This document shows, piece by piece, positions 1 to 64,000 of a stretch of 64,000 nucleotides of DNA; within the stretch, counting starts at the first letter, position 1, and each line of letters opens with the position of its first letter. The stretch spans positions 12,857 to 76,856 of the forward strand of contig JADCGS010000021.1 of the NCBI GenBank assembly GCA_020248865.1, in the 5' to 3' direction. Origin of the DNA: Burkholderiales bacterium. Lineage in GTDB: Bacteria; Pseudomonadota; Gammaproteobacteria; Burkholderiales; Burkholderiaceae_F. The notes below the pieces were generated by a model. That model was not told the origin of the DNA. It saw only the letters and a program-made list of their open reading frames with translations, and did no database searches. A program made the position numbers and the translations under genes.

Positions 1-885
1 GAGCTCGGCCTGCCGTTGATCGACCGCTCGGCGCAGCCGCTCAAGCCCACACCGAACGCCGCAGCCTACGTCGAGCGCGCGCGGGCGCTGCTCGACGAGC
101 TGCGCGAACTCGACGCCGGCCTGCGCGACCAGAGCCACGCGCCGCGCGGAACCCTCGCCATTGCAGCGCACGGCGGGGTGCTGCAGTTCGTGCTGGCCGA
201 GGCGCTGCCGCGCTTCCACGCCCGCTACCCCGAGGTCCGCGTCGAGCTGTTGGACGCCGGCTCGAGCCGCGATCTGGCCCGCCTCGGCACCGACGCGCTG
301 CTGCAGTTCGGCTGGCCGCCGGAGCAGGACGCGATCCTGCGCACGCTGGCCGAGACGCGCTGGCTGATCGTGGCCACGCCGGCCTACTGGGCGCGCCACG
401 GCGTGCCCGCGCACCCGTCGGATCTGGCGCGCTGCCCCTGCGCCCTGTACAAGACGCCCTCCGGCGAGGTGATGCGGCGCTGGGTCTTCGAGCGCGGCGG
501 CGAGCGCGTGGACGTCGGTGTCGACGGCTGGCTGGTCAGCGACAGCCGGTCGGCCCTGGACGCGCCGCTGTACGGCGGCCACCTGGCGGCCCGCATCAAC
601 GACCTCACCGCCCACCCGGGCCTTGCCGATGGCACGCTGCAGCCGGTGCTGCTGGACTGGCACGCACTGAACGCGCCGCCGCTCAGTCTGCTGGTGCGCC
701 GTTCGCTGGCGCGCCAGCCGCGCATGCGGGCGTGGGTGGACTTCCTGGTCGAGACCGCCGAGCGGCTGACGCGGCAGCGCCTGCCCGCCGGGCTGCCCCC
801 GGTGCCGGTGTCGGCGCGGCCGGACTGGTGGCGCAGGCGGGTGGCCGCGGCGTCGCGCCGCGCCGTTGCGGCAGCGGGGCGCTGA
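1..885 (+). CDS. LysR-family transcriptional regulator, effector-binding part; 5' end lies outside the window
   Basis: The frame of ORF 16..885 stays open back to base 1 (..ELGLPLIDRS..). The rest is LysR substrate-binding-domain-like (GTLAIAAHGGVLQFVLAEALPRFHARYPEVRVELLDAGS). Third codon positions are strongly G/C. Confidence 0.8.
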   Translation, partial: ELGLPLIDRSAQPLKPTPNAAAYVERARALLDELRELDAGLRDQSHAPRGTLAIAAHGGVLQFVLAEALPRFHARYPEVRVELLDAGSSRDLARLGTDALLQFGWPPEQDAILRTLAETRWLIVATPAYWARHGVPAHPSDLARCPCALYKTPSGEVMRRWVFERGGERVDVGVDGWLVSDSRSALDAPLYGGHLAARINDLTAHPGLADGTLQPVLLDWHALNAPPLSLLVRRSLARQPRMRAWVDFLVETAERLTRQRLPAGLPPVPVSARPDWWRRRVAAASRRAVAAAGR

Positions 886-903
886 CGCGCGCGGGGCAGT
901 GTC

Positions 904-2442
904 TTAATGCCAGCCGGGCGCAGCGATGCCCAGATGGCGCTGCACCACCCGCTCGGCGGTGGCGAAGGCGCCTTCGGTCCAGCCCTGGTCCGACGAGTAG
1001 GCGTCGCCGCAGATATGCAGCGGCACGGCCGGGTCGGGCATCAGCATCGCCTCCTCGACGGCGGGTACGTCCACGCCCACGTTCCAGGTGTGGAAGGCGC
1101 CGCCGAACGGATCGCTCGACCAGTCGCGCCAGGCCGCGCCCGTGGGCTGGGGCAGCGGCACGCCGTGCAGCAGCTCCAGTTGCCGCATCACCTCGGCCAC
1201 CATGGCCTGCGACGGCGCCAGCGCAGTCCACTCGGGTAGCGGGTTGGGCGCCTGGGTGGGATAACGCGGGCCGAAGGCCAGGCCCTCCCAGAACGTGGTG
1301 GCCAGCGTGTCGTTGTAGGCAGCCATCAGGAGGGAGTCGCCGCCGTTGGTGGCCGTGAAGTACCAGCACTGGCCCAGCGGCAGGTCGGTGGCACTGGAGC
1401 CCGACACGATGGGCGGGTTGAGCTGCGTCCACCACGGCACGGCGAAGGTGAGAAACAGCTTCATCACGCGCTGGCCGGTGACGGAACGGATGCGCTGCTG
1501 CATCGCCGGCGTGTTCAGCACCACGGAACCGGGCGCGATCATCTGCAGTGCGCGGCGCGGCAACGCCAGCACCACGCGCCGCGCCGCCACGCCCTGACCG
1601 GGGCCGCCGTTCACCAGCAGGCCCGCGTCGGCCGGCCCGGCCGTGACCGAACGCACCGTCGCATCCAGCGCCAGCTTGCCGCCGGCCGCGATGTAGGCCT
1701 CGGCCAGGGTCTGCGGCAGCGTGTCGTAGCCGGCATCCAGCGTGTAGTAAGGCGACCCTTCCAGAAACAACCAGGGCAGGGCTTCGGCGCAGTTCCAGTT
1801 GGCCACCTCGAAGTAGTGTCCACTGGAGTCGTGCACCAGGCTGAAGGCCTCGTTGCTGAAGTTCATCAGCAGGAAGTTCCAGAAGCCGATGTCGCGCAGC
1901 GGCAGACCGTCGAAGGTGACGCCGGCCATGGCTTCGTCCCACTGACGGCGGGTGGTGAACGACGTGCAGCCGGGGATCAGACGCTCGGCCGCCCACGCCA
2001 CCAGCGCCATGGGACCGCGGCCCTGCACGATCTGCCGCTCCGCGTCGCTCAGGCCGTAGGGCAGCGCGGCCGGGTTGGCCGCCAGCGCGCTGGCCGGCAG
2101 CCGCACGCCGCGCAGGTACACCAGATTCTGGTTGACGACGAAGCTGTGGCTGGGGATGTTGAAGACCTTGCGCACCAGGGCGCTGAAAATGGTGTCGCCG
2201 TTGGTGAAGCCCATGCCGCCGAACTCGGCCACCAGCCCCTCGGTGCCGGGCGCCACGATGGAGTCCAGCCGTCCGCCGATGCGGCCCGACGACTCCAGCA
2301 ACAGGATGCGGCGCTGGGCCGGATCGGGCGGCAGCGGCGAGCCGGCCGCGACCTCGCCGGTCTTGGCGCGCCAGGCGGTGTAGGTGCCGGCAGGACCGCC
2401 GCCGACCACCACGAGGTCGAAGGGGGATGTGCTGTCGGTCAT
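904..2442 (-). CDS. FAD-dependent amine oxidase (flavin monoamine-oxidase family oxidoreductase)
   Basis: 512-aa ORF. N-terminal dinucleotide-binding motif DLVVVGGGPAGTYTAW ... LLLESSGRIGGR. ATG at 2442 overlaps the stop of the upstream cyclase gene (ATGA). Confidence 0.85.
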   Translation of the reverse strand: MTDSTSPFDLVVVGGGPAGTYTAWRAKTGEVAAGSPLPPDPAQRRILLLESSGRIGGRLDSIVAPGTEGLVAEFGGMGFTNGDTIFSALVRKVFNIPSHSFVVNQNLVYLRGVRLPASALAANPAALPYGLSDAERQIVQGRGPMALVAWAAERLIPGCTSFTTRRQWDEAMAGVTFDGLPLRDIGFWNFLLMNFSNEAFSLVHDSSGHYFEVANWNCAEALPWLFLEGSPYYTLDAGYDTLPQTLAEAYIAAGGKLALDATVRSVTAGPADAGLLVNGGPGQGVAARRVVLALPRRALQMIAPGSVVLNTPAMQQRIRSVTGQRVMKLFLTFAVPWWTQLNPPIVSGSSATDLPLGQCWYFTATNGGDSLLMAAYNDTLATTFWEGLAFGPRYPTQAPNPLPEWTALAPSQAMVAEVMRQLELLHGVPLPQPTGAAWRDWSSDPFGGAFHTWNVGVDVPAVEEAMLMPDPAVPLHICGDAYSSDQGWTEGAFATAERVVQRHLGIAAPGWH

Positions 2443-5400
2443 GCCGCTTCCTTTTGTGGAGAGGTGTCGGGACGGATGGTCTGCAGCCGCTCGCGCAGCC
2501 GCTGGCGCATCTGCTCCAGCGGGGGATCAGCGGCGGCCGAGGCAGCCGCCGGCAGCGTGTAGGTGGCCTCGATCCAGCCGGCCAGGCGCCGGGCCTCGCC
2601 GCCGGCCGCGGGATGGCGGCAAGCCACGCGCAGCGCCAGCGCCGCCAGGTCCCGTTGTCCGAGGCGTGCCGCCACTGCGGCCAGGCCCAGCACGCCGCGC
2701 ACCAGTTCGGTCACGACGCCGGCACGGCTGCTCAATTCGCCGGCCTCGTGGAAGTGGGCATGGGCGCCGTCCACGTCCCCCATCGCCAGCGCCGCCTCCC
2801 CCAGATAGCTGGCGACGGTGGCGGTCTTCTCGATGTCGGCGTGCCGGTGGTTCAGCTGCTGGGCCTCGCCGAACAGCCGATAGGCCAGCGCCCAATCGCC
2901 CGCCTGGCGCGCCACCAGCCCGCGCTGCGCGATGGCCGCCATCACGGTACGCGGGTCGTTGTTTTCGCGGGCCAGTCGGTCGGCATCCTGCGACAGCGCG
3001 ATCGCCCGCGCCGAGTCGCCCAGGTGCGCATGGGTGTGCGCCAGCGCGTTGAGGGTCCAGCCGCGGCACCGTCGCTCCTCGATGGACTTCGCCGGGTGCT
3101 GGATCAGTCGCGTCAGCGTGTCCACCGCGGCGCTGTAGCGGCCCACCGTGATCTGCAGGATGCCCAGCTGATGCTGCAGCAGATGGTGGCTGGGGTCGTC
3201 GGCGGCCACCTGCGGCAGCAGCGCGATGCCGTCCAGCAACAGCCGCTCGGCCGTCTGGAAGTCGCCGTCGCGCAGCGCGTGGATCCGCGCCATCTCGCTC
3301 CTCGCGCGCAACTGCTGGCTCATGCTGACGCGGCTGTCGGGCGCCAGCATGGGCTGCAGCAGGCACTTGGCATCGTCGTGGCGGCCGGCGGTGACCATGG
3401 TGTAGATCTGCTCCAGCAGCACGTCGATGCGGCGGGCGGGGTCCTCCAGCCGGTCGACCGCCTCGGCAAACAGGCGCAGCGCGTCGGTGAACAGCGCCTG
3501 CGCAGCAGCACGCCGCGCCGCCCGCAGGTACCAGTCGGCCGCCTCGGAACGCTGGACGGCCTTGTCCAGGTGTTCGGCGATCACGAGCGCGTGCTCGTCG
3601 CCGCGATCGCCGGCAGCGGGCACCAGCCAGTCGGCCGCGCAGCGGTGCAGACGCGGCCGCTCGTCCAGCGGGAGGGTGTCGTAGGCGACGGCGCGCAGCA
3701 CGTCGTGCCGGAACTCGGCTTCGGCGGCCCCGCCGAAGCGACTGCCCGCCACGCGGTAGATCAGCTCCGCGCCGAGCAGCGATTGCAGGACTGCGGGCAC
3801 GTCGATCGGCAGCGCGTCGGGGCCGGCCATCTCGTGCAGCACGGCGGCCAGCGCGCTGTCCCAGAAGCAGCGGCCGAACACGCTGGCCACCTGGAGCACC
3901 CGGAACTCGGCCGCGTCGAGGTGATCCAGCCGGCCTTGCAGCACGCCCACCAGGGTGTCGGGCACACGCTCGCTGTCGAGCCGGCCCATGTCGATCCGCC
4001 AGGGGCCGCGCGTGCTGATGACGCCATCGTCGATGAGCATCCTGATCAGCTCTTCCAGATGGAAGGGGTTGCCCGAGGACTGGGCCACCAGCCGCTCGCG
4101 CAAGGCCGGCGGCACGTGGTCGGCGGGCGCGAGGATCTGGTCCACCAGGCGTCCGGCCGCCGCCGCATCGAGCGGGTCCAGGTGCAACGCGGTCTGCCGC
4201 GCGTGCAGGCTGCCGTCGGCGCCCCACGCCGGGCGACGGCTCAGCAGGGCCGGGCGCGCGGCGACGATCAGGCTCAGCCCCGGCGCAGCGGCAGCCAGCA
4301 CCTGCTCGAGCAGGTCCAGCGACGCATCGTCGGCCCACTGCAGGTCGTCCAAGAACAGCATGGCGGGCAAGTCGCCGGCGGCCACCGCGGCGAAGAAGTC
4401 GATCGTGTCGCGGATGGCCGCGTTGCGGCGGTAGGTGCTGTCCGCGGTGCTCTCGGATCCCTTCTGCGCCGCCAGGCCGAGCAGCCAGCCCAGCGAGTCG
4501 GCGATGCGCCCGGCCTTCGGGCCGATCAGACCGGACACGCCGACCGCGAGCTTCTGGATGGCGGTAACGGGGTCTTCGTCGTCGCCGATCTGGAAGCGGT
4601 GCGAAATGATGTTGCGCAGCAACGCATAGGGCTGGCGCATCGAGTCGAGGTACGCCCGGCCCTCGAAGTAGCGCACCGGACCGATACCGGTCTCCAGCAT
4701 GTCGCGGCACTCGGACAGCATGCGCGACTTGCCGATGCCCGGCTCGCCCACCAGCACGGTGAGGCTCGGCTCGGACGCCCGGGTCGCCCGCAGCAGCCGC
4801 GCGCGCAGCACTTGCCGCGGCGCGGCGCGACCCACGAGGTCCGTGTCGACGCCCTCGATGCCGCGGCGCGGCGCCGGAAATGCACGCGGCAAGGGCCGCA
4901 TCACGCGGTAGGCCTGCACCGGTTGCGCACGGCCCTTGAGCGCGAGCTCGCCCGCGTCGGCGAACTCGAACACGCCGCGCACCTGGCGGAAGGTCGATCG
5001 GCTGATCAGCAGGGTGCCCGGCTCGGCGGCTGCCTGCAGCCGTGCTGCCACGTTGACCGTGTCTCCGGTGGCGGTTTGGCCATCCCGGTCGGTCACATGC
5101 GCCAGCCCGGTATTGATGCCCACGCGCATCTTCGCCTCCACCCGGGTACCGGCCACCAGCAGGCCCTGGCTGTGGATCATCTCCAGCATCGCCAGACCGG
5201 TGCGCACCGCCTGCTCGGCGTCGTCTTCGGACGATGCGGTGTCGCTCCACACCGCCATGATCCCGTCGCCCATGTGGCTGTAGACGCGGCCGCGGCGCTC
5301 GCGCACCAGCGCATCGACATCGCCCCAGAACTGACCGAGCATGTTGCCGATGCGTTCGGGGTCCACGTGCTCCGACAGCGTGGTGTAGCCCGTGATGTCG

Positions 5401-5588
5401 GCAAACAGCACCGTTACCTGACGCCGCTGGTGGCGGCGCGCCGGCGCGGAGGAGGCCAGTGCCGCCAGTTGCGCGCGCAGCGGACCGATCGCAACGTCCA
5501 CCACGGCATCGCCGAGCAGTGCCCGCTGTGCTTCGAGGGCGTGGATCGCGGCCCGCAGCCGTGCGGCCTGCTCCGGGTCCGGCTTCAT
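2439..5588 (-). CDS. Class III adenylate/guanylate-cyclase domain fused to AAA/STAND ATPase and TPR-like C-terminal repeats
   Basis: Cyclase motifs VTVLFADITGYTTLSE, HMGDGIMAVW, GDTVNVAARL. Walker A LVGEPGIGKSRM; Walker-B-like MLFLDDLQWAD. Long helical-repeat tail. Start placed at ATG 5588 (MKPDPEQAARL); the longest ORF runs to 5936. Confidence 0.85.
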   Translation of the reverse strand: MKPDPEQAARLRAAIHALEAQRALLGDAVVDVAIGPLRAQLAALASSAPARRHQRRQVTVLFADITGYTTLSEHVDPERIGNMLGQFWGDVDALVRERRGRVYSHMGDGIMAVWSDTASSEDDAEQAVRTGLAMLEMIHSQGLLVAGTRVEAKMRVGINTGLAHVTDRDGQTATGDTVNVAARLQAAAEPGTLLISRSTFRQVRGVFEFADAGELALKGRAQPVQAYRVMRPLPRAFPAPRRGIEGVDTDLVGRAAPRQVLRARLLRATRASEPSLTVLVGEPGIGKSRMLSECRDMLETGIGPVRYFEGRAYLDSMRQPYALLRNIISHRFQIGDDEDPVTAIQKLAVGVSGLIGPKAGRIADSLGWLLGLAAQKGSESTADSTYRRNAAIRDTIDFFAAVAAGDLPAMLFLDDLQWADDASLDLLEQVLAAAAPGLSLIVAARPALLSRRPAWGADGSLHARQTALHLDPLDAAAAGRLVDQILAPADHVPPALRERLVAQSSGNPFHLEELIRMLIDDGVISTRGPWRIDMGRLDSERVPDTLVGVLQGRLDHLDAAEFRVLQVASVFGRCFWDSALAAVLHEMAGPDALPIDVPAVLQSLLGAELIYRVAGSRFGGAAEAEFRHDVLRAVAYDTLPLDERPRLHRCAADWLVPAAGDRGDEHALVIAEHLDKAVQRSEAADWYLRAARRAAAQALFTDALRLFAEAVDRLEDPARRIDVLLEQIYTMVTAGRHDDAKCLLQPMLAPDSRVSMSQQLRARSEMARIHALRDGDFQTAERLLLDGIALLPQVAADDPSHHLLQHQLGILQITVGRYSAAVDTLTRLIQHPAKSIEERRCRGWTLNALAHTHAHLGDSARAIALSQDADRLARENNDPRTVMAAIAQRGLVARQAGDWALAYRLFGEAQQLNHRHADIEKTATVASYLGEAALAMGDVDGAHAHFHEAGELSSRAGVVTELVRGVLGLAAVAARLGQRDLAALALRVACRHPAAGGEARRLAGWIEATYTLPAAASAAADPPLEQMRQRLRERLQTIRPDTSPQKEAA

Positions 5589-5781
5589 GGTGCCTGTTCT
5601 TGTCGTGCGATGGGGAAGTCCACCTGACCTAAACGGAATTTCAGGCAACACTTCGCAAACCCGGGTCGGAACTGGACCGGCGGCCGGTACCGGCCTCGAT
5701 GGCCTGGGACCGGCGCCCTTGCCTTGACGACCTGGAAGCCGCGCCCGGGTCGGCCTGCAACCCGGGCGCAGAGTTGGATTC

Positions 5782-7506
5782 CTACTGGGCAGACATCGGC
5801 AGCGCCAGTTTGGCCCCACCCAGGCGCACGGTGCCGGCGAGCGGAGGCAACATCGAACGATAGCCCGGCAGCGACGCGCCAGCCACCACCAGCCCCGGCG
5901 CGCTGCCGGCGTCGAAGGCGTAGGCCAGCGGCGCAAAGCTCACGCGCTGCGTGCCCGCGCCGCTCAGCGTCACCACTGCCTCGCGCAGCAGGCGCACCTC
6001 GCCGTCGGACCGCCGATCGACCAGCTTGACCACGATATCCCCGGTGCCGGCTTCGAGCACCGTCAGCTCGGCCTCGGCCGTACCCAACAGCAGCGCCGCC
6101 GCAGACAGCGGGGTGCCCTGCAGTTGCGCTACGTCGTCACGCTCCAGCAGCGGCGTCTGGTCCAGCATGCCGGAGCTGAGCGTCAGATGGCTGCCGCCCA
6201 GGGTGGGGACAGGCGCGCTGGGGTCAATGGTCAGCGCACGCTCCGGCGCCGCCAGGGTCGACACCGCCGACGCGGTTCCCGCCGGCGGCCACACCGGCGA
6301 GCTGCGCAGTTCCCCGTCGGGCTGCCCGGCCAGGACGTACTGCACCGCCGGCCAGTTGCCCGCGCCGTTGGCTTCACCCTTCAGCCAGTGGTCGAACCAG
6401 GCGAACATCGGCTTCGTCGGCCACAGCTCGGGGTCGTCGATGTCGTAGTGCGTGCCGTCCAGCACGATCAGCTTCTGGTCGCCGCGCGCGGCCTGCAGGC
6501 GGCCGAAGGCCTTGAAGGCGCTGGCCTGGAAGAAGTCGTGCCACATCGAGACGTGCAGGACCGGCGCGCGGATGCGGTCGGTCACGTCCAACGCGGCCCG
6601 GGCGGCGGGATTGCGGCCAGCGGCCAGCAGGTCCCCCCAGCGCGGCTGCAACTGGCTGGCGATCGGAAGGTCCGGGGTGATGGCGCGGGTCCACCAGCCC
6701 GACTCGGCCGGGTCGCCGGCCTCGATGGCGCCGAACATCTCTTCCAGCGCGTCGCCGGCCTGCCCCTTCAGCGCGCCGATCTGCGCCGCGGTCAGGCCCA
6801 GCCGGGCGTCGTGATCCTTGCTGTTGTCGAAGGACTGGCTCAGCACGAAGGGCAGCAGCGCCTCCCACTTGACCCGGCCTTCGGGAAAGATCACCCCGCC
6901 CAGGAAGTCCGGCGAGGTGGCCTGCGCGTACACGGCCTTGATCGAGGCCCGCCCGGAAGCGGCGGCCTGCAGCGAGGCCACGCCGCTGGCCGAGTCGCCG
7001 AAGATGCCGATACGCCCGTTCGACCACGGCTGCCGTTCGACCCAACGGATCAGCGCATCGCCGTCGCCCACCTCGTCGCCAAGGAACAGGCTGAACACCC
7101 CGTCGGACTTGAGGCGACCGCGCATCACCTGCACCACCAGCGCGTAGCCGCGGTCGGTGGCCTCGGTCCAGCCCACGTCCTCGGCGCGGGCCTCGATCTC
7201 GGCGTTGGCGTGCTCTTCGGGGAAGCCGCTGACCGGCGTGATCGGCAGGTCGTAGGGCGTACGCATGACCAGTGTCGGGAATGGCCCATTGCCCTGCGCC
7301 GGAAGGTAGACATAGGTGGCCAGCCGCGTCCCGTCGGCGCCGGCCACGCCGACTTCGACCATCCGGTGGCCGGCCACAGCGCGACGGAACTCGCTCAAGC
7401 CGACAACGGGGATTTCGGGGCCGGCATTGCCGGTGCCGACGCCGCCGCCGCCGCAAGCGGCCAGCAGCGAAACACATAATGGAAGTACCCACTTCACGAT
7501 CTTCAT
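5782..7506 (-). CDS. CocE/NonD-family (S15 X-Pro dipeptidyl-peptidase-like) alpha/beta hydrolase, predicted lipoprotein
   Basis: Start at ATG 7506 (MKIVKWVLPLCVSLLAACGGGG, lipobox LAAC) with AGGAG 7 nt upstream. Nucleophile elbow IGIFGDSASGV. Sequence is CocE/NonD-like throughout. Confidence 0.85.
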   Translation of the reverse strand: MKIVKWVLPLCVSLLAACGGGGVGTGNAGPEIPVVGLSEFRRAVAGHRMVEVGVAGADGTRLATYVYLPAQGNGPFPTLVMRTPYDLPITPVSGFPEEHANAEIEARAEDVGWTEATDRGYALVVQVMRGRLKSDGVFSLFLGDEVGDGDALIRWVERQPWSNGRIGIFGDSASGVASLQAAASGRASIKAVYAQATSPDFLGGVIFPEGRVKWEALLPFVLSQSFDNSKDHDARLGLTAAQIGALKGQAGDALEEMFGAIEAGDPAESGWWTRAITPDLPIASQLQPRWGDLLAAGRNPAARAALDVTDRIRAPVLHVSMWHDFFQASAFKAFGRLQAARGDQKLIVLDGTHYDIDDPELWPTKPMFAWFDHWLKGEANGAGNWPAVQYVLAGQPDGELRSSPVWPPAGTASAVSTLAAPERALTIDPSAPVPTLGGSHLTLSSGMLDQTPLLERDDVAQLQGTPLSAAALLLGTAEAELTVLEAGTGDIVVKLVDRRSDGEVRLLREAVVTLSGAGTQRVSFAPLAYAFDAGSAPGLVVAGASLPGYRSMLPPLAGTVRLGGAKLALPMSAQ

Positions 7507-7993
7507 GACTCGACTCCTGGGTGGATGAAGGTGCTCGGTTGAAGGTGACCGGGCCGGCATGATGAGTGGCCGATCGGCGCTCTCCCAGGGGTCGCAGGCC
7601 CCCTTTGCACCAGCGGCGGAGTTACTGCACGAGCGTCCCGAGGGGCCTTCGCACCAGCGGCGCGATCTGTGCATCAACGGTCAAGAAGGCGACCGCATTG
7701 CAGCTTGCGGTCCTGCGGGACAGGGCCCGGACAAGGCGCCGACGGCGGCCGATGGCGGCGCACCGGCCGCCTGGCGCGGGCGGCGCGTCGGCGTCGTTGG
7801 CGCTTGAGCGAGCGCTTGCCGCGCGCGATCACCGATCGCCCATCAAGCCGCGTCGTGCTGGACGAGGTGCTCGTGCCGCGCAACTGCAAGCAGTTGCTCA
7901 TGACGCCGCAGGAATCCGTCGCGCAATGGGCGCGGCCCACCGACGAAGCGCCACCGGGGGCTCAGGCCGACCGGGTCATCCTGCGGCAGATCA

Positions 7994-8012
7994 CCCCCCC
8001 CCCGGGGGGGGG
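7994..8012. repeat. Homopolymer palindrome C10G9
   Basis: Read directly: tca-CCCCCCCCCC-GGGGGGGGG-caattg. It lies in a roughly 780-bp stretch with no convincing gene. Confidence 0.95.
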
Positions 8013-8287
8013 CAATTGATGAGCGCCATGCGCCGCAAGTGGGCGCCGCTTGGTGGCTGCGCGCGCACAGCCGGTCCACTGGCAGTGTCCGCCCACACCG
8101 GCACGCGGGCGTGTGACGTGAGACGTATGACGCGCGGCGTGTGGCCGGGGCGTCACTGCGCCACGCTGCCGGCGTCGGGCAAGGCTTCAGGCGGACGGCT
8201 GCCCGGCAGTCTGGGACGCCGCTGGCACCGCGCCAGTCGCTGCCGGGCCCTTGGTCGCCATGGTCGGCCCGCGGAGCCGGCCGGACT

Positions 8288-8629
8288 TCAGCCGATGGAG
8301 TCCAGCGCTGCGTCCGTGTTCGGCTTGGTGTCGAGTATCTTCAGGAAGCCGCTGATCTCGAACACCTCGCGCACCGAGGGGGCAAGGGAGCTCAGCATGA
8401 AACGTCCGCCGGTGTGCTGGGCGCGCTTGGCCAGCATCAACATCAGTCTCAGGCCCGCGCTGGAGATGTAGTCGAGCCGCTCCATATCGACAACGGCCTT
8501 CTCCCCCGGCCCTGCGAAGAGGCGGCTCAGCCCCTTTTCCACTTCGCCGACGTTGGCGCTGTCCAGCCGCCCCTTCAGAGCGATGACGCAGACACCCTGG
8601 CGGTCGATTTGAACGAGTTCCACGGACAT
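8288..8629 (-). CDS. STAS-domain anti-sigma-factor antagonist (SpoIIAA/RsbV-like)
   Basis: 113 aa. MSVELVQIDRQGVCVIALKGRLDSANVGEVE ... DMERLDYISSAGLRLMLML, where the conserved phospho-Ser context is DYISSAGL. GGAGGG RBS upstream of ATG 8629. Confidence 0.9.
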   Translation of the reverse strand: MSVELVQIDRQGVCVIALKGRLDSANVGEVEKGLSRLFAGPGEKAVVDMERLDYISSAGLRLMLMLAKRAQHTGGRFMLSSLAPSVREVFEISGFLKILDTKPNTDAALDSIG

Positions 8630-8654
8630 GATCAGATTCCCTCCAGTACTTTGC

Positions 8655-11159
8655 TCACGCAGGCCGGTCTGCGCCTGCCGGCTGGCGCACGGTCTTCAGA
8701 AGGACGATCAGGTTTCCGCTTCCGTCATAGTAGGCGCGCGCGTCGTCCATCAGTGCCTTGACCAGGTGTACCCCCAGCCCGCCGATCGGCCGGTTGGCCA
8801 GATCGAGGTCGAGATCGGGTTCCGGCGCCGACCGGAACGGGTCGAAGGGCGGCGCGTCGTCCTTGAGGATGATCTCCAGCCACTCGACCGAAATGCTCAT
8901 GCGCACCCGGATGATGCGGTCCGACCGACCCTTCAGGCCGTGCGTGATGATGTTGGTGATCAGCTCCTCCAGGCACAGATTGGCCGAGAACGCAAGATCG
9001 GGCCGATCGGGAAGCGCCGCCGACACCGCATCGGCAAGGCGCTCGATCTCGGGCAACTGCGTCGGCAGGCTGTACTCGAGCAGCAGGACCTTGTTCGTCA
9101 TCGGGACGCTGGGCGGCACGGGCATGGCGAGTTCTCCTCTCGCTCGGCTCAATATCAGGCAGGTCAGGTCATCTGACGCTTCGGCGCCCGCCACGAAGGC
9201 GCTCACCTCGGCGACGAGGTGGCCCACCATGGCCTGCGCGTCCAGATCCGCGCGATTGCGGGCGAACCAGTCCTGCAACCGCCGGTTGCCAAAGGCCTCA
9301 CCGTTGGGCTCGAACGCCTCGGTGACGCCATCCGTATACATCAGCATGGCCTCACCGGGACCGAGCCGGTCATGCAGGGTAACGTAGTCCATTCCCGGCA
9401 ACACCGCCAGCGCCACATCGAAGACCGCCGGCAACTCGACTACCCGGCCATCGGCACGCCGCACCAGAGGCGCGGGGTGGCCACCGGAGGCGTACTCGAT
9501 ACGGCCCGAGGCCGGATCATAGATGGCGTAGAAGACCGTGATGAACAGCTGCATCGGGTTGCGCTGGCACAACAGGTCATTGGCCTGCGCCAGCACCTCG
9601 GCCGGCGGCCGCCCGGTAGCCGCCAGGTCGAGCAGCACCGTGCGCGAAACGGCCATGAAGAAGGCCGCCGCAACGCCCTTTCCGGAGACGTCGGCCACCA
9701 GCACGCCAGTCCGGCCGTCGGGCAGGGTCAGCATGTCGTAGAAGTCGCCGCCCAGCTCGCGTGCCGGCCGCATCAACCCGTAGATCTGCCAGTCGTCTCC
9801 GCCGGGAAACTCCTGGGGCAGCAGCGCGCGCTGCATGTCGCGGGCCAGCGCCAGCTCCTCCTGCACCCGGTGCGCCGCCGCGCTGAGCTGCGTGTTGGTC
9901 TCGGCCAATTCGGCGGTGCGCGCCCGCACCTGCTCGGAAAGCTCGCGCTCGCGCGACTCGTTCTGTTCGCGGATCAGCGCGAGCAGGCGCTCGAACTCTT
10001 CGGCCACTGTATTGAAGTTGCGCGCAACGTCCACCAGCTCGTCGCGCGTTTCGACGCGGATGCGGGCGTCGAGTCGCCCCGCACAGAAGTCGGCCGTGCC
10101 CCGCGACAGCCGGTTCAGCGAACGCAGGGTGGACACGTAGATTCCGGCAAAGAGGTAGGCAATCGCCGCCAGCGCGACGACCAGCAGCAGGCCAACCACC
10201 CACTGCGAACGGATCAACCTGTCGATACGTGCCTTCAGGTACTCGTCGGCCGCGAGGTTCTTGGCCCGGATCAGTTCCAGCGCACGCGCCTGGTTGGCGC
10301 GCGCCAGGGCGGGCAACTCAGGGCCGGCCTGCTGGCCGTCGACAATCTTGTCGGCGGCATCGAGCTGGGCAAGGACGCCAGTCTGCAGCGACTGCAGCAG
10401 CGGGTCCAGGCTCCGGGCGTTCGGGTACACGGAGCGCAACTGCGCTGTCGCCTCGGCCAATGCGGGCAGTGCCTCGGTCAGCACCACCTGGGCGCTGAAC
10501 GCGAACGGCGCGAGCTCGGGCGCGCCCATGGCCAGCGCCGTGCTGTGCTTGCCGAGCATGTCCAGGACCTGCGGCAGGCGGACGGTCAGCGCGCTGACGG
10601 TGGCATCGAGCTCCGGATCGACGTTCAGGCGGTGGTCCTGCGCGCTGCTCTGAATCAGCGTCAGCAGCGGATTGACGACCGCGTTGTAGGCAGCGAAGCG
10701 TTGCGCGTTGCCGTCGGCGGCACCCACGCCGCGCGCGAGCTGCCACGCCTCCATCAACTGGCGTGCCGCCGTTTGGCCGGCGCGCCGAGTAAAGGGCTGC
10801 TGCGACAAGGCGACCAGCCGCTCATCGAGCGCGGCCGGCCCCCGCGCCCCGCTCGGGCTGCCCCGGGGATCGTCGCGCTGGCGAACCAAATCGGCCAGCA
10901 ATTCGGTGGCGGACAGAACCACGCGCAAGCCCAGCCGCTCGCGTTCCGCCACCGCCAGCTCGTGGCGCAGGCCTTGCACCAGCGGGATGCTCAGCGCACC
11001 CAGCGCCAGCACGACTACAACGCCGATCAGCAGGTACTTGCGAGAGAAGCTGAGCAGGCCGGACAGCCTGACGGACGGCTCCAGCCAAGCCGGCGAGCCG
11101 CGCTCCACCAGCCCCCGGGGGCTGGCGAGTCGCTCCGGAGCCGAAGGCCCCTGTGTCAT
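8655..11159 (-). CDS. Membrane sensor: periplasmic domain, HAMP, PP2C/SpoIIE phosphatase and RsbW-like HATPase (anti-sigma kinase) fusion
   Basis: Two TM segments (YLLIGVVVVLALGALSIPLV; WVVGLLLVVALAAIAYLFAGIYV). HAMP (RLDARIRVETRDELVDVARNFNTVAEEF). SpoIIE motifs (GGDFYDMLTLPDGRTGVLVADVSGKGVAAAFFMA; MLMYTDGVTEA). C-terminal HATPase_c-like region (LEELITNIITHG ... GGLGVHLVKALMD). Stop is 25 nt before the STAS gene. Confidence 0.85.
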   Translation of the reverse strand: MTQGPSAPERLASPRGLVERGSPAWLEPSVRLSGLLSFSRKYLLIGVVVVLALGALSIPLVQGLRHELAVAERERLGLRVVLSATELLADLVRQRDDPRGSPSGARGPAALDERLVALSQQPFTRRAGQTAARQLMEAWQLARGVGAADGNAQRFAAYNAVVNPLLTLIQSSAQDHRLNVDPELDATVSALTVRLPQVLDMLGKHSTALAMGAPELAPFAFSAQVVLTEALPALAEATAQLRSVYPNARSLDPLLQSLQTGVLAQLDAADKIVDGQQAGPELPALARANQARALELIRAKNLAADEYLKARIDRLIRSQWVVGLLLVVALAAIAYLFAGIYVSTLRSLNRLSRGTADFCAGRLDARIRVETRDELVDVARNFNTVAEEFERLLALIREQNESRERELSEQVRARTAELAETNTQLSAAAHRVQEELALARDMQRALLPQEFPGGDDWQIYGLMRPARELGGDFYDMLTLPDGRTGVLVADVSGKGVAAAFFMAVSRTVLLDLAATGRPPAEVLAQANDLLCQRNPMQLFITVFYAIYDPASGRIEYASGGHPAPLVRRADGRVVELPAVFDVALAVLPGMDYVTLHDRLGPGEAMLMYTDGVTEAFEPNGEAFGNRRLQDWFARNRADLDAQAMVGHLVAEVSAFVAGAEASDDLTCLILSRARGELAMPVPPSVPMTNKVLLLEYSLPTQLPEIERLADAVSAALPDRPDLAFSANLCLEELITNIITHGLKGRSDRIIRVRMSISVEWLEIILKDDAPPFDPFRSAPEPDLDLDLANRPIGGLGVHLVKALMDDARAYYDGSGNLIVLLKTVRQPAGADRPA

Positions 11160-11181
11160 TCGACGTCTCGAGTCGCCCCGC

Positions 11182-11616
11182 TCAACGGGTCAGTTCCAGC
11201 ACGGACTTCAGCTCCGGATCGTTGACGCTGCGGTCAACGTAACCGATCGCACCGGGCGTGCTGCGGACGAAGCGGCGGACCTCTTCGACCGTGGCCACTT
11301 CGCGCGGTGGCAAACCCATCCCGGTGAAGGCCAGCCGCGCCCAGTAGGCTCGCAACTGACCCGGCGAGCGTCCGGTGACTCGGCTGTAGAACTCGGCACG
11401 CAGGGGACTGCCTTCGGGGAGGTCGACCGGCTGCACGCGGGTGCCATCGGGCCAGGTGGTGACCTGCCGGAGGAAGATTTGCGTCGCCTGCGCGGCGTCC
11501 AGGCGCTCGACCGGAACGGACCGGTTGACGACGACCACCAGCGTGGTCTGGGCAAACGCCACGGGGCTGAGGAACGACCCGGCGACCGCAGCCAGCAGAA
11601 GGAAACGGCGCATCAT
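11182..11616 (-). CDS. Small periplasmic PstS/PBP-like (phosphate-binding-protein-like) protein
   Basis: 144 aa. Signal peptide MMRRFLLLAAVAGSFLSPVAFAQ. PBP-like segments (IFLRQVTTWPDG, TPGAIGYVD). AGGGAG RBS. Lies between the porin and sensor genes. Confidence 0.65.
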   Translation of the reverse strand: MMRRFLLLAAVAGSFLSPVAFAQTTLVVVVNRSVPVERLDAAQATQIFLRQVTTWPDGTRVQPVDLPEGSPLRAEFYSRVTGRSPGQLRAYWARLAFTGMGLPPREVATVEEVRRFVRSTPGAIGYVDRSVNDPELKSVLELTR

Positions 11617-11627
11617 GTTCCGCTCCC

Positions 11628-12995
11628 TTAGAAAATGACGTTCAGCGAGGCGCTGAACAGGTTGACGCGGTTATCGATCGGCAGCCGTCGGACGGCCATC
11701 ACGCCGGGCACCATGGGCGAGGGAGTCCGCACCTGGTCGAACTGCAGCTTGATCGCCGCGTTTTCACGCACGTCCCAGCGCAGGCCCACGGAGACGGAGC
11801 TTGCGGAGCGGTCGGCAAACAGCGCCGCGGCGACGAAAGCAGCGTTCAACTGAGCGATCGCGCCATCCAGCTGCGGGTCCAGACCAGTGGGCGACAGAGC
11901 GCCGGTGTCCAGGGTGCCGGACCGGCGGGAATTGCGCGCCACGCTGACAAAAGGCGTGACGTTTCCCCAGGTATAGCCGGCGGTCAGCTGGCCGCCGCGA
12001 CTGCGCCCGACGAGTGGCGAGCGGGAGTCGAACGCGACCCACTCGCCGATCAGGCGCCAGCGGTCGATGTTGGCGTCAAAGCCCAGGCTGGTATACGAGG
12101 GTTGGCCGTCGTACGGGTTTCGGTAGCTGTCGATGGCGGCTGCCTTGGCCGTCAGGCCGGCCGCGACCGGTGCCGGCAGGAGCGGGGCGGACGCAACGGC
12201 CCGCAGTCCGCCGGCCACCTGTGACAGGCCGCCGTTGAACTGGTCGAGCAGCGGCGAGCGCAGCGTGAACTGGTCGCCACGCGTGTGTGAACCGCGGACC
12301 GTGACGTTGGCGAATCCGACGGTCAGCGCCAGTCCGTAGATGTCGGAGAACTTGAACTCGGCCTTGTCGACAGGCGTCGTGTTGAAGAAGTAGAAATCGC
12401 TGCTGCTGCGGCCGCCATAGCCCTGAACGAGGACACCAAAAGATCCGAAACTGCGCCGCCACTGGATGTCGGCCCCGTCGACATGCGGCACGAGGTTTGC
12501 CAGGAACCCGTAAATCGGCATTGGCGGCCGCGCCATCAGGTACGCGTACCCGATTTCCGATACATCGGAGTCCAGATAGAACGGACTGCGGAACCGTCCG
12601 ACCCGCACCGCCGCATCGGCACCGAATTGCTGCCGCAGGTAAGCCATCCGCAGGCGTGGCTCGAAGTCTTCACCCGCGCGCACCACCCCCTGCAACGTGG
12701 CCGAGGTGGACTCGAGAAGCCGCAGGTCAGCCTGGAGTCCTGCCACCGTGTCCAGCCGGCCAGACCATCCTTTCCGGGCCGGAGACTCCTGCTGGAACGA
12801 GATGATGGGTTCCGCGGTTTCGTTGCTGTGGTGAGTCAGGCCGAGGGTCGCAAAACCCGACAGGCGCAGCGGGCTGGAGACCGGGTCGGGCGACTGTGCC
12901 TGGGCAAGACCCATCGACACAGCCGCAAGCAAACCGGCCACCGCCGGCCACCATCGGCCCACCGGCCGCTCGAATTCATCCTGGTGCTCATGCAT
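11628..12995 (-). CDS. Outer-membrane beta-barrel porin (family not assigned)
   Basis: Start at ATG 12995 (MHEHQDEFERPVGRWWPAVAGLLAAVSMGLAQAQS, signal peptide). Amphipathic beta-strand pattern. C-terminus ..NLFSASLNVIF has the aromatic terminal residue typical of OM barrels. Confidence 0.7.
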   Translation of the reverse strand: MHEHQDEFERPVGRWWPAVAGLLAAVSMGLAQAQSPDPVSSPLRLSGFATLGLTHHSNETAEPIISFQQESPARKGWSGRLDTVAGLQADLRLLESTSATLQGVVRAGEDFEPRLRMAYLRQQFGADAAVRVGRFRSPFYLDSDVSEIGYAYLMARPPMPIYGFLANLVPHVDGADIQWRRSFGSFGVLVQGYGGRSSSDFYFFNTTPVDKAEFKFSDIYGLALTVGFANVTVRGSHTRGDQFTLRSPLLDQFNGGLSQVAGGLRAVASAPLLPAPVAAGLTAKAAAIDSYRNPYDGQPSYTSLGFDANIDRWRLIGEWVAFDSRSPLVGRSRGGQLTAGYTWGNVTPFVSVARNSRRSGTLDTGALSPTGLDPQLDGAIAQLNAAFVAAALFADRSASSVSVGLRWDVRENAAIKLQFDQVRTPSPMVPGVMAVRRLPIDNRVNLFSASLNVIF

Positions 12996-13270
12996 GCCGC
13001 ACACTCCACCCTGGCAAACTGAACCGACGCCGGCCTGACCCGGACCACCGACCGGATGATACGAAAGGCCCCGCCCCCTCGATGCCCGTACAAACGACCA
13101 TGTTGCGCTTGGAAAACAAGATCCGCGCAACCCTCCATGATCGCGACGCAACGGCGACGCCGCCGATGAAGCCATGGCGCCACGCGAACCTGGAGGATGG
13201 TGGGTACGGCAGCAATTTGTACCAGTTGTAGGTTGCCTGCGCGTTGCCCTTCGCGCCGGCCCCTTCTTCT

Positions 13271-15145
13271 TCAGACGGCCGCGCCGCGCGAGCGCTCGGC
13301 GTACCGCGGCCAACCCGAGCTGGCGTCGAGCGCGAGGCAAGCCTCGTCATAGCCCTGCTGCACGGCCTGCGCGTAGCTGCCCCACTGCAGCATGCCGATG
13401 CGCGGCATGGCAGGCCGCACCACGAGGTCGGCCTGCCGCGCAGCCGCGCGTTGGCGCGCCGTGCCGTGCAGCGCGGTCACGTTCATCAGGTAGTTGGGCA
13501 GGCTGGGCAGACGGTAGCGGCGCTGCCGGCGCGGCCGCAGGCGGTCGCGCAGCAGTTGCCAGGGCGTGGGCATGACCTCGATATCCAGCGGGCGGGGCGT
13601 ATCCAGCCCGAGGTCGACACCAACGACGTAGCCGATACCCCAGGTGTTGCGCATCACGTCCACCGGGAAGTTGTTGAGCACGCCGCCATCGCACAGCAGC
13701 TCGCCGCCCAGCAGGACCGGCGGCAGCGCACCGGGGATCGCGCAACTGGCCATCACCGCCGGCACCAGCGGTCCCGCGTCCAGAACCACCTCGCGGGCGC
13801 GCGCCACGCTGGTCGCAATGCACGCGTACGAATTCCAGAGGTCTTCGATCTGAAGGCCTGCGGCACCACCAAAGCGCTGCTCGGTCCAGTCCATCATGCC
13901 GCGCAGCCGCTGGCCCTTGACCAGCGCCAGCAGTGGCATCAGCGTCCAGTCGCCGGTGGGATTGGCGGCGAAGTGCCGGGCGAAGGTCTCGCGCACCGCC
14001 TCGGCGCTGACACCGAAGGCCATGAGTGCGCCGAACACGGCGCCCATGCTGGTGCCGGCAACGGCGTCCACCGGCACGCCGCGCTCGAGCAAGGCCCGGT
14101 AAACGCCGACGTGGGCCGCGCCGCGCGCGCCACCGCCCGACAGCACCAGACCCACGCCGCGCCGGCCCAGCAGGCGGGCCAGCCGTGTCACGCCGGCGGC
14201 ATCTCCTTCGCGCAGATGCACATGCGCCGACAGCCGCCGAGGGGCGCGCCAGCGCGCCGTGCCCGTGGGGCAGAGGCGGCCCGGCTGCTGCAGCAGCACC
14301 AGCACCGTGGCCGGAGCCGGCTGCCCATCGCCGTCGGCGAGCCGGCAGTCCCGCTCGATGGCACCGGGCGCCGGATCGTCGTCTGCGTGCGCCAGCAGCA
14401 CGACCTCGTCGCCCTGGCGCGTGCAGCAACGGGTCCAGGCGGTGGGTGCGGGGTCGGCCAGCAGCAGCAGCAGGTCGTGCTCGGACTCGATGCGGTCCAG
14501 CGCCACCGCCATGCGGCGCGCCGATTCGGCGTCGTCGCCCGGCGGCTGGCCGATGCAGGCGCTGATCGCCGCTGCATCAACCCGGGCCACGCGGCCGTGG
14601 CGCGCCAGCTCTGCGGCCACACCATCGACCAGCGCCCGCACCGTGGCCGCGTCGACGCGACCACCGAGCGGCAGGAACGCGATGGCCACCGGACGGTCCG
14701 GCCGCACCCCTTGGCCCTGGGACTGCAGCCGGCCGATGATCTGCCGCGTCAGCGCCATGGTCACGGCCGGGTGCTGCCGGACCAGGGCGTCGAAGCTCGG
14801 CCGGCTCAGCCGCGCCAGCACCGAGTCGCGCACCGCCACCAGGGTCGCCGAGCGCGGCGCGTCGGCGATCAGGCTCATCTCGCCGACGACCTGCCCGCGG
14901 GTGATCTCGCGCATCGTGCGGCTGCGGCCGTCGGCGCCGGTGATGCTCACGCGCAGCCGGCCGGATGCCAGCACATACATGGCGTCGCCGGGTTCGCCCT
15001 CGCGCATCAGCACGCCGCCGGCGGGCAACTCCAGCCACTCCACTCCCGCCTGCAGCGCGCCGATCACGCCCTCGTCGGCGCCCTGCAGGAAAGCGCGCAG
15101 GTGGGATTGCAGCAGTTCGTCGAGACGCAGGTTGGGTGCAAACAT
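13271..15145 (-). CDS. Cyclic-nucleotide-binding domain + patatin-like phospholipase (NTE-like), paralog 1
   Basis: Start at ATG 15145 (MFAPNLRLDELL). CNB phosphate-binding cassette GEMSLIADAPRSATLVA. Patatin motifs GLVLSGGGARGAAHVG (oxyanion), GTSMGA (GxSxG) and CDGGVLNNFPVD (catalytic Asp). Confidence 0.9.
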   Translation of the reverse strand: MFAPNLRLDELLQSHLRAFLQGADEGVIGALQAGVEWLELPAGGVLMREGEPGDAMYVLASGRLRVSITGADGRSRTMREITRGQVVGEMSLIADAPRSATLVAVRDSVLARLSRPSFDALVRQHPAVTMALTRQIIGRLQSQGQGVRPDRPVAIAFLPLGGRVDAATVRALVDGVAAELARHGRVARVDAAAISACIGQPPGDDAESARRMAVALDRIESEHDLLLLLADPAPTAWTRCCTRQGDEVVLLAHADDDPAPGAIERDCRLADGDGQPAPATVLVLLQQPGRLCPTGTARWRAPRRLSAHVHLREGDAAGVTRLARLLGRRGVGLVLSGGGARGAAHVGVYRALLERGVPVDAVAGTSMGAVFGALMAFGVSAEAVRETFARHFAANPTGDWTLMPLLALVKGQRLRGMMDWTEQRFGGAAGLQIEDLWNSYACIATSVARAREVVLDAGPLVPAVMASCAIPGALPPVLLGGELLCDGGVLNNFPVDVMRNTWGIGYVVGVDLGLDTPRPLDIEVMPTPWQLLRDRLRPRRQRRYRLPSLPNYLMNVTALHGTARQRAAARQADLVVRPAMPRIGMLQWGSYAQAVQQGYDEACLALDASSGWPRYAERSRGAAV

Positions 15146-15431
15146 GACACGGCCAGAATATCGCAGGCAACGGCCGGCCAAGCAGGGGGGCGGCGCCGGA
15201 TGCGCCGCCGCACTGGCGCAGCGGGCTCCGCGCAGGCCGTGAACCGGGACACCCTGCGAGGTCGCGCAGACAGGCCCGCAGCGCCCGGGGCGGACGCACG
15301 CTTGCCCCGCCGCCGGCCCGGCGGCGAAAGCTGTGCCCGGCCGCCATGGCTGCCCGCCGAAATCGGCGATCCAGGCGGCGATCCTTGTCGTCGATGAACC
15401 CAAACCTTGTCCACGGCGTCAAACTCGCGTC

Positions 15432-16859
15432 ATGCAACTGACTTTCTTCGGCGCCGCCGGCGAGGTGACCGGTTCCTGTCTGCGGGTGCAGTCCGGGCCG
15501 GTTCGGTTCCTGGTGGACTGCGGCATGTTTCAGGGCGCCAGCCGCGGGCCCGACAGCGCACCGGTGAAGAACCGCGCCGCCTGGGCACGCGACCACGGGC
15601 GGCTGGACTTCATCCTGCTCACCCACGCCCACTTGGACCACTGCGGCCTGCTGCCGCGCTTTGCGCACGGCCCGTGGCGCCCCCCCATCTACTGCACCAA
15701 GCCCACCGCCGACCTGGTGCCGGTGATGCTGCGCGACAGCGCGCATGTGCAGCAGCGAGATGTCCATGGCAGCACCCGCGGCCGCCGCAGCCGGCCGACC
15801 GACGCGCCGCTGTACACGCGCGAGGACGTCGACCGGCTGGCGCTGCAGTTGTACGGCGTGCCGTACGACGTGCAGGTGCAGCCGCACCCGGCGGTGACGG
15901 TCACGTTCCGCAGCGCCGGCCACATCGTCGGCGCAGCCTTCGTGGAGATCGTGCTGCGCGAGCACGGGCCGCGCAAGACGACCGAGCGCCTGCTGGTGGT
16001 CTCGGGTGATCTCGGCGAGGCCTCGCCGCTGATCGTGCGGCCACGCGCGGCGCTGCGCCGCGCCGACGTACTGGTGCTCGAATCCACCTATGGCGACCGC
16101 AATCACCGCAGTCTGCGGGAAACCGAGGACGAGCTGGTGCAGGTGGTCGACGAGGTGCTGCACCGGCGCCGCGGCAACCTGATCGTGCCCGCCTTCGCGC
16201 TGGGCCGCGCGCAGGAGTTGCTGGTGCTGCTGTACAAGCTGGCACTGACCGGCCGTGTGCGCGTGCCGCTGGTGTTCGTCGACTCGCCGCTGGCGCAGCA
16301 GGCCGCCGGCGTCACCTTCGCGCACCTGGACGCCCTCGATGCCGACGCCGCCGCCTTCCACGCCGCCTTCACGCGGCGGCCGGGCGCGCGCACGCCCGGG
16401 CTGCCCTTCGCGCTGCGCTACACCGAGAGCGTGGAAGACTCGATGTTCCTCAACTCGATCCGCCAGGGCGCGGTCATCATCGCCGCCAGCGGCATGTGCG
16501 ACGCGGGGCGCATCCGCCATCACCTGCGCCACAACCTCGGCCGCAGCGAGTGCGGGGTGCTGTTCACCGGCTACCAGGCTGCCGGCACGCTGGGGCGCCG
16601 GATCGTCGACGGCGCGCGCAGCGTGCATCTGTTCGGCGAGACGATCCCGGTGCGCGCCAGCGTCCACACGCTGGGCGGGCTGTCGGCCCACGCCGGCCAG
16701 GACGCGCTGCTGGACTGGGTGCGCGGCGTGCCGCGGCCGCAGGCGACCTACGTGGTGCACGGCGAGCCGGAGGCCTCGCACGCGCTGTCGGCGCGGCTGG
16801 AACGCGAGCTGTGCTGGTCGCCGGTGGTGGCGCAGCCGGGGCAGGCGTATGAGCCCTAG
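15432..16859 (+). CDS. MBL-fold beta-CASP (RNA-metabolising type) metallo-hydrolase
   Basis: Start at ATG 15432 ([19 protein letters not shown]). HxHxDH motif [12 protein letters not shown]. beta-CASP-like C-terminal part (..[16 protein letters not shown]..). Confidence 0.85.
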
Positions 16860-18477
16860 TCCGACGGCCGCGCTGCCGACCGCGCCCGACCGTCCGAAGG
16901 CGACTGCGGCCGCCTCCGCCGCCAGCGCGGCTGCGCCCCTGCAGGTGCGCCGCATCGGCATCGACACCTATCGCGAGAACGTCGCCTTCCTGCGGCGCGA
17001 CTGCCCGGTCTACCGGGCCGAGGGCTTCCAGGCGCTGTCGAAGGTGGAGGTGTCGGCCAACGGCACCAGCATCCTGGCGGTGCTCAACGTGGTCGACGCC
17101 CTGGACCACGCGGCGCTGATCGGCGAGTGCGAGCTCGGCCTGTCCGAAGAAGCCTTCGCGCAACTGGGGCTGGCCGAGGGCGCCGGGGTGCGGATCGCGC
17201 ACGCCGAGCCGCCGGCCTCGATCGTCTCGCTCAAGCGCAAGATCGGCGGCGAGCGGCTCGACGCCGACGAACTGGCCGCGATCGTGCGCGACATCGCCAC
17301 GCACCGCTACTCGAAGATCGAGCTGGCGGCCTTCATCGTGGCCACCAGCCGCTTTGACCTGGACCGCGACGAGGTGCTCAACCTCACCGCGGCCATGGTG
17401 GCGGTCGGCCGACGGCTCGACTGGAAGGAGAAACCGGTCGTCGACAAGCACTGCATCGGCGGCATTCCCGGCAACCGCACCTCGATGCTGGTGGTGCCGA
17501 TCGTCGCTGCGCACGGCATGCTGATGCCCAAGACCTCGAGCCGCGCCATCACCTCGCCGGCCGGCACCGCCGACACCATGGAGTGCCTGGCCACGGTCGA
17601 GTTGCCGTTCGACCGCATGGAGGCCATCGTGCGCGCGCACCGCGCCTGCCTGGCCTGGGGCGGCCGCGCCGAGCTCTCTCCGGCCGACGATGTGCTGATC
17701 TCGGTGTCGCGCCCGCTGTCGGTCGACTCGCCCGGTCAGATGGTGGCCTCGATCCTGAGCAAGAAGATCGCCGCCGGCTCCACTCACCTCGTGCTCGACA
17801 TCCCGCTCGGGCCGACCGCCAAGGTGCGGCACATGGACGATGCGCAGCGCCTGAAGAAGCTGTTCGAGTACGTGGCCACGCGCAGCGGGCTGCAGCTCGA
17901 CGCCGTGATCACCGACGGCCGCCAGCCGGTGGGCCGCGGTGTGGGCCCCGCGCTGGAGGCGCGCGACGTGCTCAAGGTGCTGCACAACGACCCCGATGCG
18001 CCGGCCGACCTGCGGCTGAAGGCGCTGCGGCTGGCTGGCCGGGTGCTGGAATTCGACCCCGACCTGCGCGGCGGCGACGGCTTCAACGTGGCGCGCGACA
18101 TCCTCGACTCCGGCCGCGCGCTGGCCAAGATGAGCGCGCTGATCGCCGCCCAGGGCGCGCGTCCGTTCGACCGCCACCGACCGCCGCTGGCGCCGCTGAC
18201 CTGCGAGGTGACGGCCGCCGCTGCGGGCACCGTGATCGGCATTCACAACGAGCAGATCGCGCGCATCGCGCGGCTGGCCGGCGCGCCCAAGGCGCAGGGC
18301 GCCGGCGTGGACCTCGCGCGCAAGCTGGGCGAGCGCGTGCAGGCGGGCGAGCCGCTGTACCGGATCTACGCCGCCAGCGGCTCCGAGCTGCAGTTCGCGC
18401 GCAGCGCCGCCGCGCAGGACAGCGGTTACACGGTCGGCGACGCGGCGGCCGTGCCGCAGGTCTTCGCGGAGCTGTGA
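16849..18477 (+). CDS. Thymidine/pyrimidine-nucleoside-phosphorylase-family protein (AMP-phosphorylase-like, 'putative thymidine phosphorylase')
   Basis: ATG 16849 (MSPSPTAAL) overlaps the MBL gene stop by 11 nt. Family motifs [67 protein letters not shown]. Confidence 0.85.
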
Positions 18478-18558
18478 GGGCTGCGCGTTGAAGTTTGCGC
18501 GTTCAAATTTGCGCATTGAGATCCGCCAATTGAGGTCTGCGCACTGGGGGCTCCAGCC

Positions 18559-19449
18559 ATGCTGCTGCACTTCGACGACGAGGCGGGCTTCGCGGCGCGG
18601 CTGGCGCATGCAGCCGGCCTGCCGGCGTGCCCGATTGCGCGCCATCGATTTCCCGACGGCGAGCTCAAGCTCACGCTGCCGGCGCCGCTGCCGGCGCGCA
18701 CCGTGCTGCTGCGCTCGCTGGCGCAGCCCAACGAGAAGCTGGTCGAGCTGCTGCTGGCGGCCCGCACGGCGCGCGAGCTGGGCGCACGCGAGCTGGTGCT
18801 GGTGGCGCCGTATCTGGCCTACATGCGGCAGGACACCGCCTTCGCGACCGGCGAGGCGGTCAGCCAGCGGATCGTCGGCCGGCTGCTCGCGGATCTGTTC
18901 GACGCGGTGATCACCGTCGACCCGCACCTGCATCGCATCACTCGACTCGACGAGGCCGTGCCGGTGCGGCGCGCCATCGCGCAGTCGGCCGCGCCGCTGC
19001 TGGGCGAACTGATCGGGCGCGAGCGGCCGGGTGCGCTGCTGGTCGGTCCGGATGCGGAGTCGGCGCCGTGGGTCGAGGCAGCCGCCGCGGCGGCCGCGCG
19101 CGTGGCCGGCCGCCCGATGCAGGCCGTGGTCTGCCGCAAGCAGCGCCGCGGCGACCGCGAGGTGCAGATCGAGCTGCCCGCGGTCGCCCTGGACGGCCGT
19201 GCCGCCGTGCTGGTCGACGACATGGCCAGCACCGCCCGCACGCTGGCGCAGGCGGCTCGTGCGCTGCTGGCAGGCGGCGCCACGCAGGTCAGCGTCGCTG
19301 TCACCCACGCGCTGTTCGTGGACGATGCGCTCGTGGCTCTGAGCGCCGCTGGCGTGCGCGAGATCTGGAGTACCGACACCGTGCTGCATCCGAGCAACCG
19401 GATCAGCGTCGCACCCCTGGTTGCCGAGGCCCTGGGCGGGCTGCGCTGA
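18559..19449 (+). CDS. Ribose-phosphate pyrophosphokinase (Prs)-family phosphoribosyltransferase
   Basis: 296 aa. RHRFPDGELKLTL, LVLVAPYLAYMRQD, PRPP-binding loop AAVLVDDMASTARTL. Confidence 0.85.
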   Translation: MLLHFDDEAGFAARLAHAAGLPACPIARHRFPDGELKLTLPAPLPARTVLLRSLAQPNEKLVELLLAARTARELGARELVLVAPYLAYMRQDTAFATGEAVSQRIVGRLLADLFDAVITVDPHLHRITRLDEAVPVRRAIAQSAAPLLGELIGRERPGALLVGPDAESAPWVEAAAAAAARVAGRPMQAVVCRKQRRGDREVQIELPAVALDGRAAVLVDDMASTARTLAQAARALLAGGATQVSVAVTHALFVDDALVALSAAGVREIWSTDTVLHPSNRISVAPLVAEALGGLR

Positions 19450-19502
19450 GAGCGCAGCGGATCCGTGCAGGCAGGGCGCCGCGGGCCGGACGGGGCGGCG
19501 CA

Positions 19503-19540
19503 AGAAAAGAAAAGGGCCTGCGGATCACCGGCAGGCCCCT
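19503..19540 (-). terminator. Rho-independent terminator downstream of the SWIB gene
   Basis: Stem GGGCCTGC / GCAGGCCC (19514-19539). On the minus strand it is followed by TTTTCTTTTCTT. Confidence 0.7.
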
Positions 19541-19573
19541 GGCTAGAACGTCGCGCCGGAAGGCGCGCGATCC

Positions 19574-19972
19574 TTACTTCAGGTGCTTGCTGACGTACTT
19601 GGTCAGCTCGAACATCGACGCCTGGGCCTTGCCGAACAGGGCCTTGAGCTTCTCGTCCGCGTTGATCATGCGCTTGTTGACGGCGTCTTGCAGCTTGTTC
19701 TTCTTGATGTACGCCCAGATCTTGCTGGTGACCTCGGTGCGCGGCATGGGTGCCGCGCCGATGATGGCAGCCAGCGGGCCCTGCGGAGTCAGCGGCTTCA
19801 TGAACGCCGCGTTCGGCTTGCGCGCGACCTTTTTCTTGGCAGCTTTCTTCGGTGCGGCCTTCTTGGCGGCAGCCTTCTTCGGTGCGGCCTTCTTGGCGGC
19901 GGCCTTCTTCGGCGCGGCTTTCTTGGCGGCCTTCTTCGGTGCGGCTTTCTTGGCGACTTTCTTGGTTGCCAT
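19574..19972 (-). CDS. SWIB/MDM2-domain protein with histone-H1-like Lys/Ala repeat N-terminus
   Basis: Start at ATG 19972 (MATKKVAKKAAPKKAAKKAAPKKAAAKK...) with GGAG RBS. C-terminal SWIB-like sequence PLTPQGPLAAIIGAAPMPRTEVTSKIWAYIKKNKLQD..INADEKLKALFG. The DNA shows about four 30-bp tandem units at 19841-19960. Confidence 0.85.
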   Translation of the reverse strand: MATKKVAKKAAPKKAAKKAAPKKAAAKKAAPKKAAAKKAAPKKAAKKKVARKPNAAFMKPLTPQGPLAAIIGAAPMPRTEVTSKIWAYIKKNKLQDAVNKRMINADEKLKALFGKAQASMFELTKYVSKHLK

Positions 19973-20691
19973 TGTCGACTCTCCGGAAGTTGAGGAAGTG
20001 CTGACGATCACAGCGACAGCGTTCTCGAGGGCCTTGCGTTGAAGAGCGCTCTCGTTGCCTCTCGTCGCGCAGCGGATACTAAGAGCGAAACTCGCGTACA
20101 CGCAAGCGTTTTTCAGAGGGAAAACGCACCGTCTTTGCTGCGCATCCGCGGTTTTTCAGAGGGAAAACACGTTCAGCGTTGCCGCCGCATCGTTGCCCTC
20201 GCAGAAAAGTGACCACTACATGTTGATCGGCAGGCCGCCTGGCCGCCTTCATCTTGTACCTATGGTCGGGCGTCCGACGCACCCCTGGCGGCCACGCCGG
20301 CAACTTGCGCATGGCACGGGGCGACGTGCGCCCGCTCGGGCCTGTCGCATTCGCGCTGCAGGCAGCGCTGCCAGAGCACCGGCACGCGGCGGCCGCACGT
20401 CGCCGCACGCCGCGGCCCGCGGCCGCCGCTGCGGCAGCGCCAACCCGGCCGACGCCGCCCCCTGGGCGTCGGCTGCAGAGCAGTCCAGCGCTCGACCTCA
20501 GTGCCGACGCGGACCGCATCGCGCCGGCACGCCCGGCGGGCTTACCCGCCCGCCGCCCGCTCCAGCTCCGCCCAAAGGGAAGCGGTGTCTCCGGCCGGGG
20601 CGCTGCGCGCCCCTTCACCGCCGCTGCGCGGCGATGAGCCTGCGACGCCGCATCGCGCGCGAAGCCTTCCGTGTCCCCGGCTGCGGCCGGC

Positions 20692-23634
20692 TCAGTCGCC
20701 CGCCGCCCGCTCCAGCTCCGCCACCATGCGCGCGATGCGGTCAGCCAGTTTTTCGGTGGTCAGCGCCTCGCGCAGGCGCTCGATCATCAGGGGGAAGGCG
20801 AAGGGGGTGGGGCGGGACAGCTCGTGCAGCACCACCTTCTGCGCACGCATGCCCGCCAGCGCGCTGCGCAGGCGGGCCAGATCCAGTTCCTGCTCCAGCA
20901 CCTCGCGGTCGGCCTGGCCCAGCAGCAGGTTGGACGGGTCGTACTTTCGCAGCACCTCGTAGATCAGGCTGGAGGAGGCCTGCAGCTGCCGCGCCGACTT
21001 GGGCTGGCCCGGAAAGCCGGTGAAAACGAGCCCGGCCACCCGGGCAATCTCGCGGAACCGGCGGCCGGCGAGCTCGCCGGCGTTCAGGCTGGCCAGCACG
21101 TGCTCGAGCAGATCGTCCTCGGCCAGCAGCGGGCTGCCCGGCCGAAACTGCGGCAGCCACGCGATGTCGGCGCTCGCCAGCAGCTCGAAACCGTAGTCGT
21201 TGACCGCGATCGAGAAGGTGGCCGGCTGCGTGCGGCCGGCGCGCCAGGCGATCAGCGAGGCGATGCCCAGGTGCGCCAGCCGGCCGGCAAAGGGGTAGAC
21301 GAACAGGTGCCGCCCCTCGCGCGAGCGCATCGTCTCGACCACCAGCCGCGCGCGCGTGGGCACGCTGGACCAGCGCTTCTGGATGGCCAGCAGCGGCAGC
21401 ACCCGTTGCATCTCCGGCGCCAGTTGCGCCGGCGCGGCCGCGCCGGCGAGCGCCTCTTCCAGCTCGCGCAGAACCGCGTCGGCCATCTCGACCGACAGCG
21501 GCAGCTTGGTGCCCATCCAGCGCGGCACCGCGCCCGAGCGGCTGCGCGCCGGCTGCACGACGGCGGTCATGTCCTGCACCCGCACCAGTTCCAGCACCTT
21601 GCCGCCGAAGGTGAACACATCGCCCTTGCGCAAGCGGGCGATGAAGCCCTCCTCGACAGTGCCGAGCGTGCCGCCGCTGGCGTACTTCACGACCATGGCG
21701 GCCTCGGACACGATGGTGCCGACCGACATCTTGTGGCGGCGCGCGATCTGGGCGTCGGGCACGCGCCAGATGCCCTCCCCGTCCTGGCGGATGCGGTGGT
21801 ACTCGGGGTAGGCGCGCAGGGACTCGCCGCCGCGGCCGGCGAAGTCGAGCACCCACTGCCACTCGGCGTCGGTCAGCCCGGCGTAGCTGGCGGTGTCGCG
21901 CACCTCGGCCAGCAGTTCATCCTCGCGAAAGCCGGTGCCCAGCGCCACGCTGACCACGTGCTGCACCAGCACGTCCAGCGGCTTGCGCGGCGCGTTGCGC
22001 GACTCCACCGCGCGGGCCGCGGCGGCCTTCTGCGCCGCGGCGGCCTCCACCAGCTCGAGCGCATGGGTGGGCACCAGGGTCACGCGCGAAGCGCGGCCCG
22101 GCGCATGGCCGCTGCGACCGGCCCGCTGCAGCAGCCGCGCCACGCCCTTGGGCGAACCGACCTGCAGCACCCGCTCCACCGGCAGGAAGTCCACACCGAG
22201 GTCGAGGCTGCTGGTGGCCACCACCGCCTTCAGCGTGCCGGCCTTCAGCCCCGCCTCGACCCACTCGCGCACCGCCTTGTCGAGCGAACCGTGGTGCAGG
22301 GCGATCAGCCCGGCCCACGCCGGCCGCGCCTCGAGCAGCGCCTGGTACCAGATCTCGGCCTGCGAGCGCACATTGGTGAAGACGATGGCCGACGCGCCCT
22401 TGGGCAGCGATTCGATCTCGCGCACCACCGGCGCCACCATCTGGATGCCCAGGTGCCCGCCCCAGGGAAAGCGGCCGGTATCCGCGGGCAGCAGGGTGTC
22501 GATGACGATGCGCTTGTCGATCCGGCCCTCGATCAGCGCACCGGCGCGACCGGCCAGCAGCACGTGCATGGCGTCGGCCAGGTTGCCGAGGGTGGCGCTC
22601 AGGCCCCAGACGCGCAGGGGTGCGGGATGGCTGCTCGATTCCCTCTCCCCGCTCACGGGGAGAGGGTCAGGGTGAGGGGCGCCCTGCCCGCTCGCTGCAC
22701 GTTCGCCGGAAGCCGAAGACCTCCCCTCACCCCAACCCTCTCCCCGTGATCGGGGAGAGGGCGCGCTCAGTGCCCCCTCTCCCCGTGATCGGGGAGAGGG
22801 GGCACTGAGCGCGCCGCCTTGCGCCGTTGCAACTGCCTCGTCCCAGTTGTATTCCCGTGAGCGGGGAGAGGGAGCACTGAGTGCGCCGCTTTGTGCCGTA
22901 TCGGCTGCCTCACCCCCGCCCTCTGCCGATGAACCGGCAGAGGGAGAAAACCGGCGCCGCGCCAGCGCGCGCAGCCGCGCCAGCGCCAGTTGCACCTGCA
23001 CCCCGCGCTTGTTGCCGATGAGTTCGTGCCACTCGTCCACCACCACCAGCGCCAGTCCGGCGGCCAGTTCGGCGCTGTCGGCGCGGGTCAGCAGCAGCGA
23101 CAGGCTCTCGGGCGTGGTGACCAGCACCTCGGGCAGGCGGCGGCCCTGGCGCGCGCGCTCGGCGCTGTCGGTGTCACCGGTGCGCACGCCGACCTGCCAG
23201 TCGAGGCCCAGTTGCGCCAGCGGTACAGCGAGCGCGCGCGCGGTGTCGGCCGACAGCGCGCGCATCGGCGTGACCCACAGCAGGCGCAGCCCGCCGCCCC
23301 GCACGCGGCCGGCCAACGCCTCGTTGAGCAGCGCCAGGTACACCGCGTAGGTCTTGCCCGCGCCGGTGGTCGCGTGCAGCAGGCCGCTGCGCCCGGCGGC
23401 CACCGCGTCCCACACCTGGCGCTGGAACTCGAAGGGCCGCTGGCCCTGTGCGGCAAACCAGCCCTCGGCGCTGGGCAGCGCGAGCTGGCGGCCGCGGTCG
23501 CGCGTGGCTGCCGCGGCGACGGCCTGCTGGGCCGCCTGCTGCTGCACGCGCTCGGCCCGCGCCTGGGCCGCGCGGCGGGCGCGCAACTGGGTGCCGACAT
23601 TGGGGCCCGGGGGCAGGCGGCGCGACTCAGCCAT
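20692..23634 (-). CDS. lhr: Lhr-type DEXH-box helicase (ligase-associated DNA damage response helicase) carrying an in-frame repeat insertion
   Basis: 980 aa. Motif [14 protein letters not shown], motif [11 protein letters not shown], motif [11 protein letters not shown], motif [11 protein letters not shown]. Long Lhr-like C-terminal region. Confidence 0.9.
22641..22944. repeat. Cluster of five REP-type hairpins (CCCTCTCCCCG-N4-CGGGGAGAGGG family) inside the helicase ORF
   Basis: Hairpins at 22641-22666, 22736-22761, 22775-22800 (extended to a 54-bp palindrome at 22761-22814) and 22919-22944, plus a truncated copy near 22853-22896. Confidence 0.9.
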
Positions 23635-23672
23635 CGGAGGTCGTTCGTGGATCGGCCATGGCCGCGCACACT

Positions 23673-23743
23673 ATCGCAAGCTCAACGTCGCAAGCTCAAC
23701 GTCGCAAGCCCACCGCGGTCGGCGCGGGCCGCGCCGACCGCGG
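23673..23743. repeat. 14-bp tandem repeat (TCGCAAGCTCAACG x2.5) followed by a perfect 14-bp-arm palindrome
   Basis: tcgcaagctcaacg tcgcaagctcaacg tcgcaagccca. Then CCGCGGTCGGCGCG-ggc-CGCGCCGACCGCGG at 23713-23743. Confidence 0.9.
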
Positions 23744-23843
23744 CGGTTACCACCGGCAACAGTCGTTACCGCGCCGCAAGCCCTGCGGCCGCGTAGAGCG
23801 GGCACAGTGCGATCCCGTTCATCGTGTATTGAAGGATTCCCTC

Positions 23844-24134
23844 ATGCTTCGCCTGCTTACCCCGATCACCGTGACCATTGTCCTGGCCTGCGCCGGCGTC
23901 TCGCCCGCCGCCCACGCTGCCGACGCGCCCGCCGCCAAGGCCGACCGCAAGAAGGCCGACCGCGACGGCGACGGCCGCATCTCGCGCGAGGAGGCCCGCG
24001 CCTTTCCGCGGCTGGACAAGAACTTCGACCGGATCGACACCAACAAGGACGGCTCGCTGTCGCAGGAAGAACTGGCCTCCGCCCGCCAGAAGGCGGCCGA
24101 GAGGAAGAAGAATCCGAACGCGCCGGCAGGCTGA
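23844..24134 (+). CDS. Secreted EF-hand calcium-binding protein
   Basis: Start at ATG 23844 (MLRLLTPITVTIVLACAGVSPAAHA, signal peptide). Two EF-hand loops: DRDGDGRISREE and DTNKDGSLSQEE. Confidence 0.8.
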   Translation: MLRLLTPITVTIVLACAGVSPAAHAADAPAAKADRKKADRDGDGRISREEARAFPRLDKNFDRIDTNKDGSLSQEELASARQKAAERKKNPNAPAG

Positions 24135-24565
24135 TACGGGCCGACGCCGGAACGGATTCGCGGCCGGCGACCACCCTGGTGCAGCGCCGTAGTCGTCGAT
24201 GCGGCGATGTTCCGGCGTACCTCCGGTCAGAGGCCGCAACTCAGGCGCTTGAGCGTCAGGCGCCGTTCGTCGCGGCGCTGTCCTTGGGCGGCCACACGCA
24301 CGAAGGCCATGTCCACCGCCGAGATGCCGCTGACGGTCGCAGCGGCGCAAGAATTTCTACCGGCCCGGAATCGCATCCGCTCGGATGCAACGCCAAAGCG
24401 ACGACCCGGTTGCCCGAATTGCTCCCGGGGGAGTTGCGGAGCAGACCCGACGCGGCGTTCACACCCGGCGTCGCCCAGGCCCGCCGCGGTCAGGTGGAGC
24501 GTGACGCCGCGAAGAGGTACCGATGCGATCCGGCCCCGGCGGCAGCGCCCGGAGGGCGCCGCGCT

Positions 24566-24970
24566 TCACTTTGCTGGCTCGCCGCGGGCGGCGCGTGCCG
24601 CCGGGACACAGGACGTGCACCGCCCGTACAGCGTGAGGTCGTGATCCTCCACGACGAAGCCTTTCGGCGCCAGGCGGGACAGGTTGCCCGGGCAACCATG
24701 CACGTCGAACACGCGTTGGCACTGCCGGCACTGAAAGTGGTGATGGTGCTTGTGCCCCACGAGTTCGAAACGCGGGTTCTCGCCGGGAAGGTGCACGGCC
24801 TGCAGTTCGCCTTCCTCCACCAGCGCCTTCAGGTTCCGATAGACGGTGGCGATGCCCAGGCCCGGGACTTCCTGTTGCGCGGCGTCGAGCACCTCCTGAG
24901 GCAGCAGAGGCCGGTTGGCCTGCGCGATGGCCGCACGGATCGCGCTGCGTTGGCGGGTGTTTCGCTCCAT
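24566..24970 (-). CDS. Fur-family metalloregulator
   Basis: MERNTRQRSAIRAAI.. winged helix (GIATVYRNLKALVEEGEL). Metal sites HKHHHHFQCRQC ... CTSC. ATG 24970 preferred over TTG 24976. Confidence 0.85.
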   Translation of the reverse strand: MERNTRQRSAIRAAIAQANRPLLPQEVLDAAQQEVPGLGIATVYRNLKALVEEGELQAVHLPGENPRFELVGHKHHHHFQCRQCQRVFDVHGCPGNLSRLAPKGFVVEDHDLTLYGRCTSCVPAARAARGEPAK

Positions 24971-25242
24971 GCGCAAAGCCTCGTGTGGACGTCGAAGATC
25001 AGCGTTGCCCGACCGCCGGAGCGGCTTGCCTCAAGAACCCCTTCAGATCATAACGAGGCATCAACCCGCACCTGCCGCCCGCGTCGACCCGCCCGAACAC
25101 GCTGGTCGGAGTCGGCTCGACCACGGTTGCGGACCCCGATGGCGCCGCGCCAGATCCATCATCGGGCACTGCCACCATGACGCGGCCGCGGCCGTGCATC
25201 GCGGCGACCGCAACCGCACCGACATAGGCGTCCGGCGTCCCG

Positions 25243-26529
25243 TCAGTCGGTTGCGGCACCGGCGGTGAACCGGGGCATGGCCTCGAATTGGGCGGGATCG
25301 AAGCGCTCGTTGCGGAACAGCCTTGGGTAGTAGAACTGGCGCAGTTCAGCGTGAAACGCGCGCACCCGCGCTTCGTAAGCCAGCGCTGCTCGCAAGTCCG
25401 TCCGGGCCAGACTCTGAAGAGAACGTTCCAGCAGGATCGGCGGCACGATGACAGCGAGCCAACCGGCCAGCCGGTCCCGTTCCAGGCGGCCCGCGGTAAA
25501 CGCTTCCGACAGTGCCTGGGCCTTCTGGTCGCCCACCTGTTGAAATGCGAAGTACCACTTCCATTCAAAGGGGCGATCGACGGCTGCGTAGTCGGCCCAC
25601 TGCGGGTGACGCTCGATGAAGGCATCCATGGTCGCCTGCTTCGGCAAGTCCCAGGCGTCGTTGACTGCCTCGCGCTGGGTCAGCAGGATGTCCGCGCCCG
25701 ACGGCACCGGCACGAGGCGGTCGATCGCCGTACGACCGGCAACCGGAACGACCACCGCCAGCAGCATCCACAGGGCCACCAGGGACGCCAGGATCGCTTC
25801 TCCCGACTGCTGCCATGCCGCCAGGCAGGCGCAGACGATCGTCCAGAACAGCACATGCAGGAGCAGCAAGGCGCATGCAGCCAGCAGTGTCGGTGCGGCG
25901 GTACCGTGCATGGCGCCAGCGACGAGCAAGGGCGCTGTTGCACAGGCGAAGACACCGCCCGCGCGCAAGCCGGCGCGCACCCGCCAGAGCGTTGCGGGTT
26001 TCCCGGCCGTTGCCACCAGCAGGTCATGTCGACCCGCCGCGCGCTCACTGGCGCGCAGGTCGTGCAGCATGACGATCAGGACCAGGGGAAGCACAAAGGC
26101 CGCCAGGAACGCGAAGTCAAAGCGCCCGACCAAGGCCAGGGCCGGATGACCCGCATCGCGCTCATGGATCTGCCCCTCCAGCGCCAGCATGCGAACGCGG
26201 TGCATCCATGCGGTGTCGTCACGCCGCCCCATGGCCGCGAACGCGAAGTCCGACGGCGGCTCGAAGGTCAGGTGAAAGCCATGGTAGGCAGCGCTGCCCC
26301 AGTCCTTCTGCGACTTGAGCACGGCCATGCGGTCGGCCTGGTCGGCCTCGACGAGTCGCGCGAGCATTGCCTTCTGCTGGCGGACCTCGGCCAGCCCGGC
26401 CGAAGCGGCCAGCGCAGCCAGGCACAGCACGACCAGCCACCCGATCCACACCGACCGGTCGCGAACCAGCAGGCCCGCCTCGCGGCGCACCGCCGACCCC
26501 AGCCGGCCGGGACGCGGGTTCTCCTTCAA
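25243..26529 (-). CDS. DUF3526-type ABC-2 transporter permease (second of two)
   Basis: Multi-TM protein similar in layout to the upstream permease. Possible starts are TTG 26529 (overlapping the upstream stop) or GTG 26490; the start is uncertain. Confidence 0.7.
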   Translation of the reverse strand: MKENPRPGRLGSAVRREAGLLVRDRSVWIGWLVVLCLAALAASAGLAEVRQQKAMLARLVEADQADRMAVLKSQKDWGSAAYHGFHLTFEPPSDFAFAAMGRRDDTAWMHRVRMLALEGQIHERDAGHPALALVGRFDFAFLAAFVLPLVLIVMLHDLRASERAAGRHDLLVATAGKPATLWRVRAGLRAGGVFACATAPLLVAGAMHGTAAPTLLAACALLLLHVLFWTIVCACLAAWQQSGEAILASLVALWMLLAVVVPVAGRTAIDRLVPVPSGADILLTQREAVNDAWDLPKQATMDAFIERHPQWADYAAVDRPFEWKWYFAFQQVGDQKAQALSEAFTAGRLERDRLAGWLAVIVPPILLERSLQSLARTDLRAALAYEARVRAFHAELRQFYYPRLFRNERFDPAQFEAMPRFTAGAATD

Positions 26530-27962
26530 GCCTGCAGCCTCCGGCCTGCCCAGACGCCGCCGCCGAGCAGGACCAAGAACCACGCGCCCAGCATCAGCCA
26601 CTGGTGCCCGGCGCGGGCGATGCGGCGGACTGCCGCATCGGGCTCGAAGCGAAAGCGCTCGAGCAGTTGCCAGTTTGCAGCGGCGACTCGCGTGCGCCGT
26701 TCCGCCTGCGCGTCGCTGCTGCGCCGGATGTCGTCGCTGTAGGCCAACTGCTCGGCGTGCACCCGGTTCAGGCCCTGCACGAAGGCGTAGCGCAACGCCT
26801 CGGCCTCGCGCAAGAAGCGGTGGTGGTGAGCCAGATCGGTTCCGGTCAGCGCGCGCGATGCATCGGCCACCGCAAGCACGGGCGTCAGCCAGCCATGGCG
26901 CTCCTGAATGGCGGCCTGCCGGACCTGCGTCGACAGGCGGCGATCTGCATAGCGGTTCAGCATCTCGGTGAGGCGCTGCTCGGAAAACTGAGCCACGACA
27001 CCTCGCAGATTGACCGGCAGATCCTCCACGCGCTGGACGCCGTGCCGGGCCAGCAAGTCGGCCCGCAGCTGGGCAAAGGCAGGGTCGTTGGCATTGTGGC
27101 CGTCGCCCAGCTTGCGCAGATCGGACAGCATGGCCAGATCCGTCTCCAGCTTGCCGGCCTGCGGCGCAATGCGCGTCGCCGCGCTGGTCGCCACCGACGG
27201 CAGCACCAGCGTGAGCGCAATCCACAGCGTCACCAGCGTCGCCAGGACACTCGACCGGCGCTTGAGCAGGGCCGACACCAGCAGGGCAAGGGCGCCCCAG
27301 ATCGCCAGGTACAGCAGGTAGGCCGACAGCAGGGCCCATGCCGCCAGCGCCGCTTCGCCGGCGCTGAGCGCCAGTCCGAGGCTGAGCGCCATCGGCAGCA
27401 GCAGGACCACCACCGCGGTCAGCAGCGCCAATGCCTTGCCTGCCATCAGCAGCGGGCCGGAGGTGCCCTGCGCCAGCAGGCTCGCCAGCGTGCCGGACTC
27501 GCGTTCCCGTGCAAACAAACCATGCCCGAGCAGGATGAGCAGGAGCGGCGCGAACCATTGGTAGACCATCGCCGGGCTCAGCCCGCTGAAGCCGCCGAGG
27601 TCTGCACTGGCGCCGGCCGCGGCCAACATGTCGGTGTTCTGGCGGTGGCCTTCCAGAAAGATCGACTGGCCCGTGACCGGGTCCAGACCCGGGTCGAACA
27701 GCGCCAGTGGCGCCGGAGTCCGGAACACGTAGTGACCGTAGTGCACCATGCGGTGCGGGTGGCGGTCGGGCTGGGCCAGGAAAGCTGCCTCGGCCTCGGC
27801 CTGGCGATGGTTCCGCTCCGCCCGTTCAGCCTGCATCCGCAGCGTGGTGAGCACGGTGGCGGCGACCAGCAGCAAGATCAGCAGCAGCGCGCCGCCCAGT
27901 GCCTGCCGCGACCGCAGCCAGTAGCACCATTCGGCACGAACGATGACGAGCAGACGGTTCAC
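26526..27962 (-). CDS. DUF3526-type ABC-2 transporter permease (first of two)
   Basis: 478 aa. MNRLLVIVRAEWCYWLRSRQALGGALLLILLLV.. N-terminal TM, large loop (HPHRMVHYGHYVFRTPAPLALFDPG), C-terminal TM bundle. ATG overlaps the ATPase stop. Confidence 0.8.
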   Translation of the reverse strand: MNRLLVIVRAEWCYWLRSRQALGGALLLILLLVAATVLTTLRMQAERAERNHRQAEAEAAFLAQPDRHPHRMVHYGHYVFRTPAPLALFDPGLDPVTGQSIFLEGHRQNTDMLAAAGASADLGGFSGLSPAMVYQWFAPLLLILLGHGLFARERESGTLASLLAQGTSGPLLMAGKALALLTAVVVLLLPMALSLGLALSAGEAALAAWALLSAYLLYLAIWGALALLVSALLKRRSSVLATLVTLWIALTLVLPSVATSAATRIAPQAGKLETDLAMLSDLRKLGDGHNANDPAFAQLRADLLARHGVQRVEDLPVNLRGVVAQFSEQRLTEMLNRYADRRLSTQVRQAAIQERHGWLTPVLAVADASRALTGTDLAHHHRFLREAEALRYAFVQGLNRVHAEQLAYSDDIRRSSDAQAERRTRVAAANWQLLERFRFEPDAAVRRIARAGHQWLMLGAWFLVLLGGGVWAGRRLQA

Positions 27963-28684
27963 ACGGTTGCCTGCGCCGAGAATGCGCGGTGCACGGTTTC
28001 GGTGTCGATGCGGCCTGCGGCAGGCGCCGCAAACTCGTCCACCAGCCGCCCGCCGCGCAGCAGACCGATACGGTCCACCACCTGGCAGGCCCCGTAGACA
28101 TCGTGCGTCACCATCAGGATCGCTTTGCCTGCGGCGGCCAGCCCACGCACGAGGTCATGAAACTCGTCGATGGCCATGGGATCGAGCCCGGAGGTCGGCT
28201 CGTCGAGCAGCAATATGTCCGTGTCGCGCAGGATCGCCAGGGCGATGGCCACCTTCTGGCGCATGCCCTTGGAGTAGTTGCGCAACCGGGTGGCGCGCGC
28301 CTCCACACTCAGGCCGACACGGTCCAACGACGCGTCGATGTCGGCCGCAGCGCACTGCGTGCCGGCCAGTTGCAGGAAGTAGCGCAGGTTCTCGCGGGCA
28401 TTGAGGTGGTCGTACAGCGACGCGGCCTCGGGGAGATAGGCAATGGCACGCCGCGCAGCGGCGAGGTCGGCACCGACGTCCAGACCGTTGACCCGCGCGC
28501 ACCCGCCGTCGACGGGTACCAGACCCAGGAAGGCGGACAGCGTGGTGGACTTGCCCGCGCCGTTGCCGCCCAGCAGCCCGTAGATCTCGCCGCGGGCAAC
28601 GGCGAAGCTGATGTCCGCCAGCACCTGCTTGCCGCCCCGCTGCACGCGCAGCCGTTCGGCCTGCAGCCTGGTCGCGGGCGCCAC
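27959..28684 (-). CDS. ABC transporter ATP-binding protein
   Basis: GTG 28684, 1 nt after the receptor stop. Walker A GLLGGNGAGKST, signature YSKGMRQKVAIA, Walker B ILLLDEPTSGLD. Confidence 0.85.
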   Translation of the reverse strand: MAPATRLQAERLRVQRGGKQVLADISFAVARGEIYGLLGGNGAGKSTTLSAFLGLVPVDGGCARVNGLDVGADLAAARRAIAYLPEAASLYDHLNARENLRYFLQLAGTQCAAADIDASLDRVGLSVEARATRLRNYSKGMRQKVAIALAILRDTDILLLDEPTSGLDPMAIDEFHDLVRGLAAAGKAILMVTHDVYGACQVVDRIGLLRGGRLVDEFAAPAAGRIDTETVHRAFSAQATV

Positions 28685-28685
28685 T

Positions 28686-30812
28686 TCAGAACCTGTACGT
28701 GGCCGACACCCGGACACTGCGCGGCGTACCCGGCTGAACCCACAGCGCCGAGAACGAGTTGGTGTAGTAGGTCTCGTCGAAGAGGTTGTCGATGTCCAGG
28801 CGCAACGTCGTCGCCCGCGTCGCCTCGTAGGCGGCAAAGGCCCGCACCACCGTGTAGGCCGGCAGCCGGAAGCGGGTGGTGAACTCGCCCGACCGCTCGC
28901 CCACGTGGAGCAGGCCGCCGCCAAGCTGTAGACCGCGCCCGGCCACCGGCATCGACTGCACGAGCTGCAGGCTCAGGCTGTGCTTGGGTATGTTCAGCAA
29001 GCGGGTACCGGCAGGCACCGGCACGCCGAAGTTGGCATCGTTGAAGGCATTGGACGTCTTGGCGTCGATGTACGCATACGACATCCACAGACTCAACCCG
29101 GCGGCGATCTCGCCCTGCAGATCGATCTCGACGCCCCGGCTCCTGGCCTTGCCGATCGCCGCCAGCGTGAGGGCGCCGGGGTCATCGACCACCAGGATGT
29201 TCGATTGCCGGACCTGGAAAACGGCCACCGTGCCGTCGATGCCGCCGAACGAAAACTTGGCCCCGGCCTCCACCGACCTGGACTGGTTGGGCTCGAAGCC
29301 ATTTCCGCGTGCATCGGTGCCCGACAGCGGGCGGAAGTTCTCGCCGTAGGCGGCGTAGAACGCCAGCGCTGTGCCGGCCCGGTACACGAGGCCGACCTGC
29401 GGGCTCAAGCGCGTCTCGGTTTGCGTCACCGTCCGGTTGGCGGCCCGGTCCCTGAGCGTCTGCTCGTATTCGTCGTAGCGGGCACCCAGGCGCAGTTGCA
29501 CCCGCTCACCCAGGTCGATCTGATCCTGGACGAATACGCCCTCGGACTTCTGGGTCTCGACGCGGTTGGTCAGCGGCGTGGGCGTCGGCAGCGGATAGCT
29601 GCCGTACACCGGCTCGAAGATATCGATGGCCTGTTGCTGCCGCCGTGTCGGATTGCCGGCCAGCGTGGGGGCACGGGCGCGCAGGAAGACCTGGTCGTTC
29701 TCGAAGCGGTCGGCATCGGCACCGACGATCAGCCGGTGCTGCAGCCCGGCCAGTTGAAACCGGCCGTTGACTTCGGCGCGGATCACCTCATAGGACGCGT
29801 CGTAGTCGCGGAACCGGCGTTGTCGTGTCAGCGTCCGGCCGTCCACCAGCAACTGCTGTCGGTTCACGGCCAGTTCCGCCTCGGTCGAGAAGCCTTCGAG
29901 CGAGGTCCGCCGCGTCGTAAAGCCCGCCAGCGCAGTCCAGTTCCTGCTGAAGTCGTGCTCGATCTCGATCTGGTGGCCCTGCACGTCTGCCTTGATGGGA
30001 CCGTCGCCCGGCTCGCCGAGGAAGCGGCTTTGAGGGATGCGGCCGAGCTGTCCATTGACGGCCACCACACCGCGGTCGAACGGAATCTCCTGGTGGCTGA
30101 GCTCCAGCTCGTAAGCCAGCCGGGTCTGGGGGCTCAAGCGCCAGGCGATCGACGGACTGGCGCCATATTTGCGGGTCACCACGGTGTCGCGGAAGCTGTC
30201 TGCGTCCTCGGAGAATCCGACCAGACGCACGGCCACGGTGTCGGACAAGGGAGCCGTCCAATCGGCATCGGCGCGGTAGGTCTCGAAGCTGCCGGCCGAC
30301 ACGCGGAACTCGCCGGCCGTCTTGAAGGTAGGCCGCTTGGTCACCAGGTTGATCGTGCCGCCCGGCTCGCCGCGCCCATACAGTGCCGCGCGCGGGCCCT
30401 TCAGCACCTCGATCGACTCGATTCCCGACAGATCGCGCGGCCCACCGAAGCCCCGTCCGGCATTGAAGCCATTCACGAGGTAGTTGCTGGGCAGGTTCTC
30501 GTCCCCGACGAAACCCCGCAGCGCAAAGGCGTTCCACAGCCCGCCAAAGTTGTTCTGCCGCGCCACCGACGCCGACAGGTCCAGTGCCTGCGTGAGGTCT
30601 ACGGCACCCGAGGCGCGCAACGTTTCCGCGTCGATGGACTGCTCGGCCTGCGGCGTCTCGAGACGCCCAAAACTGCCCCGGTAGGCCTGGCGCGCTCCAG
30701 TGACGGTGACCGTCTCGAGCTGCGTGTCCTGACTCGATTGCTGGGCCAACGCGGTCGGCGGCAGGGAGGATGCAGACAGGACAACCAGGGCAGCGAGCGG
30801 GTGGCGTTTCAA
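28686..30812 (-). CDS. TonB-dependent (siderophore-type) outer-membrane receptor
   Basis: Plug and barrel sequence (QLETVTVTGARQ ..., C-terminus VRVSATYRF). Start is TTG 30812 (KRHPLAALVVLSASSLPPTALA/QQ signal) or ATG 30878. The predicted -10 box overlaps ATG 30878, which favours 30812. Confidence 0.88.
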   Translation of the reverse strand: MKRHPLAALVVLSASSLPPTALAQQSSQDTQLETVTVTGARQAYRGSFGRLETPQAEQSIDAETLRASGAVDLTQALDLSASVARQNNFGGLWNAFALRGFVGDENLPSNYLVNGFNAGRGFGGPRDLSGIESIEVLKGPRAALYGRGEPGGTINLVTKRPTFKTAGEFRVSAGSFETYRADADWTAPLSDTVAVRLVGFSEDADSFRDTVVTRKYGASPSIAWRLSPQTRLAYELELSHQEIPFDRGVVAVNGQLGRIPQSRFLGEPGDGPIKADVQGHQIEIEHDFSRNWTALAGFTTRRTSLEGFSTEAELAVNRQQLLVDGRTLTRQRRFRDYDASYEVIRAEVNGRFQLAGLQHRLIVGADADRFENDQVFLRARAPTLAGNPTRRQQQAIDIFEPVYGSYPLPTPTPLTNRVETQKSEGVFVQDQIDLGERVQLRLGARYDEYEQTLRDRAANRTVTQTETRLSPQVGLVYRAGTALAFYAAYGENFRPLSGTDARGNGFEPNQSRSVEAGAKFSFGGIDGTVAVFQVRQSNILVVDDPGALTLAAIGKARSRGVEIDLQGEIAAGLSLWMSYAYIDAKTSNAFNDANFGVPVPAGTRLLNIPKHSLSLQLVQSMPVAGRGLQLGGGLLHVGERSGEFTTRFRLPAYTVVRAFAAYEATRATTLRLDIDNLFDETYYTNSFSALWVQPGTPRSVRVSATYRF

Positions 30813-30876
30813 TTGGGCTCTCGAAGGGTGTGGGCAGCGGGCAGCGGGCGCACCGGCGACCGGCGACGACCCGGAC

Positions 30877-30905
30877 ATTTAATGATAACGCCCTCTTATT
30901 TGCAA
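30877..30905 (-). promoter_or_regulatory. Putative sigma70-type promoter with an embedded Fur-box-like half site, in an AT-rich patch
   Basis: Minus strand reads TTGCAA-17 nt-TTAAAT. The spacer contains GTTATCATT (plus strand AATGATAAC, 8/8 to the AATGATAA core of the Fur consensus, but only 9/19 overall). This is the only AT-rich patch in the area. Confidence 0.4.
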
Positions 30906-30978
30906 AAACGAGTCCGTCGGTCCGGGCCCGGCCGATGCCCCGACCGGGCGGGCCCACCCGGACAGCCCGAGCGCGCGG

Positions 30979-31079
30979 TCGGCGCGGGCCCATCGATTGA
31001 CGAGGTGAGCCGACCACAGTCGCGCTGGCGTGCGGCGCGCTGCGTCGGCGCAGCCCCATCGATTGACGCGGTGAGCCGA
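30979..31079. repeat. Two ~35-bp direct repeats (GTCGGCGCnGnCCCATCGATTGACGnGGTGAGCCGA), 66 bp apart
   Basis: Copies at 30979-31013 and 31045-31079. The 25-nt cores (30989-31013 and 31055-31079) match 24/25. Confidence 0.85.
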
Positions 31080-31309
31080 TGCATGGACAGCCCGAGCACG
31101 CACGGTCGGCGCGCGTCGCCTTGCCGGGCGGTCGGCGCGTGCGGCACGGCAACCGGGCGAGCTCGCCCCCCCCTCCCGCCCATGCAGCAGCGCTGCACGC
31201 ACGGCGGGCGCGAGGCGGCGTCAGCGCGCGAGGCGCCGGAGCCGCCCGGCCATGCAGATCCGGCAGTGGCGTCGCCACGGCGCGGCGGCGCAGCGGCCGG
31301 ACCGGCGCG

Positions 31310-33088
31310 CTACGCCGGCCCGGGACGCAAGGCTTGCAGGGAGGCCAGCGTATCGGCCTCGTGCAGCGGCTTGTCGGTGCGCCAGCGCAGCATTCGCGGA
31401 AACCGGACCGCGATGCCGCTCTTGTGCCGCGCGCTGGCCTGGATGCCTTCGAAGCCGAGTTCGAACACCAGCGTCGGCACCACCGTGCGCACCGGGCCGA
31501 ACTTCTCCAGCGTCGCGCGGCGCAGCAACGCGTCGACCTGGCGGATTTCGGCGTCCGTCAGTCCCGAGTAGGCCTTGGCAAACGGCACCAGCACCGGCAG
31601 GCCGGCATTGCGCAAGGCCGGCGGCGCCTGCCCCGCGGCCACGCCGTCGACGTAGCGCTGCGCTTCGGCGGCGTCGGCCGGCGCGCGGTCCCACACGGCA
31701 AAGGTGTAGTCGGTGTAAAGGCTGGCGCGGCGACCGTGGCCGCGCTGCGCGTAGACCAGCACCGCGTCCACGCGCAGCGGCTCGATCTTCCACTTCCACC
31801 ACAGGCCCGCCTCGCGCGTGCGGCCCACCCCGTAGCGCGCGTCGTGGCGCTTGAGCATGAAGCCCTCGACCTGGCGCGCGCGGCTGTGCTCGCGCAGCGC
31901 GGCCAGCGCCGGCCAGTCGGGCGCGCTGACCCGCGGCGACAGGCGCAGGGCTGCGGCCGGGCACTCGGCGCTCGCCGGCCCGGTGCCGGTCGCTGCGGCC
32001 TCCAGAAGGCCCTCCAGGCGCAGGCGGCGTTCCGACTGCGGCAGGCCGCGCTGGTCCTGGCCGTCGCGCTCCAGCAGGTCGTAGGCCACGAACACCGCGG
32101 GCGTGGACCGCAGCAGCTTGGCCGTGACGGTGCGGCGCGTGATGCGCGTCTGCACGCGCGCGAAAGGCGCAGGGTGCGCCGCGTCGGCGTCCCACACCAG
32201 CACCTCGCCGTCGAGCACCGTGCCGGGCGGCAGTTGCGCGGCGGCGCGCACGATTTCCGGAAAGCGCTCGGTGATCAGTTCCTCGCCGCGCGACCACAGC
32301 CAGGTCTGCGCGCCCTGCCCGCCACACCGCCGCACCAGTTGCGCGCGGATGCCGTCGTACTTCCACTCCACCAGCCAGTCGGCCGGCGCGCCCAGTGCAG
32401 CCGGCAGTTCCGCGGGCGGCAGGCTGAGCGACTGCGCGAGGAAGAACGGGTACGGCGTGCCGCCGACGGGTGCGGCGGGATCGGCGGGATCGGCGGCCGG
32501 GGGAGCCACCAGCGCCGCAAAGCGCGCGGCGGTGGGCGGCTGCGCGGCGTCGGTGTAGCCCACCATGCGCTGCGCCACCGCCTTGGGGTCCAGACCGGCA
32601 TGCTGCGCCAGCGCGCGCGTGACCAGCAGGCGGCTGACCCCGACCCGAAAGCCGCCGCCGATCAGCTTGATCAGCAGAAAGCGTGCGCCGCCGTCGAGTT
32701 CGTCCATGTACTGCGTCAGGTGCGCCAGCACCTGCGCCGGCGGCAGACCGCGCAGGGGCAGCAGCCGCTGCTCCACCCAGTCGGCCAGGCTGAGGTCGCT
32801 GCGGCGCGTCGGCGGCGGCAGCAGGTGGGCGATGGTCTCGGCCAGATCGCCCACGGCCTGGTAGCTCTCCTCGAACAGCCACGCCGGCACGCCGGTCGCC
32901 GTCACCGCAAACTCGCGCAGCGCCCGCGAGTTGACCGCCGCGCGCGGCTTGCCGCCGGCCAGGAAGTAGGTGGCCCAGGCCGCATCGCGCGCGGCGGCCT
33001 GCGCGTAGTACTGCGCCAGCGCCTCGACCTTGGCGGTGGTCGCGGTGCTGGCGTCGAGCGCGGCGAACAGGGCAGCAAACTCACGCAT
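31310..33088 (-). CDS. ATP-dependent DNA ligase (ligase-associated DNA damage response type)
   Basis: Start at ATG 33088 (MREFAALFAALDAS..). Adenylation motif EWKYDGIRAQL. OB-fold-like C-terminus. Confidence 0.9.
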   Translation of the reverse strand: MREFAALFAALDASTATTAKVEALAQYYAQAAARDAAWATYFLAGGKPRAAVNSRALREFAVTATGVPAWLFEESYQAVGDLAETIAHLLPPPTRRSDLSLADWVEQRLLPLRGLPPAQVLAHLTQYMDELDGGARFLLIKLIGGGFRVGVSRLLVTRALAQHAGLDPKAVAQRMVGYTDAAQPPTAARFAALVAPPAADPADPAAPVGGTPYPFFLAQSLSLPPAELPAALGAPADWLVEWKYDGIRAQLVRRCGGQGAQTWLWSRGEELITERFPEIVRAAAQLPPGTVLDGEVLVWDADAAHPAPFARVQTRITRRTVTAKLLRSTPAVFVAYDLLERDGQDQRGLPQSERRLRLEGLLEAAATGTGPASAECPAAALRLSPRVSAPDWPALAALREHSRARQVEGFMLKRHDARYGVGRTREAGLWWKWKIEPLRVDAVLVYAQRGHGRRASLYTDYTFAVWDRAPADAAEAQRYVDGVAAGQAPPALRNAGLPVLVPFAKAYSGLTDAEIRQVDALLRRATLEKFGPVRTVVPTLVFELGFEGIQASARHKSGIAVRFPRMLRWRTDKPLHEADTLASLQALRPGPA

Positions 33089-33110
33089 GCCGCCATTGTC
33101 GCGGAGCGTG

Positions 33111-33210
33111 GGCTCGAACGCGACGCAGGTGGTCTCCGGCTCCAGCTTGTAGTCGCCCGACACCACCCACGCGCTGCCCTGCGCCTGGGTGCGCACCTGG
33201 GCCGAGCCGC
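33111..33210 (-). pseudogene. 100-bp relic of the beta-CASP exonuclease gene (internal fragment), in frame upstream of the ligase start
   Basis: 89/100 nt identical to 34719-34818. It encodes GSAQVRTQAQGSAWVVSGDYKLEPETTCVAFEP, against GSAQVRIEAQGSVWVVSGDYKLEPEATCAAFEP in the intact gene. Confidence 0.65.
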
Positions 33211-33582
33211 ACCGCTCGAACTTGGTCGCTTCGTTGACCAAGATCTGCAGCGCCTCGCCTCGCGCAGGGCGGAAGGTGCCGCCCCGGCGAGGCGCGCTGC
33301 CGCGCTGGTGGAAGACACGGGCCAGACCTGGCTGGCCGAGCTGGACGCCGACAGCGCGGAGGCGCGCATGCTGCGGCCGCTGCCGGCGGCGGCCACCACG
33401 CACCCCATGACCTTCGGCCCCGCGCCGGGCAGAAGGTGCTGCACGACGCGGGGCCTGCGCGCCGAGCAAGATCCACGACCCGCCGCCTGCGCGCGCCGCG
33501 CGCACGCAGCCCGCTGGCCGCTGGCCGCTACGGCATACGCCACCCGCCGGGGCTGTCCGCTGGCCGCGGGTACTCCGGTTCG

Positions 33583-34008
33583 CTACACGGTGTAGCGCTC
33601 GGTCCAGCTCGCCGGAAACCGCAGGCCGTTGGCGTACACGTAGCGGATGATCTGGCCGTGGTGTTGGACTTCGTGCTCGAGCAGATCGAGCGCGAGCGCC
33701 TGCTGGCCGTCGGCCAGGCCGTCGAAGTCCAGGTCGGCAAAGTCCTGGCGCGTGCGGGCCAGAGCAGCCAGGACCGCGTCCTTGCGCCGCGGTTCGGCGA
33801 GGCTGCAACCGAACCCCTGCCAGCGCCCACCGCGCAGCGCCCGCGCATAGCTCTCGCGCGCACCTACCACGCACCACAGTTGTCCGGCCAGCCGGTTCGA
33901 TGGCAGGCCCGCCAGGTCGAGAGCCAGCGCCGTCTCATCCAGGTGCGCGACCAGGTCCTCGGTCAGGGCAAACGCGCGCAGGATCCGCTGCTTGAGGAGT
34001 GTGTCCAT
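33583..34008 (-). CDS. DinB/YfiT-like (damage-inducible, four-helix-bundle metalloenzyme) family protein
   Basis: Start at ATG 34008 (MDTLLKQRILRAF..), 16 nt after the exonuclease stop. His-rich helix LLEHEVQHHGQI. Confidence 0.7.
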   Translation of the reverse strand: MDTLLKQRILRAFALTEDLVAHLDETALALDLAGLPSNRLAGQLWCVVGARESYARALRGGRWQGFGCSLAEPRRKDAVLAALARTRQDFADLDFDGLADGQQALALDLLEHEVQHHGQIIRYVYANGLRFPASWTERYTV

Positions 34009-34024
34009 CCAGGTCCCCCGGGCC

Positions 34025-35089
34025 TTACTCGCTGTCCGCCGGCACGGCGGCAGGCTGTACCGGGGCGACCTCGGCCGCGGCGCTGTCGTCGGCGCTGTCG
34101 TCGGCATGCTCGTCGCCGTACTCGGTCTCGAACGACTCCGCCTGCAAGCCCTGCTCGCGCAGCCAGCGCACCATCACCGGCACATAGCCGTGGGTGACGA
34201 TGACGCGCCGGGCGCCGCAGGCCGCGATGGCCTGCTGCAGTCCGGGCCAGTCGGCGTGATCGCTCAGCACGAAGCCGCGGTCGAGCGCGCGGCGCCGGCG
34301 CGCGCCGCGCAGTTGCATCCAGCCCGAGGCGAAGGCGTCCGAGTACGCGCCGAAACGCTTCATCCAAGGTGAGCCGGCGGCCGACGGGGGCGCCAGCACG
34401 AGGGCATGCTTGAAGTCGGCCGGGTCGGCCACCTCGGAGACGCACCGCATCGGCGGCAGCGCCACCCCGCTGGCGGCGTACGCCTCGTTCAGCGGCGCCA
34501 CCGCACCGTGCACGACGATCGGCCCGATCGCGGCGTCGACCGCGGCGGCGATCCGCTGCGCCTTGCCGAAGGCGTAGCAGAACAGCACGCTGGCGCGCCC
34601 GGCCGCGGCGTTGGCGGCCCACCAGGCGTCGACGGCGGCCATGACCTCGTGCTGTGGCGGCCAGCGGTACACCGGCAGGCCGAAGGTCGATTCGGTGATG
34701 AAGGTGTCGCAGGGCACCGGCTCGAATGCGGCACAGGTCGCCTCCGGCTCCAGCTTGTAGTCGCCCGACACCACCCACACGCTGCCCTGCGCCTCGATAC
34801 GCACCTGCGCCGAGCCGAGCACGTGGCCGGCCGGGTGCAGCGACACGCGCGCCGCGCCGATGGTCAGCGGCTGGCCATACGCCACCGTCTGCAGCCGGAT
34901 CTGGCCCAGCCGCGCGCGCAGCACGTGGCGCGCGTCGTGCGCGGCAAGGTAGTCGCCGTGGCCCGTGCGCGCGTGGTCGGCGTGGGCGTGCGTGACGACC
35001 GCGCGCGCCACCGGCCGCCAGGGGTCGATGAAGAAGTCGCCGGCCGGGCAGTACAGCCCTTCCGGCCGCCGGATCACGAGGTCGGTCAT
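34025..35089 (-). CDS. Ligase-associated DNA damage response exonuclease (MBL / beta-CASP)
   Basis: Start at ATG 35089 (MTDLVIRRPEGLYCPAGDFFIDPW). VVTHAHADHA motif. ..FITESTFG.., ..VLSDHADW.. 354 aa. Confidence 0.9.
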   Translation of the reverse strand: MTDLVIRRPEGLYCPAGDFFIDPWRPVARAVVTHAHADHARTGHGDYLAAHDARHVLRARLGQIRLQTVAYGQPLTIGAARVSLHPAGHVLGSAQVRIEAQGSVWVVSGDYKLEPEATCAAFEPVPCDTFITESTFGLPVYRWPPQHEVMAAVDAWWAANAAAGRASVLFCYAFGKAQRIAAAVDAAIGPIVVHGAVAPLNEAYAASGVALPPMRCVSEVADPADFKHALVLAPPSAAGSPWMKRFGAYSDAFASGWMQLRGARRRRALDRGFVLSDHADWPGLQQAIAACGARRVIVTHGYVPVMVRWLREQGLQAESFETEYGDEHADDSADDSAAAEVAPVQPAAVPADSE

Positions 35090-35163
35090 GGCAGCGGTCG
35101 GGCGGGCCGCGGCGTGGACGGGCAAGCCGGCCCCGGTCGGCCCGCGGTCGAGCCCCGGGCGCC

Positions 35164-36009
35164 CTACTCCCGCCCGCGCACCGTTTCGGTGGACCGGTAG
35201 AACACGTACGCGGCCCCCACGCCCGCCGACCAGTTGGCGCGCTTGCGGATCAGCGGGCTGTCCTCGAACGCGGCGCCCTGGATGAGGTCGGCACCGACGA
35301 AGCCGAACAGCCGCCAGTTGCCGACGAAGCGGGTGGCGTTGGCCGACAGGTCCCAGCCGGAGTAGCCGGCGCCCGGCCGGTACGCGGGTCGCCCGGCGAC
35401 GGCGAACTGCGGTTCCACGCCGTAGTAGAAGCGGTGGTAATCGGCGGTGGCAAACACCGGGCCGGTGCTCACGCGCAGTTGCGCACCGCCGGCCCAGGCC
35501 ACGTTGCGGAAAGTGGCGCGCAGTTGCGGTGCAAACACCGCGCCCACGTAGTCGAGCCCGCCGTCCACCGCAAAGGCCGCGCGCACCGGCAGGCGCAGGT
35601 CCAGCTCGTTGCGGCCGCCATTCCACTCGGCCAGGTCGATGTTCATCGCCGGACCTGCTTCGACGACCCAGTCGATCTCGGGCATGCCGCGGCGGGCGGT
35701 GTTGCGGTCGCTGCTGACCGGCAGGCCGAGGCCGCCGCTGATGTTGAACTGCAGCCGCTCGCCTTCGATCAGGCGCGCGCGCAAGCCGTCGCGGTCGGCC
35801 CGCAGCACGTCGCCGCGGTACACGAGGTACGGGACCACGAAGCCGCGGCCACGCATCTGGTCGGCGCCGCGGTAATCGGGCGCGTAGAGCGCAACCGTCG
35901 ACAGGCCGGCTTCCCAGCGCGGCAGGCCTACGGTCGAGCCCTGGGCGGCGGCGCTGCCGGCCACGGTGCCGGCCGCCAGGACGGCCAGGAGGTGAGGTTT
36001 GATCGACAA
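35164..36009 (-). CDS. mipA: MipA/OmpV-family outer-membrane protein
   Basis: TTG 36009 preceded by GGAG at 6-nt spacing. Signal peptide SIKPHLLAVLAAGTVAGSAAAQ. MipA-like beta-barrel sequence (YAPDYRGAD..VVPYLVYRGD..). Confidence 0.75.
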   Translation of the reverse strand: MSIKPHLLAVLAAGTVAGSAAAQGSTVGLPRWEAGLSTVALYAPDYRGADQMRGRGFVVPYLVYRGDVLRADRDGLRARLIEGERLQFNISGGLGLPVSSDRNTARRGMPEIDWVVEAGPAMNIDLAEWNGGRNELDLRLPVRAAFAVDGGLDYVGAVFAPQLRATFRNVAWAGGAQLRVSTGPVFATADYHRFYYGVEPQFAVAGRPAYRPGAGYSGWDLSANATRFVGNWRLFGFVGADLIQGAAFEDSPLIRKRANWSAGVGAAYVFYRSTETVRGRE

Positions 36010-36041
36010 GCGGAACTCCTGCAGCAGGTTGAAAAACGGGT

Positions 36042-37316
36042 TCAGTAGTGCGGCGCGCGCGCCAGCAGCACGGTGGCCGCACGCACCACCAGGTAACCGG
36101 CCCAGTCGGCCAGCCGGGCCGGCAGCCCGCGACGGGCATACAACTGCGCGTCCAGCCGCCGGCTGTCCTGCACGATGGCCTGTTCCAGCTCGGCGCGCAA
36201 GTGGCGGGCAAACCGGGGGTCGAACACGACGACGTTGGCCTCGCGCGCCAGCAGCAGACTGTAGGGGTCGATGTTGGTCGAGCCCACCGTGGCCCAGCGG
36301 TGGTCGATCACCGCCACCTTGGCGTGCAGGAAGCTGGGTACGTACTCGTGGATTTCGATGCCGGCCGCCAGCAGGCCGCCGTACAGCGCGCGCTGCGCGT
36401 GGTGCTGCACGGCATACTCGGCCCGCCCCTGAAGCAGCAGCCGCACACGCACGCCGCGCGCGGCGGCCGCCCGCAGCGCAGCGCGAAAGCGGCGGCCGGG
36501 CAGGAAGTAGGCGTTGGCGATCAGCACCTCGCTGCGCGCGCCCTCGATGGCGCGCAGGTAGGCGCGCTCGATGGTCGTGCGGTTGCGCAGGTTGTCGCGC
36601 AGCAGCAGCGCGGCGCGCGCGCCGTCGACAAAGCGCGGCTGCGCCAGCAACGCGGGCAACGGCTGCCGCTCGCGCCGCCGCAGCAGCGTCCAGCCGAGCG
36701 TGCGCCACAGCCGCTGCACCGCCAGCGCGGCGGCGGCAACGATCGGCCCCTCGCAACGCACCGCAAAGTCGTAGCGCGGGCCGCTGCGGCCGCTGGCGCC
36801 CAGCGGCACCTCGGTGTAGTCGCCAACGATGTTGATGCCGCCGACGAAGGCCACGCGGTCGTCGACCACCAAGATCTTGCGGTGCAGCCGACGCAGCAGC
36901 CGGCGCTCCAGCCGCCACCAGCGCTCGGGCCGGTAGATGCGCACGTCGGCACCGTGCGCGCCGAGCTCGGCCACCAGGCGGCGCGCCGGCTCGCCGCCGC
37001 CGAAGCCGTCGATCAGTACCCGGACCGCCACGCCACGCGCCGCTGCCACGGCCAGCGCCTCGGCCACGCGCACGCCGATGGCGTCGTCGTCGAAGATGTA
37101 GGTCTCCAGATGCACCGAGCGGCGCGCCGACTCGATGGCGGCCAGCAGTTGCGGGAAGTAGGCTTCGCCATTGACCAGCAGCTCGATCCGGTTGCCGGCA
37201 TACACCAGCGGCCGCGCGCTGGCGGCGCGGCGCAGGGTCAGCACGGCGCGGCGGCGCCAGCGCGCCAGCCCGGCCGCGGGGGACACCACGTCTTGGGCTG
37301 GGCCGATCGCGCTCAC
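36042..37316 (-). CDS. clsB: Cardiolipin synthase ClsB-type (phospholipase D family)
   Basis: Two HKD motifs: LHRKILVVDDRVAFVGGINI and LHAKVAVIDHRWATVGSTNID. GTG 37316 overlaps the upstream stop (GTGA). Confidence 0.9.
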   Translation of the reverse strand: MSAIGPAQDVVSPAAGLARWRRRAVLTLRRAASARPLVYAGNRIELLVNGEAYFPQLLAAIESARRSVHLETYIFDDDAIGVRVAEALAVAAARGVAVRVLIDGFGGGEPARRLVAELGAHGADVRIYRPERWWRLERRLLRRLHRKILVVDDRVAFVGGINIVGDYTEVPLGASGRSGPRYDFAVRCEGPIVAAAALAVQRLWRTLGWTLLRRRERQPLPALLAQPRFVDGARAALLLRDNLRNRTTIERAYLRAIEGARSEVLIANAYFLPGRRFRAALRAAAARGVRVRLLLQGRAEYAVQHHAQRALYGGLLAAGIEIHEYVPSFLHAKVAVIDHRWATVGSTNIDPYSLLLAREANVVVFDPRFARHLRAELEQAIVQDSRRLDAQLYARRGLPARLADWAGYLVVRAATVLLARAPHY

Positions 37317-38128
37317 GGCGCCAGTTCGAGCTCGGCGATCAGCGGCGCGTGGTCGGAGCGCCGCGCCCAGGTCAGCCCCTTGGGCACCCGCATCGACAGC
37401 ACCCGAAAGCCGCGCACGTAGATGCGGTCGAGCGTCAGCCAGGGCGCGAAGCTCGGAAAGGTGCGCGCCACGTTGACCTTGGCGTCGTTGCCGCCGCGCC
37501 AGGGCAGCAGGCGGTCGAGGACGCCGCGCTCATCGCCGTTTTGATCGGTGGCCACTTCGTGCAGCCCGAGCCGCCCGCGCAGCACGAGGTCGACGCGCCG
37601 CTGCCAGTCGTTGAAGTCGCCGGCGATGATCAGCGGCGCATGTGCCGGGATCTCCTGCTGCACGAAGTCCACCAGGAAGCTGGCCTGCCGCAGGCGGCTG
37701 CGGTTGATCAGGCCGAAGTGCACGCAGATCAGGTGCACGTCGCGGGTCGGCGCGCCGTGGCCGTCGGTGTGCGCCACCGCATGCAGCAGACCGCGCTTTT
37801 CGAGCGCGTGGTCCGACACATCGTGGTTGGTGAACCGGTGGATCGTCCAGCGCGACAGGATGGCATTGCCGTGGTGGCCGTGCGGATAGACCGCGTTCAT
37901 GCCGTAGGCGCGGTGCCCGTAGCCGGAGGCGGCCAGGTAGTCGAGCTGCGTGCCCTCGTGGTAATTGGGGTGGCGCGCCAGGCGCTCATTGCGGTCCTGC
38001 ACCTCCTGCAGGAACACGATGTCGGCATCGATCGAGTGCAGCGCCAGCCGCACGTCGTGGATGCGCGGCTGGCGGCGGATCTGGGTCAGCCCCTTGTGGA
38101 TGTTGTAGGTGGCAACGCGCACGCGCAT
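37313..38128 (-). CDS. Endonuclease/exonuclease/phosphatase (EEP) family protein (YbhP-like)
   Basis: Start at ATG 38128 (MRVRVATYNIHKG..). FLQEV, ..IIAGDFND.., ..RRSDHAPLIAEL. The position upstream of clsB matches the E. coli ybhP-clsB arrangement. Confidence 0.85.
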   Translation of the reverse strand: MRVRVATYNIHKGLTQIRRQPRIHDVRLALHSIDADIVFLQEVQDRNERLARHPNYHEGTQLDYLAASGYGHRAYGMNAVYPHGHHGNAILSRWTIHRFTNHDVSDHALEKRGLLHAVAHTDGHGAPTRDVHLICVHFGLINRSRLRQASFLVDFVQQEIPAHAPLIIAGDFNDWQRRVDLVLRGRLGLHEVATDQNGDERGVLDRLLPWRGGNDAKVNVARTFPSFAPWLTLDRIYVRGFRVLSMRVPKGLTWARRSDHAPLIAELELAP

Positions 38129-38297
38129 GGAGCGAAGGGGGGATCGTGGTCGGGGAGGGACGGTCGGTGCGCGGTGCTCGTTGAGCCCCGATCGTGAGCG
38201 CAGCGAGGCCGGTCGGGACGCCGCCGCGCCCCGCCGCAAAGATACGCGACCCGCCGGCTGCACCGGGCCGGCGCGCCTCGGCGCCGCTGTTGCACCG

Positions 38298-38423
38298 CCG
38301 CTCGGGGCGGGCCGGTCAGGGGTCCGCTCGGGGCGAGCCGCTCGGGGCGAGCCGCTCGGGGCGAGCCGCTCGGGACGAGCCGCTGAGGGCGAGCCGCTGA
38401 GTTTGAGCCGCTCAGGGCGGGCC
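38298..38423. repeat. 14-bp minisatellite (CCGCTCGGGGCGAG), about 9 degenerate copies
   Basis: Read directly. Three perfect central copies with flanking variants (ccgctcgggacgag, ccgctgagggcgag, ccgctgagtttgag, ccgctcagggcggg). The last copy overlaps the stop of the lipoprotein gene. Confidence 0.9.
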
Positions 38424-39950
38424 AGTCAGCGCAAAGTAGCGCTCCAGCAGCCGCGGGTCGTCGAAGTGGCGGCGCCCGACGAAGGCAGTGGCGTGCCGGC
38501 CCCACTGGCGCATCTGGCCGGCGCTGCGAATGCCCATCGGCCAGAACAGCCAGCGCTCGGCGCGCTCGGTGCCGGCGATCAGCCCGTCGGGACCGAAGGC
38601 GCTGCGCCGGCCGCCGGCCGGCAGCGGCAGCGAGCGCAACTCGTCGTCGTCGCGCAGCGCGTAGGCGAGCGCCGCCGGCCCGGCGCCATCGGCCGCCACC
38701 ACGCTGACGCGCTGCAGGTAGTGCGTGCCGGCCGCCAGCCGCAGCAGCACGCGCTCACCGGCGGCCACGTCGAGCCGGCCGGCCTGCGGCATGAACAGCG
38801 TCTCGTCGAGCGCGCCCTCCTCGCCGCCGTCGGCGCGCCGCCGCGGCGGCGGCCGCGGCTCGACCCGGCTGGAGGCAAAGAACAGGTGGTAGCAGCCGCA
38901 GGGATGGATGCTGTCGAACACCAGCGGCGTGCCGTCGGCGGCCAGGGTCACGCGCCACATCAGACCGTCGAGCGCGCCGGCCAGCAGGTCGAGCGGGCCC
39001 GCCGCCGGCCGCCGCGCAAACCAGAAGCCGTAGACGAGCTGCAGGTGGGCGCGGCCCTGCAGCAGCGCGTAGCTGGTGCGCACGTAGGCCACCGGCTGCG
39101 ACGGATCGGTGGCGACCCGCGGGCGGCCGTCGGCCTCGACCCAGCGCAGGGCGCCGGGGTCGTCGGCGTCGGTGGCGCGGTCGATCTGCAGCAGCGGCGC
39201 GTGCTGCGCGATGAGCGTGCGCAGGCGGGCGTCGTCGAGCGCCGGCAGGCCGAGCTGCGGCGCCTGCGGCAGGCGCGGCAGCGGGCCGGCGGGTGCGGCC
39301 GGCGCGTACCGGCGCAACTCGCCCTGCAGCGGCAGGTCGGACTCGGGCGTGGCGAACGCCGCCTCGGTGGCGCGCTGCCATTGCCGCACGCCGGCCGCAA
39401 ACGGCAGCCGCGCGAGCGCGTACAGGCCCAGACCGCGCAGCGCCGGCGAGTAGTCATCGGGCACCACGGCGGCCGCGTGCAGCAAGGTGCGTGCCGCGGG
39501 CGTCTCGTCGGCCAGCGCCAGCACCGTGCGGCAGGTTTCGACCACGGCCGCCGGCGCCGCGTCGGCATGGGTCAGCTCGAGCCGGCGCGCCTGCTGGTCG
39601 AGTTGCGCAAGCAGGCCGGTCCAGGCGGCAAAGCGCGGATCGTGCGCCGGCGGCGGCGCCAGCGCCGCGGTCAGGCGGTCGGCGCGCAGGTAAGGAAAGC
39701 CCGCCACCGGCGCGCTCTGGCCGTCGCGCACGCCGGCCGCGTCGATGCGGCGATCAACCTCCTGCAGCAGGCGGGCGCAGCGGCCCACGTCATCCGTCCG
39801 CTGCAGGTGCTGCGCGGCCGGCGCCGCACGGTACGGGTCGAGGCCGGCGCAGCCTGTCAGCAGCAGCGCGGCCAGCGCGAGCAGCAGCGGGCGCCGCGCC
39901 GGTGCGGCCCGCCCGCTTGCCCGCCGCTGACCGGCACGCTCGCTCACCAT
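38412..39950 (-). CDS. Predicted lipoprotein of unknown function
   Basis: 512-aa ORF with high GC3. Lipobox LLLALAALLLTGCAG. No family recognised by eye. Confidence 0.6.
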   Translation of the reverse strand: MVSERAGQRRASGRAAPARRPLLLALAALLLTGCAGLDPYRAAPAAQHLQRTDDVGRCARLLQEVDRRIDAAGVRDGQSAPVAGFPYLRADRLTAALAPPPAHDPRFAAWTGLLAQLDQQARRLELTHADAAPAAVVETCRTVLALADETPAARTLLHAAAVVPDDYSPALRGLGLYALARLPFAAGVRQWQRATEAAFATPESDLPLQGELRRYAPAAPAGPLPRLPQAPQLGLPALDDARLRTLIAQHAPLLQIDRATDADDPGALRWVEADGRPRVATDPSQPVAYVRTSYALLQGRAHLQLVYGFWFARRPAAGPLDLLAGALDGLMWRVTLAADGTPLVFDSIHPCGCYHLFFASSRVEPRPPPRRRADGGEEGALDETLFMPQAGRLDVAAGERVLLRLAAGTHYLQRVSVVAADGAGPAALAYALRDDDELRSLPLPAGGRRSAFGPDGLIAGTERAERWLFWPMGIRSAGQMRQWGRHATAFVGRRHFDDPRLLERYFALTGPP

Positions 39951-39977
39951 GCCCGGAAGATACCCGGCCGGCCGCCG

Positions 39978-40592
39978 TCAGCGCGGCGCGGCGTGGCGCC
40001 GCTCGATCTCGGCCACCAGCGCCTCGAACTGCTCGCGCATCGCATGGCGCACGCCGAGCGTGCCCAACACGGCGGGCAGCGCCGGCACCAGCTCGAACTG
40101 CGCCTCGTAGCGCAGCAGCGCGCCGGCCGGGCTCGGCTGCAGCTCGTAGCGGCTGCGCAGGTCGAGCACGGCCGAGCCGTCGGGCCGCTCGCGCGAACCG
40201 CCTGCGGCGAGCACGCGCAGCGGCGGCTCGTGGACCACCGCCAGGCGCAGCCGCACCGCGCGGCGCAGGAACAGATAGCGGTACTGACCGTCGTAGTCGA
40301 CCGTCAGGTGCGAGCCGTTGCGCTCGACCACCTGCACCCGGTGCAGGTCGGGCACGAACTGCGGCAGCCGCTCGTAGTCGGTCAGGGTGTCCCAGGCCGG
40401 CAGCGGCAGCGCTTCCAGCAGCGCCTGGGCCTGCACGAGGTAGCGCTCGCCCACGCGCTGCACCTGCACCTGGGCGCGCCCGGACTCGGCTCGCGCCGGC
40501 CGCGCCGGCCAGGCTTCAAGCGCCGGCAGCGCGATCGCCCAGGCGACGAATCGCCTGCGCGTTGGTCCAGGAGAAGCAAGCGTCGGCGGCAT
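39978..40592 (-). CDS. SRPBCC (START / polyketide-cyclase-like) family protein with Tat-like signal
   Basis: MPPTLASPGPTRRRFVAWAIALPALEA.. then SRPBCC-like sequence (..DYERLPQFVPDLHRVQVVERNGSHLTVDY..). With ATG 40592 it overlaps the nudB 3' end by 77 nt, so the start is uncertain. Confidence 0.6.
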   Translation of the reverse strand: MPPTLASPGPTRRRFVAWAIALPALEAWPARPARAESGRAQVQVQRVGERYLVQAQALLEALPLPAWDTLTDYERLPQFVPDLHRVQVVERNGSHLTVDYDGQYRYLFLRRAVRLRLAVVHEPPLRVLAAGGSRERPDGSAVLDLRSRYELQPSPAGALLRYEAQFELVPALPAVLGTLGVRHAMREQFEALVAEIERRHAAPR

Positions 40593-40968
40593 CGCGCCAG
40601 TCGAGCCAGCGCCAGGCGCGGTGCTCGCGCGGGGCCAGTTGCGGGGTGAAGCGCCCGGAGACCTGCAGGCCGAAGACATGCTCGACATTGTGGGTCACGC
40701 CGGGCGCGTAGCGGTGCCGCCATTGCGGAAAGATCGCGTAGCGATGCACCCGCCGCCAGTCGTCAAAGGCCGCCGCCGGCGCCGCATGACCGGTCTCCTC
40801 CGCCACTTCGCGCGCACAGGTGACCGCCAGCGGCTCGTCCGGCGTGGCGCGGCTGCCGGTGACCGACTGCCAGAAGCCGGGGTGATCGACCCGCTCCAGC
40901 AGCAGCACGTCCAGCGCGCCGGTGTGGATGACCACCAGCACCGACTCGGGGATCTTGTGGCCGGTCAC
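40516..40968 (-). CDS. nudB: Nudix hydrolase, dihydroneopterin triphosphate pyrophosphatase-like
   Basis: GTG 40968 (VTGHKIPESVLVVIHT). Nudix box GFWQSVTGSRATPDEPLAVTCAREVAEETG. Located directly downstream of aspS, as is typical for nudB. Confidence 0.8.
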   Translation of the reverse strand: MTGHKIPESVLVVIHTGALDVLLLERVDHPGFWQSVTGSRATPDEPLAVTCAREVAEETGHAAPAAAFDDWRRVHRYAIFPQWRHRYAPGVTHNVEHVFGLQVSGRFTPQLAPREHRAWRWLDWRDAADACFSWTNAQAIRRLGDRAAGA

Positions 40969-41078
40969 GGCAGCGGTGGCGGGACGCAGCAGCGGGGCGC
41001 CGGATCGAGGGCGGTGCAGTGCGGGCGCGGCGCGATGCACCGGCGCGTCGTGCAGCAAGACGCGCCGGTGACCCGCGC

Positions 41079-42878
41079 TCAGCCCGGCTCGGCCACCTGC
41101 GGCGGGTTGCGCAGCCTGATGTGCAGCTCGCGCAACTGCTTCTCGTCGACCTCGCTGGGCGCCTGGGTGAGCAGGCACTGCGCGCGCTGAGTCTTGGGGA
41201 AGGCGATCACCTCGCGCAGGCTGTCGGCGCCGGCCATCAGCATCACGAAGCGATCCAGCCCCAGCGCGATGCCGCCGTGCGGCGGCGCGCCGTACTGCAG
41301 CGCGTCCAGCAGGAAGCCGAACTTCTTGCGCTGGTCCGCCGGCCCGATCTTCAGCGCGCGGAACACCTTTTCCTGCACCTGCGCGCGGTGGATCCGCACG
41401 CTGCCGCCGCCCAGCTCGATGCCGTTGAGCACCATGTCGTACGCCTTGGCCCGACACCGCGCCGGGTCGGTCTCCAGCCAGTCCTCGTGGCCGTCCTTGG
41501 GGCTGGTGAACGGGTGGTGCGCGGCGACGAAGCGGTCTTCGTCCTCGTCGTACTCGAAGCTGGGGAAGTCGATCACCCACAGCGGGCGCCAGCCCTGCAC
41601 CGACAGCCCGTGCGCGCGGCCGAACTCGCTGTGGCCGATCTTCACGCGCAGCGCGCCCAGCGCGTCGGCCACCACCTTGGCGCGGTCGGCCCCGAAGAAG
41701 ACGAGGTCGCCGTCCTGCGCGCCGCTGCGCTCGACGATGGCGGCCAGCGCGGCGTCGTGCAGGTTCTTCACGATCGGGCTTTGCAGCCCGTCGCGGCCCT
41801 TGGCCTTGTCGTTGACCTTGATGTAGGCGAGCCCCTTGGCGCCGTAGATCTTCACGAATTCGGTGTAGCCGTCGATCTCGCTGCGCGGCATCTGGCCGCC
41901 GCCGGGGATGCGCAGCGCTGCGACCCGGCCATCCTTCAGCTCGGCGGCGGCCTTGAACACCTTGAACTCGACGTCGGCCATCACGTCGGTGAGCTCGGTG
42001 AACTGCAGGCTCACGCGCAGGTCCGGCTTGTCCGAGCCGTACAGGCGCATGGCCTCGTCGTAGGTCATCACCGGGAACGGCGGCAGCTCCACCTGCAGCA
42101 CCGCCTTGAAGACGTGCCGCACCATGTCCTCGAAAATGGCGCGGATCTCCTCCTCGCCGAGGAAGCTCGTCTCGCAGTCGATCTGCGTGAACTCGGGCTG
42201 GCGGTCGGCGCGCAGGTCCTCGTCGCGGAAACACTTGGTGATCTGGTAGTAGCGGTCGAAGCCCGCCACCATCAGCAGCTGCTTGAACAGTTGCGGCGAC
42301 TGCGGCAGCGCGAAGAACATGCCGTCGTGCACGCGACTGGGCACCAGATAGTCGCGCGCGCCCTCCGGCGTGCTCTTGGTGAGCATCGGCGTCTCGATGT
42401 CGACGAAGCCCTTGCCGTCGAGGTACTTGCGCACCTCCATGGAGACCTTGTAGCGCAGCATCAGGTTCTTCTGCATCTGCGGGCGGCGCAGGTCGAGCAC
42501 CCGGTGCGTCAGGCGCGTGACCTCGGACAGGTCCTCGTCGTCGAGCTGGAACGGCGGCGCCACGCTCGGGTTGAGGATCTCCAGGCTCTGGCACAGCACC
42601 TCGATCTGCCCGCTGACGAGGCTGGCGTTGGCCGTCCCCTCGGGCCGCGCGCGCACGAGCCCGGTGATCTGCACGCAGAACTCGTTGCGAATCTTCTCGG
42701 CGGTGGCAAACACCTCGGGCCGGTCGGGGTCGCACACCACCTGCACCAGGCCCTCGCGGTCGCGCAGGTCGATGAAGATGACGCCGCCGTGGTCGCGGCG
42801 GCGGTGGACCCAGCCGAACAGGGTCACGGTCTGGCCGATGAACTTGCTGTCCACCCGGCCGGCATATTCGGTACGCAT
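41079..42878 (-). CDS. aspS: Aspartate--tRNA ligase
   Basis: 599 aa. [43 protein letters not shown].., class II motifs (..[18 protein letters not shown].., ..GGGSVRIH.., ..GIALGLDR..). Confidence 0.97.
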
Positions 42879-43134
42879 TGCAATCCTTCGGAAGTGGCGC
42901 GGCGCGCGCGTGGTGTTTCGTTTCAGGGGCGAGGCGCCCGGTCGATGCGGGGTCGGGCCGGCGCAGGCGCTCGACGGCGCGCCGGCCCTAGCGGTTTCGA
43001 TGCGGCCGGTGCGCGGGCAGGCGACGTCGCGCCGGCGCGCAGCGCGCAGCGCAGGGCAGGAGAGTCGGCGGCGTCTTCACGGGACGAAACTTAGCAGGCC
43101 GCAGGCGCGGCGCTCAACCGCCGCCCCGGCAGGG

Positions 43135-43797
43135 TCAGGTGGCCGGCGGCCCGGCGCCCGCGGCGCCGGCGGCCGGGCGGGTCAGGGCCGAAGCGCGTCC
43201 GCGTGTGCCGCTCGGCGTGACCACGCCGAGGGAGACGATGAACTTCAGCGCCTCGTCCACGCTCATCTCGCACTCCCGCACCTCGTGCGGCGGCACCATG
43301 ATGGTGTAACCGGAGGTCGGGTTGGGCGCGGTCGGTACGAACACGGTCACCACGTCGTCGCCCAGCACCTCCTGGATGGCCGCGCCCGGACTGCCGACCA
43401 GCAGGCCGATCGACCACTGGCCGCGCTGTGGGAACTCGACCAGCACCGCCTTGCGGAAGGCGTTGCCCTGGGGCGAGAGCATGGTGTCGGACACCTGCTT
43501 GACGCTGGAGTAGATGCTGCGCACGACGGGGATGCGCGACAGCAGCTCCTCCCACCAGCGCACCAGCCGCGCGCCGATGATGTTGGCCGCCAGCAGGCCG
43601 GTCACGAGCACGGTGAGCACCGTCAGGATCAGTCCGAAGCCCGGCAGATGGAAACCGAGCAGCGTGTCCGGATGCCACGACGCGGGCAACAGCAGCAGCG
43701 TGCGGTCGAGGGTGCTGAGCACGATCTCGAGCACCCACAGCGTGATGGCCAGCGGCAGCCAGATCAGCAGCCCGGTGATGAAGTAGCGGCGGAGCAT
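43135..43797 (-). CDS. DUF502-family membrane protein
   Basis: MLRRYFITGLLIWLPLAITLWVLEIVLSTLD.. ; ..PTAPNPTSGY.. motif typical of DUF502. Confidence 0.85.
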   Translation of the reverse strand: MLRRYFITGLLIWLPLAITLWVLEIVLSTLDRTLLLLPASWHPDTLLGFHLPGFGLILTVLTVLVTGLLAANIIGARLVRWWEELLSRIPVVRSIYSSVKQVSDTMLSPQGNAFRKAVLVEFPQRGQWSIGLLVGSPGAAIQEVLGDDVVTVFVPTAPNPTSGYTIMVPPHEVRECEMSVDEALKFIVSLGVVTPSGTRGRASALTRPAAGAAGAGPPAT

Positions 43798-43946
43798 CGG
43801 CGCGGGTTCCCGGCCCCCGGAAGGGTCGGCTCAGAAAGCAAAAGCCGCGGCAGGGGCCGCGGCCGGGCGGGGATCGACCGGGGTTACACCCGGTGGACGA
43901 CGGGCGCCCCTGTAGCGGCCCGGCGGGGGCAGCGGGCCGCCTGCGC

Positions 43947-43989
43947 GCTGCGCGCTCAGGGATTCGCCCTTGGGGCGGCCCGGCGGGCT
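43947..43989. repeat. Dispersed REP-like element (inverse-orientation copy of the 60-bp unit at 59968-60146)
   Basis: gctgcgcgctcagggattcgcccttggggcggcccggcgggct matches the reverse complement of the 60-bp tandem unit with 2 mismatches. It abuts the fmdB-like stop codon. Confidence 0.8.
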
Positions 43990-44366
43990 CATGGCGTCGG
44001 CTGGCTGGTCCCGCCGGCTGCCGGGGCCGGGCTGCTGCCCGCGCTGCTGGTGGTGCTGCCGCTGCCGGCGGCGGTGGCACCGTCGGCCTTGGCCGGGGCG
44101 TCGCTCTGGGCAGCCGTCTCGGCTGGTGTGCCGTCCGGCTTGCCGGCGCTCTTGCCGTCGGGCTTGCTGTCTTTCTTGGCGCCGTTGTCGCGAAAGTCGG
44201 TGACGTACCAGCCGCTGCCCTTGAGCTGGAAGCCGGCGGCGGTGACCTGCTTGGCAAAGCTCGCCTGCCCGCAGGCCGGGCAGAGCGTCAGCGGGTCTTC
44301 GGAGATCTTCTGCAGCACGTCCTGCTGGTGGCCGCAGGACGAACATTTGTAGGCGTAAATGGGCAT
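43989..44366 (-). CDS. FmdB-family zinc-ribbon protein
   Basis: MPIYAYKCSSCGHQQDVLQKISEDPLTLCPACG (CxxC...CxxC). Low-complexity tail. Confidence 0.85.
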   Translation of the reverse strand: MPIYAYKCSSCGHQQDVLQKISEDPLTLCPACGQASFAKQVTAAGFQLKGSGWYVTDFRDNGAKKDSKPDGKSAGKPDGTPAETAAQSDAPAKADGATAAGSGSTTSSAGSSPAPAAGGTSQPTP

Positions 44367-44650
44367 CGGTGCATCCTCGCGCGTCGCGCCGCCTTGCGTC
44401 GGAATGACGTCTCGCGCAAGCGGCGCAAAGTATAGGGGCCGCGGCGGCGCTCTTCCGTGGGGGCCACGGTCATGTCGGCGCGCCGCGCCGAGCCCGATCT
44501 GGGGCTGGCGTGGCCTGTGTCAAGCCCCGCGGTCTGCGCGGCCTGGGTCGGCCGAGGCGCCGGTCCGTTTGCCTGCCGCGCCGGGCTGGCCGATCATGGC
44601 GACACCGCCCGCCGGCCGGCCGGCGTCCACTCCCCCTGCCGAGATTTGTC

Positions 44651-46243
44651 ATGCGCATGAGTCTGCCCGCCTGGGTTCGCCTGGCCGCCCTTGCCCTGGC
44701 GGCGGCGCTCGTACTGCTGGCCCCGCCGGGTTCTGCCAAGACCCTGCGTCTGGCCAGCGCCTTCGACCCGCAGACGCTCGACCCCCATGCGCTGACGCTG
44801 CTGTATCACTCGCGCGTGATCACCCAGGTCTACGAGGGGCTGGTCAGCCGCGACCGCGACTTCCGGCTGGAGCCGGCGCTGGCGGTGTCCTGGGACAACC
44901 CGAGTCCGACCACCTGGCGGTTTCGCCTGCGGCCCGGCGTGCGCTTTCACGACGGCGCGCCGCTCACGGCCGACGACGTGGTGTTCTCGGTCAACCGCGC
45001 CATGGCGCGCACCTCGCAGCGCGCCGTGCAACTGCGCGGCATCAACGGCGTGCGGCGGATCGACGACCTGACGGTCGAAGTCCAGCTGGCGGCACCCGAT
45101 GCCGTGCTGCCGGAGAAGTTCTGGCTGGTGGCCATCATGAGCCGCGCCTGGAGCGAGAAAAACGGCGTGGCCCAACCGCAGGACTTCAATGCCCGGCAGG
45201 AGACCTTCGCGGTGCGCAACGCCAACGGCACCGGGCCGTTCGCGCTGCGCAGCTACGAGCCGGATCGCCGTCTGGTGCTCGGCCGCAACCCGGCCTGGTG
45301 GGGCTGGAAAGAGGCCGGGACGGGCAACCTGACCGAGGCCGTCTACGTCGTGATCCAGTCGGATGCCACGCGCCTGGCGGCGCTGGCCTCCGGGGAGGTG
45401 GACTTCGTGATCGACCCGCCGTTCCAGGACGTGGCGCGGCTGCGCGCCGACGGGCGCCTGAAGACGGTGAGCGCCACCGACATCGGCACCCAGTACCTGG
45501 GTTTCGACCAGGCGCGCGACGAGCTGCAATTCGGCGACGTCAAGGGCCGCAACCCGTTCAAGGACCTGCGGGTGCGGCAGGCGGTGTATCACGCGATCGA
45601 TGTGCAACTGATCGTCGACAAGGTGCTGCGCGGTCAGGGCACGGTGACCGGCGCGCACTTCTCGCGGCTGGTCGACGGCGCGCTGCCGGAGCTGGACCGG
45701 CGCCTGCCGCACGACCCGGCGCGGGCGCGGGCGCTGCTGCGCGAGGCCGGCTACCCGGACGGCTTTGCCGTGACGCTGGACTGCGTGAACGTCACCTTCC
45801 GCGCCGCAGTGTGCCAGGCGATTGCCGCCATGCTCACGCAGGTGGGCATTCGCACCACCTTCCAGCCGAGCCCGAGCGCCAGCTTCTTTCCCAAGCTGAC
45901 GCAGGCCAGCGCCAGCTTCTTCGAGTTCGGCTGGTCGCCGGGCGTAGACCCGTGGGCCTCGCTCAATGCCATCCTGCGCAGCTTCGACGGCAGCGGCGCC
46001 GGCACCTTCAACGGCGGTCGCTACTCCAACCCCCGGCTCGATGCGCTGATCGACGCCATCCGCACCGAGCCCGACCTGACCAGGCGGCGCGCCCGCGTGG
46101 CCGAGGCGCTGCGCCTGATCCACGCCGAACTGCCGCTGGTGCCGCTGTATCGCCGCAACCTCACCTGGGTCATGCGGCCCAGCATCACGGCAGTACCCTG
46201 GCCCAACGACGTGCTGGAGCTGCGCTGGGTGCGGGCGGAGTGA
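44651..46243 (+). CDS. ABC transporter substrate-binding protein, family 5 (peptide/nickel type), orphan
   Basis: Start at ATG 44651 (MRMSLPAWVRLAALALAAALVLLAPPGSA, signal). ..FRLRPGVRFHDGAPLTADDVVFS.. is the typical SBP_bac_5 signature region. No permease or ATPase genes are adjacent. Confidence 0.85.
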   Translation: MRMSLPAWVRLAALALAAALVLLAPPGSAKTLRLASAFDPQTLDPHALTLLYHSRVITQVYEGLVSRDRDFRLEPALAVSWDNPSPTTWRFRLRPGVRFHDGAPLTADDVVFSVNRAMARTSQRAVQLRGINGVRRIDDLTVEVQLAAPDAVLPEKFWLVAIMSRAWSEKNGVAQPQDFNARQETFAVRNANGTGPFALRSYEPDRRLVLGRNPAWWGWKEAGTGNLTEAVYVVIQSDATRLAALASGEVDFVIDPPFQDVARLRADGRLKTVSATDIGTQYLGFDQARDELQFGDVKGRNPFKDLRVRQAVYHAIDVQLIVDKVLRGQGTVTGAHFSRLVDGALPELDRRLPHDPARARALLREAGYPDGFAVTLDCVNVTFRAAVCQAIAAMLTQVGIRTTFQPSPSASFFPKLTQASASFFEFGWSPGVDPWASLNAILRSFDGSGAGTFNGGRYSNPRLDALIDAIRTEPDLTRRRARVAEALRLIHAELPLVPLYRRNLTWVMRPSITAVPWPNDVLELRWVRAE

Positions 46244-46285
46244 GGCCGCGCGGAGCACTGTCGGCGGCATCGCGGAGACGGTGGC

Positions 46286-46831
46286 TCAGCTTGCTCCCCG
46301 CTCAAGCACCAGCAGCGACAGCGTGCTGTCCTCGGGGTCGGTCTGCACCGTGAAGCCGAGCTTGCGCGCCAGCTTCTTCATGCCCTCGTTGCTGGCGTGT
46401 GTGTGTCCGGTCACGCGCGGCACGCCCACGCGCGCGGCTTCCTCCAGCAGCCGCCGCAGCAGGCGCTCGCCCACGCCTTGGCGCTGCCAGGCGTCGCCCA
46501 CCACCAGGCCGAACTGGCAGGCGCCGCCGGCTGCACTGGCCCGGTGCAACCGCGCCACGGCGACCGTCTCCTGCGCGGCGCCCGCGCCGCGGGCCACCAT
46601 CAGCGCGATCTCGCGCCGCACGTCGAAGCGCACCAGCCGCTGCAGTTCGCCGGGCAGCAGACCGCGGTGCGAGAACAGCCGCTCGTAGCGCGTCTGCGGC
46701 GACAGGCCGGCGATAAAGCGCAGTTCGCGCGCCGCGTCGTCGGCCATGACCGGGCGCAGCGACAAGGTCGCGCCGTCGCGCGCGGTCCATTGCTCGAGCA
46801 CCTCGGGGGCGCGTTCGATCAGAGTCGGCAT
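46286..46831 (-). CDS. GNAT-family N-acetyltransferase
   Basis: 181 aa. Acetyl-CoA-binding motif VVGDAWQRQGVGERLLRRLLEEA. Confidence 0.85.
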   Translation of the reverse strand: MPTLIERAPEVLEQWTARDGATLSLRPVMADDAARELRFIAGLSPQTRYERLFSHRGLLPGELQRLVRFDVRREIALMVARGAGAAQETVAVARLHRASAAGGACQFGLVVGDAWQRQGVGERLLRRLLEEAARVGVPRVTGHTHASNEGMKKLARKLGFTVQTDPEDSTLSLLVLERGAS

Positions 46832-47009
46832 CGGCCCAGCATACCGAGCGCAGACTGGCCCCTTTCAGAGGGAAGACTCCAGTACCCAGCGGTGCCCGTG
46901 CCGGGCGGCCCGGCGGCGCCATCCGGGCCGCCCGCGCTGTTGCGCCCCTGCCGCGCCGCATTGGCGGTCGCCGCGGCCCTGCGGCATGATGAATCGTAGG
47001 AGGACTCCC

Positions 47010-48380
47010 ATGCCGAAGAACAGCAAGCCCGCCGAGCACCCCGCGCTGGCGGCCATCCGCAACGCCCCCGGCCATCGCGTCAAGGTGGCCGTCAGCGACA
47101 TCGACGGCGTGTTGCGCGGCAAGTATCTGAACAAGGAGAAGTTCTTCGCGGCGGCGGAGTCCGGCTTCGGTTTCTGCGACGTCGTGTTCGGCTGGGACAT
47201 GATGGACGCCTGCTACGACAACACCCAGGTGACCGGCTGGCACCGCGGCTTTCCGGATGCCATGGTACGGCTCGATCTGGACACCTATCGCACGGTGCCC
47301 TGGGACGACCAGGTGCCTTTCGTGCTCGGCGAGTTCGTCGGCGCCGACGGCGGCCCCTACCCGGTCTGCCCGCGCCAGGTGCTGCGCCGCGTGCTCGATC
47401 GCGCCGGCAAGCTCGGCCTGCAGCCGATGTGCGGCATGGAGTTCGAGTGGTTCAACTTTGCCGAGACGCCGCAGAGCTGGGCCGAGAAGAAGGGTGTGGG
47501 CCCCGAGCCCATCACGCCGGGAATGTTCGGCTACTCGCTGCTGCGCGCCAACCACGCGCGCGAGTTCTTCAAGGCGCTGATGGAAGAGCTGGCCGCCTTC
47601 CGCGTGCCGCTCGAAGGGCTGCACACCGAGACCGGCCCCGGCGTCTACGAGGCGGCGATCCTGTTCTCCGGCGCGCTCGAAGCCGCCGACCGCGCGCTGC
47701 TGTTCAAGGGTGCAACCAAGGAGATCGGCGCACGCTTCGGCATCATGCCGAGCTTCATGGCCAAGTGGCACCAGCGGTACCCGGGCTGCTCGGGCCACGT
47801 GCACCAGTCGCTGTCGGACGGCAAGAACAACCTGTTCTTCGACGCCAGGGGCAGGCACAGGATGAGCCGGCTCTTCGAGAGCTATCTGGCGGGGCAGGTG
47901 GCGCTGCTGATGGAGTTCGCGCCGATGTTCTGGCCCACCGTCAACAGCTACAAGCGGCTGGTGGACGGCTTCTGGGCGCCGGTCAAGCCCACCTGGGGAG
48001 TGGACAACCGCACCGCCAGCTTCCGCGTGATCCCCGGCTCGCCCAAGAGCACGCGGCTGGAGACGCGCTGCCCCGGCTCCGACGTCAATCCCTACCTTGC
48101 CATCGCCGCGCTGCTGGCGGCCGGACTGCACGGCGTGGAAAGGAAACTCAAGCTGACCGCGTCGCCGATCACCGGCACCAACGTCGGCAGCGAAGGCACG
48201 CCCCGCGCGCCCCGCTCGCTCAAGGAGACCACCGCCGTCTTCAAGACGAGCGCTGCGGCGCGCGACTGGTTTGGCGACGACTTCGTCGACCACTTTGCCG
48301 CCACCCGAGAGTGGGAGTGGCGGCAGTGGCAGGACGCGGTCACCGACTGGGAGCGGATGCGCTACTTCGAGATCGTGTAG
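47010..48380 (+). CDS. Glutamine-synthetase-family protein (GlnA / gamma-glutamyl-amine synthetase-like)
   Basis: ATG 47010 with TAGGAGGA RBS. GS catalytic-domain sequence (..GMEFEWFNF.., ..HTETGPGVYE.., ..KWHQRYPGCSGHVHQSL.., ..NSYKRLV.., ..NRTASFRV..). Confidence 0.9.
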   Translation: MPKNSKPAEHPALAAIRNAPGHRVKVAVSDIDGVLRGKYLNKEKFFAAAESGFGFCDVVFGWDMMDACYDNTQVTGWHRGFPDAMVRLDLDTYRTVPWDDQVPFVLGEFVGADGGPYPVCPRQVLRRVLDRAGKLGLQPMCGMEFEWFNFAETPQSWAEKKGVGPEPITPGMFGYSLLRANHAREFFKALMEELAAFRVPLEGLHTETGPGVYEAAILFSGALEAADRALLFKGATKEIGARFGIMPSFMAKWHQRYPGCSGHVHQSLSDGKNNLFFDARGRHRMSRLFESYLAGQVALLMEFAPMFWPTVNSYKRLVDGFWAPVKPTWGVDNRTASFRVIPGSPKSTRLETRCPGSDVNPYLAIAALLAAGLHGVERKLKLTASPITGTNVGSEGTPRAPRSLKETTAVFKTSAAARDWFGDDFVDHFAATREWEWRQWQDAVTDWERMRYFEIV

Positions 48381-48429
48381 GCCGGGCGGCGACGCTGGCC
48401 CCCGGGCCTGCCTCGGCCCGAACGCGCAG

Positions 48430-48682
48430 CTAGCCCGGATGTTTCATCAGGGACGCGGGATTTGCGCGGATGCCCGCGCGAGCCAGATTGCGCGAGAGGG
48501 GCGCAGCCGATGCCCGCAGGCATCGGCGAGCACTTGAGCGCAAGATGGCCGCGCCGGCGCCGCGCAAAACCGCGTAGCCCCGGCCGTCCAAAGTGGCCTG
48601 GGGACAAGTGCAGGCTGCCGGCGCAGCTTACAGAGGCAGATCGTGGATGCACGGGGGCGACCTGGTGAAACATCCGGGCTAG
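48430..48682. mobile_element. MITE-like element (253 bp) with 22-bp terminal inverted repeats
   Basis: Left end CTAGCCCGGATGTTTCATCAGG (48430-48451). The right end (48661-48682) is its reverse complement with 1 mismatch. No transposase inside. Both ends start with CTAG. Confidence 0.6.
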
Positions 48683-50763
48683 GCGGATCCCGCGGTCCCG
48701 AGCCGGCGCAGGTGGTAGACGGGCTGGTCGCCGTAGTTCTTGGCAAGCGCCTGGATGCCGAGGTACTCGCAGCGGTACCACGGCGCGTAGATCTCGCCGG
48801 TCATCTGGCGCTCGTGCCGTACCGCGTTCTCCTCGGCCGTGAGGAGCGCGACGAACTGCTGCGAGGCGTAGATCTCGCCGGGCACGGTGACCGGCTCGAT
48901 GCGGGCGGTGCGGGACACATGGCTGCCGTAGATGATGGGCCGGCCGGTCAGCGGATGGCGGCCCTCGAACACGGGGCCGGCGTGCAGGCCGATCCGCCAC
49001 ATCAGCGGGTGGGGCAGCCGGTAGGCCGACGGATCGGCGGCCGCGAACCCTTGCTGCAGCGCGAAGGCGTACTCGAGCAGGCTGCGGGCGTCGGGCATCA
49101 CCACGTAGAGCGCATCGCCCCAGCTCTCCACCAGGCCGGGGCGCCGGCAGCCTGGCTCGATGCTCGCCTTCAGGTCCTCGAGCAGTTGCCACAATCCGGG
49201 CAGCGACTCCTCCGACAGTTTGGAGAAACCGACGATGTCGCCGAACAGCATGGCCTTGACCACCCGCTCGGGCTCCTGCACCGGCGGCTTGGGCACGATC
49301 GGTGCCCGGCGGTCGGCCAGTGACGGCGGCGGCGGCGGGGCCGCGGCACGCAGCTCGTCGATCTCGATCAGCCGCAGCCGCGCGATGTCGGGCCAGTGGT
49401 CCATGAAGTCGGCCGCGGTGCCCGCCCGCTGCTGGGTCTCGTAGTCCCAGACCAGCATCAGGTACGGCTCCGTGTCGAGCATGCGGGCGCGCAGGCGCGC
49501 CATGCCGTCGATCACCTGGTTGTTGAAGCGGAACAGCATGTCGTGGCCGAGGTAGCGCTCCTCGGTGGCAAAGCTCACCGTGGTGGCGAGCCGCAAGGCG
49601 GCGCGGAAGCGCTGCTCCCAGCGCGGGCCGGCGTAGGAGACGCGCGCAGCCACGAAGTCGTCCACCGCGCAGGGCAGGAACAGGTGCACCTCGGCATTGC
49701 GCTCGATCATCGCCTCGACGAACAGCAGGTCGGAGCCGCAGGCTGCCGAGCAGTAGCCGATGGCGGCATCCAGTTCGTGCAAACGGCGCTGGATCGCGTC
49801 CTTGACCACCCCTTCGAGGTGCGGCGGGAAGGTGGGGCGCGACTGCCCCGGCAGGTCCACCGGCTCGCCGGCAAACACGACGAGGACCGGCGGACGCAGG
49901 ATGTCGAAGACCTCGCCGGGGACCGGAAAGCCCCGCTCCCGCAGCAGCGCGAAGCGCTGCCGCACCGGCACGACCTGGCTGTAATGGGTGGCGGGCGAAA
50001 GCGCCGCCGCCCGGAACAGCTCCCGCGCGGCGGGCACGTCGTCCAGCAACAGCTGGGCCTCGGCTTCATTGGCCAGCAGCGCGAAGGTGGCTTGCCGGTC
50101 CGCCGGCTGGCGCCTGAGGGCGGCGATCGCCTCGAACGCGAGCTCGCGCGCCCGGCCGGGCTCGCGCAGGAGCCACGACAGCATGGCGGCCCGCACGCCG
50201 TGGTCGGGCCGCGCGCTCAGCTTGAAGCTGCTGAGGTGGGAATCGCGGCTGCGCCGCAGGTCCGCCTCTTGGCCGGTGTCGCTCCAGGTCTCGAGGTGGA
50301 TCTGGGCAAGCAGCTCCAGCAGCTCGTGGTCCTCGGGATCGTCGGCGCGCAGCCGGCCGCCGAGCCGGACCATTTCGCGCGCCGCGGCCGCCACCTGGTC
50401 GAGCAGGGCCGCCGGCGGCTCCTCGCCCGCCGGCACGGCGAGCAGGCCGGGCAGGCAGCGCCGCAGCGCGCCGATGGCCTCCCGCGCCGTCTGATCGGTG
50501 GTGCCCAGCGAGTCCTGCAGCCGGCCGAGGAGCCGGCGCGCTTCCGCCGTGGCGCCGCAGCGCATCAGCGCCAGCGCCCCGAGGAAGCGGATCTTCACGC
50601 TGTCGGGGTGGTCCTGCAGCGCCTTCTGCGACAGGTCGTAGGCGAGAAAGCACTGCCCCTCGGCCACCAGCTTGCGCAGTGCAGCCAGCCACTCGCGCTC
50701 ATTGGACGGGCGCCCGAGGCCCGACCCGGTCCAGCCGGCATTGCGGTCCAAGCGGTCGCTCAC
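48679..50763 (-). CDS. Multidomain signalling protein: N-terminal TPR-like helical repeats, central Rossmann-like domain, C-terminal class III nucleotide cyclase domain
   Basis: 694 aa, GTG start at 50763. Cyclase motifs MLFGDIVGFSKLSE, ESWGDALYVV, YGSHVSRTARIE. Central alpha/beta domain VLVVFAGEP...IGYCSAACGSDLLFVEAMIERNAEVHLFLPC. Helical N-terminus. The stop codon lies inside the MITE terminal repeat. Confidence 0.8.
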   Translation of the reverse strand: MSDRLDRNAGWTGSGLGRPSNEREWLAALRKLVAEGQCFLAYDLSQKALQDHPDSVKIRFLGALALMRCGATAEARRLLGRLQDSLGTTDQTAREAIGALRRCLPGLLAVPAGEEPPAALLDQVAAAAREMVRLGGRLRADDPEDHELLELLAQIHLETWSDTGQEADLRRSRDSHLSSFKLSARPDHGVRAAMLSWLLREPGRARELAFEAIAALRRQPADRQATFALLANEAEAQLLLDDVPAARELFRAAALSPATHYSQVVPVRQRFALLRERGFPVPGEVFDILRPPVLVVFAGEPVDLPGQSRPTFPPHLEGVVKDAIQRRLHELDAAIGYCSAACGSDLLFVEAMIERNAEVHLFLPCAVDDFVAARVSYAGPRWEQRFRAALRLATTVSFATEERYLGHDMLFRFNNQVIDGMARLRARMLDTEPYLMLVWDYETQQRAGTAADFMDHWPDIARLRLIEIDELRAAAPPPPPSLADRRAPIVPKPPVQEPERVVKAMLFGDIVGFSKLSEESLPGLWQLLEDLKASIEPGCRRPGLVESWGDALYVVMPDARSLLEYAFALQQGFAAADPSAYRLPHPLMWRIGLHAGPVFEGRHPLTGRPIIYGSHVSRTARIEPVTVPGEIYASQQFVALLTAEENAVRHERQMTGEIYAPWYRCEYLGIQALAKNYGDQPVYHLRRLGTAGSA

Positions 50764-51246
50764 GGAAAGATGCCCGGCATCCCGGTGGCCCGCCTCGCAG
50801 CACCGTCGGTCGACTCAGCGGGCTGGGCCTTGTCAGGAGACCCTGCGCTTGCCGCGTCAAGGGGGCACCGCTCACCCGCGAGTCCTGCGACGGGGCGGGA
50901 TGCGCCAGCGGCACGCCATGGCGTCGCGGCAGCTCTTGCAGAGGCGGATTCGATGGGCAACGACACAACTTCCTGGCAAGCGCGGACTGTAGAGGATGCT
51001 GCCGGTACCACGCAGGAGGCCGTTGCCGCCTCATGGGTCAAGGCCCCGCGTGACGCCCAGCGCCCCCGGGCGTTGATCACCGTTCCGTGTCCGAGGATAG
51101 AAAGTTCGAGCCGGCTCGGCAAGGTCGGGTCGCACCCGATGCCGCAGCCGATGCCGCAGCCGACGTCGCACCGGCACCGCGCGACGCCCGCGCGCCCGGC
51201 GACCGCGAGATGCCACTAGCCACGGACAGGGCTAGTCCCCTGCGCG

Positions 51247-53112
51247 CTACTGCGGCGGCGGCGGCGCGCCCCGCTCGAGCACGGCCGACAGATCCGCCCG
51301 CGCCAGGACCTCGCGCGCGTGGGAAAGACCCTCGGCCACCACGGTGTCGAACTTCCTCCACTGGAGCATGCCCACGCGCAGGGTCGGCGGCTTGAAGATG
51401 AGGTCGACCGTGGCATGGGCCTCTGCCTGGCGCGACATGCTGTACATGACGTTGACCTTCATCAGGATCGCCACCAGCGATGGCAGCCGGTAGCGACGCA
51501 TGCGGCGGGGCCTGAGCCAGTCGAGGAACAGCTGCAGGTTGCTGGGCAAGCGGTCGAGCGCCAGCGGCCGGTTCCGAGGAGTGACCAGGTCGACGCCCAG
51601 CACCACGCCCACGCCGCGCGTGCGCCGCATCACATCGACCGGGAAGTTGTTGAAAATGGCCCCGTCGACGAACAGGTCGCCACCCTCGACCAGCGGCGGC
51701 AGGGCGCCCGGGATCGCCGTGCTGGCCACGATGGCGCGCTCGACCGAGCCGGTGCGCCACACCTCCTCCCGGGCCCGGGAGTAGTTGGTGACCACGCAGA
51801 AGCAGGGCTTCCACAGATCTTCGAGTCCGGCGTCCGGTCCGGCCAGGCGCACGAAGGCGTGGCCCGTGACCGTGCGCATGCGCTCGCCCTTGATGAGCGA
51901 CAGGACTGGCGTGAGCGCAAAGTCGCCGGTCGGGTTGCGGCTGAATCCGCTGCGCACTTCGTCGATCACCTCGTCGAGCGGCCGGTCGGTGGCCAGCACG
52001 GCTGCCATGGCCGCACCCATGCTGGTACCCCCGAACACGTCGACCTCGATGCCCGCTGCGGCCAGCGCCTGCGCCACGCCCAGGTGCGCAAAGCCGCGCG
52101 CGCCGCCGCCGGCCAGCACCAGACCGACCGCACGGCGCGCCTGCAGCCGTGCCAGCCGCGCCATATCCCGGTCCTGTCCGGCACGCACGTGCACCACTTC
52201 GGCCAGCGGCCGGCGCGCCAGCCAGCGCGCGGTGCCCACGGGCGCGACGGCGTCCGCGGGATGCAGCAGCACCAGGATCTCGGCCGCCTCGGCCCGGCCG
52301 GGGCGGCCCTGCAGCAACGCCTGCTCGGTCGGATGCAGCGCCACGGGCGCCTTCGCATCGGCGAGCAGCAGAATCTCGTCGGCGTGGCGCACGCAGGCTT
52401 CGGTCCAGGGCGTCGGCGCGGCGTCGGCCGCCAGCAGCACGAAGTCGTGCTCGGCCTCGGCATCGTCGAGGCGGGCGCCCATGTGCTGCGGCGGGTTCGC
52501 GTCCGGATCGCGGCCCGCAGCCGGCGCCCCCAGCGTGACCGTGCTGCCATGTTCGGCCAGCCGCTCGGCCAGTGCATGCGCGAAGCCGGCGGCGTCGATG
52601 CCGGCGGTGATCGGCACCAGGGCGATCGTCGCGGGGCGGTCGCCGGGGGCCGACCGGCGATCGCTGCGCAGCCGCTCGATGATCTGCCGCGTGATGGCGC
52701 GGGACAGCGCGGGACTGGATGTCTGCAAGCCCTCGAAGCCCGCAGGGTCCAGGCGTGCCAGCACGGAGTGGCGCACCGCCACCACCGTGGCCGAACGAGG
52801 TTCGCCGGTGATCAGGCTCATCTCGCCGATCAGCTGGCCGCGGCCCATGTCGCGCACTGCGCGCTCGGTGCCGGCGTCATCGAGCACATAGGCGCGCAGA
52901 CGGCCCGACACCACCAGATACAGCGCATCGCCGGGCTCGCCCTGGCGCAGCAGCGTCTGGCCGCCCGGCAGCGCGACGCGCTCCAGCCGGCCAGCCACCT
53001 CGCGCAGCACCGGCTCCTGCACGTCCGGCAGCCAGTCGTGCAGCAGTTGCATCAGTCGCCCGGCAAGATGCCGCCATGCATGCTGCGTCGCGTCAAGCGA
53101 GCGGGAAACCAT
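51247..53112 (-). CDS. Cyclic-nucleotide-binding domain + patatin-like phospholipase (NTE-like), paralog 2
   Basis: CNB cassette GEMSLITGEPRSATVVA. Patatin motifs GLVLAGGGARGFAHLG, GTSMGA, VDGAIFNNFPVD. Same three-part architecture as 13271-15145. Confidence 0.9.
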   Translation of the reverse strand: MVSRSLDATQHAWRHLAGRLMQLLHDWLPDVQEPVLREVAGRLERVALPGGQTLLRQGEPGDALYLVVSGRLRAYVLDDAGTERAVRDMGRGQLIGEMSLITGEPRSATVVAVRHSVLARLDPAGFEGLQTSSPALSRAITRQIIERLRSDRRSAPGDRPATIALVPITAGIDAAGFAHALAERLAEHGSTVTLGAPAAGRDPDANPPQHMGARLDDAEAEHDFVLLAADAAPTPWTEACVRHADEILLLADAKAPVALHPTEQALLQGRPGRAEAAEILVLLHPADAVAPVGTARWLARRPLAEVVHVRAGQDRDMARLARLQARRAVGLVLAGGGARGFAHLGVAQALAAAGIEVDVFGGTSMGAAMAAVLATDRPLDEVIDEVRSGFSRNPTGDFALTPVLSLIKGERMRTVTGHAFVRLAGPDAGLEDLWKPCFCVVTNYSRAREEVWRTGSVERAIVASTAIPGALPPLVEGGDLFVDGAIFNNFPVDVMRRTRGVGVVLGVDLVTPRNRPLALDRLPSNLQLFLDWLRPRRMRRYRLPSLVAILMKVNVMYSMSRQAEAHATVDLIFKPPTLRVGMLQWRKFDTVVAEGLSHAREVLARADLSAVLERGAPPPPQ

Positions 53113-53589
53113 GAGCCGAACTCCGCAAGTCCCGGAAAGCTCTACATGCTAGAGAACGGCCAAACCGGCGTCGTCCCGGGCGCAGTCTCGATCTCGTGCT
53201 GGTGGACAAGAAACCACAGTGCACCGCGGCCCACGGGGCAACACGCTGCGAGCGCTGCAGCCGGATCGTCATGCCCGCCAGCCGGCACTCCACCGCCATC
53301 GCACGCCTGGGCGAAGGCCGCGCTGCGCCCGAGTTCGAGGCCATCACCGAGTTCCTGGTGGACACGACCCGTGCGGGGCCAAGCACCGGGGGCGGGCGCT
53401 GCAGGGCCGACGGGCGCCGGGAGAAACTAGGAGAAATTAGGGTCAGACCCCGATTTGCCCCGGTTTACGCCGGCCGCTCGGACGGATACTCCCTCTCCGG
53501 GCGCGGCGGGTTGCGACGGTAGCCAGCGGAGTAAAACTTGTGCGCAAGTCTGGGAGCGCAAGTCCGCGTTGGGACTACCGACAGAACCC

Positions 53590-54267
53590 ATGACGCAGTC
53601 CCCTCGTCGGATCCCCAGGGCAATCGTCAGCTTCGATCTAGACGGCACGCTCGTGCGCGGCATCAGCAGCGGCCAGTTCGTGGCCGATCGACTCGGTCAC
53701 GGAGACATCCTCCGCACACTGGAGTTGCAATACGACACGGGCCTGATGTCCGCCCAGGCGGTCGCTGCGACGGAAGCCCCTTACTTCAGCGGCAGATCGC
53801 GCGAGAACATCACCTCGATCATGCGCGACGTTCCGCTCATCGAGGGCATCCGCGAAACCTTGCAGGAACTGCACAGACGCAGCGTCTTCACCGTCCTCAA
53901 CACGTTGGCGTGGCGATTCATGGCCAGCGCGGTCGGCGATCGATTCGGCTTCGACGAGTGGACCGGCGCCCGGATGAATTGCGGCCCGGGCGGCCTGCTG
54001 ACCGGAGCGGTCGCCCGGCACTTCGACGAGCGCGACAAGGTGCGAGCGGTCGCGCGGCTCGCACATCGCTTCGGCGTGCCGATGTCGCGGATCGCGGCGG
54101 TTGGCGATGCGCGCTCGGACATCCCGTTGTTTCGGGCGGTGGGCTTCTCGATCGCCCTGAACGGATCGGCGCAAGCCCGGGCGGCGGCGAGTGTTGCGGT
54201 CGCAACGCCGTGGCTACCCGACATTCTGCGGGCGCTGCCGCCCCACTTTCTGCCCGCTGAGGATTGA
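53590..54267 (+). CDS. HAD-superfamily phosphatase (HAD-IB / SerB-like)
   Basis: Start at ATG 53590 (MTQSPRRIPRAIVSFDLDGTLV, motif I DxDGT). ..AVGDARSDIPLF.. (motif IV). Confidence 0.8.
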   Translation: MTQSPRRIPRAIVSFDLDGTLVRGISSGQFVADRLGHGDILRTLELQYDTGLMSAQAVAATEAPYFSGRSRENITSIMRDVPLIEGIRETLQELHRRSVFTVLNTLAWRFMASAVGDRFGFDEWTGARMNCGPGGLLTGAVARHFDERDKVRAVARLAHRFGVPMSRIAAVGDARSDIPLFRAVGFSIALNGSAQARAAASVAVATPWLPDILRALPPHFLPAED

Positions 54268-54273
54268 CAGCGC

Positions 54274-54900
54274 ATGGCTCACGACATCGCTGCCGTGCTG
54301 TTCGATATCGGCGGGGTGCTGGTGGCGCTCGACGGCGTCCCTACCCTGTCGAGGTTACTGGGCGTGGCGCCCGATCACGATGCCTTACATGCACGGTGGT
54401 TGGCCTCGCCCGCCGTGGTCGCGCACGAGACCGGCGTCATCGATGCGCCGACGTTTGCGGCCAGAGTCGTATCGGACCTGCGCCTGCCGGTCGCGGCCGA
54501 GGCCTTCTTGCAGGACTTCTGCAACTGGCCAACCGGGCTGTTGCCGGGCGCGATCGAGTTGCTGGACGACATCCCGGATCGCTATCGAGTGGCCGCCCTG
54601 AGCAACTCGTGCGCCGTGCACTGGGAGAAGATTCGGTCGATGGGACTGACGGATCGTCTCGACAAGACTTTCCTGTCGCATGAGATCGACGCATTGAAGC
54701 CGTCGGTCAAGGCCTTCCGGACCGCTCTCGAAGGCCTCGGGCTGTCACCCTCCCGAGTGCTGTTCCTGGACGATGGCGCGCGCAACGTCGAGGCCGCGGC
54801 GCAACTCGGCATGCACGCTTTCGTCGTGCGTGGGCCGGCGCAGGCCCGGTGCGTCCTGTCGCGTTACGGCATCGTCGCGCCGTCTGCGCCGCCGCGGTGA
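54274..54900 (+). CDS. HAD-superfamily hydrolase (subfamily IA)
   Basis: MAHDIAAVLFDIGGVLV (motif I). ..ALSNS.. ; ..VLFLDDGARNVEAAAQLGMHAF.. Confidence 0.85.
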   Translation: MAHDIAAVLFDIGGVLVALDGVPTLSRLLGVAPDHDALHARWLASPAVVAHETGVIDAPTFAARVVSDLRLPVAAEAFLQDFCNWPTGLLPGAIELLDDIPDRYRVAALSNSCAVHWEKIRSMGLTDRLDKTFLSHEIDALKPSVKAFRTALEGLGLSPSRVLFLDDGARNVEAAAQLGMHAFVVRGPAQARCVLSRYGIVAPSAPPR

Positions 54901-55151
54901 GCTTTGGGGTTCGCTGGCCTGCCTCCCACGGCGACCAACAGGCGACCAGAACCGTCGTCGAAGCGCCCTGGGCCGGATCGGCAGTGCGCCAAGCCGACCG
55001 AAGGTGAGAGCACACGCGGCACCGTACCCCCCAAGATAGCCGTCAAGCGGCGTCCGCGCGGGCGCGGGGGCAGCAGGCGCTCGAACGCGAGCAGGCCGGC
55101 GGGATGACGCATGCGATGGATGGGCAGCGACTGCCTGCCCGGCCCGGCTAG

Positions 55152-56117
55152 CTAGGCCAGCGTGTCGCCTGGTAGTCCAGCGCTCCCGGCGAGCAGCCCG
55201 GGCCCGGCGCGCGTCAGCGCATCGACCCACCACGCCACGGCCTTGTCCCCGGCGCTGCGCCGCCAGACGATCGCAAAGCGGCCAACCGGCGCCGGCTGCG
55301 CCACCGGCAACGGGACAAGGCGGCCGGCGCCGATCCATTCACGCGCCCGCATCGCCGGGACGAAGCCGACCCCCAGGCCATCGGCGATCGCCGCCAGCTT
55401 GGCCGCCAGATTCGGAACGACGAGCGTCGGCTGCGCGCCGATCAGACCGACCGAGCGTTTGGGCAGCCGTCGCGAGGAGTCCGAGATCACGACGACTCGA
55501 TGGCTGCGCACGAGCGCGTCGCCGAGCGCACGGCCGCGGTCTTGCGCCGCTTGCTGCGCCAGCGCATGGCCCGGCGCTGCGACGAACACGAACGGCACGT
55601 CGCCAAGCGCCCTGCAGTCCCAACCGCCGCCGGCCGGCAGGCCACCCGAGGCCAGTCCGGCAATCGCCAGGTCGGCGCGGCCGGTGGTCAGCGCATCCCA
55701 CGGTCCGCCGAGGACCTCTTCGAGCAGGCGGACCGTGGTGCCGGCGCCCAGCGTGTCGAACTCGCGGACGAGCCGGGCCACGCTGCGCAGGTCGAACACG
55801 GTATCGATGGCGATCCGCAGCTCCATCGCGCGGCCGTGCCGCAGGGCCTCGAATCGGCGTTCGACATGGTCCGCCTCCGCCAGCATCCTCAGCCCGACCG
55901 CGTGCAGTTCGGCGCCGACCTCGGTGAGCGCCATGACCCCGCCCTGGCGACGGACCAGCTTCTGACCCAGCGCGCGCTGCATCTGGTCGACCGCGTAGCT
56001 GACGGCCGAAGGCACGCGATCCAGTTCGCGCGCCGCGGCCGAGATCGACCCGGTGCGGGCCACCGTGTCGAGCACGCGCAGAAAGTCGAGGGACAGGCGG
56101 GTGCGTTTCGCGGCCAC
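55152..56117 (-). CDS. LysR-family transcriptional regulator
   Basis: N-terminal HTH LDFLRVLDTVARTGSISAAARELDRVPSAVSYAVDQMQRALG. Divergent from the oxidoreductase genes. Confidence 0.9.
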   Translation of the reverse strand: MAAKRTRLSLDFLRVLDTVARTGSISAAARELDRVPSAVSYAVDQMQRALGQKLVRRQGGVMALTEVGAELHAVGLRMLAEADHVERRFEALRHGRAMELRIAIDTVFDLRSVARLVREFDTLGAGTTVRLLEEVLGGPWDALTTGRADLAIAGLASGGLPAGGGWDCRALGDVPFVFVAAPGHALAQQAAQDRGRALGDALVRSHRVVVISDSSRRLPKRSVGLIGAQPTLVVPNLAAKLAAIADGLGVGFVPAMRAREWIGAGRLVPLPVAQPAPVGRFAIVWRRSAGDKAVAWWVDALTRAGPGLLAGSAGLPGDTLA

Positions 56118-56219
56118 GGTGTCGGGTATTCAGAAAGTTCGTCGCACTAGACAGCGGAATCGAAAGCGGCGCCGCGCCGCCTCTTCTAGAGTCGACGACC
56201 GCAACAGCCGGAGAAACAC

Positions 56220-56702
56220 GTGGACGACGGGGACAAGATCGTACGGGTACGCCTGGATGTCAATGGCGCAGCGCGCGACTACGCCGGGCCGGCAGCGCGA
56301 CCGCTGCTGTGGTTCCTGCGCGACCAACTGGGCCTCACTGGCACCAAGTACGGCTGCGGCATCGGGCAGTGTGGTGCCTGCACCGTGCATCTGGATGGTG
56401 CGGCCGTCAGAAGCTGTGTCGTTCCGATGAGCGCCACGTCGAAACGCAAGGTTCGGACGATCGAAGGCCTCGGCACCCCAGACCGGCCTCACCCCGTTCA
56501 GCAGGCCTGGCTGGAGATCGGCGTATCCGAGTGCGGCTATTGCCAGCCCGGCCAGATCATGGCGGCGGCCGCCGCGCTGGCTGGCCCGACGCCGCCGCCC
56601 GCGCAGACGCTGGAGGACATCGGCAACATCTGCCGCTGCGGCACCTACGCCCGCATCGGCGCGGCGATCGCGCTGGCGCGCGCACGGGGAGCATCGGCGT
56701 GA
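56220..56702 (+). CDS. (2Fe-2S)-binding small subunit of a molybdopterin oxidoreductase (isoquinoline oxidoreductase / aldehyde oxidase alpha-type)
   Basis: Cys clusters CGIGQCGACTV and CGYCQPG ... CRCGTY. 160 aa. Confidence 0.9.
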   Translation: MDDGDKIVRVRLDVNGAARDYAGPAARPLLWFLRDQLGLTGTKYGCGIGQCGACTVHLDGAAVRSCVVPMSATSKRKVRTIEGLGTPDRPHPVQQAWLEIGVSECGYCQPGQIMAAAAALAGPTPPPAQTLEDIGNICRCGTYARIGAAIALARARGASA

Positions 56703-58870
56703 AGCTCGGTCGACGCGCTTTCGTCTGTGCGGTCACGGCGACGGGGATTGCCTGCCTGGCGGGTCCGGCGCGGGTCCTCGGCGGTGCTGCCGCTTCCACG
56801 TCGGCGCAGCCGCCGGTCAACGACTGGTCGGTGTGGCTGGTGATCGACGCGGCGGGCGCAATCACGCTGTTCCACAAGGTCACGGACCTCGGCCAGGGCA
56901 CGCCCTCGTCCTTCGCGGCCATCGTTGCGCACCAGCTCGACGTGGCGCCGGAGCGGATTGCGCTCAAGCAGGCGCCCGTGCGCGCGCCCTATCTGGGACC
57001 GGACGGCGACTACGTCACCTCGGGCAGCGCCGGCATTCGGGCTCACTACGCCTCGTTGCGGCAACTGGGCGCGACCGCGCGCGCGGTGCTGGTGCAGGCC
57101 GCCGCTGCGCGCTGGCAGGTGGCGGCGGCCGAGTGCGCTGTGCAAGCCGGGGCGGTCGTGCACCGACCCTCGGCGCGCATCGCGCGCTTTGCCGACCTGG
57201 CGGACGCGGCGGCCCGTCTTCCGGTGCCGTCCGAGGTGCAGGTGGACGAGCGCAGGATGCCCCGCGCCGCATTCGCGGGCCGGGCGCGCGCCGACGAGTT
57301 CGGCTTCCTCGACGGCTCGGCGGTGTTCGGGGTCGATGTTCGACTGCCGAACCTGAGCACTGCGGCGATCGTTCACAGCCCGATCGCGGGCGGTGCCGTG
57401 CGCTCGGTGGATGCAACCGCGGCCTTGCGCAGCGCGGGGGTGGTGGACGTGGTCCGCCTGGACGACGCGGTGGCGGTCGTGGCCAGCGACTTCTGGACGG
57501 CAAGCCAGGCGCTGCGCAAGCTGCGCATCGAATGGACGCCGCCGCCGACCCTGCCCGACACCGACCGGCATCGGCAGGCGCTGCTGGCGGCGGTGGCGGC
57601 GGGCCAGGGAATGCCGGTTCGAGGTGAGCGCGAGGGCAGCGCGGCCGAGCAGCGCCGTGCCAGCGAGCGGGTGATGGACGCGGCGCACCGCCGGGTGGAG
57701 GCGGTGTTCTACGTGCCGTGGGCGGCCCACATGACGATGGAGCCGCAGACGGCAACGGCGCATGTAGCCGACGGGCGGGCCGAGCTGTGGCTGCCGACCC
57801 AGAGTCAGGCACAGGTGCGTTCCACCGTGGCCGAGTTGCTGAAGTTGCCGGAGCGCGCGGTCACGGTCAACACCACCCGCGTCGGCGGCGGCTTCGGCCG
57901 GCGTCTCGAAACCGACGTTGCGCGCGAGGCGACGCTGATCGCCCAGCGCGTCAAGCGCCCGGTCAAGCTCATCTGGTCGCGCGAGCAGGACCTGCACAAC
58001 GACTACTTTCGACCGGCGGCCGCCGCCCGGTTGCGCGCCAGTCTGGACGCCAACGGCGATGTGTCCAGCCTCGTCTTCGACGTGGCCGCGCCGTCGATTC
58101 TCGCCAGCAGCAGCAATACGTACACCCTGCCGGCGGACGAACCGGACTTCACGGCGATCATGGGCCTGGCCGGCGGCTACCGGCTGCCGGAGCCGAGCAT
58201 CGGCTGGACTCGGGTCGAGGCGGGTCTGCGCAGCGGCTGGTGGCGGTCGGTCGGTTGCTCGGCCAACACGTTTTTCTTGGAGTCGTTCATCGACGAGCTG
58301 GCTGCAGCCAACGGCGCGCCGCCGCTCGCCTACCGTCGCGCGCTGCTGGCCGAGGACGCGCGCGCCTTGCGCGTACTGCAGGCGCTGCAAGAGCAGGTTG
58401 CCGCCAGCGCCCCGGTTGCTCAGGACTGGTTTTGGGGCTTCTCGTGGCTGCGCTACAGCGGCTCGCGCGTCGCTCACGCAGTGGCCGTGTCGCGGGAAGG
58501 AGAGCGGGCGATCAGGCTGCGGCGCATCGTGGTCGCGGTCGACTGCGGCGTCGTGGTCAATCCGCACTTCGCGCGCTCGCAGGTCGAGGGCGGCGTGGTC
58601 TGGGGTCTGAGCGCATGCCGCTTCGGCGCCATCGGCTTCGCGCGAGGTCGGCCGCAGCAGTCGAACTTCCACGACTACCCGGTGGCGCGCGCGCGTCATG
58701 TGCCGCCGATCGACGTGGTCTTTGTCGACAGCGAAGCCGAGCCCGGCGGGCTGGGCGAGGAATCGGTTCCCGGGACCGCGCCCGCTCTGGCGAACGCGAT
58801 CTTTGCCGCGACCGGCCGGCGGCTGCGCGAGCTGCCATTCTCATCGGAGGCGATCACGTTCGTGGACTGA
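56699..58870 (+). CDS. Molybdopterin-binding large subunit of the same oxidoreductase (IorB-like), Tat signal
   Basis: GTG 56699 overlaps the small-subunit stop (GTGA). VKLGRRAFVCAVTATGIACLA twin-Arg signal. Xanthine-dehydrogenase-family sequence throughout. Confidence 0.88.
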   Translation: MKLGRRAFVCAVTATGIACLAGPARVLGGAAASTSAQPPVNDWSVWLVIDAAGAITLFHKVTDLGQGTPSSFAAIVAHQLDVAPERIALKQAPVRAPYLGPDGDYVTSGSAGIRAHYASLRQLGATARAVLVQAAAARWQVAAAECAVQAGAVVHRPSARIARFADLADAAARLPVPSEVQVDERRMPRAAFAGRARADEFGFLDGSAVFGVDVRLPNLSTAAIVHSPIAGGAVRSVDATAALRSAGVVDVVRLDDAVAVVASDFWTASQALRKLRIEWTPPPTLPDTDRHRQALLAAVAAGQGMPVRGEREGSAAEQRRASERVMDAAHRRVEAVFYVPWAAHMTMEPQTATAHVADGRAELWLPTQSQAQVRSTVAELLKLPERAVTVNTTRVGGGFGRRLETDVAREATLIAQRVKRPVKLIWSREQDLHNDYFRPAAAARLRASLDANGDVSSLVFDVAAPSILASSSNTYTLPADEPDFTAIMGLAGGYRLPEPSIGWTRVEAGLRSGWWRSVGCSANTFFLESFIDELAAANGAPPLAYRRALLAEDARALRVLQALQEQVAASAPVAQDWFWGFSWLRYSGSRVAHAVAVSREGERAIRLRRIVVAVDCGVVVNPHFARSQVEGGVVWGLSACRFGAIGFARGRPQQSNFHDYPVARARHVPPIDVVFVDSEAEPGGLGEESVPGTAPALANAIFAATGRRLRELPFSSEAITFVD

Positions 58871-59162
58871 TCGCCGGGCGCGGCGCAACGACCGCCCGAT
58901 CCCGCCTGCAGGCCGTTTCCGGTGGAGGGGTGCCCGTGCATCGGCGGGGCGACCGCCGGGACGAGCCTGTTCAGTGCCGATTGCGCCGCTGAATGACGAG
59001 GTGACGTGGCGTCGCCGGCTGTCCGCGCGCAGGCGGTCCGACACCAGCCGGTGCAACGCCTGACCGTGTTCCGTCGCGCGGCGCACGGCCTGGAGTGCGC
59101 GTTGCCGCGAAGCAGGCCCCGGCCGGGCGGCGATCAATTCACGATCCGACGGCGGTCCGGCG

Positions 59163-59206
59163 ACGGTCAGACACCGGTCAGACAGCGGTCAGACAGCGGT
59201 GAGACA
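59163..59206. repeat. 11-bp tandem repeat (CGGTCAGACAG x4)
   Basis: cggtcagacac cggtcagacag cggtcagacag cggtgagacag. It spans the stop codon and last codons of the methyltransferase gene. Confidence 0.9.
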
Positions 59207-59937
59207 GCGGCACCCCGCGCCCGGGCCACGAAGACCCACCCCTCGCCCGGGCGATCGGGCGCATCGAGCACGTCCACCACCAAGAAGCCGCTGCACGCGA
59301 GCGAGGCCTCGATCTCGGACCGCCCCCGGAACCGCAGCCGCGAACTCGAGACGAGTCGTGCGCCGTCGGCCTCGAACTCGAAAGTCCAGCGAAAATCGAC
59401 GAACGGCCCGTCCACCTGCGTGACCTGGCACCACGTTCTCAGCGTGCCGGCCCCGGGCGCTTGGATGGTCCGGGCGGTCCGCTGCGGCGTCCACCGCAGC
59501 CACGCCGCGCGCGCGGGATCGCGCGTCTCGAACACCAGCAGGCCGTCGGCGGCCAGCGCGCCGCGGATGCCGCGCAGCGCCTGTATCCAGGCGGCGTCTT
59601 CCAGGAACACCTGCGCCACGTTGCCGGTCAGGGTCGCCAGGTCCGCATCCAGCGGCGGCAACGCGGCCGGCTCGCCCTCGATCCAGCGCACCCGGTCGGC
59701 CCCCGCCTTGTGCCGCGCGACTTGCAGCGATGCGCCGGCCGGGTCGAGGCCGATGACGTCGAGGCCGCGGCGCGCCAGCAGACACGCGAAGGTGCCGGTG
59801 CCGCAGCCCACGTCGAGCACACGGCGGGCGCGGTAGCGCTCGACCAGCGCGGCATAGAAGTCCAGATCGGGGCGGTCGCCCTCGAGCGCGTCGTACAGCG
59901 ACGCCAGGCGCGGATCGGAAAACGCCAGATCGGGCAC
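59167..59937 (-). CDS. Class I SAM-dependent methyltransferase
   Basis: SAM motif RVLDVGCGTGTFACLLARRGLDVIGLD. 256 aa, GTG start. Confidence 0.85.
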   Translation of the reverse strand: MPDLAFSDPRLASLYDALEGDRPDLDFYAALVERYRARRVLDVGCGTGTFACLLARRGLDVIGLDPAGASLQVARHKAGADRVRWIEGEPAALPPLDADLATLTGNVAQVFLEDAAWIQALRGIRGALAADGLLVFETRDPARAAWLRWTPQRTARTIQAPGAGTLRTWCQVTQVDGPFVDFRWTFEFEADGARLVSSSRLRFRGRSEIEASLACSGFLVVDVLDAPDRPGEGWVFVARARGAAVSPLSDRCLTGV

Positions 59938-59967
59938 GGCGTCAGCTCAGCGTGCGACGCGGGGCAT

Positions 59968-60165
59968 CAGCCCGCCGGGCCGCCCCAAGGGCGATTCCCC
60001 GAGCGCGCAGCGTGAGGGGGGTCCAATCAGCCCGCCGGGCCGCCCCAAGGGCGATTCCCCGAGCGCGCAGCGTGAGGGGGGTCCAACCAGCCCGCCGGGC
60101 CGCCCCAAGGGCGATTCCCCGAGCGCGCAGCGTGAGGGGGTCCAATCAGCCCGACAGCCGGGCGG
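59968..60165. repeat. 60-bp tandem repeat, 3 copies plus a partial fourth
   Basis: Unit cagcccgccgggccgccccaagggcgattccccgagcgcgcagcgtgaggggggtccaat at 59968-60027, 60028-60087 and 60088-60146 (1 substitution, 1 G deletion), then cagcccgacagccgggcgg. Confidence 0.95.
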
Positions 60166-60225
60166 CGGCGGGCCGGCAGTCGGCGTCGCCGCGCCAAGGC
60201 CTTGCGCGCGCAGGCCGGGCCGACC

Positions 60226-60281
60226 GGCGTCGGACTCTTTGGCTGCGTCTTCAAGGTATCTTGGCGCCGCGCTCGATGGCC
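60226..60281. repeat. 56-bp dispersed repeat, copy A
   Basis: ggcgtcggactctttggctgcgtcttcaaggtatcttggcgccgcgctcgatggcc. 54/56 identical to 62916-62971, same orientation. Confidence 0.9.
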
Positions 60282-60456
60282 GGATCGATGTGCTCATGGT
60301 CTGGCCCGGGAGGTTATCCCCAACAGCCGCCGCGCGGTCGCGGGCATGGGAGACGGCGCGTGCTTCGCCCCGATGCCCGAGCCGGCAATCGCCCGCATTG
60401 CAGCCTTGCCGCGCCTTGGCTGGCGGCGGACCGGTCACGATTGGAGATCGAGCAAG

Positions 60457-61026
60457 ATGCCACGTGTCGCGATTGTCTTCCACACCGTTACCGGTCACAC
60501 CGCGCAAACGGCAAGGGCCATCGGCGAAGGTGTCGCTGATGCCGGCGCCGAGCCGGTGCTGCTTGCCATCCACGGGCGCGACATCGTCGAAGGCCGGTAT
60601 GACAACCCGGCCGTCCTGAGTGCGGTGGACGGGGCGAGCGCGGTTGTCTTCGGCGCGCCCACCTTCATGGGCGGCCCGTCTGCCCAGTTCAAGGCTTTCG
60701 CCGATGCGTCGAGCGACCGCTGGGAGCGCCAGCTCTGGCGCAACAAGCTGGCTGCGGGCTTCACCACCGGAACGGCGCCCAATGGCGATCAGGCCGGCAC
60801 GCTGCAGTACTTCGTTGTCCTTGCCGCACAACACGGCATGCTGTGGGTGAGCATCGACAAGCCTTGCGGCGTGGATCCAGGCGCCCCCAATACCTTCGGC
60901 GTTCAACTGGGGTTCGCAGCGGCTGTGGGTTCGGCGGGCGTCGCGCAGGCAGACCTCCGAACGGCCAGATACTTGGGCGCGCGCGTCGGTCAACTGGTCG
61001 CATCCGGTGCGGGCCGCACGATCTAA
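60457..61026 (+). CDS. Flavodoxin-fold NAD(P)H-dependent oxidoreductase (WrbA-like)
   Basis: ATG 60457 with GGAG RBS. MPRVAIVFHTVTGHTAQTARAIGEGV.. ; ..VVFGAPTFMGGPSAQFKAFADAS.. Confidence 0.85.
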   Translation: MPRVAIVFHTVTGHTAQTARAIGEGVADAGAEPVLLAIHGRDIVEGRYDNPAVLSAVDGASAVVFGAPTFMGGPSAQFKAFADASSDRWERQLWRNKLAAGFTTGTAPNGDQAGTLQYFVVLAAQHGMLWVSIDKPCGVDPGAPNTFGVQLGFAAAVGSAGVAQADLRTARYLGARVGQLVASGAGRTI

Positions 61027-61390
61027 CCCCCTCGTCCCCCGGATGGTCCGCGGCCACGGTGGCCCCTGGCGGGGCTGGCGAGCCTGGCCTGGCGGGCATG
61101 GCGTCCGCGCAGCCGCGTCGAGGGCGCGGTGGACCTCGCCCTGGCCGTGGCCCTGCTGGCCGTGGCCTGGCGGAAGGTGCCGACTACCGACCCGCTCGCG
61201 CTCGCGGCCGTGCTGGGCCTGGCCCTGCTGGCCGCGGGCCTGATGCTCTGGCGCGGGCGAAAGCAGCCCACCTCGCCGTCACGCCGACGCGCGACGCCGT
61301 TGGCCGGCTTGAATGTCGCGGTGGGAGCGTGCCTCGTGCTGTGCTGTGGTGAGCCGCCGTCCGGGCCGAAGCGGATCGCCACGGAGGGTC

Positions 61391-61696
61391 TCACGCTGCC
61401 GCGGGCGGCTTCAGGAACCGAAGCCGCTCGGCCACGACGCCGGCCACCACGACAAGCAGTGCGTACAGGCAGGCGAGGCACTCGGCGATCCACGCGAAGA
61501 GCAGCTCGGCCCACCGGTTCGTGTCCACGTCCGGGCATCGCGTCGACCAGCGGCCCGGGAGACCGAACCGGCAGCCCACGGCGACCGCGGGCAAGGCCAG
61601 GTCTGCTGCAAGTCCGCTGCACAGCCAGCGCGCCAGCAGCGCGATGCGCCACGCGTCGCCTGCCCGATGGACGAGGTTCTCGATGTCGAGTCTCAA
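61391..61696 (-). CDS. Possible small membrane protein (about 101 aa), start uncertain
   Basis: High GC3 in this frame only between about 61391 and 61696. Hydrophobic segments RIALLARWLCSGLAADLALPAVAV and AELLFAWIAECLACLYALLVVVAGVV. No ATG; candidate TTG at 61696. Confidence 0.3.
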   Translation of the reverse strand: MRLDIENLVHRAGDAWRIALLARWLCSGLAADLALPAVAVGCRFGLPGRWSTRCPDVDTNRWAELLFAWIAECLACLYALLVVVAGVVAERLRFLKPPAAA

Positions 61697-61759
61697 GCCC
61701 TGCGAGCCTCGACCTGGGACAGCGCCGGCAACGTCGTCCGCCCGTGCGGCGCGAGTCTG

Positions 61760-62038
61760 ATGGACTCGCGCGAGATTGCGCACGTGACTGGGTTGCCTCC
61801 GGATATCTTCAGCCGCGGGCAAACGCGTGACTCGCTCGGCGCCCCGCATCGTCGGGTTCAGAAGCTGATCCGGTTCAACCGCGACGAGGTGACGGCGTGG
61901 GCCAGGCGCTGGCTGCAGGATGCCAAAGACCAAGGCATCCACGCGCGGGCCGACCCGGCAGGCCAGTACCGGTCGTTGCAACAGGCCCTGGCTTCGCTGC
62001 CGGCCTGCGCCCAAGACAATGCATCTGCATTGAAATAG
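61760..62038 (+). CDS. Small HTH (excisionase / AlpA / HTH_17-like) DNA-binding protein
   Basis: MDSREIAHVTGLPPDIF....RRVQKLIRFNRDEVTAWARRWL resembles the excisionase-family pattern (HTH, then basic wing, then R-F-x-x-x-E/D-V-x-A-W). GC is locally lower. Alternative start at 61667. Confidence 0.5.
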   Translation: MDSREIAHVTGLPPDIFSRGQTRDSLGAPHRRVQKLIRFNRDEVTAWARRWLQDAKDQGIHARADPAGQYRSLQQALASLPACAQDNASALK

Positions 62039-62053
62039 CAATGCAGATGCATT
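62018..62053. promoter_or_regulatory. Perfect 15-bp-arm palindrome, probable PrlF-type operator overlapping a sigma70-like promoter
   Basis: AATGCATCTGCATTG-aaatag-CAATGCAGATGCATT. TTGAAA (62030-62035), 17 nt, then TACTCT (62053-62058). [10 protein letters not shown] before ATG 62090. Confidence 0.55.
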
Positions 62054-62089
62054 ACTCTCCGTGTACTGCATCCGCGACGGAGAAGTGCC

Positions 62090-62419
62090 ATGCCCGCCAC
62101 CATGCAAGTCGAATCGACGCTGACCGACCGCTATCAGACCACGGTGCCCGAGACGGTGCGGCGGGCCCTGCGCCTGGGCAAGCGCGACAAGATCAGCTAC
62201 ACGATCCGCCCAGACGGCGAGGTCGTGCTCACGCGCGCGGCCGCTGGCGAGAACGACGATCCTGCACTGGCGCCGTTTCTCGGCTTCCTGGCGCGCGACT
62301 TGTCCGAGCACCCCGAGCGGCTCCAGGCTGTGGATGCCGGCCTGGCTCAGCGCATCCAGGCGCTGGTCGGCGGTGTCCAGGTCGATCCGGACGCGCCGCT
62401 GTCGGCCGACGATGAATGA
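62090..62419 (+). CDS. prlF: Type II antitoxin PrlF (AbrB/SpoVT fold)
   Basis: MPATMQVESTLTDRYQTTVPETVRRALRL.. (swapped-hairpin motif). Acidic C-terminus ..DAPLSADDE, as in E. coli PrlF. 4-nt overlap with the toxin gene. Confidence 0.85.
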   Translation: MPATMQVESTLTDRYQTTVPETVRRALRLGKRDKISYTIRPDGEVVLTRAAAGENDDPALAPFLGFLARDLSEHPERLQAVDAGLAQRIQALVGGVQVDPDAPLSADDE

Positions 62420-62913
62420 GCGGCGGCAAGCCACTGGCCGTCAACGGCTGGACCATCTTTGCCCACCCGATCTTCCTCGACCAACTTGACGCCCTGACCG
62501 CACAGGTCGAGGCGCTCCAGCGCAAGGATCCGGCCGGCTACGTCCAGAAGAACGCTACCAAGCGCCTGGCGGCCATCGCGAAGCTGGCGTTCGAGGTGAT
62601 TCCGCAAGACCCCGCCCGGCCGGAGTACCGCCAGGGCAACACCCTCGGAGACGAGCACAAGCACTGGTTCCGGGCCAAGTTTTTCCAGCAGTACCGGCTG
62701 TTCTTCCGGTTCCATGCGCAGGCCAAGGTGATCGTCTTCGCGTGGGTCAACGACGAGGATACGAAGCGGGCCTACGAGAGCGCCGACGACGCCTACCGGG
62801 TGTTTCGCCGGATGCTCGACAGCGACCGTCCGCCGTCGGACTGGGGCCAGTTGCTGGCCGAAGCACGCGCCGAGTCGGAGCGCCTCGGCCGGCTCGCGTC
62901 AGGGGGTGCTTGA
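62416..62913 (+). CDS. yhaV: Type II toxin YhaV (ribonuclease)
   Basis: ..VNGWTIFAHPIFLDQLDALTAQVEALQRKDP.. ; ..RAKFFQQYRLFFRFHAQAKVIVFAWVNDEDTKRAYES.. is closely parallel to E. coli YhaV (VNGWALYAHPCFQETYDALV..; RYRLFFRYSEKEKVIILGWMNDENTLR). Confidence 0.85.
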   Translation: MSGGKPLAVNGWTIFAHPIFLDQLDALTAQVEALQRKDPAGYVQKNATKRLAAIAKLAFEVIPQDPARPEYRQGNTLGDEHKHWFRAKFFQQYRLFFRFHAQAKVIVFAWVNDEDTKRAYESADDAYRVFRRMLDSDRPPSDWGQLLAEARAESERLGRLASGGA

Positions 62914-62915
62914 CG

Positions 62916-62971
62916 GGCGTCGGACTCTTTGGCTGCGTCTTCAAGGCATCTTGGCGCCGCACTCGATGGCC
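62916..62971. repeat. 56-bp dispersed repeat, copy B
   Basis: Begins 3 nt after the yhaV stop and ends 14 nt before the GNAT start. 54/56 identical to copy A. Confidence 0.9.
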
Positions 62972-62985
62972 TTCTCGCTTTGCTC

Positions 62986-63429
62986 ATGTCACTCGTCATC
63001 ACACCGCTGAATTGCGACGACGTGCCGGCCGTCAAGCGGCTGCTCATCGCCGGTCTGACGGAGCGGTGGGGCGTCTACGAGCCGAAGTACAACCTCGATA
63101 TCGAGGGCTTGTCCAGTCGTTCCTCCGACTCGCTCACGCTGGTCGCCAGGTCGGCCCGCATCGTCGTCGGCACCGGCAGCATGCGGTTCGTCGGTGCGCG
63201 GCGGGCACGGGTCGTTCGCATGTCCACCGCCCGCGAACGCCGCCGTCATGGCGTGGCCGCGGCCATCCTGCAGCGGCTGCTCGACCACGCGCGCGGCAGC
63301 GGCGTGAACGAGGTGGTCGTCGAAACCACGTCCTCGTGGGAGTCGGCCATCGCGTTCTACACGAAGCACGGCTTCATCAGGACCCACGAGCAGGACGGCG
63401 ACACGCACTTTGTCCTTCGGCTCCGTTAG
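62986..63429 (+). CDS. GNAT-family N-acetyltransferase
   Basis: ATG 62986 (MSLVITPLNCDDVPAVKRLL). Acetyl-CoA motif VVRMSTARERRRHGVAAAILQRLLDHA. ..AIAFYTKHGF.. Confidence 0.85.
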   Translation: MSLVITPLNCDDVPAVKRLLIAGLTERWGVYEPKYNLDIEGLSSRSSDSLTLVARSARIVVGTGSMRFVGARRARVVRMSTARERRRHGVAAAILQRLLDHARGSGVNEVVVETTSSWESAIAFYTKHGFIRTHEQDGDTHFVLRLR

Positions 63430-63642
63430 GTCTGCAGCCGGTCGACCGGCTCTTGCCCGCCGCCTGCGCAAGCCGGCCGACTGCGCAAGCGGCCCGGCCG
63501 TTCCGGCCGCGCCCCGCTGCCTGCGGTGCGCCGTGTCCGCCCCGTCAGCCGATTGCGATGCGCCGGTTGGTACTGGATCAACAGGCCGGCTGGCGCGAGG
63601 CGCAAGATGGGAATGCAGAGGCAAATCCAAGAGGAGACGACG

Positions 63643-64000
63643 ATGACGAAAGTCGCCCCGGCGCTTCATCCGCACTTCCGCCCCATCCAGCGCCTGCAAC
63701 TGATGACGATGCCGCGCCACGACGCCTACGAGGCCCGGGGCAAGCCCGAGCCCGGCGTCTGCGAGGACTGCGGCGTGGTCTGGTCCAAGGGCCACTGGCA
63801 CTGGGGGGCCGCGCCCGCCCAGACGGGCAGGCTCTTGTGTCCGGCCTGCCGCCGCATCCGCGAACACGCGCCAGCCGGCTTCCTGCGCTTGAGCGGGCCG
63901 GCGCTGGCGCGCGATCGCGCCGAGTTGCTGGCGCTGCTGAACAACCACGCGCAGCGCGAGCGCGGCGAGCATCCGCTGCAGCGGATCATGGCCGTCGAGG
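63643..64000 (+). CDS. Conserved hypothetical zinc-ribbon protein (CxxC...CxxC), 3' end outside the window
   Basis: GAGGAG RBS, then ATG 63643. MTKVAPALHPHFRPIQRLQLMTMPRHDAYEARGKPEPGVCEDCGVVWSKGHWHW...LLCPACRRI.. High GC3. Open to the end of the window, which is why it is absent from the ORF track. Confidence 0.6.
   Translation, partial: MTKVAPALHPHFRPIQRLQLMTMPRHDAYEARGKPEPGVCEDCGVVWSKGHWHWGAAPAQTGRLLCPACRRIREHAPAGFLRLSGPALARDRAELLALLNNHAQRERGEHPLQRIMAVE

Follow-up and report, generated by a model that had tools for sequence, protein, structure and literature searches.

The helicase gene and its insert

The window, a 64,000-nucleotide stretch of a contig from a Burkholderiales metagenome-assembled genome (MAG) of 49 contigs, includes an intact gene coding for a ligase-associated Lhr-Core DEXH helicase. 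The features of this locus are collected in Table 1. On the basis of its profile, domain order and predicted fold the protein is a member of the TIGR04121 Lhr-Core family. Its profile score was 1054 bits, the curated equivalog cut-off being 850, with the match split in two by the insert described below, and all four Pfam domains were found in the order DEAD, Helicase_C, WH_Lhr and DEAD_assoc. The AF2 model had a pTM of 0.73 and its best PDB match was the Mycobacterium smegmatis Lhr structure 5V9X_A (E 1.2e-39, target-normalised TM 0.77). While profile, domain order and fold are those of the family, the window protein is unlike it in having a 107-amino acid loop between motifs II and III and in that its partner genes are not adjacent. 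The PdeM/MPE gene is intact on another contig (C28, 219 bits with a cut-off of 150). What we take to be the ATP-dependent ligase and Exo genes are in the window, 7.7 kb from the helicase gene, and a presumed iron-uptake island lies between the ligase and the helicase.

Table 1. Location of the features of the helicase gene and its insert (positions in the window)
Feature	Position	Strand	Basis or remark
Ligase-associated Lhr-Core DEXH helicase gene, 980 aa, intact	20692..23634	-	ORF list, translation, TIGR04121, Pfam, AF2 model
Motif III, SAT, aa 346-348 (within GLSATLGN)	22591..22599	-	Translation; invariant in 117 homologues
Insert, 321 nt, aa 230-336, Pro/Ser/Gly/Glu/Arg-rich loop, in frame	~22627..22947	-	Ortholog absence, interval length, AF2 pLDDT, Pfam
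Repeat unit A: hairpin + TCA + tail GGGTGAGGGG, triplex-motif type	22641..22679	+	
Spacer of 43 nt between tail-to-tail units A and B	22680..22722	.	Codes for 15 residues
Repeat unit B, inverted relative to A	22723..22761	-	92% complementary to A over 39 nt
Perfect palindrome, 56 nt, arms 26 nt, loop 4 nt, around hairpin C	22760..22815	.	
One copy of the 72-nt direct repeat, holds half-hairpin D	22816..22887	.	
Repeat unit E: CCCTCTGCCG-N6-CGGCAGAGGG + CGG + GGGTGAGGC	22908..22945	-	
Weak terminator-like hairpin and T-run (TTTTCT), sense direction, upstream insert edge	22954..22968	-	Consensus match only
Motif II, DEWHE, aa 200-204 (within VVVDEWHEL)	23023..23037	-	Translation; invariant in 117 homologues

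An earlier note on this DNA, made from the sequence alone, had described five hairpin copies located inside the helicase ORF between motifs II and III. All copies do lie there, and they consist of three perfect hairpins, one variant and one half copy. The perfect hairpins, CCCTCTCCCCG-N4-CGGGGAGAGGG, are at 22641-22666, 22736-22761 and 22775-22800 (the last is hairpin C), and none is expected by chance as judged from 100 shuffles. The variant, in which the stem changes are compensated, is found at 22919-22944, and the half copy, which includes the right arm only, at 22854-22873 (half-hairpin D). Units A and B are arranged as a tail-to-tail dimer whose spacer is homologous to part of the insert of a sister species (L030/P0009). 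Unit E, inverted relative to A (76% over 38 nt), is the upstream (N-terminal) boundary of the insert. The perfect palindrome of the same note was recovered as well, its length being 56 nt and not 54 bp. Thirty-nine nucleotides of this palindrome, which the alignment puts at 22777-22815, are found only in this assembly; they comprise a second hairpin and a copy, in inverted orientation, of the left flank, and are missing from the other close assemblies examined. The insert also includes a pair of 72-nt direct repeats (22782-22853 and 22854-22925, 76% identical). The region folds at -273 kcal/mol (z = -13), a promoter scan of the insert found nothing, and no target-site duplication could be recognised at the helicase insert.

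The insert reads through the helicase frame with zero stops, and its translation is, as had been claimed, of low complexity and free of frameshifts. A Pfam search found no domain within residues 230-336. In the AF2 model pLDDT falls below 50 for exactly these residues, to values of 25-31, and the flanks are confident; the stretch sits between helix 209-227, which follows motif II, and strand 341-346, which carries motif III. The 107 extra residues are thus predicted to be an unstructured loop on an otherwise normal Lhr-Core fold, which agrees with the disordered loop that the earlier note proposed to look for by structure prediction.

The repeat family and its relation to known palindromic repeats

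The hairpins are GC-rich and belong to a dispersed family in this genome, with 19 copies counted under strict, 29 under exact and 48 under relaxed matching, the latter in 20 clusters; this genome-wide count had been suggested before as a check of the repeat nature of the insert, and its outcome supports it. The repeat unit, of about 38-42 nt, consists of a hairpin made of a pyrimidine arm (CCCTCTCCC), a loop and a purine arm (GGGAGAGGG), followed by 3 nt and a mirror tail (GGGTGAGGG), and the units are frequently paired as tail-to-tail dimers. Complete three-stem units number 25 in the genome and 0 when a reversed control is used. Against the 29 exact copies here, other genomes of the genus have 0-4. 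Within the helicase gene the repeat has periods of 39 and 72 nt, as opposed to 37 nt in an intergenic array.

About 8 of the 20 clusters read in frame as protein. Besides the helicase, the repeat is in frame in five other proteins: UvrA-like, DUF2126, IcmF-like mutase, MetRS and HsdM. The repeat sites are empty in HsdM orthologs, and one of the HsdM units is flanked by a 6-nt direct repeat, GTCATT, which is not found at the other HsdM site. The MetRS, IcmF-like mutase, DUF2126 and HsdM hosts are functionally unrelated, which is consistent with filtering for permissive loops of long proteins.

Among the closest known systems is the intrastrand triplex motif known as BoxC, PIT or TMECO (Holder et al. 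2015, PMC4666352), whose consensus consists of three 9-nt blocks, CCCTCNCCC / GGGNGAGGG / N3 / GGGNGAGGG, with a first loop of N3-6. All three stems of the window repeat fit this arrangement, including the 3-nt second loop, in the 25 units mentioned above, and once the register of the mirror was checked the reversed tail (GGGGAGTGGG) was found to mirror the purine arm (GGGGAGAGGG), a relation needed for a triplex of the purine motif. Other likenesses are that inverted pairs are common, that copy number differs sharply among close relatives and that the loci are unstable. There are two differences. The first loop of the window repeat is 8 nt when measured between 9-nt stems, the hairpin having 11 bp of stem and a loop of 4 nt, and the motif was reported to be always intergenic in E. 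coli K-12, its origin being unknown (PMC4666352), whereas here about two fifths of the clusters are in frame. A search of the genome with the strict consensus (first loop of 3-6 nt) found 0 copies, as opposed to 25 with the relaxed one, and the element is therefore filed as TMECO-like and not as a member. By its sequence the repeat is a BoxC/TMECO-like triplex motif unit, in which the formation of a triplex is putative.

The earlier note had called the hairpins REP-type, a label of which the palindromic repeat part stands and the assignment to classical REPs does not, the triplex motif description being more precise. It had also considered extragenic-type palindromic repeats inside an essential-motif region of an intact ORF to be rare, a view that the literature contradicts, since in-frame cases in repair genes have been published (Di Nocera et al. 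2013, PMC3733652). Intragenic GTAG- and CGTC-tagged REPs are inserted in frame in genes that remain intact, as single elements, dimers or clusters, and the Rickettsia palindromic elements (RPEs; Ogata et al. 2000, as cited in PMC3733652) are of the same kind. Many of the hosts are genes of replication or repair (uvrA, uvrD, recBCD, ligase) or code for tRNA synthetases, permissive loops are the presumed location of the inserts, and clusters coding for 43-82 amino acids were reported (PMC3733652). The window repeat is like REPs and RPEs in being a small palindromic repeat found in frame in intact hosts that include a repair gene. As in those elements, the genome carries a dispersed palindromic family, the insert is absent from orthologs, the frame is open and the host gene is under purifying selection (dN/dS 0.145-0.18). 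It is unlike them in its third, mirror G-rich block, and the helicase cluster, at 107 amino acids, exceeds the largest reported. Membership in the GTAG-/CGTC-tagged REP superfamily was considered and rejected, as no consistent GTAG or CGTC tag is present beside the stems of the listed copies, where T-rich or varied bases are found instead. In-frame insertion of palindromic selfish DNA is as a phenomenon already in print, and the present locus is a large, still-changing case of it.

REP doublets known as REPINs are moved by RAYT, a transposase of the Y1 HUH type (summarised in PMC3733652). The window genome resembles such systems in the inverted doublets of hairpin units and in its only Y1_Tnp gene (C5:74362-74688), which has HUH-like and Tyr motifs. 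This gene, however, is not flanked by the repeats: neither the stem nor the tail motif was found within 1.5 kb of it, and mobilisation by RAYT was rejected on this ground. The hairpins bracket instead DUF559 nuclease genes, an arrangement that was observed in at least seven genomes of this Burkholderiaceae family.

Orthologs and strain alleles

The interval from DEWHE to SATLGN is exactly 40 amino acids in 66 of 79 orthologs, and 152 in the window helicase. The short linker that had been expected in helicases of this type is thus the rule, and the segment is far from universal. The relatives P0008, P0012 and P0013, 84-85% identical, lack the insert, and the interval is 45 amino acids in this nearest clade. 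The gain is consequently 107 residues with respect to the nearest insert-free relatives and 112 with respect to the canonical interval, within the 100-115 estimated previously. Inserts at the helicase loop are found in the MAG clade of the window and, separately, in Polaromonas MAGs.

Five other assemblies encode an insert-bearing helicase of 967 or 943 amino acids, the proteins being 93-98% identical. The contigs compared come from JGI, ENA (3 samples) and NCBI. All five have the parts of the insert in the same order, with both flanks belonging to the same gene in the same frame. The length differences among the alleles, -39 nt and -72 nt, correspond to entire repeat pieces and keep the frame; the 72 nt are nucleotides 22816..22887, which are missing in the 943-amino acid allele P0007. 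All six alleles examined are in frame. Outside the insert, dN/dS between two insert-bearing lineages was 0.145-0.18 over ~2.6 kb at a dS of ~0.12, which indicates that this part of the gene is under purifying selection. Inside the insert the 0-7 changes are too few for dN/dS to be interpreted.

Triplex-type units occupy the helicase loop in three lineages with three different stem sequences, and no conservation of the insert sequence is seen from one lineage to another. The remaining 98.6 kb of the loci of these three lineages contained no triplex-type unit. We considered that the inserts of other lineages could be copies of their own dispersed families and rejected this, as the hairpin-plus-tail of G002/G015 is single-copy in each genome and present only in the helicase gene, a fossil common to the two. 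The pattern favours, for the MAG clade, an old insertion that has since turned over as against many fresh ones, and both a single old insertion followed by losses and several gains are possible.

Origin and maintenance of the insert

The insert is in all probability a tolerated, still-evolving repeat cluster that is read as part of a functioning helicase. The five other assemblies carrying it, the in-frame 39- and 72-nt indels, the dN/dS of ~0.15 and the AF2 fold together indicate that the helicase gene still works. The tolerated expansion of a surface loop was among three explanations offered in the earlier note and is the best supported, by the disordered model of the insert and the low dN/dS outside it. 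This ratio shows that the gene is constrained; the neutrality of the loop does not follow from it. A possible course of events would start with the entry of repeat units into the DNA coding for the loop in an ancestor of the Burkholderiaceae MAG clade, and units of the currently active family may later have inserted within or next to those already there. The cluster would then grow and shrink through two processes, slippage of replication between direct copies and template switching primed by a hairpin, the second of which would account for the perfect palindrome of 56 nt. Variants that shift the frame or add stops would be purged by selection on the helicase, so that only lengths that are multiples of three would survive, and the loop itself may be neutral or nearly neutral for the protein. 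Another suggestion of the earlier note, a site of recombination or replication pausing within a repair gene, is retained only as far as local recombination or slippage is the mode by which the cluster changes, as seen in the 39- and 72-nt indels.

The remaining suggestion of that note, that the gene was recently inactivated and remains open across the insert by chance, has in its favour the position between two essential motifs, the scarcity of stops in 70% GC DNA, in which the hairpin is open in 5 of 6 frames, and the scattering of the Exo, Lig, Lhr and MPE genes across the genome. We regard it as very unlikely, given the purifying selection over the rest of the gene in insert-bearing lineages, the integrity of all motifs, a family score above the curated cut-off, the conservation of the frame in every allele examined and the intact PdeM/MPE gene elsewhere in the genome. 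Repeats mis-joined in the assembly graph of a short-read MAG could also have created the insert, and both the 49 contigs of the source genome and the restriction of the 39 nt that complete the palindrome to this assembly speak for such an artefact. The same insert, however, is found with the same order of parts and with both flanks in the same gene and frame in five contigs from different samples and pipelines, which makes a spurious insert hardly credible; an artefact could cover at most the extra 39 nt, and for these alone it is a possibility that deserves mention, although we consider it unlikely.

A different alternative is that the insert has been co-opted, either at the protein level as an interaction or regulatory linker, or in cis as hairpins acting on mRNA or DNA, by attenuation or as a length-variable contingency tract tuning the repair helicase. 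Its retention through a dS of ~0.12, the occupation of the loop in two clades, the very strong mRNA structure, the weak terminator-like site at the upstream edge and the length variation among strains would all agree with a role of this kind. Two of the six host proteins in the genome, the helicase and the UvrA-like protein, are repair proteins, and a mutator effect of REPs located in repair genes has been the subject of speculation (Di Nocera et al., PMC3733652). On the other hand, the sequence is not conserved between lineages and is missing both from the clade of 84-85% identity and from 66 of the 79 orthologs, the insert has no domain or predicted structure, the remaining hosts are functionally unrelated, and the number of changes inside it is too small to reveal constraint. 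Co-option is improbable in our estimation, and a tolerated repeat cluster is the reading that we prefer.

The tolerated cluster implies that the part of Lhr-Core that joins the motif II helix to the motif III strand accepts more than 100 added residues, and has done so repeatedly in nature, which could make it useful for protein engineering or tagging. As judged from the sequences, a BoxC/TMECO-like repeat is found here in frame in six proteins encoded by a single genome, and its cluster in the helicase gene changes by whole units between 98%-identical strains, filtered by the reading frame. A caution for annotation is that, in GC-rich proteomes, stretches of low complexity such as PSPxxxGEG can derive from repeat DNA that is translated.

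With respect to mobility, the hairpins bracket DUF559 genes, among them an in-frame metG::DUF559 fusion that is conserved across five or six genera, and in this Burkholderiaceae family genomes with DUF559 genes tend to be those with the repeat (7/1/1/16 genomes, Fisher p = 1.3e-4, a value not corrected for phylogeny). It is conceivable, if rather doubtful, that the triplex-motif repeats of the CCCTCTCCC type form the termini of a mobile element and that the DUF559 (Vsr-like) nuclease, not a RAYT, is its enzyme. That different triplex-type units occupy the helicase loop independently in Polaromonas and G010 fits this picture. If confirmed, the tie to DUF559 would provide a candidate mobility enzyme for this class of repeats, and the helicase loop would be one of several permissive protein loops repeatedly colonised by such elements.

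The insert in the helicase gene

The 980-aa ligase-associated helicase matches TIGR04121 with 1054 bits (cut-off 850), the match being broken in two around the insert, and includes the Pfam domains DEAD, Helicase_C, WH_Lhr and DEAD_assoc. The best structural match of an AlphaFold2 model made with an alignment of 117 homologues (pTM 0.73) was the M. smegmatis Lhr (5V9X; E 1.2e-39, TM 0.77). The MPE/PdeM phosphoesterase (TIGR04123, 219 bits) is intact on another contig of G000, the genome of the window, away from the helicase (G000:C28:42171-42800, L120); therefore the ligase-associated repair system, with a putative ligase and Exo, is probably complete in the genome, its genes being scattered.

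As the earlier note had read, all hairpin copies are located inside the minus-strand ORF between motif II (DEWHE, aa 200-204) and motif III (SATLGN, aa 346-351), and the frame is open across all of them. Its "five hairpin copies" are several copies of one hairpin, precisely three perfect ones, one compensated variant and one half copy, and the perfect palindrome is present with a length of 56 nt rather than 54. The repeat unit has a T-rich head, and this supplies the T-run of the weak terminator-like site.

Location of the features in the window, in G000 and in related genomes of the same family set
Feature	Location	Strand	Remarks
Ligase-associated DEXH helicase gene, 980 aa	window 20692-23634	minus	host of in-frame repeats
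Perfect hairpins CCCTCTCCCCG-N4-CGGGGAGAGGG, n=3	window, starts 22641, 22736, 22775		0 expected in 100 shuffles
Compensated-stem variant CCCTCTGCCG-N6-CGGCAGAGGG	window 22919-22944		
Half copy of hairpin	window 22854-22873		
Perfect palindrome, 56 nt	window 22760-22815		
Weak terminator-like hairpin and T-run, sense direction	window 22954-22968	minus	exactly at the insert's upstream edge
Double-length UvrA-like ABC ATPase, 2244-aa open frame (L021)	G000:C11:6490-13221		host; two in-frame clusters, near C11:8435-8629 and 11219-11426
DUF2126/transglutaminase protein (L022)	G000:C18:27283-31227		host
IcmF-like fused mutase (L114)	G000:C3:100272-103865		host
Type I methylase HsdM (L116)	G000:C24:32298-34085		host; two single units
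MetRS, metG (L115)	G000:C13:54644-57382		host
Intergenic repeat array (L025)	G000:C15:6846-7269		begins directly past TAG stop
Y1 transposase gene, IS200-like, RAYT-like, 231 aa (L028)	G000:C5:74362-74688		single in genome
Stand-alone DUF559 gene (L132)	G024:C68		matching hairpins both sides
Stand-alone DUF559 gene (L118)	G007:C21		one matching hairpin downstream, repeat-like peptide upstream
Stand-alone DUF559 gene (L133)	G017:C36		repeat-like peptides both sides

The number of residues from DEWHE to SATLGN was scored in 79 of 80 representative orthologs (Variovorax, Hydrogenophaga, Undibacterium, Cupriavidus, Limnobacter, Pseudomonas and others). In 66 of the 79 this interval measures exactly 40 aa, against 152 aa in the window helicase, in agreement with the expectation that the linker is normally short in such helicases. 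The closest insert-free relatives (84-85% identity) have an interval of 45 aa, and comparison with them defines an insert of aa 230-336 (321 nt, window ~22627-22947). Exactly these residues show pLDDT below 50 (block means 25-31) and zero secondary structure in the AlphaFold model, between a confident helix (209-227) and a strand (341-346) running into motif III. The insert is thus predicted to be a disordered loop, a possibility raised in the earlier note.

Comparison with independent assemblies (JGI, three ENA samples and one NCBI MAG) revealed the same insert in five other contigs, whose encoded proteins are 93-98% identical to the window helicase. For a pair of insert-bearing lineages, dN/dS outside the insert is 0.145-0.18 at dS ~0.12, and the helicase gene has therefore been kept under purifying selection with the insert present. 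Judged from the five other assemblies and the low dN/dS, the insert is genuine and the gene still functional; the proposal of a recently inactivated gene is at odds with this ratio. The length differences from the window correspond to entire pieces of the repeat. The alleles of 967 aa are shorter by 39 nt, and in that of 943 aa another 72 nt are missing, a single copy of a direct repeat 72 nt long. The extra 39 nt, present among the assemblies compared in that of the window alone and possibly an assembly artefact, comprise the left flank in inverted orientation together with a second hairpin, and create the perfect palindrome. A hairpin-primed template switch would have exactly these 39 nt and the palindrome as its product. 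The strain comparison offers a direct view of ongoing in-frame change at the insert.

The repeat family and its other hosts

G000 is a MAG of an uncultured Burkholderiaceae lineage (3.52 Mb, 70% GC, 49 contigs). The hairpin is dispersed across it, with 19 strict copies, 29 exact matches to CCCTCTCCC-N8-GGGAGAGGG, and 48 hairpins in 20 clusters in a relaxed search, so that the genome-wide count proposed in the earlier note identifies a dispersed family. The full unit consists of the hairpin, 3 nt and GGGTGAGGG (25 in G000 versus 0 for a reversed control), and units are frequently paired, inverted and tail-to-tail. The G-rich third block, or tail, when reversed (GGGGAGTGGG) is the mirror of the second, purine arm of the hairpin (GGGGAGAGGG). 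All three blocks fit the consensus of the TMECO/BoxC "intrastrand triplex motif", CCCTCNCCC-N3-6-GGGNGAGGG-N3-GGGNGAGGG (PMC4666352), but the first loop is 8 nt instead of N3-6; as a consequence the strict consensus search gave 0 matches, and the element is termed TMECO-like. While TMECO/BoxC repeats were published as intergenic and instability-associated (PMC4666352), the window repeat is also found inside genes. GTAG and CGTC tags are absent from it, and 0 copies of the family lie within 1.5 kb of the only Y1 (RAYT-like) gene.

Clusters were taken as coding where both flanks showed the codon-position GC signature and the frame was unbroken; by this measure about 8 of the 20 are in frame, in six genes whose products were confirmed with Pfam. 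The helicase is no special case in G000, as the same repeat is in frame in five other genes. In the UvrA-like frame a 39-nt piece stands three times in tandem, each copy read as ..LPLPAVGDQGQR.., and HsdM orthologs have the empty sites, giving a unit length of ~42 nt. The hexanucleotide GTCATT is directly repeated on either side of one HsdM unit. In the intergenic array, a run of tandem half-units with a 37-nt period comes after each of two tail-to-tail dimers; this period is not a multiple of three, in contrast to those within the helicase (39 and 72 nt), which fits a reading-frame filter.

History of the helicase loop and published cases

Inserts are found in two separate clades of the helicase-core tree: the MAG clade of the window, where the interval is at least 60 aa in 12 of 19 members, and six Polaromonas MAGs nested within 40-aa lineages. 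Strictly defined triplex-type units occur in the helicase loop of the window, of G010 and of one Polaromonas MAG, with three different stem sequences, and none was found under this definition in the remaining 98.6 kb of these loci. A hairpin-plus-tail common to G002 and G015 occurs once per genome, in the helicase only, and the 43-nt spacer of the window insert is homologous to part of the insert of the sister species. On sequence grounds, these two features point to an old insertion in the MAG clade with later turnover and loss, and to fresh units in the lineage of the window. The loop may have been used repeatedly because it is permissive or because it is preferred as a target. Helicases from contigs labelled as a Gemmatimonadota MAG (L035, JBLMYK010000335.1) and a Caballeronia novacaledonica MAG (L043, JBHJND010000379.1) nest inside the uncultured Burkholderiaceae clade; both contigs are probably mis-binned.

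The view that palindromic repeats inside an intact ORF are rare does not stand, since many cases have been published, including in repair genes. In-frame repeats are known from the Rickettsia RPEs and from the survey of Di Nocera et al. 2013 (PMC3733652), where many inserts were in replication/repair genes and tRNA synthetases and where permissive loops or mutator effects were considered. The clusters in that survey code for 43-82 aa, whereas the helicase insert codes for 107 aa. Novelty is limited to the host and site, this size, the element type (the triplex-motif class was not found inside genes in the literature surveyed), and the ongoing in-frame change between strains.

DUF559 and the repeats

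The sole DUF559 (Vsr-like nuclease) domain of G000 is complete and in frame within metG, between the synthetase core and the C-terminal tRNA-binding domain of MetRS, with hairpins on both sides and the nuclease motif LDF..ExDGxQH retained. The fusion is also seen in other genera, with DUF559 in the metG frame in G006 (L117), G007 (L119), G018 (L131) and G023 (L130). In G000, G006, G018 and G023 it lies between matching CCCTCTCCC hairpins; at a 9-bp hairpin threshold none was found in the metG of G007. G022 (L129), where flanking hairpins accompany a DUF559 match in an 888-aa frame, probably has the fusion as well. Among 25 family genomes, seven have both DUF559 and the repeat, one the repeat only, one DUF559 only, and 16 neither (Fisher p = 1.3e-4, kinship ignored). 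These sequence associations make DUF559 a candidate mobility enzyme for BoxC/TMECO-like repeats.

Follow-up and report, generated by a model that had tools for sequence, protein, structure and literature searches.

The two genes analyzed in this study lie next to each other on the minus strand of a 64,000-nucleotide stretch of Burkholderiales DNA, hereafter referred to as the window (Table 1). The upstream ORF encodes a 621-residue protein with a cNMP-binding (CNB) domain and a patatin lipase domain (referred to as CNB-patatin), and the downstream ORF encodes a 694-residue class III nucleotide cyclase. The genes are adjacent and co-oriented in both sequenced strains, and the spacer between them is ~98% identical between the window and the sister strain L082. 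Third-position GC periodicity, present in both flanking genes, is absent from this spacer; an Rfam search of it returned nothing at E ≤ 1, and a scan revealed neither a sigma-70-like promoter nor an intrinsic terminator consensus. Based on Pfam, the genes around the pair comprise HAD hydrolases, LysR, a GlnA-like protein, GNAT, and a solute-binding protein. The GC content is even across the region, and an MNT/HepT pair is located ~7 kb from the two genes. A second CNB-patatin (13271–15403) and a second cyclase (2439–5936, cyclase-AAA16 type) occur in the same window, indicating that the genome is rich in both kinds of genes.

Table 1 Features of the cyclase/CNB-patatin locus, with positions in the window
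Feature	Positions	Strand	Basis or remark
Bacterial NTE-family protein gene, 621 aa (cNMP-binding, NTE P-loop-like, and patatin lipase domains)	51247–53112	-	ORF; three Pfam domains above cut-offs
cNMP-binding domain, residues 47–129, phosphate-binding cassette GEMSLITGEPRSATVVA	52726–52974	-	Pfam PF00027, E 8.4e-22
NTE P-loop-like domain (NTE_Ploop), residues 162–315	52168–52629	-	Pfam PF24179, E 1.8e-20
Patatin domain, residues 331–494	51631–52122	-	Pfam PF01734, E 6.2e-28
Non-coding spacer between the CNB-patatin and cyclase genes	50764–51246		483 bp
TPR-S/SLOG-like/class III nucleotide cyclase gene, 694 aa	48679–50763	-	ORF, Pfam, AlphaFold, family alignments
N-terminal all-helical TPR region, TPR-S type, residues about 20–288	49900–50706	-	Weak Pfam match and model
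Central alpha/beta domain, SLOG-like (DprA/LOG) fold, residues 286–480, motif IGYCSAACGSDLLFVEA	49324–49908	-	AlphaFold and Foldseek
Class III cyclase catalytic domain, residues about 495–690	48694–49281	-	Pfam PF00211, 3ET6 and sGC alpha alignments, Foldseek
MITE, 245-bp element (48434–48678) plus CTAG duplication	48430–48682		Absent from L082

The initial annotation had described the pair as a module bracketed by a MITE and a REP-like palindrome. The MITE was confirmed: it has 18-bp terminal inverted repeats (48434–48451 and 48661–48678) and is flanked by a CTAG duplication (48430–48433 and 48679–48682), which includes the cyclase stop codon. The locus of L082, a 98.5% identical strain, lacks the element, and the difference is an exact 249-bp indel. 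This MITE inserted recently and in one strain only; it is neither a part of the signaling pair nor the boundary of a mobile module. On the other side only an 11-nt palindrome (GGGTCAGACCC, about 53440–53450) was found in the divergent intergenic region, where no mark of a REP element was detected.

The proposed fusion of a CNB domain with an intact phosphate-binding cassette to a patatin carrying all catalytic motifs is borne out by the Pfam matches and by residue conservation. Cassette residues G96, E97, R106, and A108 are invariant across 21 aligned homologues, and so are the oxyanion-hole motif GGGARG (335–340), the nucleophile motif GTSxG with S364 (GTSMG in this protein), and D483-G484. 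With cassette and patatin dyad intact, the lipase looks active as judged from its sequence. At least 3651 homologues exist, and all of the best 120 listed share the cNMP-binding/NTE P-loop-like/patatin architecture; the family represents an abundant Burkholderiales gene, conserved at ~55% identity, whose neighbors elsewhere include acetyl-CoA hydrolase-GNAT fusions, transporters, and chemotaxis genes. The same domain order characterizes the NTE family (PNPLA6/7, Swiss cheese) and bacterial relatives such as M. tuberculosis Rv2565, which is listed both among proteins with a cNMP-binding domain and as an esterase; further shared features are the Ser-Asp dyad and the GGxRG oxyanion hole. Consistently, JGI labels close homologues “NTE family protein”. 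In contrast to animal NTE, which has three CNB domains, the 621-residue protein has one, and Pfam detects three domains only in total. No paper on cNMP regulation of any bacterial NTE-family member was found in the literature.

AlphaFold modeled the full-length cyclase with high confidence (pLDDT 90, pTM 0.89). Helices span residues 22–288 of this model, and the same N-terminal region matched TPR-S at 20–22 bits, below the Pfam cut-off of 27.6 bits, and weakly also TPR_19. Among 73 relatives, TPR-S exceeded this threshold in 44, and MAP3K_TRAF_bd matched in 26. The TPR-like helices noted earlier in this protein were a correct call. The central domain had no Pfam match even at E ≤ 10, but its model (pLDDT 94) retrieved DprA, ShosA, LOG-like TT1887, and Moco carrier protein as its best matches in Foldseek (E 6e-6 to 3e-3, TM 0.3–0.44), with LOG also among the top hits. 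Hence, the earlier guess of an SLOG/LOG-DprA-type domain, made from a motif, is supported at the level of the predicted fold. Family alignments revealed a glycine-rich loop, G-x(6)-G-[ST]-[DE], and invariant residues G299, D303, G336, G343, E350, D369, W382, and R385. The Rossmann-like fold and the glycine-rich loop are shared with the SLOG sensors (Thoeris ThsA, LOG, DprA, YpsA, and Moco carrier protein), whereas the central domain has no sequence match to Pfam SLOG families, reaches TM values of just 0.3–0.44, and is coupled to a cyclase output instead of the SIR2, TIR, or TM effectors found there. The domain occurs in 2712 clusters at 50% identity, and no experimental work on this cyclase family of >2,700 clusters was found in the literature.

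The catalytic domain matched Pfam Guanylate_cyc (residues 504–651, E 2.2e-10, 40.9 bits versus a cut-off of 21.9). Residues were mapped by a HMMER alignment to the guanylyl cyclase 3ET6 and by a family alignment, and sGC alpha was aligned as well. Both metal Asp residues (D509 and D550) and the catalytic Arg (R621) are retained; the canonical Lys position is occupied by E546, the Asp/Cys position by I610, and the transition-state Asn position by S617. These assignments agree with the manual mapping of the initial annotation, and careful alignment did not restore the canonical Lys, Asp, and Asn. Across 49 homologues (family identity 40–57%) neither of the metal Asp residues varies, Arg621 varies hardly or not at all, and the GD and RxxxE motifs are almost fully conserved, so that the cyclase looks active from its conserved site. 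Position 617 is Ser in this clade and Asn in many, more distant, family members; the exchange may lower the predicted activity. The best PDB sequence match was 3ET6 (5e-8), while PDB chains deposited under the name of adenylate or adenylate/guanylate cyclase scored no better than 2e-3, and Foldseek of the catalytic domain yielded TM scores of 0.70–0.77 normalized to guanylyl and adenylyl cyclase targets. The fold is shared with the class III guanylyl cyclases sGC, CYG12 (3ET6), RhGC, and cyanobacterial Cya2 (TM 0.63–0.77 normalized to these targets), and so are the catalytic Arg and the two Asp residues that bind metal. E546 and R608 (the latter two positions ahead of the Cys site) correspond in the alignment to the Glu and Arg that select guanine in these enzymes, including 3ET6. 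However, the third selector is Ile instead of Cys, Gly, or Ser, the Asn is replaced by Ser, and the characterized guanylyl cyclases have input modules unlike the TPR-S and SLOG-like domains. Because two of the three base-selecting positions are guanylyl-cyclase-like and the third is Ile, cGMP or mixed specificity appears as likely as cAMP for the predicted product.

The initial annotation had treated the two genes as a candidate module. Within 10 kb of cyclase relatives, no CNB-patatin was present at any of 81 loci (80 genome loci and that of the nearest non-trivial homologue, 56% identical). No lineage other than this one was found to carry the exact pairing, which is a lineage-specific arrangement rather than a conserved two-gene module; the lack of conserved synteny, which had been named beforehand as an outcome speaking against the module, is thus what was observed for this specific pair. 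Cyclase relatives are nonetheless linked to other CNB effectors. In the relative L075, a single ORF comprises TPR-S, the SLOG-like domain, cyclase, cNMP_binding, and SpoIIE (a PP2C phosphatase). The three nearest genome relatives have a gene for a CNB-fused DASS-type transporter 4–6 kb upstream, and CNB-EAL or CRP genes lie close by in further relatives. The neighborhoods of cyclase relatives also contain receiver-kinase, PP2C, and STAS genes, and in one rare relative a CHAT protease takes the place of the cyclase. From these architectures and neighborhoods it is plausible that the cyclase family makes something that is read by canonical CNB domains.

Conversely, the class III cyclases that adjoin CNB-patatins elsewhere represent at least six further architectures. 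In 80 metagenome loci picked by patatin similarity alone, six cyclase domains were located within 2.5 kb of the CNB-patatin (23 per Mb) and two beyond that distance (5 per Mb), and none occurred in 1.15 Mb of control flanks (p = 0.002, Poisson versus far flanks; p = 0.044, within-locus binomial test); these enrichment statistics are modest. Two of the loci, L096 and L098, are probably orthologous and hence not independent in this test. The cyclases at metagenome loci included CHASE2-, Fer2-, MASE2-, receiver-, and FHA-types. Four of six long-contig look-ups had a cyclase beside the CNB-patatin: in Pelomonas, a receiver-cyclase whose gene overlaps the start codon of the patatin; just upstream of an 86% identical patatin orthologue, a cyclase-AAA16-TPR gene and an amine oxidase; in Saccharospirillum, a cyclase with a CRP-type regulator in adjacent, divergent orientation; and in Piscinibacter, a cyclase-AAA16 surrounded by clustered CNB proteins. 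The cyclase-AAA16-TPR type (M. tuberculosis Rv0386 type), to which the second cyclase of the window belongs, has an N-terminal cyclase followed by a STAND-type ATPase and TPR, and is homologous to the 694-residue protein in the catalytic domain only. By our own reading, the specificity residues of cyclases beside other CNB-patatins are K/T, K/D, Q/T, S/T, R/R, and D/R, a variety that gives no clue to the nucleotide preferred by the CNB domain. Taken together, the suggested cyclase–cNMP–CNB-patatin logic gains comparative support from adjacent cyclases elsewhere and from the cyclase-CNB-PP2C fusion, while conservation of this exact pair does not hold.

With moderate confidence we therefore favor the view that both genes are ordinary second-messenger signaling components and probably cooperate in this organism. 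This view is supported because both proteins look active, cyclases recur beside CNB-patatins, the cyclase family is tied to CNB effectors, the context is one of signaling and housekeeping genes, and the best PDB match is a guanylyl cyclase. The best reading of the pair is ordinary cNMP signaling, possibly cGMP-like, to a membrane-lipid hydrolase. Many interchangeable cyclase/CNB-effector pairings exist, of which this is one, with a side-by-side order specific to the lineage. Building on the directly observed domain architectures, conserved catalytic and ligand-contact residues, central-domain fold, gene arrangement, and comparative patterns, we propose that the TPR-S and SLOG-like domains would sense either a partner protein or a small ligand, which may plausibly derive from a nucleotide, and would restrain or activate the cyclase. 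The activated dimeric class III domain would then make a 3′,5′-cyclic nucleotide, which may bind the single CNB domain of the neighboring NTE-type protein and release its patatin domain. The released patatin would hydrolyze (lyso)phospholipids, resulting in membrane-lipid remodeling and not in cell suicide. Coupling of the two proteins is plausible.

Several observations weaken this reading: the pairing is missing from all 81 related cyclase loci, the 483-bp non-coding spacer bears no sign of an operon or co-transcription, the enrichment statistics are modest, the specificity residues of cyclases beside other CNB-patatins vary, and the Ser at the transition-state position may lower activity. 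The first two also fit an alternative that we regard as rather unlikely but still a serious contender, namely that two cNMP-signaling genes became neighbors by chance and that their partners are possibly other CNB effectors and other cyclases. The additional cyclase and CNB-patatin in the window make such chance adjacency likelier and the assignment of partners ambiguous. Furthermore, the 86% identical patatin orthologue adjoins a cyclase type that is also present elsewhere in the window, and since cNMPs diffuse, coupling does not require genetic linkage. However, chance does not readily account for the enrichment of cyclases directly beside CNB-patatins in unrelated loci, including the long-contig look-ups, for the repeated linkage or fusion of the cyclase family to CNB effectors, or for the retained adjacency and co-orientation in both sequenced strains.

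Far less probable is the defence function put forward in the initial annotation, in which infection would be sensed by TPR-S/SLOG, an unusual cNMP made, and the membrane destroyed by the CNB-patatin in an anti-phage abortive-infection response with Pycsar/CBASS logic. Pycsar combines a cyclase with a CNB-fused effector, and CapV of CBASS is a nucleotide-activated patatin phospholipase; the pair mirrors both, with a CNB domain that would read the product of the adjacent cyclase and that matches PADLOC PycTIR effector profiles (1e-17). The SLOG-like fold matches ShosA, and SLOG is the signal-sensing domain of Thoeris ThsA; the non-canonical specificity residues, the CHAT protease replacing the cyclase in a rare relative, and the nearby MNT/HepT pair could likewise be taken to favor defence. 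Against this, PADLOC identified no PycC and no CD-NTase at the locus, the cyclase matched no model, and the lipase matched only through its generic CNB domain and the region of the patatin motifs, where the phospholipase-effector models cover 54 residues only (331–384, E 2e-4). All eight immediate neighbors tested were PADLOC-negative and, by Pfam, housekeeping genes; the pair does not lie in a defence island. Pycsar pairs a PycC cyclase with a TM or TIR effector, whereas here a non-PycC cyclase lies 483 bp from a conserved NTE-type lipase in a pair that is not conserved, and CapV, which lacks a CNB domain, responds to cyclic dinucleotides. Moreover, the patatin is an abundant Burkholderiales gene found beside metabolic, transport, and chemotaxis genes, cyclase relatives sit among two-component and partner-switching genes, the GC content of the region is uniform, and the MITE is recent and confined to one strain. 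Ordinary membrane-lipid signaling, which the initial annotation had mentioned as a caveat, is the better reading. Slightly less probable again is a catalytically weak or dead cyclase domain acting as a nucleotide-binding or regulatory module of a sensor or scaffold protein, as could be argued from the Ser at the transition-state position, the lack of either canonical base-selecting pair, the modest Pfam score, and the inactive cyclase domains of other multi-domain bacterial proteins (PMC7159879), but the invariant metal Asp residues and near-invariant Arg621, GD, and RxxxE point to selection for catalysis, the Asn kept in many family members marks the Ser as a clade variant of a standard site, and L075, in which a CNB domain is fused to the cyclase, implies cNMP production.

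The gene pair was described accurately in the initial annotation as two minus-strand ORFs separated by a 483-bp gap, and the Guanylate_cyc, cNMP_binding and Patatin domains named there all scored above their Pfam thresholds. In the protein encoded by the CNB-patatin gene (CNB, cNMP-binding domain), cNMP_binding (residues 47–129; 77.4 bits, cut-off 27.5), NTE_Ploop (162–315; 74.2 bits, cut-off 27) and Patatin (331–494; 98.7 bits, cut-off 27.7) follow one another in this order. The cNMP contacts G96, E97, R106 and A108 were invariant in an alignment of 21 CNB-patatin sequences, as were the oxyanion hole GGGARG (335–340), the nucleophile S364 and D483-G484. With its domain order, Ser-Asp dyad, GGxRG motif and phosphate-binding cassette, the predicted protein fits the bacterial NTE family. 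At least 3,651 homologues exist, several of them already named ‘NTE family protein’; the best 120, mostly from the Rubrivivax, Roseateles, Piscinibacter and Pelomonas group, all share the same architecture at ~52–57% identity. In the literature we found no example of cNMP-dependent lipase activity in a bacterial NTE-type protein, and no case among the abundant bacterial CNB-NTE lipases with a known nucleotide or physiological role.

Coordinates of the gene pair and of further features in the window and in comparison loci
Feature	Locus	Position	Strand	Remarks
CNB-patatin ORF	window	51247–53112	minus	621 aa
TPR-S / SLOG-like / cyclase ORF	window	48679–50763	minus	694 aa; 483 bp beyond the CNB-patatin ORF
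MITE	window	48430–48682		245-bp element; 18-bp inverted termini (CCCGGATGTTTCACCAGG); CTAG target duplication; absent from L082
Second class III cyclase (Guanylate_cyc + AAA_16 + MalT-like TPR)	window	2439–5936	minus
Flavin amine oxidase	window	904–2442	minus	after the second cyclase
Second CNB / NTE_Ploop / patatin paralogue	window	13271–15403	minus	710 aa; 45% identical to the first
HAMP + SpoIIE (PP2C) + HATPase_c_2 protein	window	8655–11159	minus
CNB-DASS transporter	L001	4155–6089	same as cyclase
CNB-DASS transporter	L002	2536–4407	same as cyclase
CNB-DASS transporter	L004	1677–3524	same as cyclase
TPR-S, cyclase, cNMP_binding, SpoIIE (PP2C) fusion	L075	9974–13033	plus	Spirochaetota MAG
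Cluster with three CNB-fused proteins	L169	1–9846		Piscinibacter MAG
Acetyl-CoA hydrolase/transferase + GNAT fusion	L169	3891–5858
Acetyl-CoA hydrolase/transferase + GNAT fusion	L170	7863–9809
Acetyl-CoA hydrolase/transferase + GNAT fusion	L171	7926–9971
MNT nucleotidyltransferase + HepT-like (HEPN) pair	L082	19450–20006		~40500–41060 in the window, mapped from L082

The C-terminal part of the second protein (residues 504–651) satisfied the class III cyclase profile Guanylate_cyc (PF00211) with 40.9 bits (cut-off 21.9; E 2.2e-10). A full-length AlphaFold model built with 49 homologues reached a pLDDT of 90 and a pTM of 0.89, and the top seven Foldseek matches of this model were guanylyl or adenylyl cyclase catalytic domains aligned to the C-terminal domain (target-normalised TM 0.70–0.77); the predicted catalytic fold is that of a class III cyclase. 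The roles of the catalytic positions in such enzymes have been established by mutagenesis of adenylyl and guanylyl cyclases, and the canonical selector pairs are Lys/Asp or Lys/Thr for ATP and Glu/Cys for GTP. According to an HMMER alignment to 3ET6 and to the family alignments, the metal ligands D509 and D550 are invariant, and R621, the triphosphate/transition-state Arg, is invariant among 20 sequences and nearly so among 49. The Lys/Glu selector position is occupied by E546 and the Asp/Cys selector position by I610. In guanylyl cyclases the Glu and Cys occur together with an Arg, to which R608 aligns, and S617 takes the position of the transition-state Asn. The Glu, Ile and Ser assignments made by hand in the initial annotation thus stand, both alignments agreeing, and careful alignment did not restore Lys, Asp or Asn: neither the transition-state Asn nor a canonical base-selecting pair is present. 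More distant family members keep the Asn (HVNRAAR), and Ser617 is therefore a clade variant. The best PDB sequence match was 3ET6, a guanylyl cyclase from Chlamydomonas (5e-8), and chains deposited as adenylate or adenylate/guanylate cyclases matched at 2e-3 or weaker. A guanylyl-cyclase-like or mixed specificity is as plausible as cAMP formation.

The N-terminal helical region of the cyclase matched TPR-S (PF20308) below threshold (20–22 bits, cut-off 27.6), as it did TPR_19; 44 of 73 relatives of this architecture have a TPR-S match above the cut-off. Residues 286–480 matched no Pfam family even at E ≤ 10 and thus belong to no described SLOG family by sequence. A Foldseek search with the whole protein gave cyclase matches only, and the SLOG-like fold became visible after these residues had been modelled separately (AlphaFold, pLDDT 94). 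The top 14 matches were then DprA, ShosA, TT1887 (LOG-like) and the Moco carrier protein (Foldseek probability 0.89–1.00), and the best matches, including LOG, had E-values of 6e-6 to 1e-2 at moderate TM scores of 0.3–0.44. [quoted passage not shown] Literature searches on TPR-S and on SLOG combined with cyclase found nothing specific.

Only 50 word-index matches of the cyclase were obtained in a set of 5.8 billion proteins, those with names coming from Magnetococcales, Chromatiaceae and Telmatospirillum, and the next-best match after the sister strain was 56–57% identical. A genome scan found at least 570 relatives in GTDB genomes, with a patchy distribution across Alpha-, Gamma- and Betaproteobacteria, Holosporales, Spirochaetota, Myxococcota and Armatimonadota-type MAGs. 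With only the SLOG-like domain as query, an exhaustive phmmer search returned 2,712 clusters at 50% identity; Guanylate_cyc was present in 58, TPR-S in 44 and MAP3K_TRAF_bd in 26 of 73 sampled clusters, and RyR, HATPase_c_2, CHAT or protein-kinase domains are found in rare variants. The number of clusters and these tallies therefore indicate that TPR-S / SLOG-like / cyclase proteins form a large, coherent family, for which no experimental work was found in the literature. This family with its non-standard active site is among what is new here, in a modest sense: no Pfam model covers its central domain, and both standard base-selecting pairs are missing from its catalytic site. Identifying its ligand and product would close a gap in what is known about second messengers in bacteria. 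The GC content is uniform in the window (~70–72% around the pair) with no compositional anomaly, which gives no compositional support to a recent horizontal transfer of the cyclase gene; the patchy taxonomic spread is compatible with an older transfer.

The pairing itself is not a conserved two-gene module. CNB-patatin was searched by tblastn against 80 genome loci, each with a cyclase relative at its centre and 10 kb of flank on each side; this gave one match, covering the CNB domain only, and a CNB-patatin effector was found in 0 of 81 related cyclase loci when P0002, the locus of the nearest cyclase homologue, was included. P0002 contains Tad-pilus genes, an MFS transporter, a dCache-SpoIIE-HATPase_c_2 protein and a STAS protein, and no patatin. 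Neighbour clustering across the 80 loci revealed no universal partner; the commonest neighbours were receiver-histidine-kinases (18/80), sensor PP2C (SpoIIE) phosphatases (10/80) and STAS proteins (10/80). For this specific pair, the synteny across related genomes on which the initial annotation had made its proposed module depend is therefore absent. The lineage-specific pairing of a TPR-S / SLOG-like cyclase with CNB-patatin is a modest novelty.

The two kinds of gene are linked as domain classes, and this is seen from both sides. A CNB gene occurred in the flanks of 8 of the 80 cyclase loci. Among the genome relatives of the cyclase, the closest three have a CNB-fused Na/sulfate-symporter-type (DASS) transporter gene 4–6 kb upstream on the same strand, and other loci contain CNB-EAL, CNB-metallo-beta-lactamase-hemerythrin or CRP genes. 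In L075, one uninterrupted ORF combines TPR-S, cyclase, cNMP_binding and SpoIIE (PP2C) domains, with the SLOG-like segment expected between TPR-S and cyclase. Judged from its sequence, this Rosetta-stone fusion connects the cyclase type with a phosphatase gated by a CNB domain and with signalling by partner switching; it also accounts for the PP2C and STAS neighbours at other cyclase loci, and we argue from it that the product of the family would be a nucleotide read by ordinary CNB domains.

Seen from the patatin, an 86% identical CNB-patatin orthologue has a cyclase-AAA16-TPR gene and an amine oxidase gene immediately upstream. In Pelomonas sp. Root1217, a receiver-cyclase gene within a phosphorelay operon extends over the start codon of the patatin gene, and a second CNB protein follows; CNB-patatin in Saccharospirillum has a cyclase and a CRP-type regulator as divergent neighbours. 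In a Piscinibacter MAG (L169), a cyclase-AAA16-TPR gene is located 5.5 kb from CNB-patatin, one of three CNB-fused proteins in the region together with a SulP-STAS-CNB transporter and a glutaminase-STAS-CNB protein; the cluster resembles a local cNMP regulon. Look-ups of CNB-patatin in Roseateles and Rubrivivax showed no cyclase within 6 kb. In 80 metagenome loci chosen solely by patatin similarity, many of them on short contigs, an ad hoc cyclase HMM detected eight cyclase domains, two loci of the sample (L096 and L098) probably being orthologous and not independent. Six of the eight were located ≤2.5 kb from the patatin gene (23 per Mb) and two farther away (5 per Mb), and there were none in 1.15 Mb of control flanks drawn from other taxa. 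Based on these 80 short loci, the enrichment near the patatin had P = 0.002 against the far-flank rate (Poisson), P = 0.044 within loci (binomial) and P = 3e-4 against the control flanks. The cyclases in these loci were of CHASE2-, Fer2-, MASE2-, receiver-, AAA16-TPR- and FHA-cyclase architecture. Specificity residues of the cyclases adjoining other CNB-patatins were read directly off the sequences, the ad hoc HMM alignment having misplaced the register of the GD motif, and comprised K/T, K/D, Q/T, S/T, R/R and D/R; such varied selectors do not reveal a nucleotide preference of the CNB-patatin family. That CNB-patatin genes of bacteria tend to recruit many kinds of cyclases, as documented here, is again a modest novelty. 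A second recurrent neighbour of CNB-patatin is an acetyl-CoA hydrolase/transferase + GNAT fusion, which adjoins it in three genomes, in two of which the genes overlap at the stop codon of the patatin gene.

The recurrent adjacency of cyclases leads to the testable hypothesis that a cNMP gates membrane-lipid hydrolysis. We favour, with moderate confidence, a reading in which the sensor-regulated cyclase controls the NTE-type lipid hydrolase by ordinary second-messenger signalling. The main alternative, for which a tentative case can be made, is that the two genes are unlinked neighbours. The window holds a second cyclase and a second CNB-patatin, which raises the odds of chance adjacency. No cyclase was detected adjacent to the second CNB-patatin paralogue. 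With the second cyclase, this paralogue and a SpoIIE protein, the genome is dense in cNMP-signalling parts; chance adjacency is therefore likelier, and cyclase-effector wiring is not readable from position alone. The second cyclase and the amine oxidase form the same pair of genes that immediately precedes the 86% identical CNB-patatin orthologue on metagenome contigs L083–L086. The HAMP-SpoIIE-HATPase_c_2 protein is of the partner-switching kind seen beside cyclase relatives elsewhere, and lies here ~38 kb away.

It is known that the SLOG domain of ThsA binds a nucleotide-derived signal. A two-tier relay, which we regard as doubtful, would have the SLOG-like domain of the cyclase bind such a signal, the site with Glu/Arg/Ile and Ser make a cNMP other than cAMP, and this cNMP specifically switch on the NTE-type phospholipase in this lineage. 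If true, a family of >2,700 clusters would for the first time have a defined input and output, and cNMP gating of a bacterial NTE would be demonstrated for the first time.

The initial annotation had likened the pair to Pycsar and CBASS. The cyclase matched no PADLOC model, including PycC, at E ≤ 0.01, and CNB-patatin matched the PycTIR/TIR effector profiles over the CNB domain only (PycTIR, residues 32–192). Pycsar effectors combine a CNB with a TM or TIR killing domain, whereas here the CNB is followed by NTE P-loop-like and patatin domains; Pycsar is also a conserved two-gene unit, typically found in defence islands, in contrast to 0/81 loci and PADLOC-negative housekeeping flanks for this pair. 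CBASS needs a CD-NTase (cGAS/DncV-like), but among the genes examined the class III cyclase is the sole nucleotide-signal synthase, and no CD-NTase model was matched by the pair or by the flanking genes (PADLOC/Pfam). The PADLOC phospholipase-effector models matched CNB-patatin over residues 331–384 only (E 2e-4 and 6e-3), unlike a CapV-type patatin effector of CBASS. The flanking genes encode two HAD hydrolases, a LysR regulator, aldehyde-oxidase subunits, a GlnA-like enzyme, a GNAT protein and a solute-binding protein, with an aspartyl-tRNA synthetase farther out. Among ten flanking proteins scanned, PADLOC matched only an MNT nucleotidyltransferase ~7 kb away and a generic methyltransferase, and the surroundings are thus not those of a defence island. 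The evidence on the pair points to housekeeping, and with generic CNB matches, no PycC or CD-NTase match and housekeeping flanks, we consider a defence system very unlikely. For the discovery of such systems this is a negative result; the pair is very probably not a Pycsar/CBASS-like module. The MNT gene and a HepT-like (HEPN) gene form a toxin-antitoxin-like pair in L082, the near-identical sister-strain locus, and the MNT protein matches the PADLOC candidate system PDC-S09.

L082 (Burkholderiales MAG, GCA_020248805.1) has the same gene order, and its cyclase is 98.6% identical over 694 aa. The initial annotation had regarded a MITE and a REP-like palindrome as brackets of a module. The MITE is real: it has inverted termini and a CTAG duplication, corresponds, relative to L082, to an insertion of exactly 249 bp at the stop codon of the cyclase in the window, and occurs as a single copy within the window. 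The 98.5% identical L082 carries the same two genes without it, so the MITE is uninformative on whether the pair is mobile and was rejected as a bracket. The REP-like element proved to be an 11-nt palindrome in the divergent promoter region between the patatin and HAD genes, and was likewise rejected. The 483-bp spacer lacks the GC periodicity at third codon positions that the two bordering genes show, and is thus non-coding (GC3 plot). No Rfam family was found in 48000–54000, which includes the spacer, and a consensus scan of the spacer detected no promoter or terminator. It does contain, at ~51135–51160 on the minus strand, a perfect tandem duplication of the 12-mer GGCTGCGGCATC, which is kept in the sister strain and is probably trivial.
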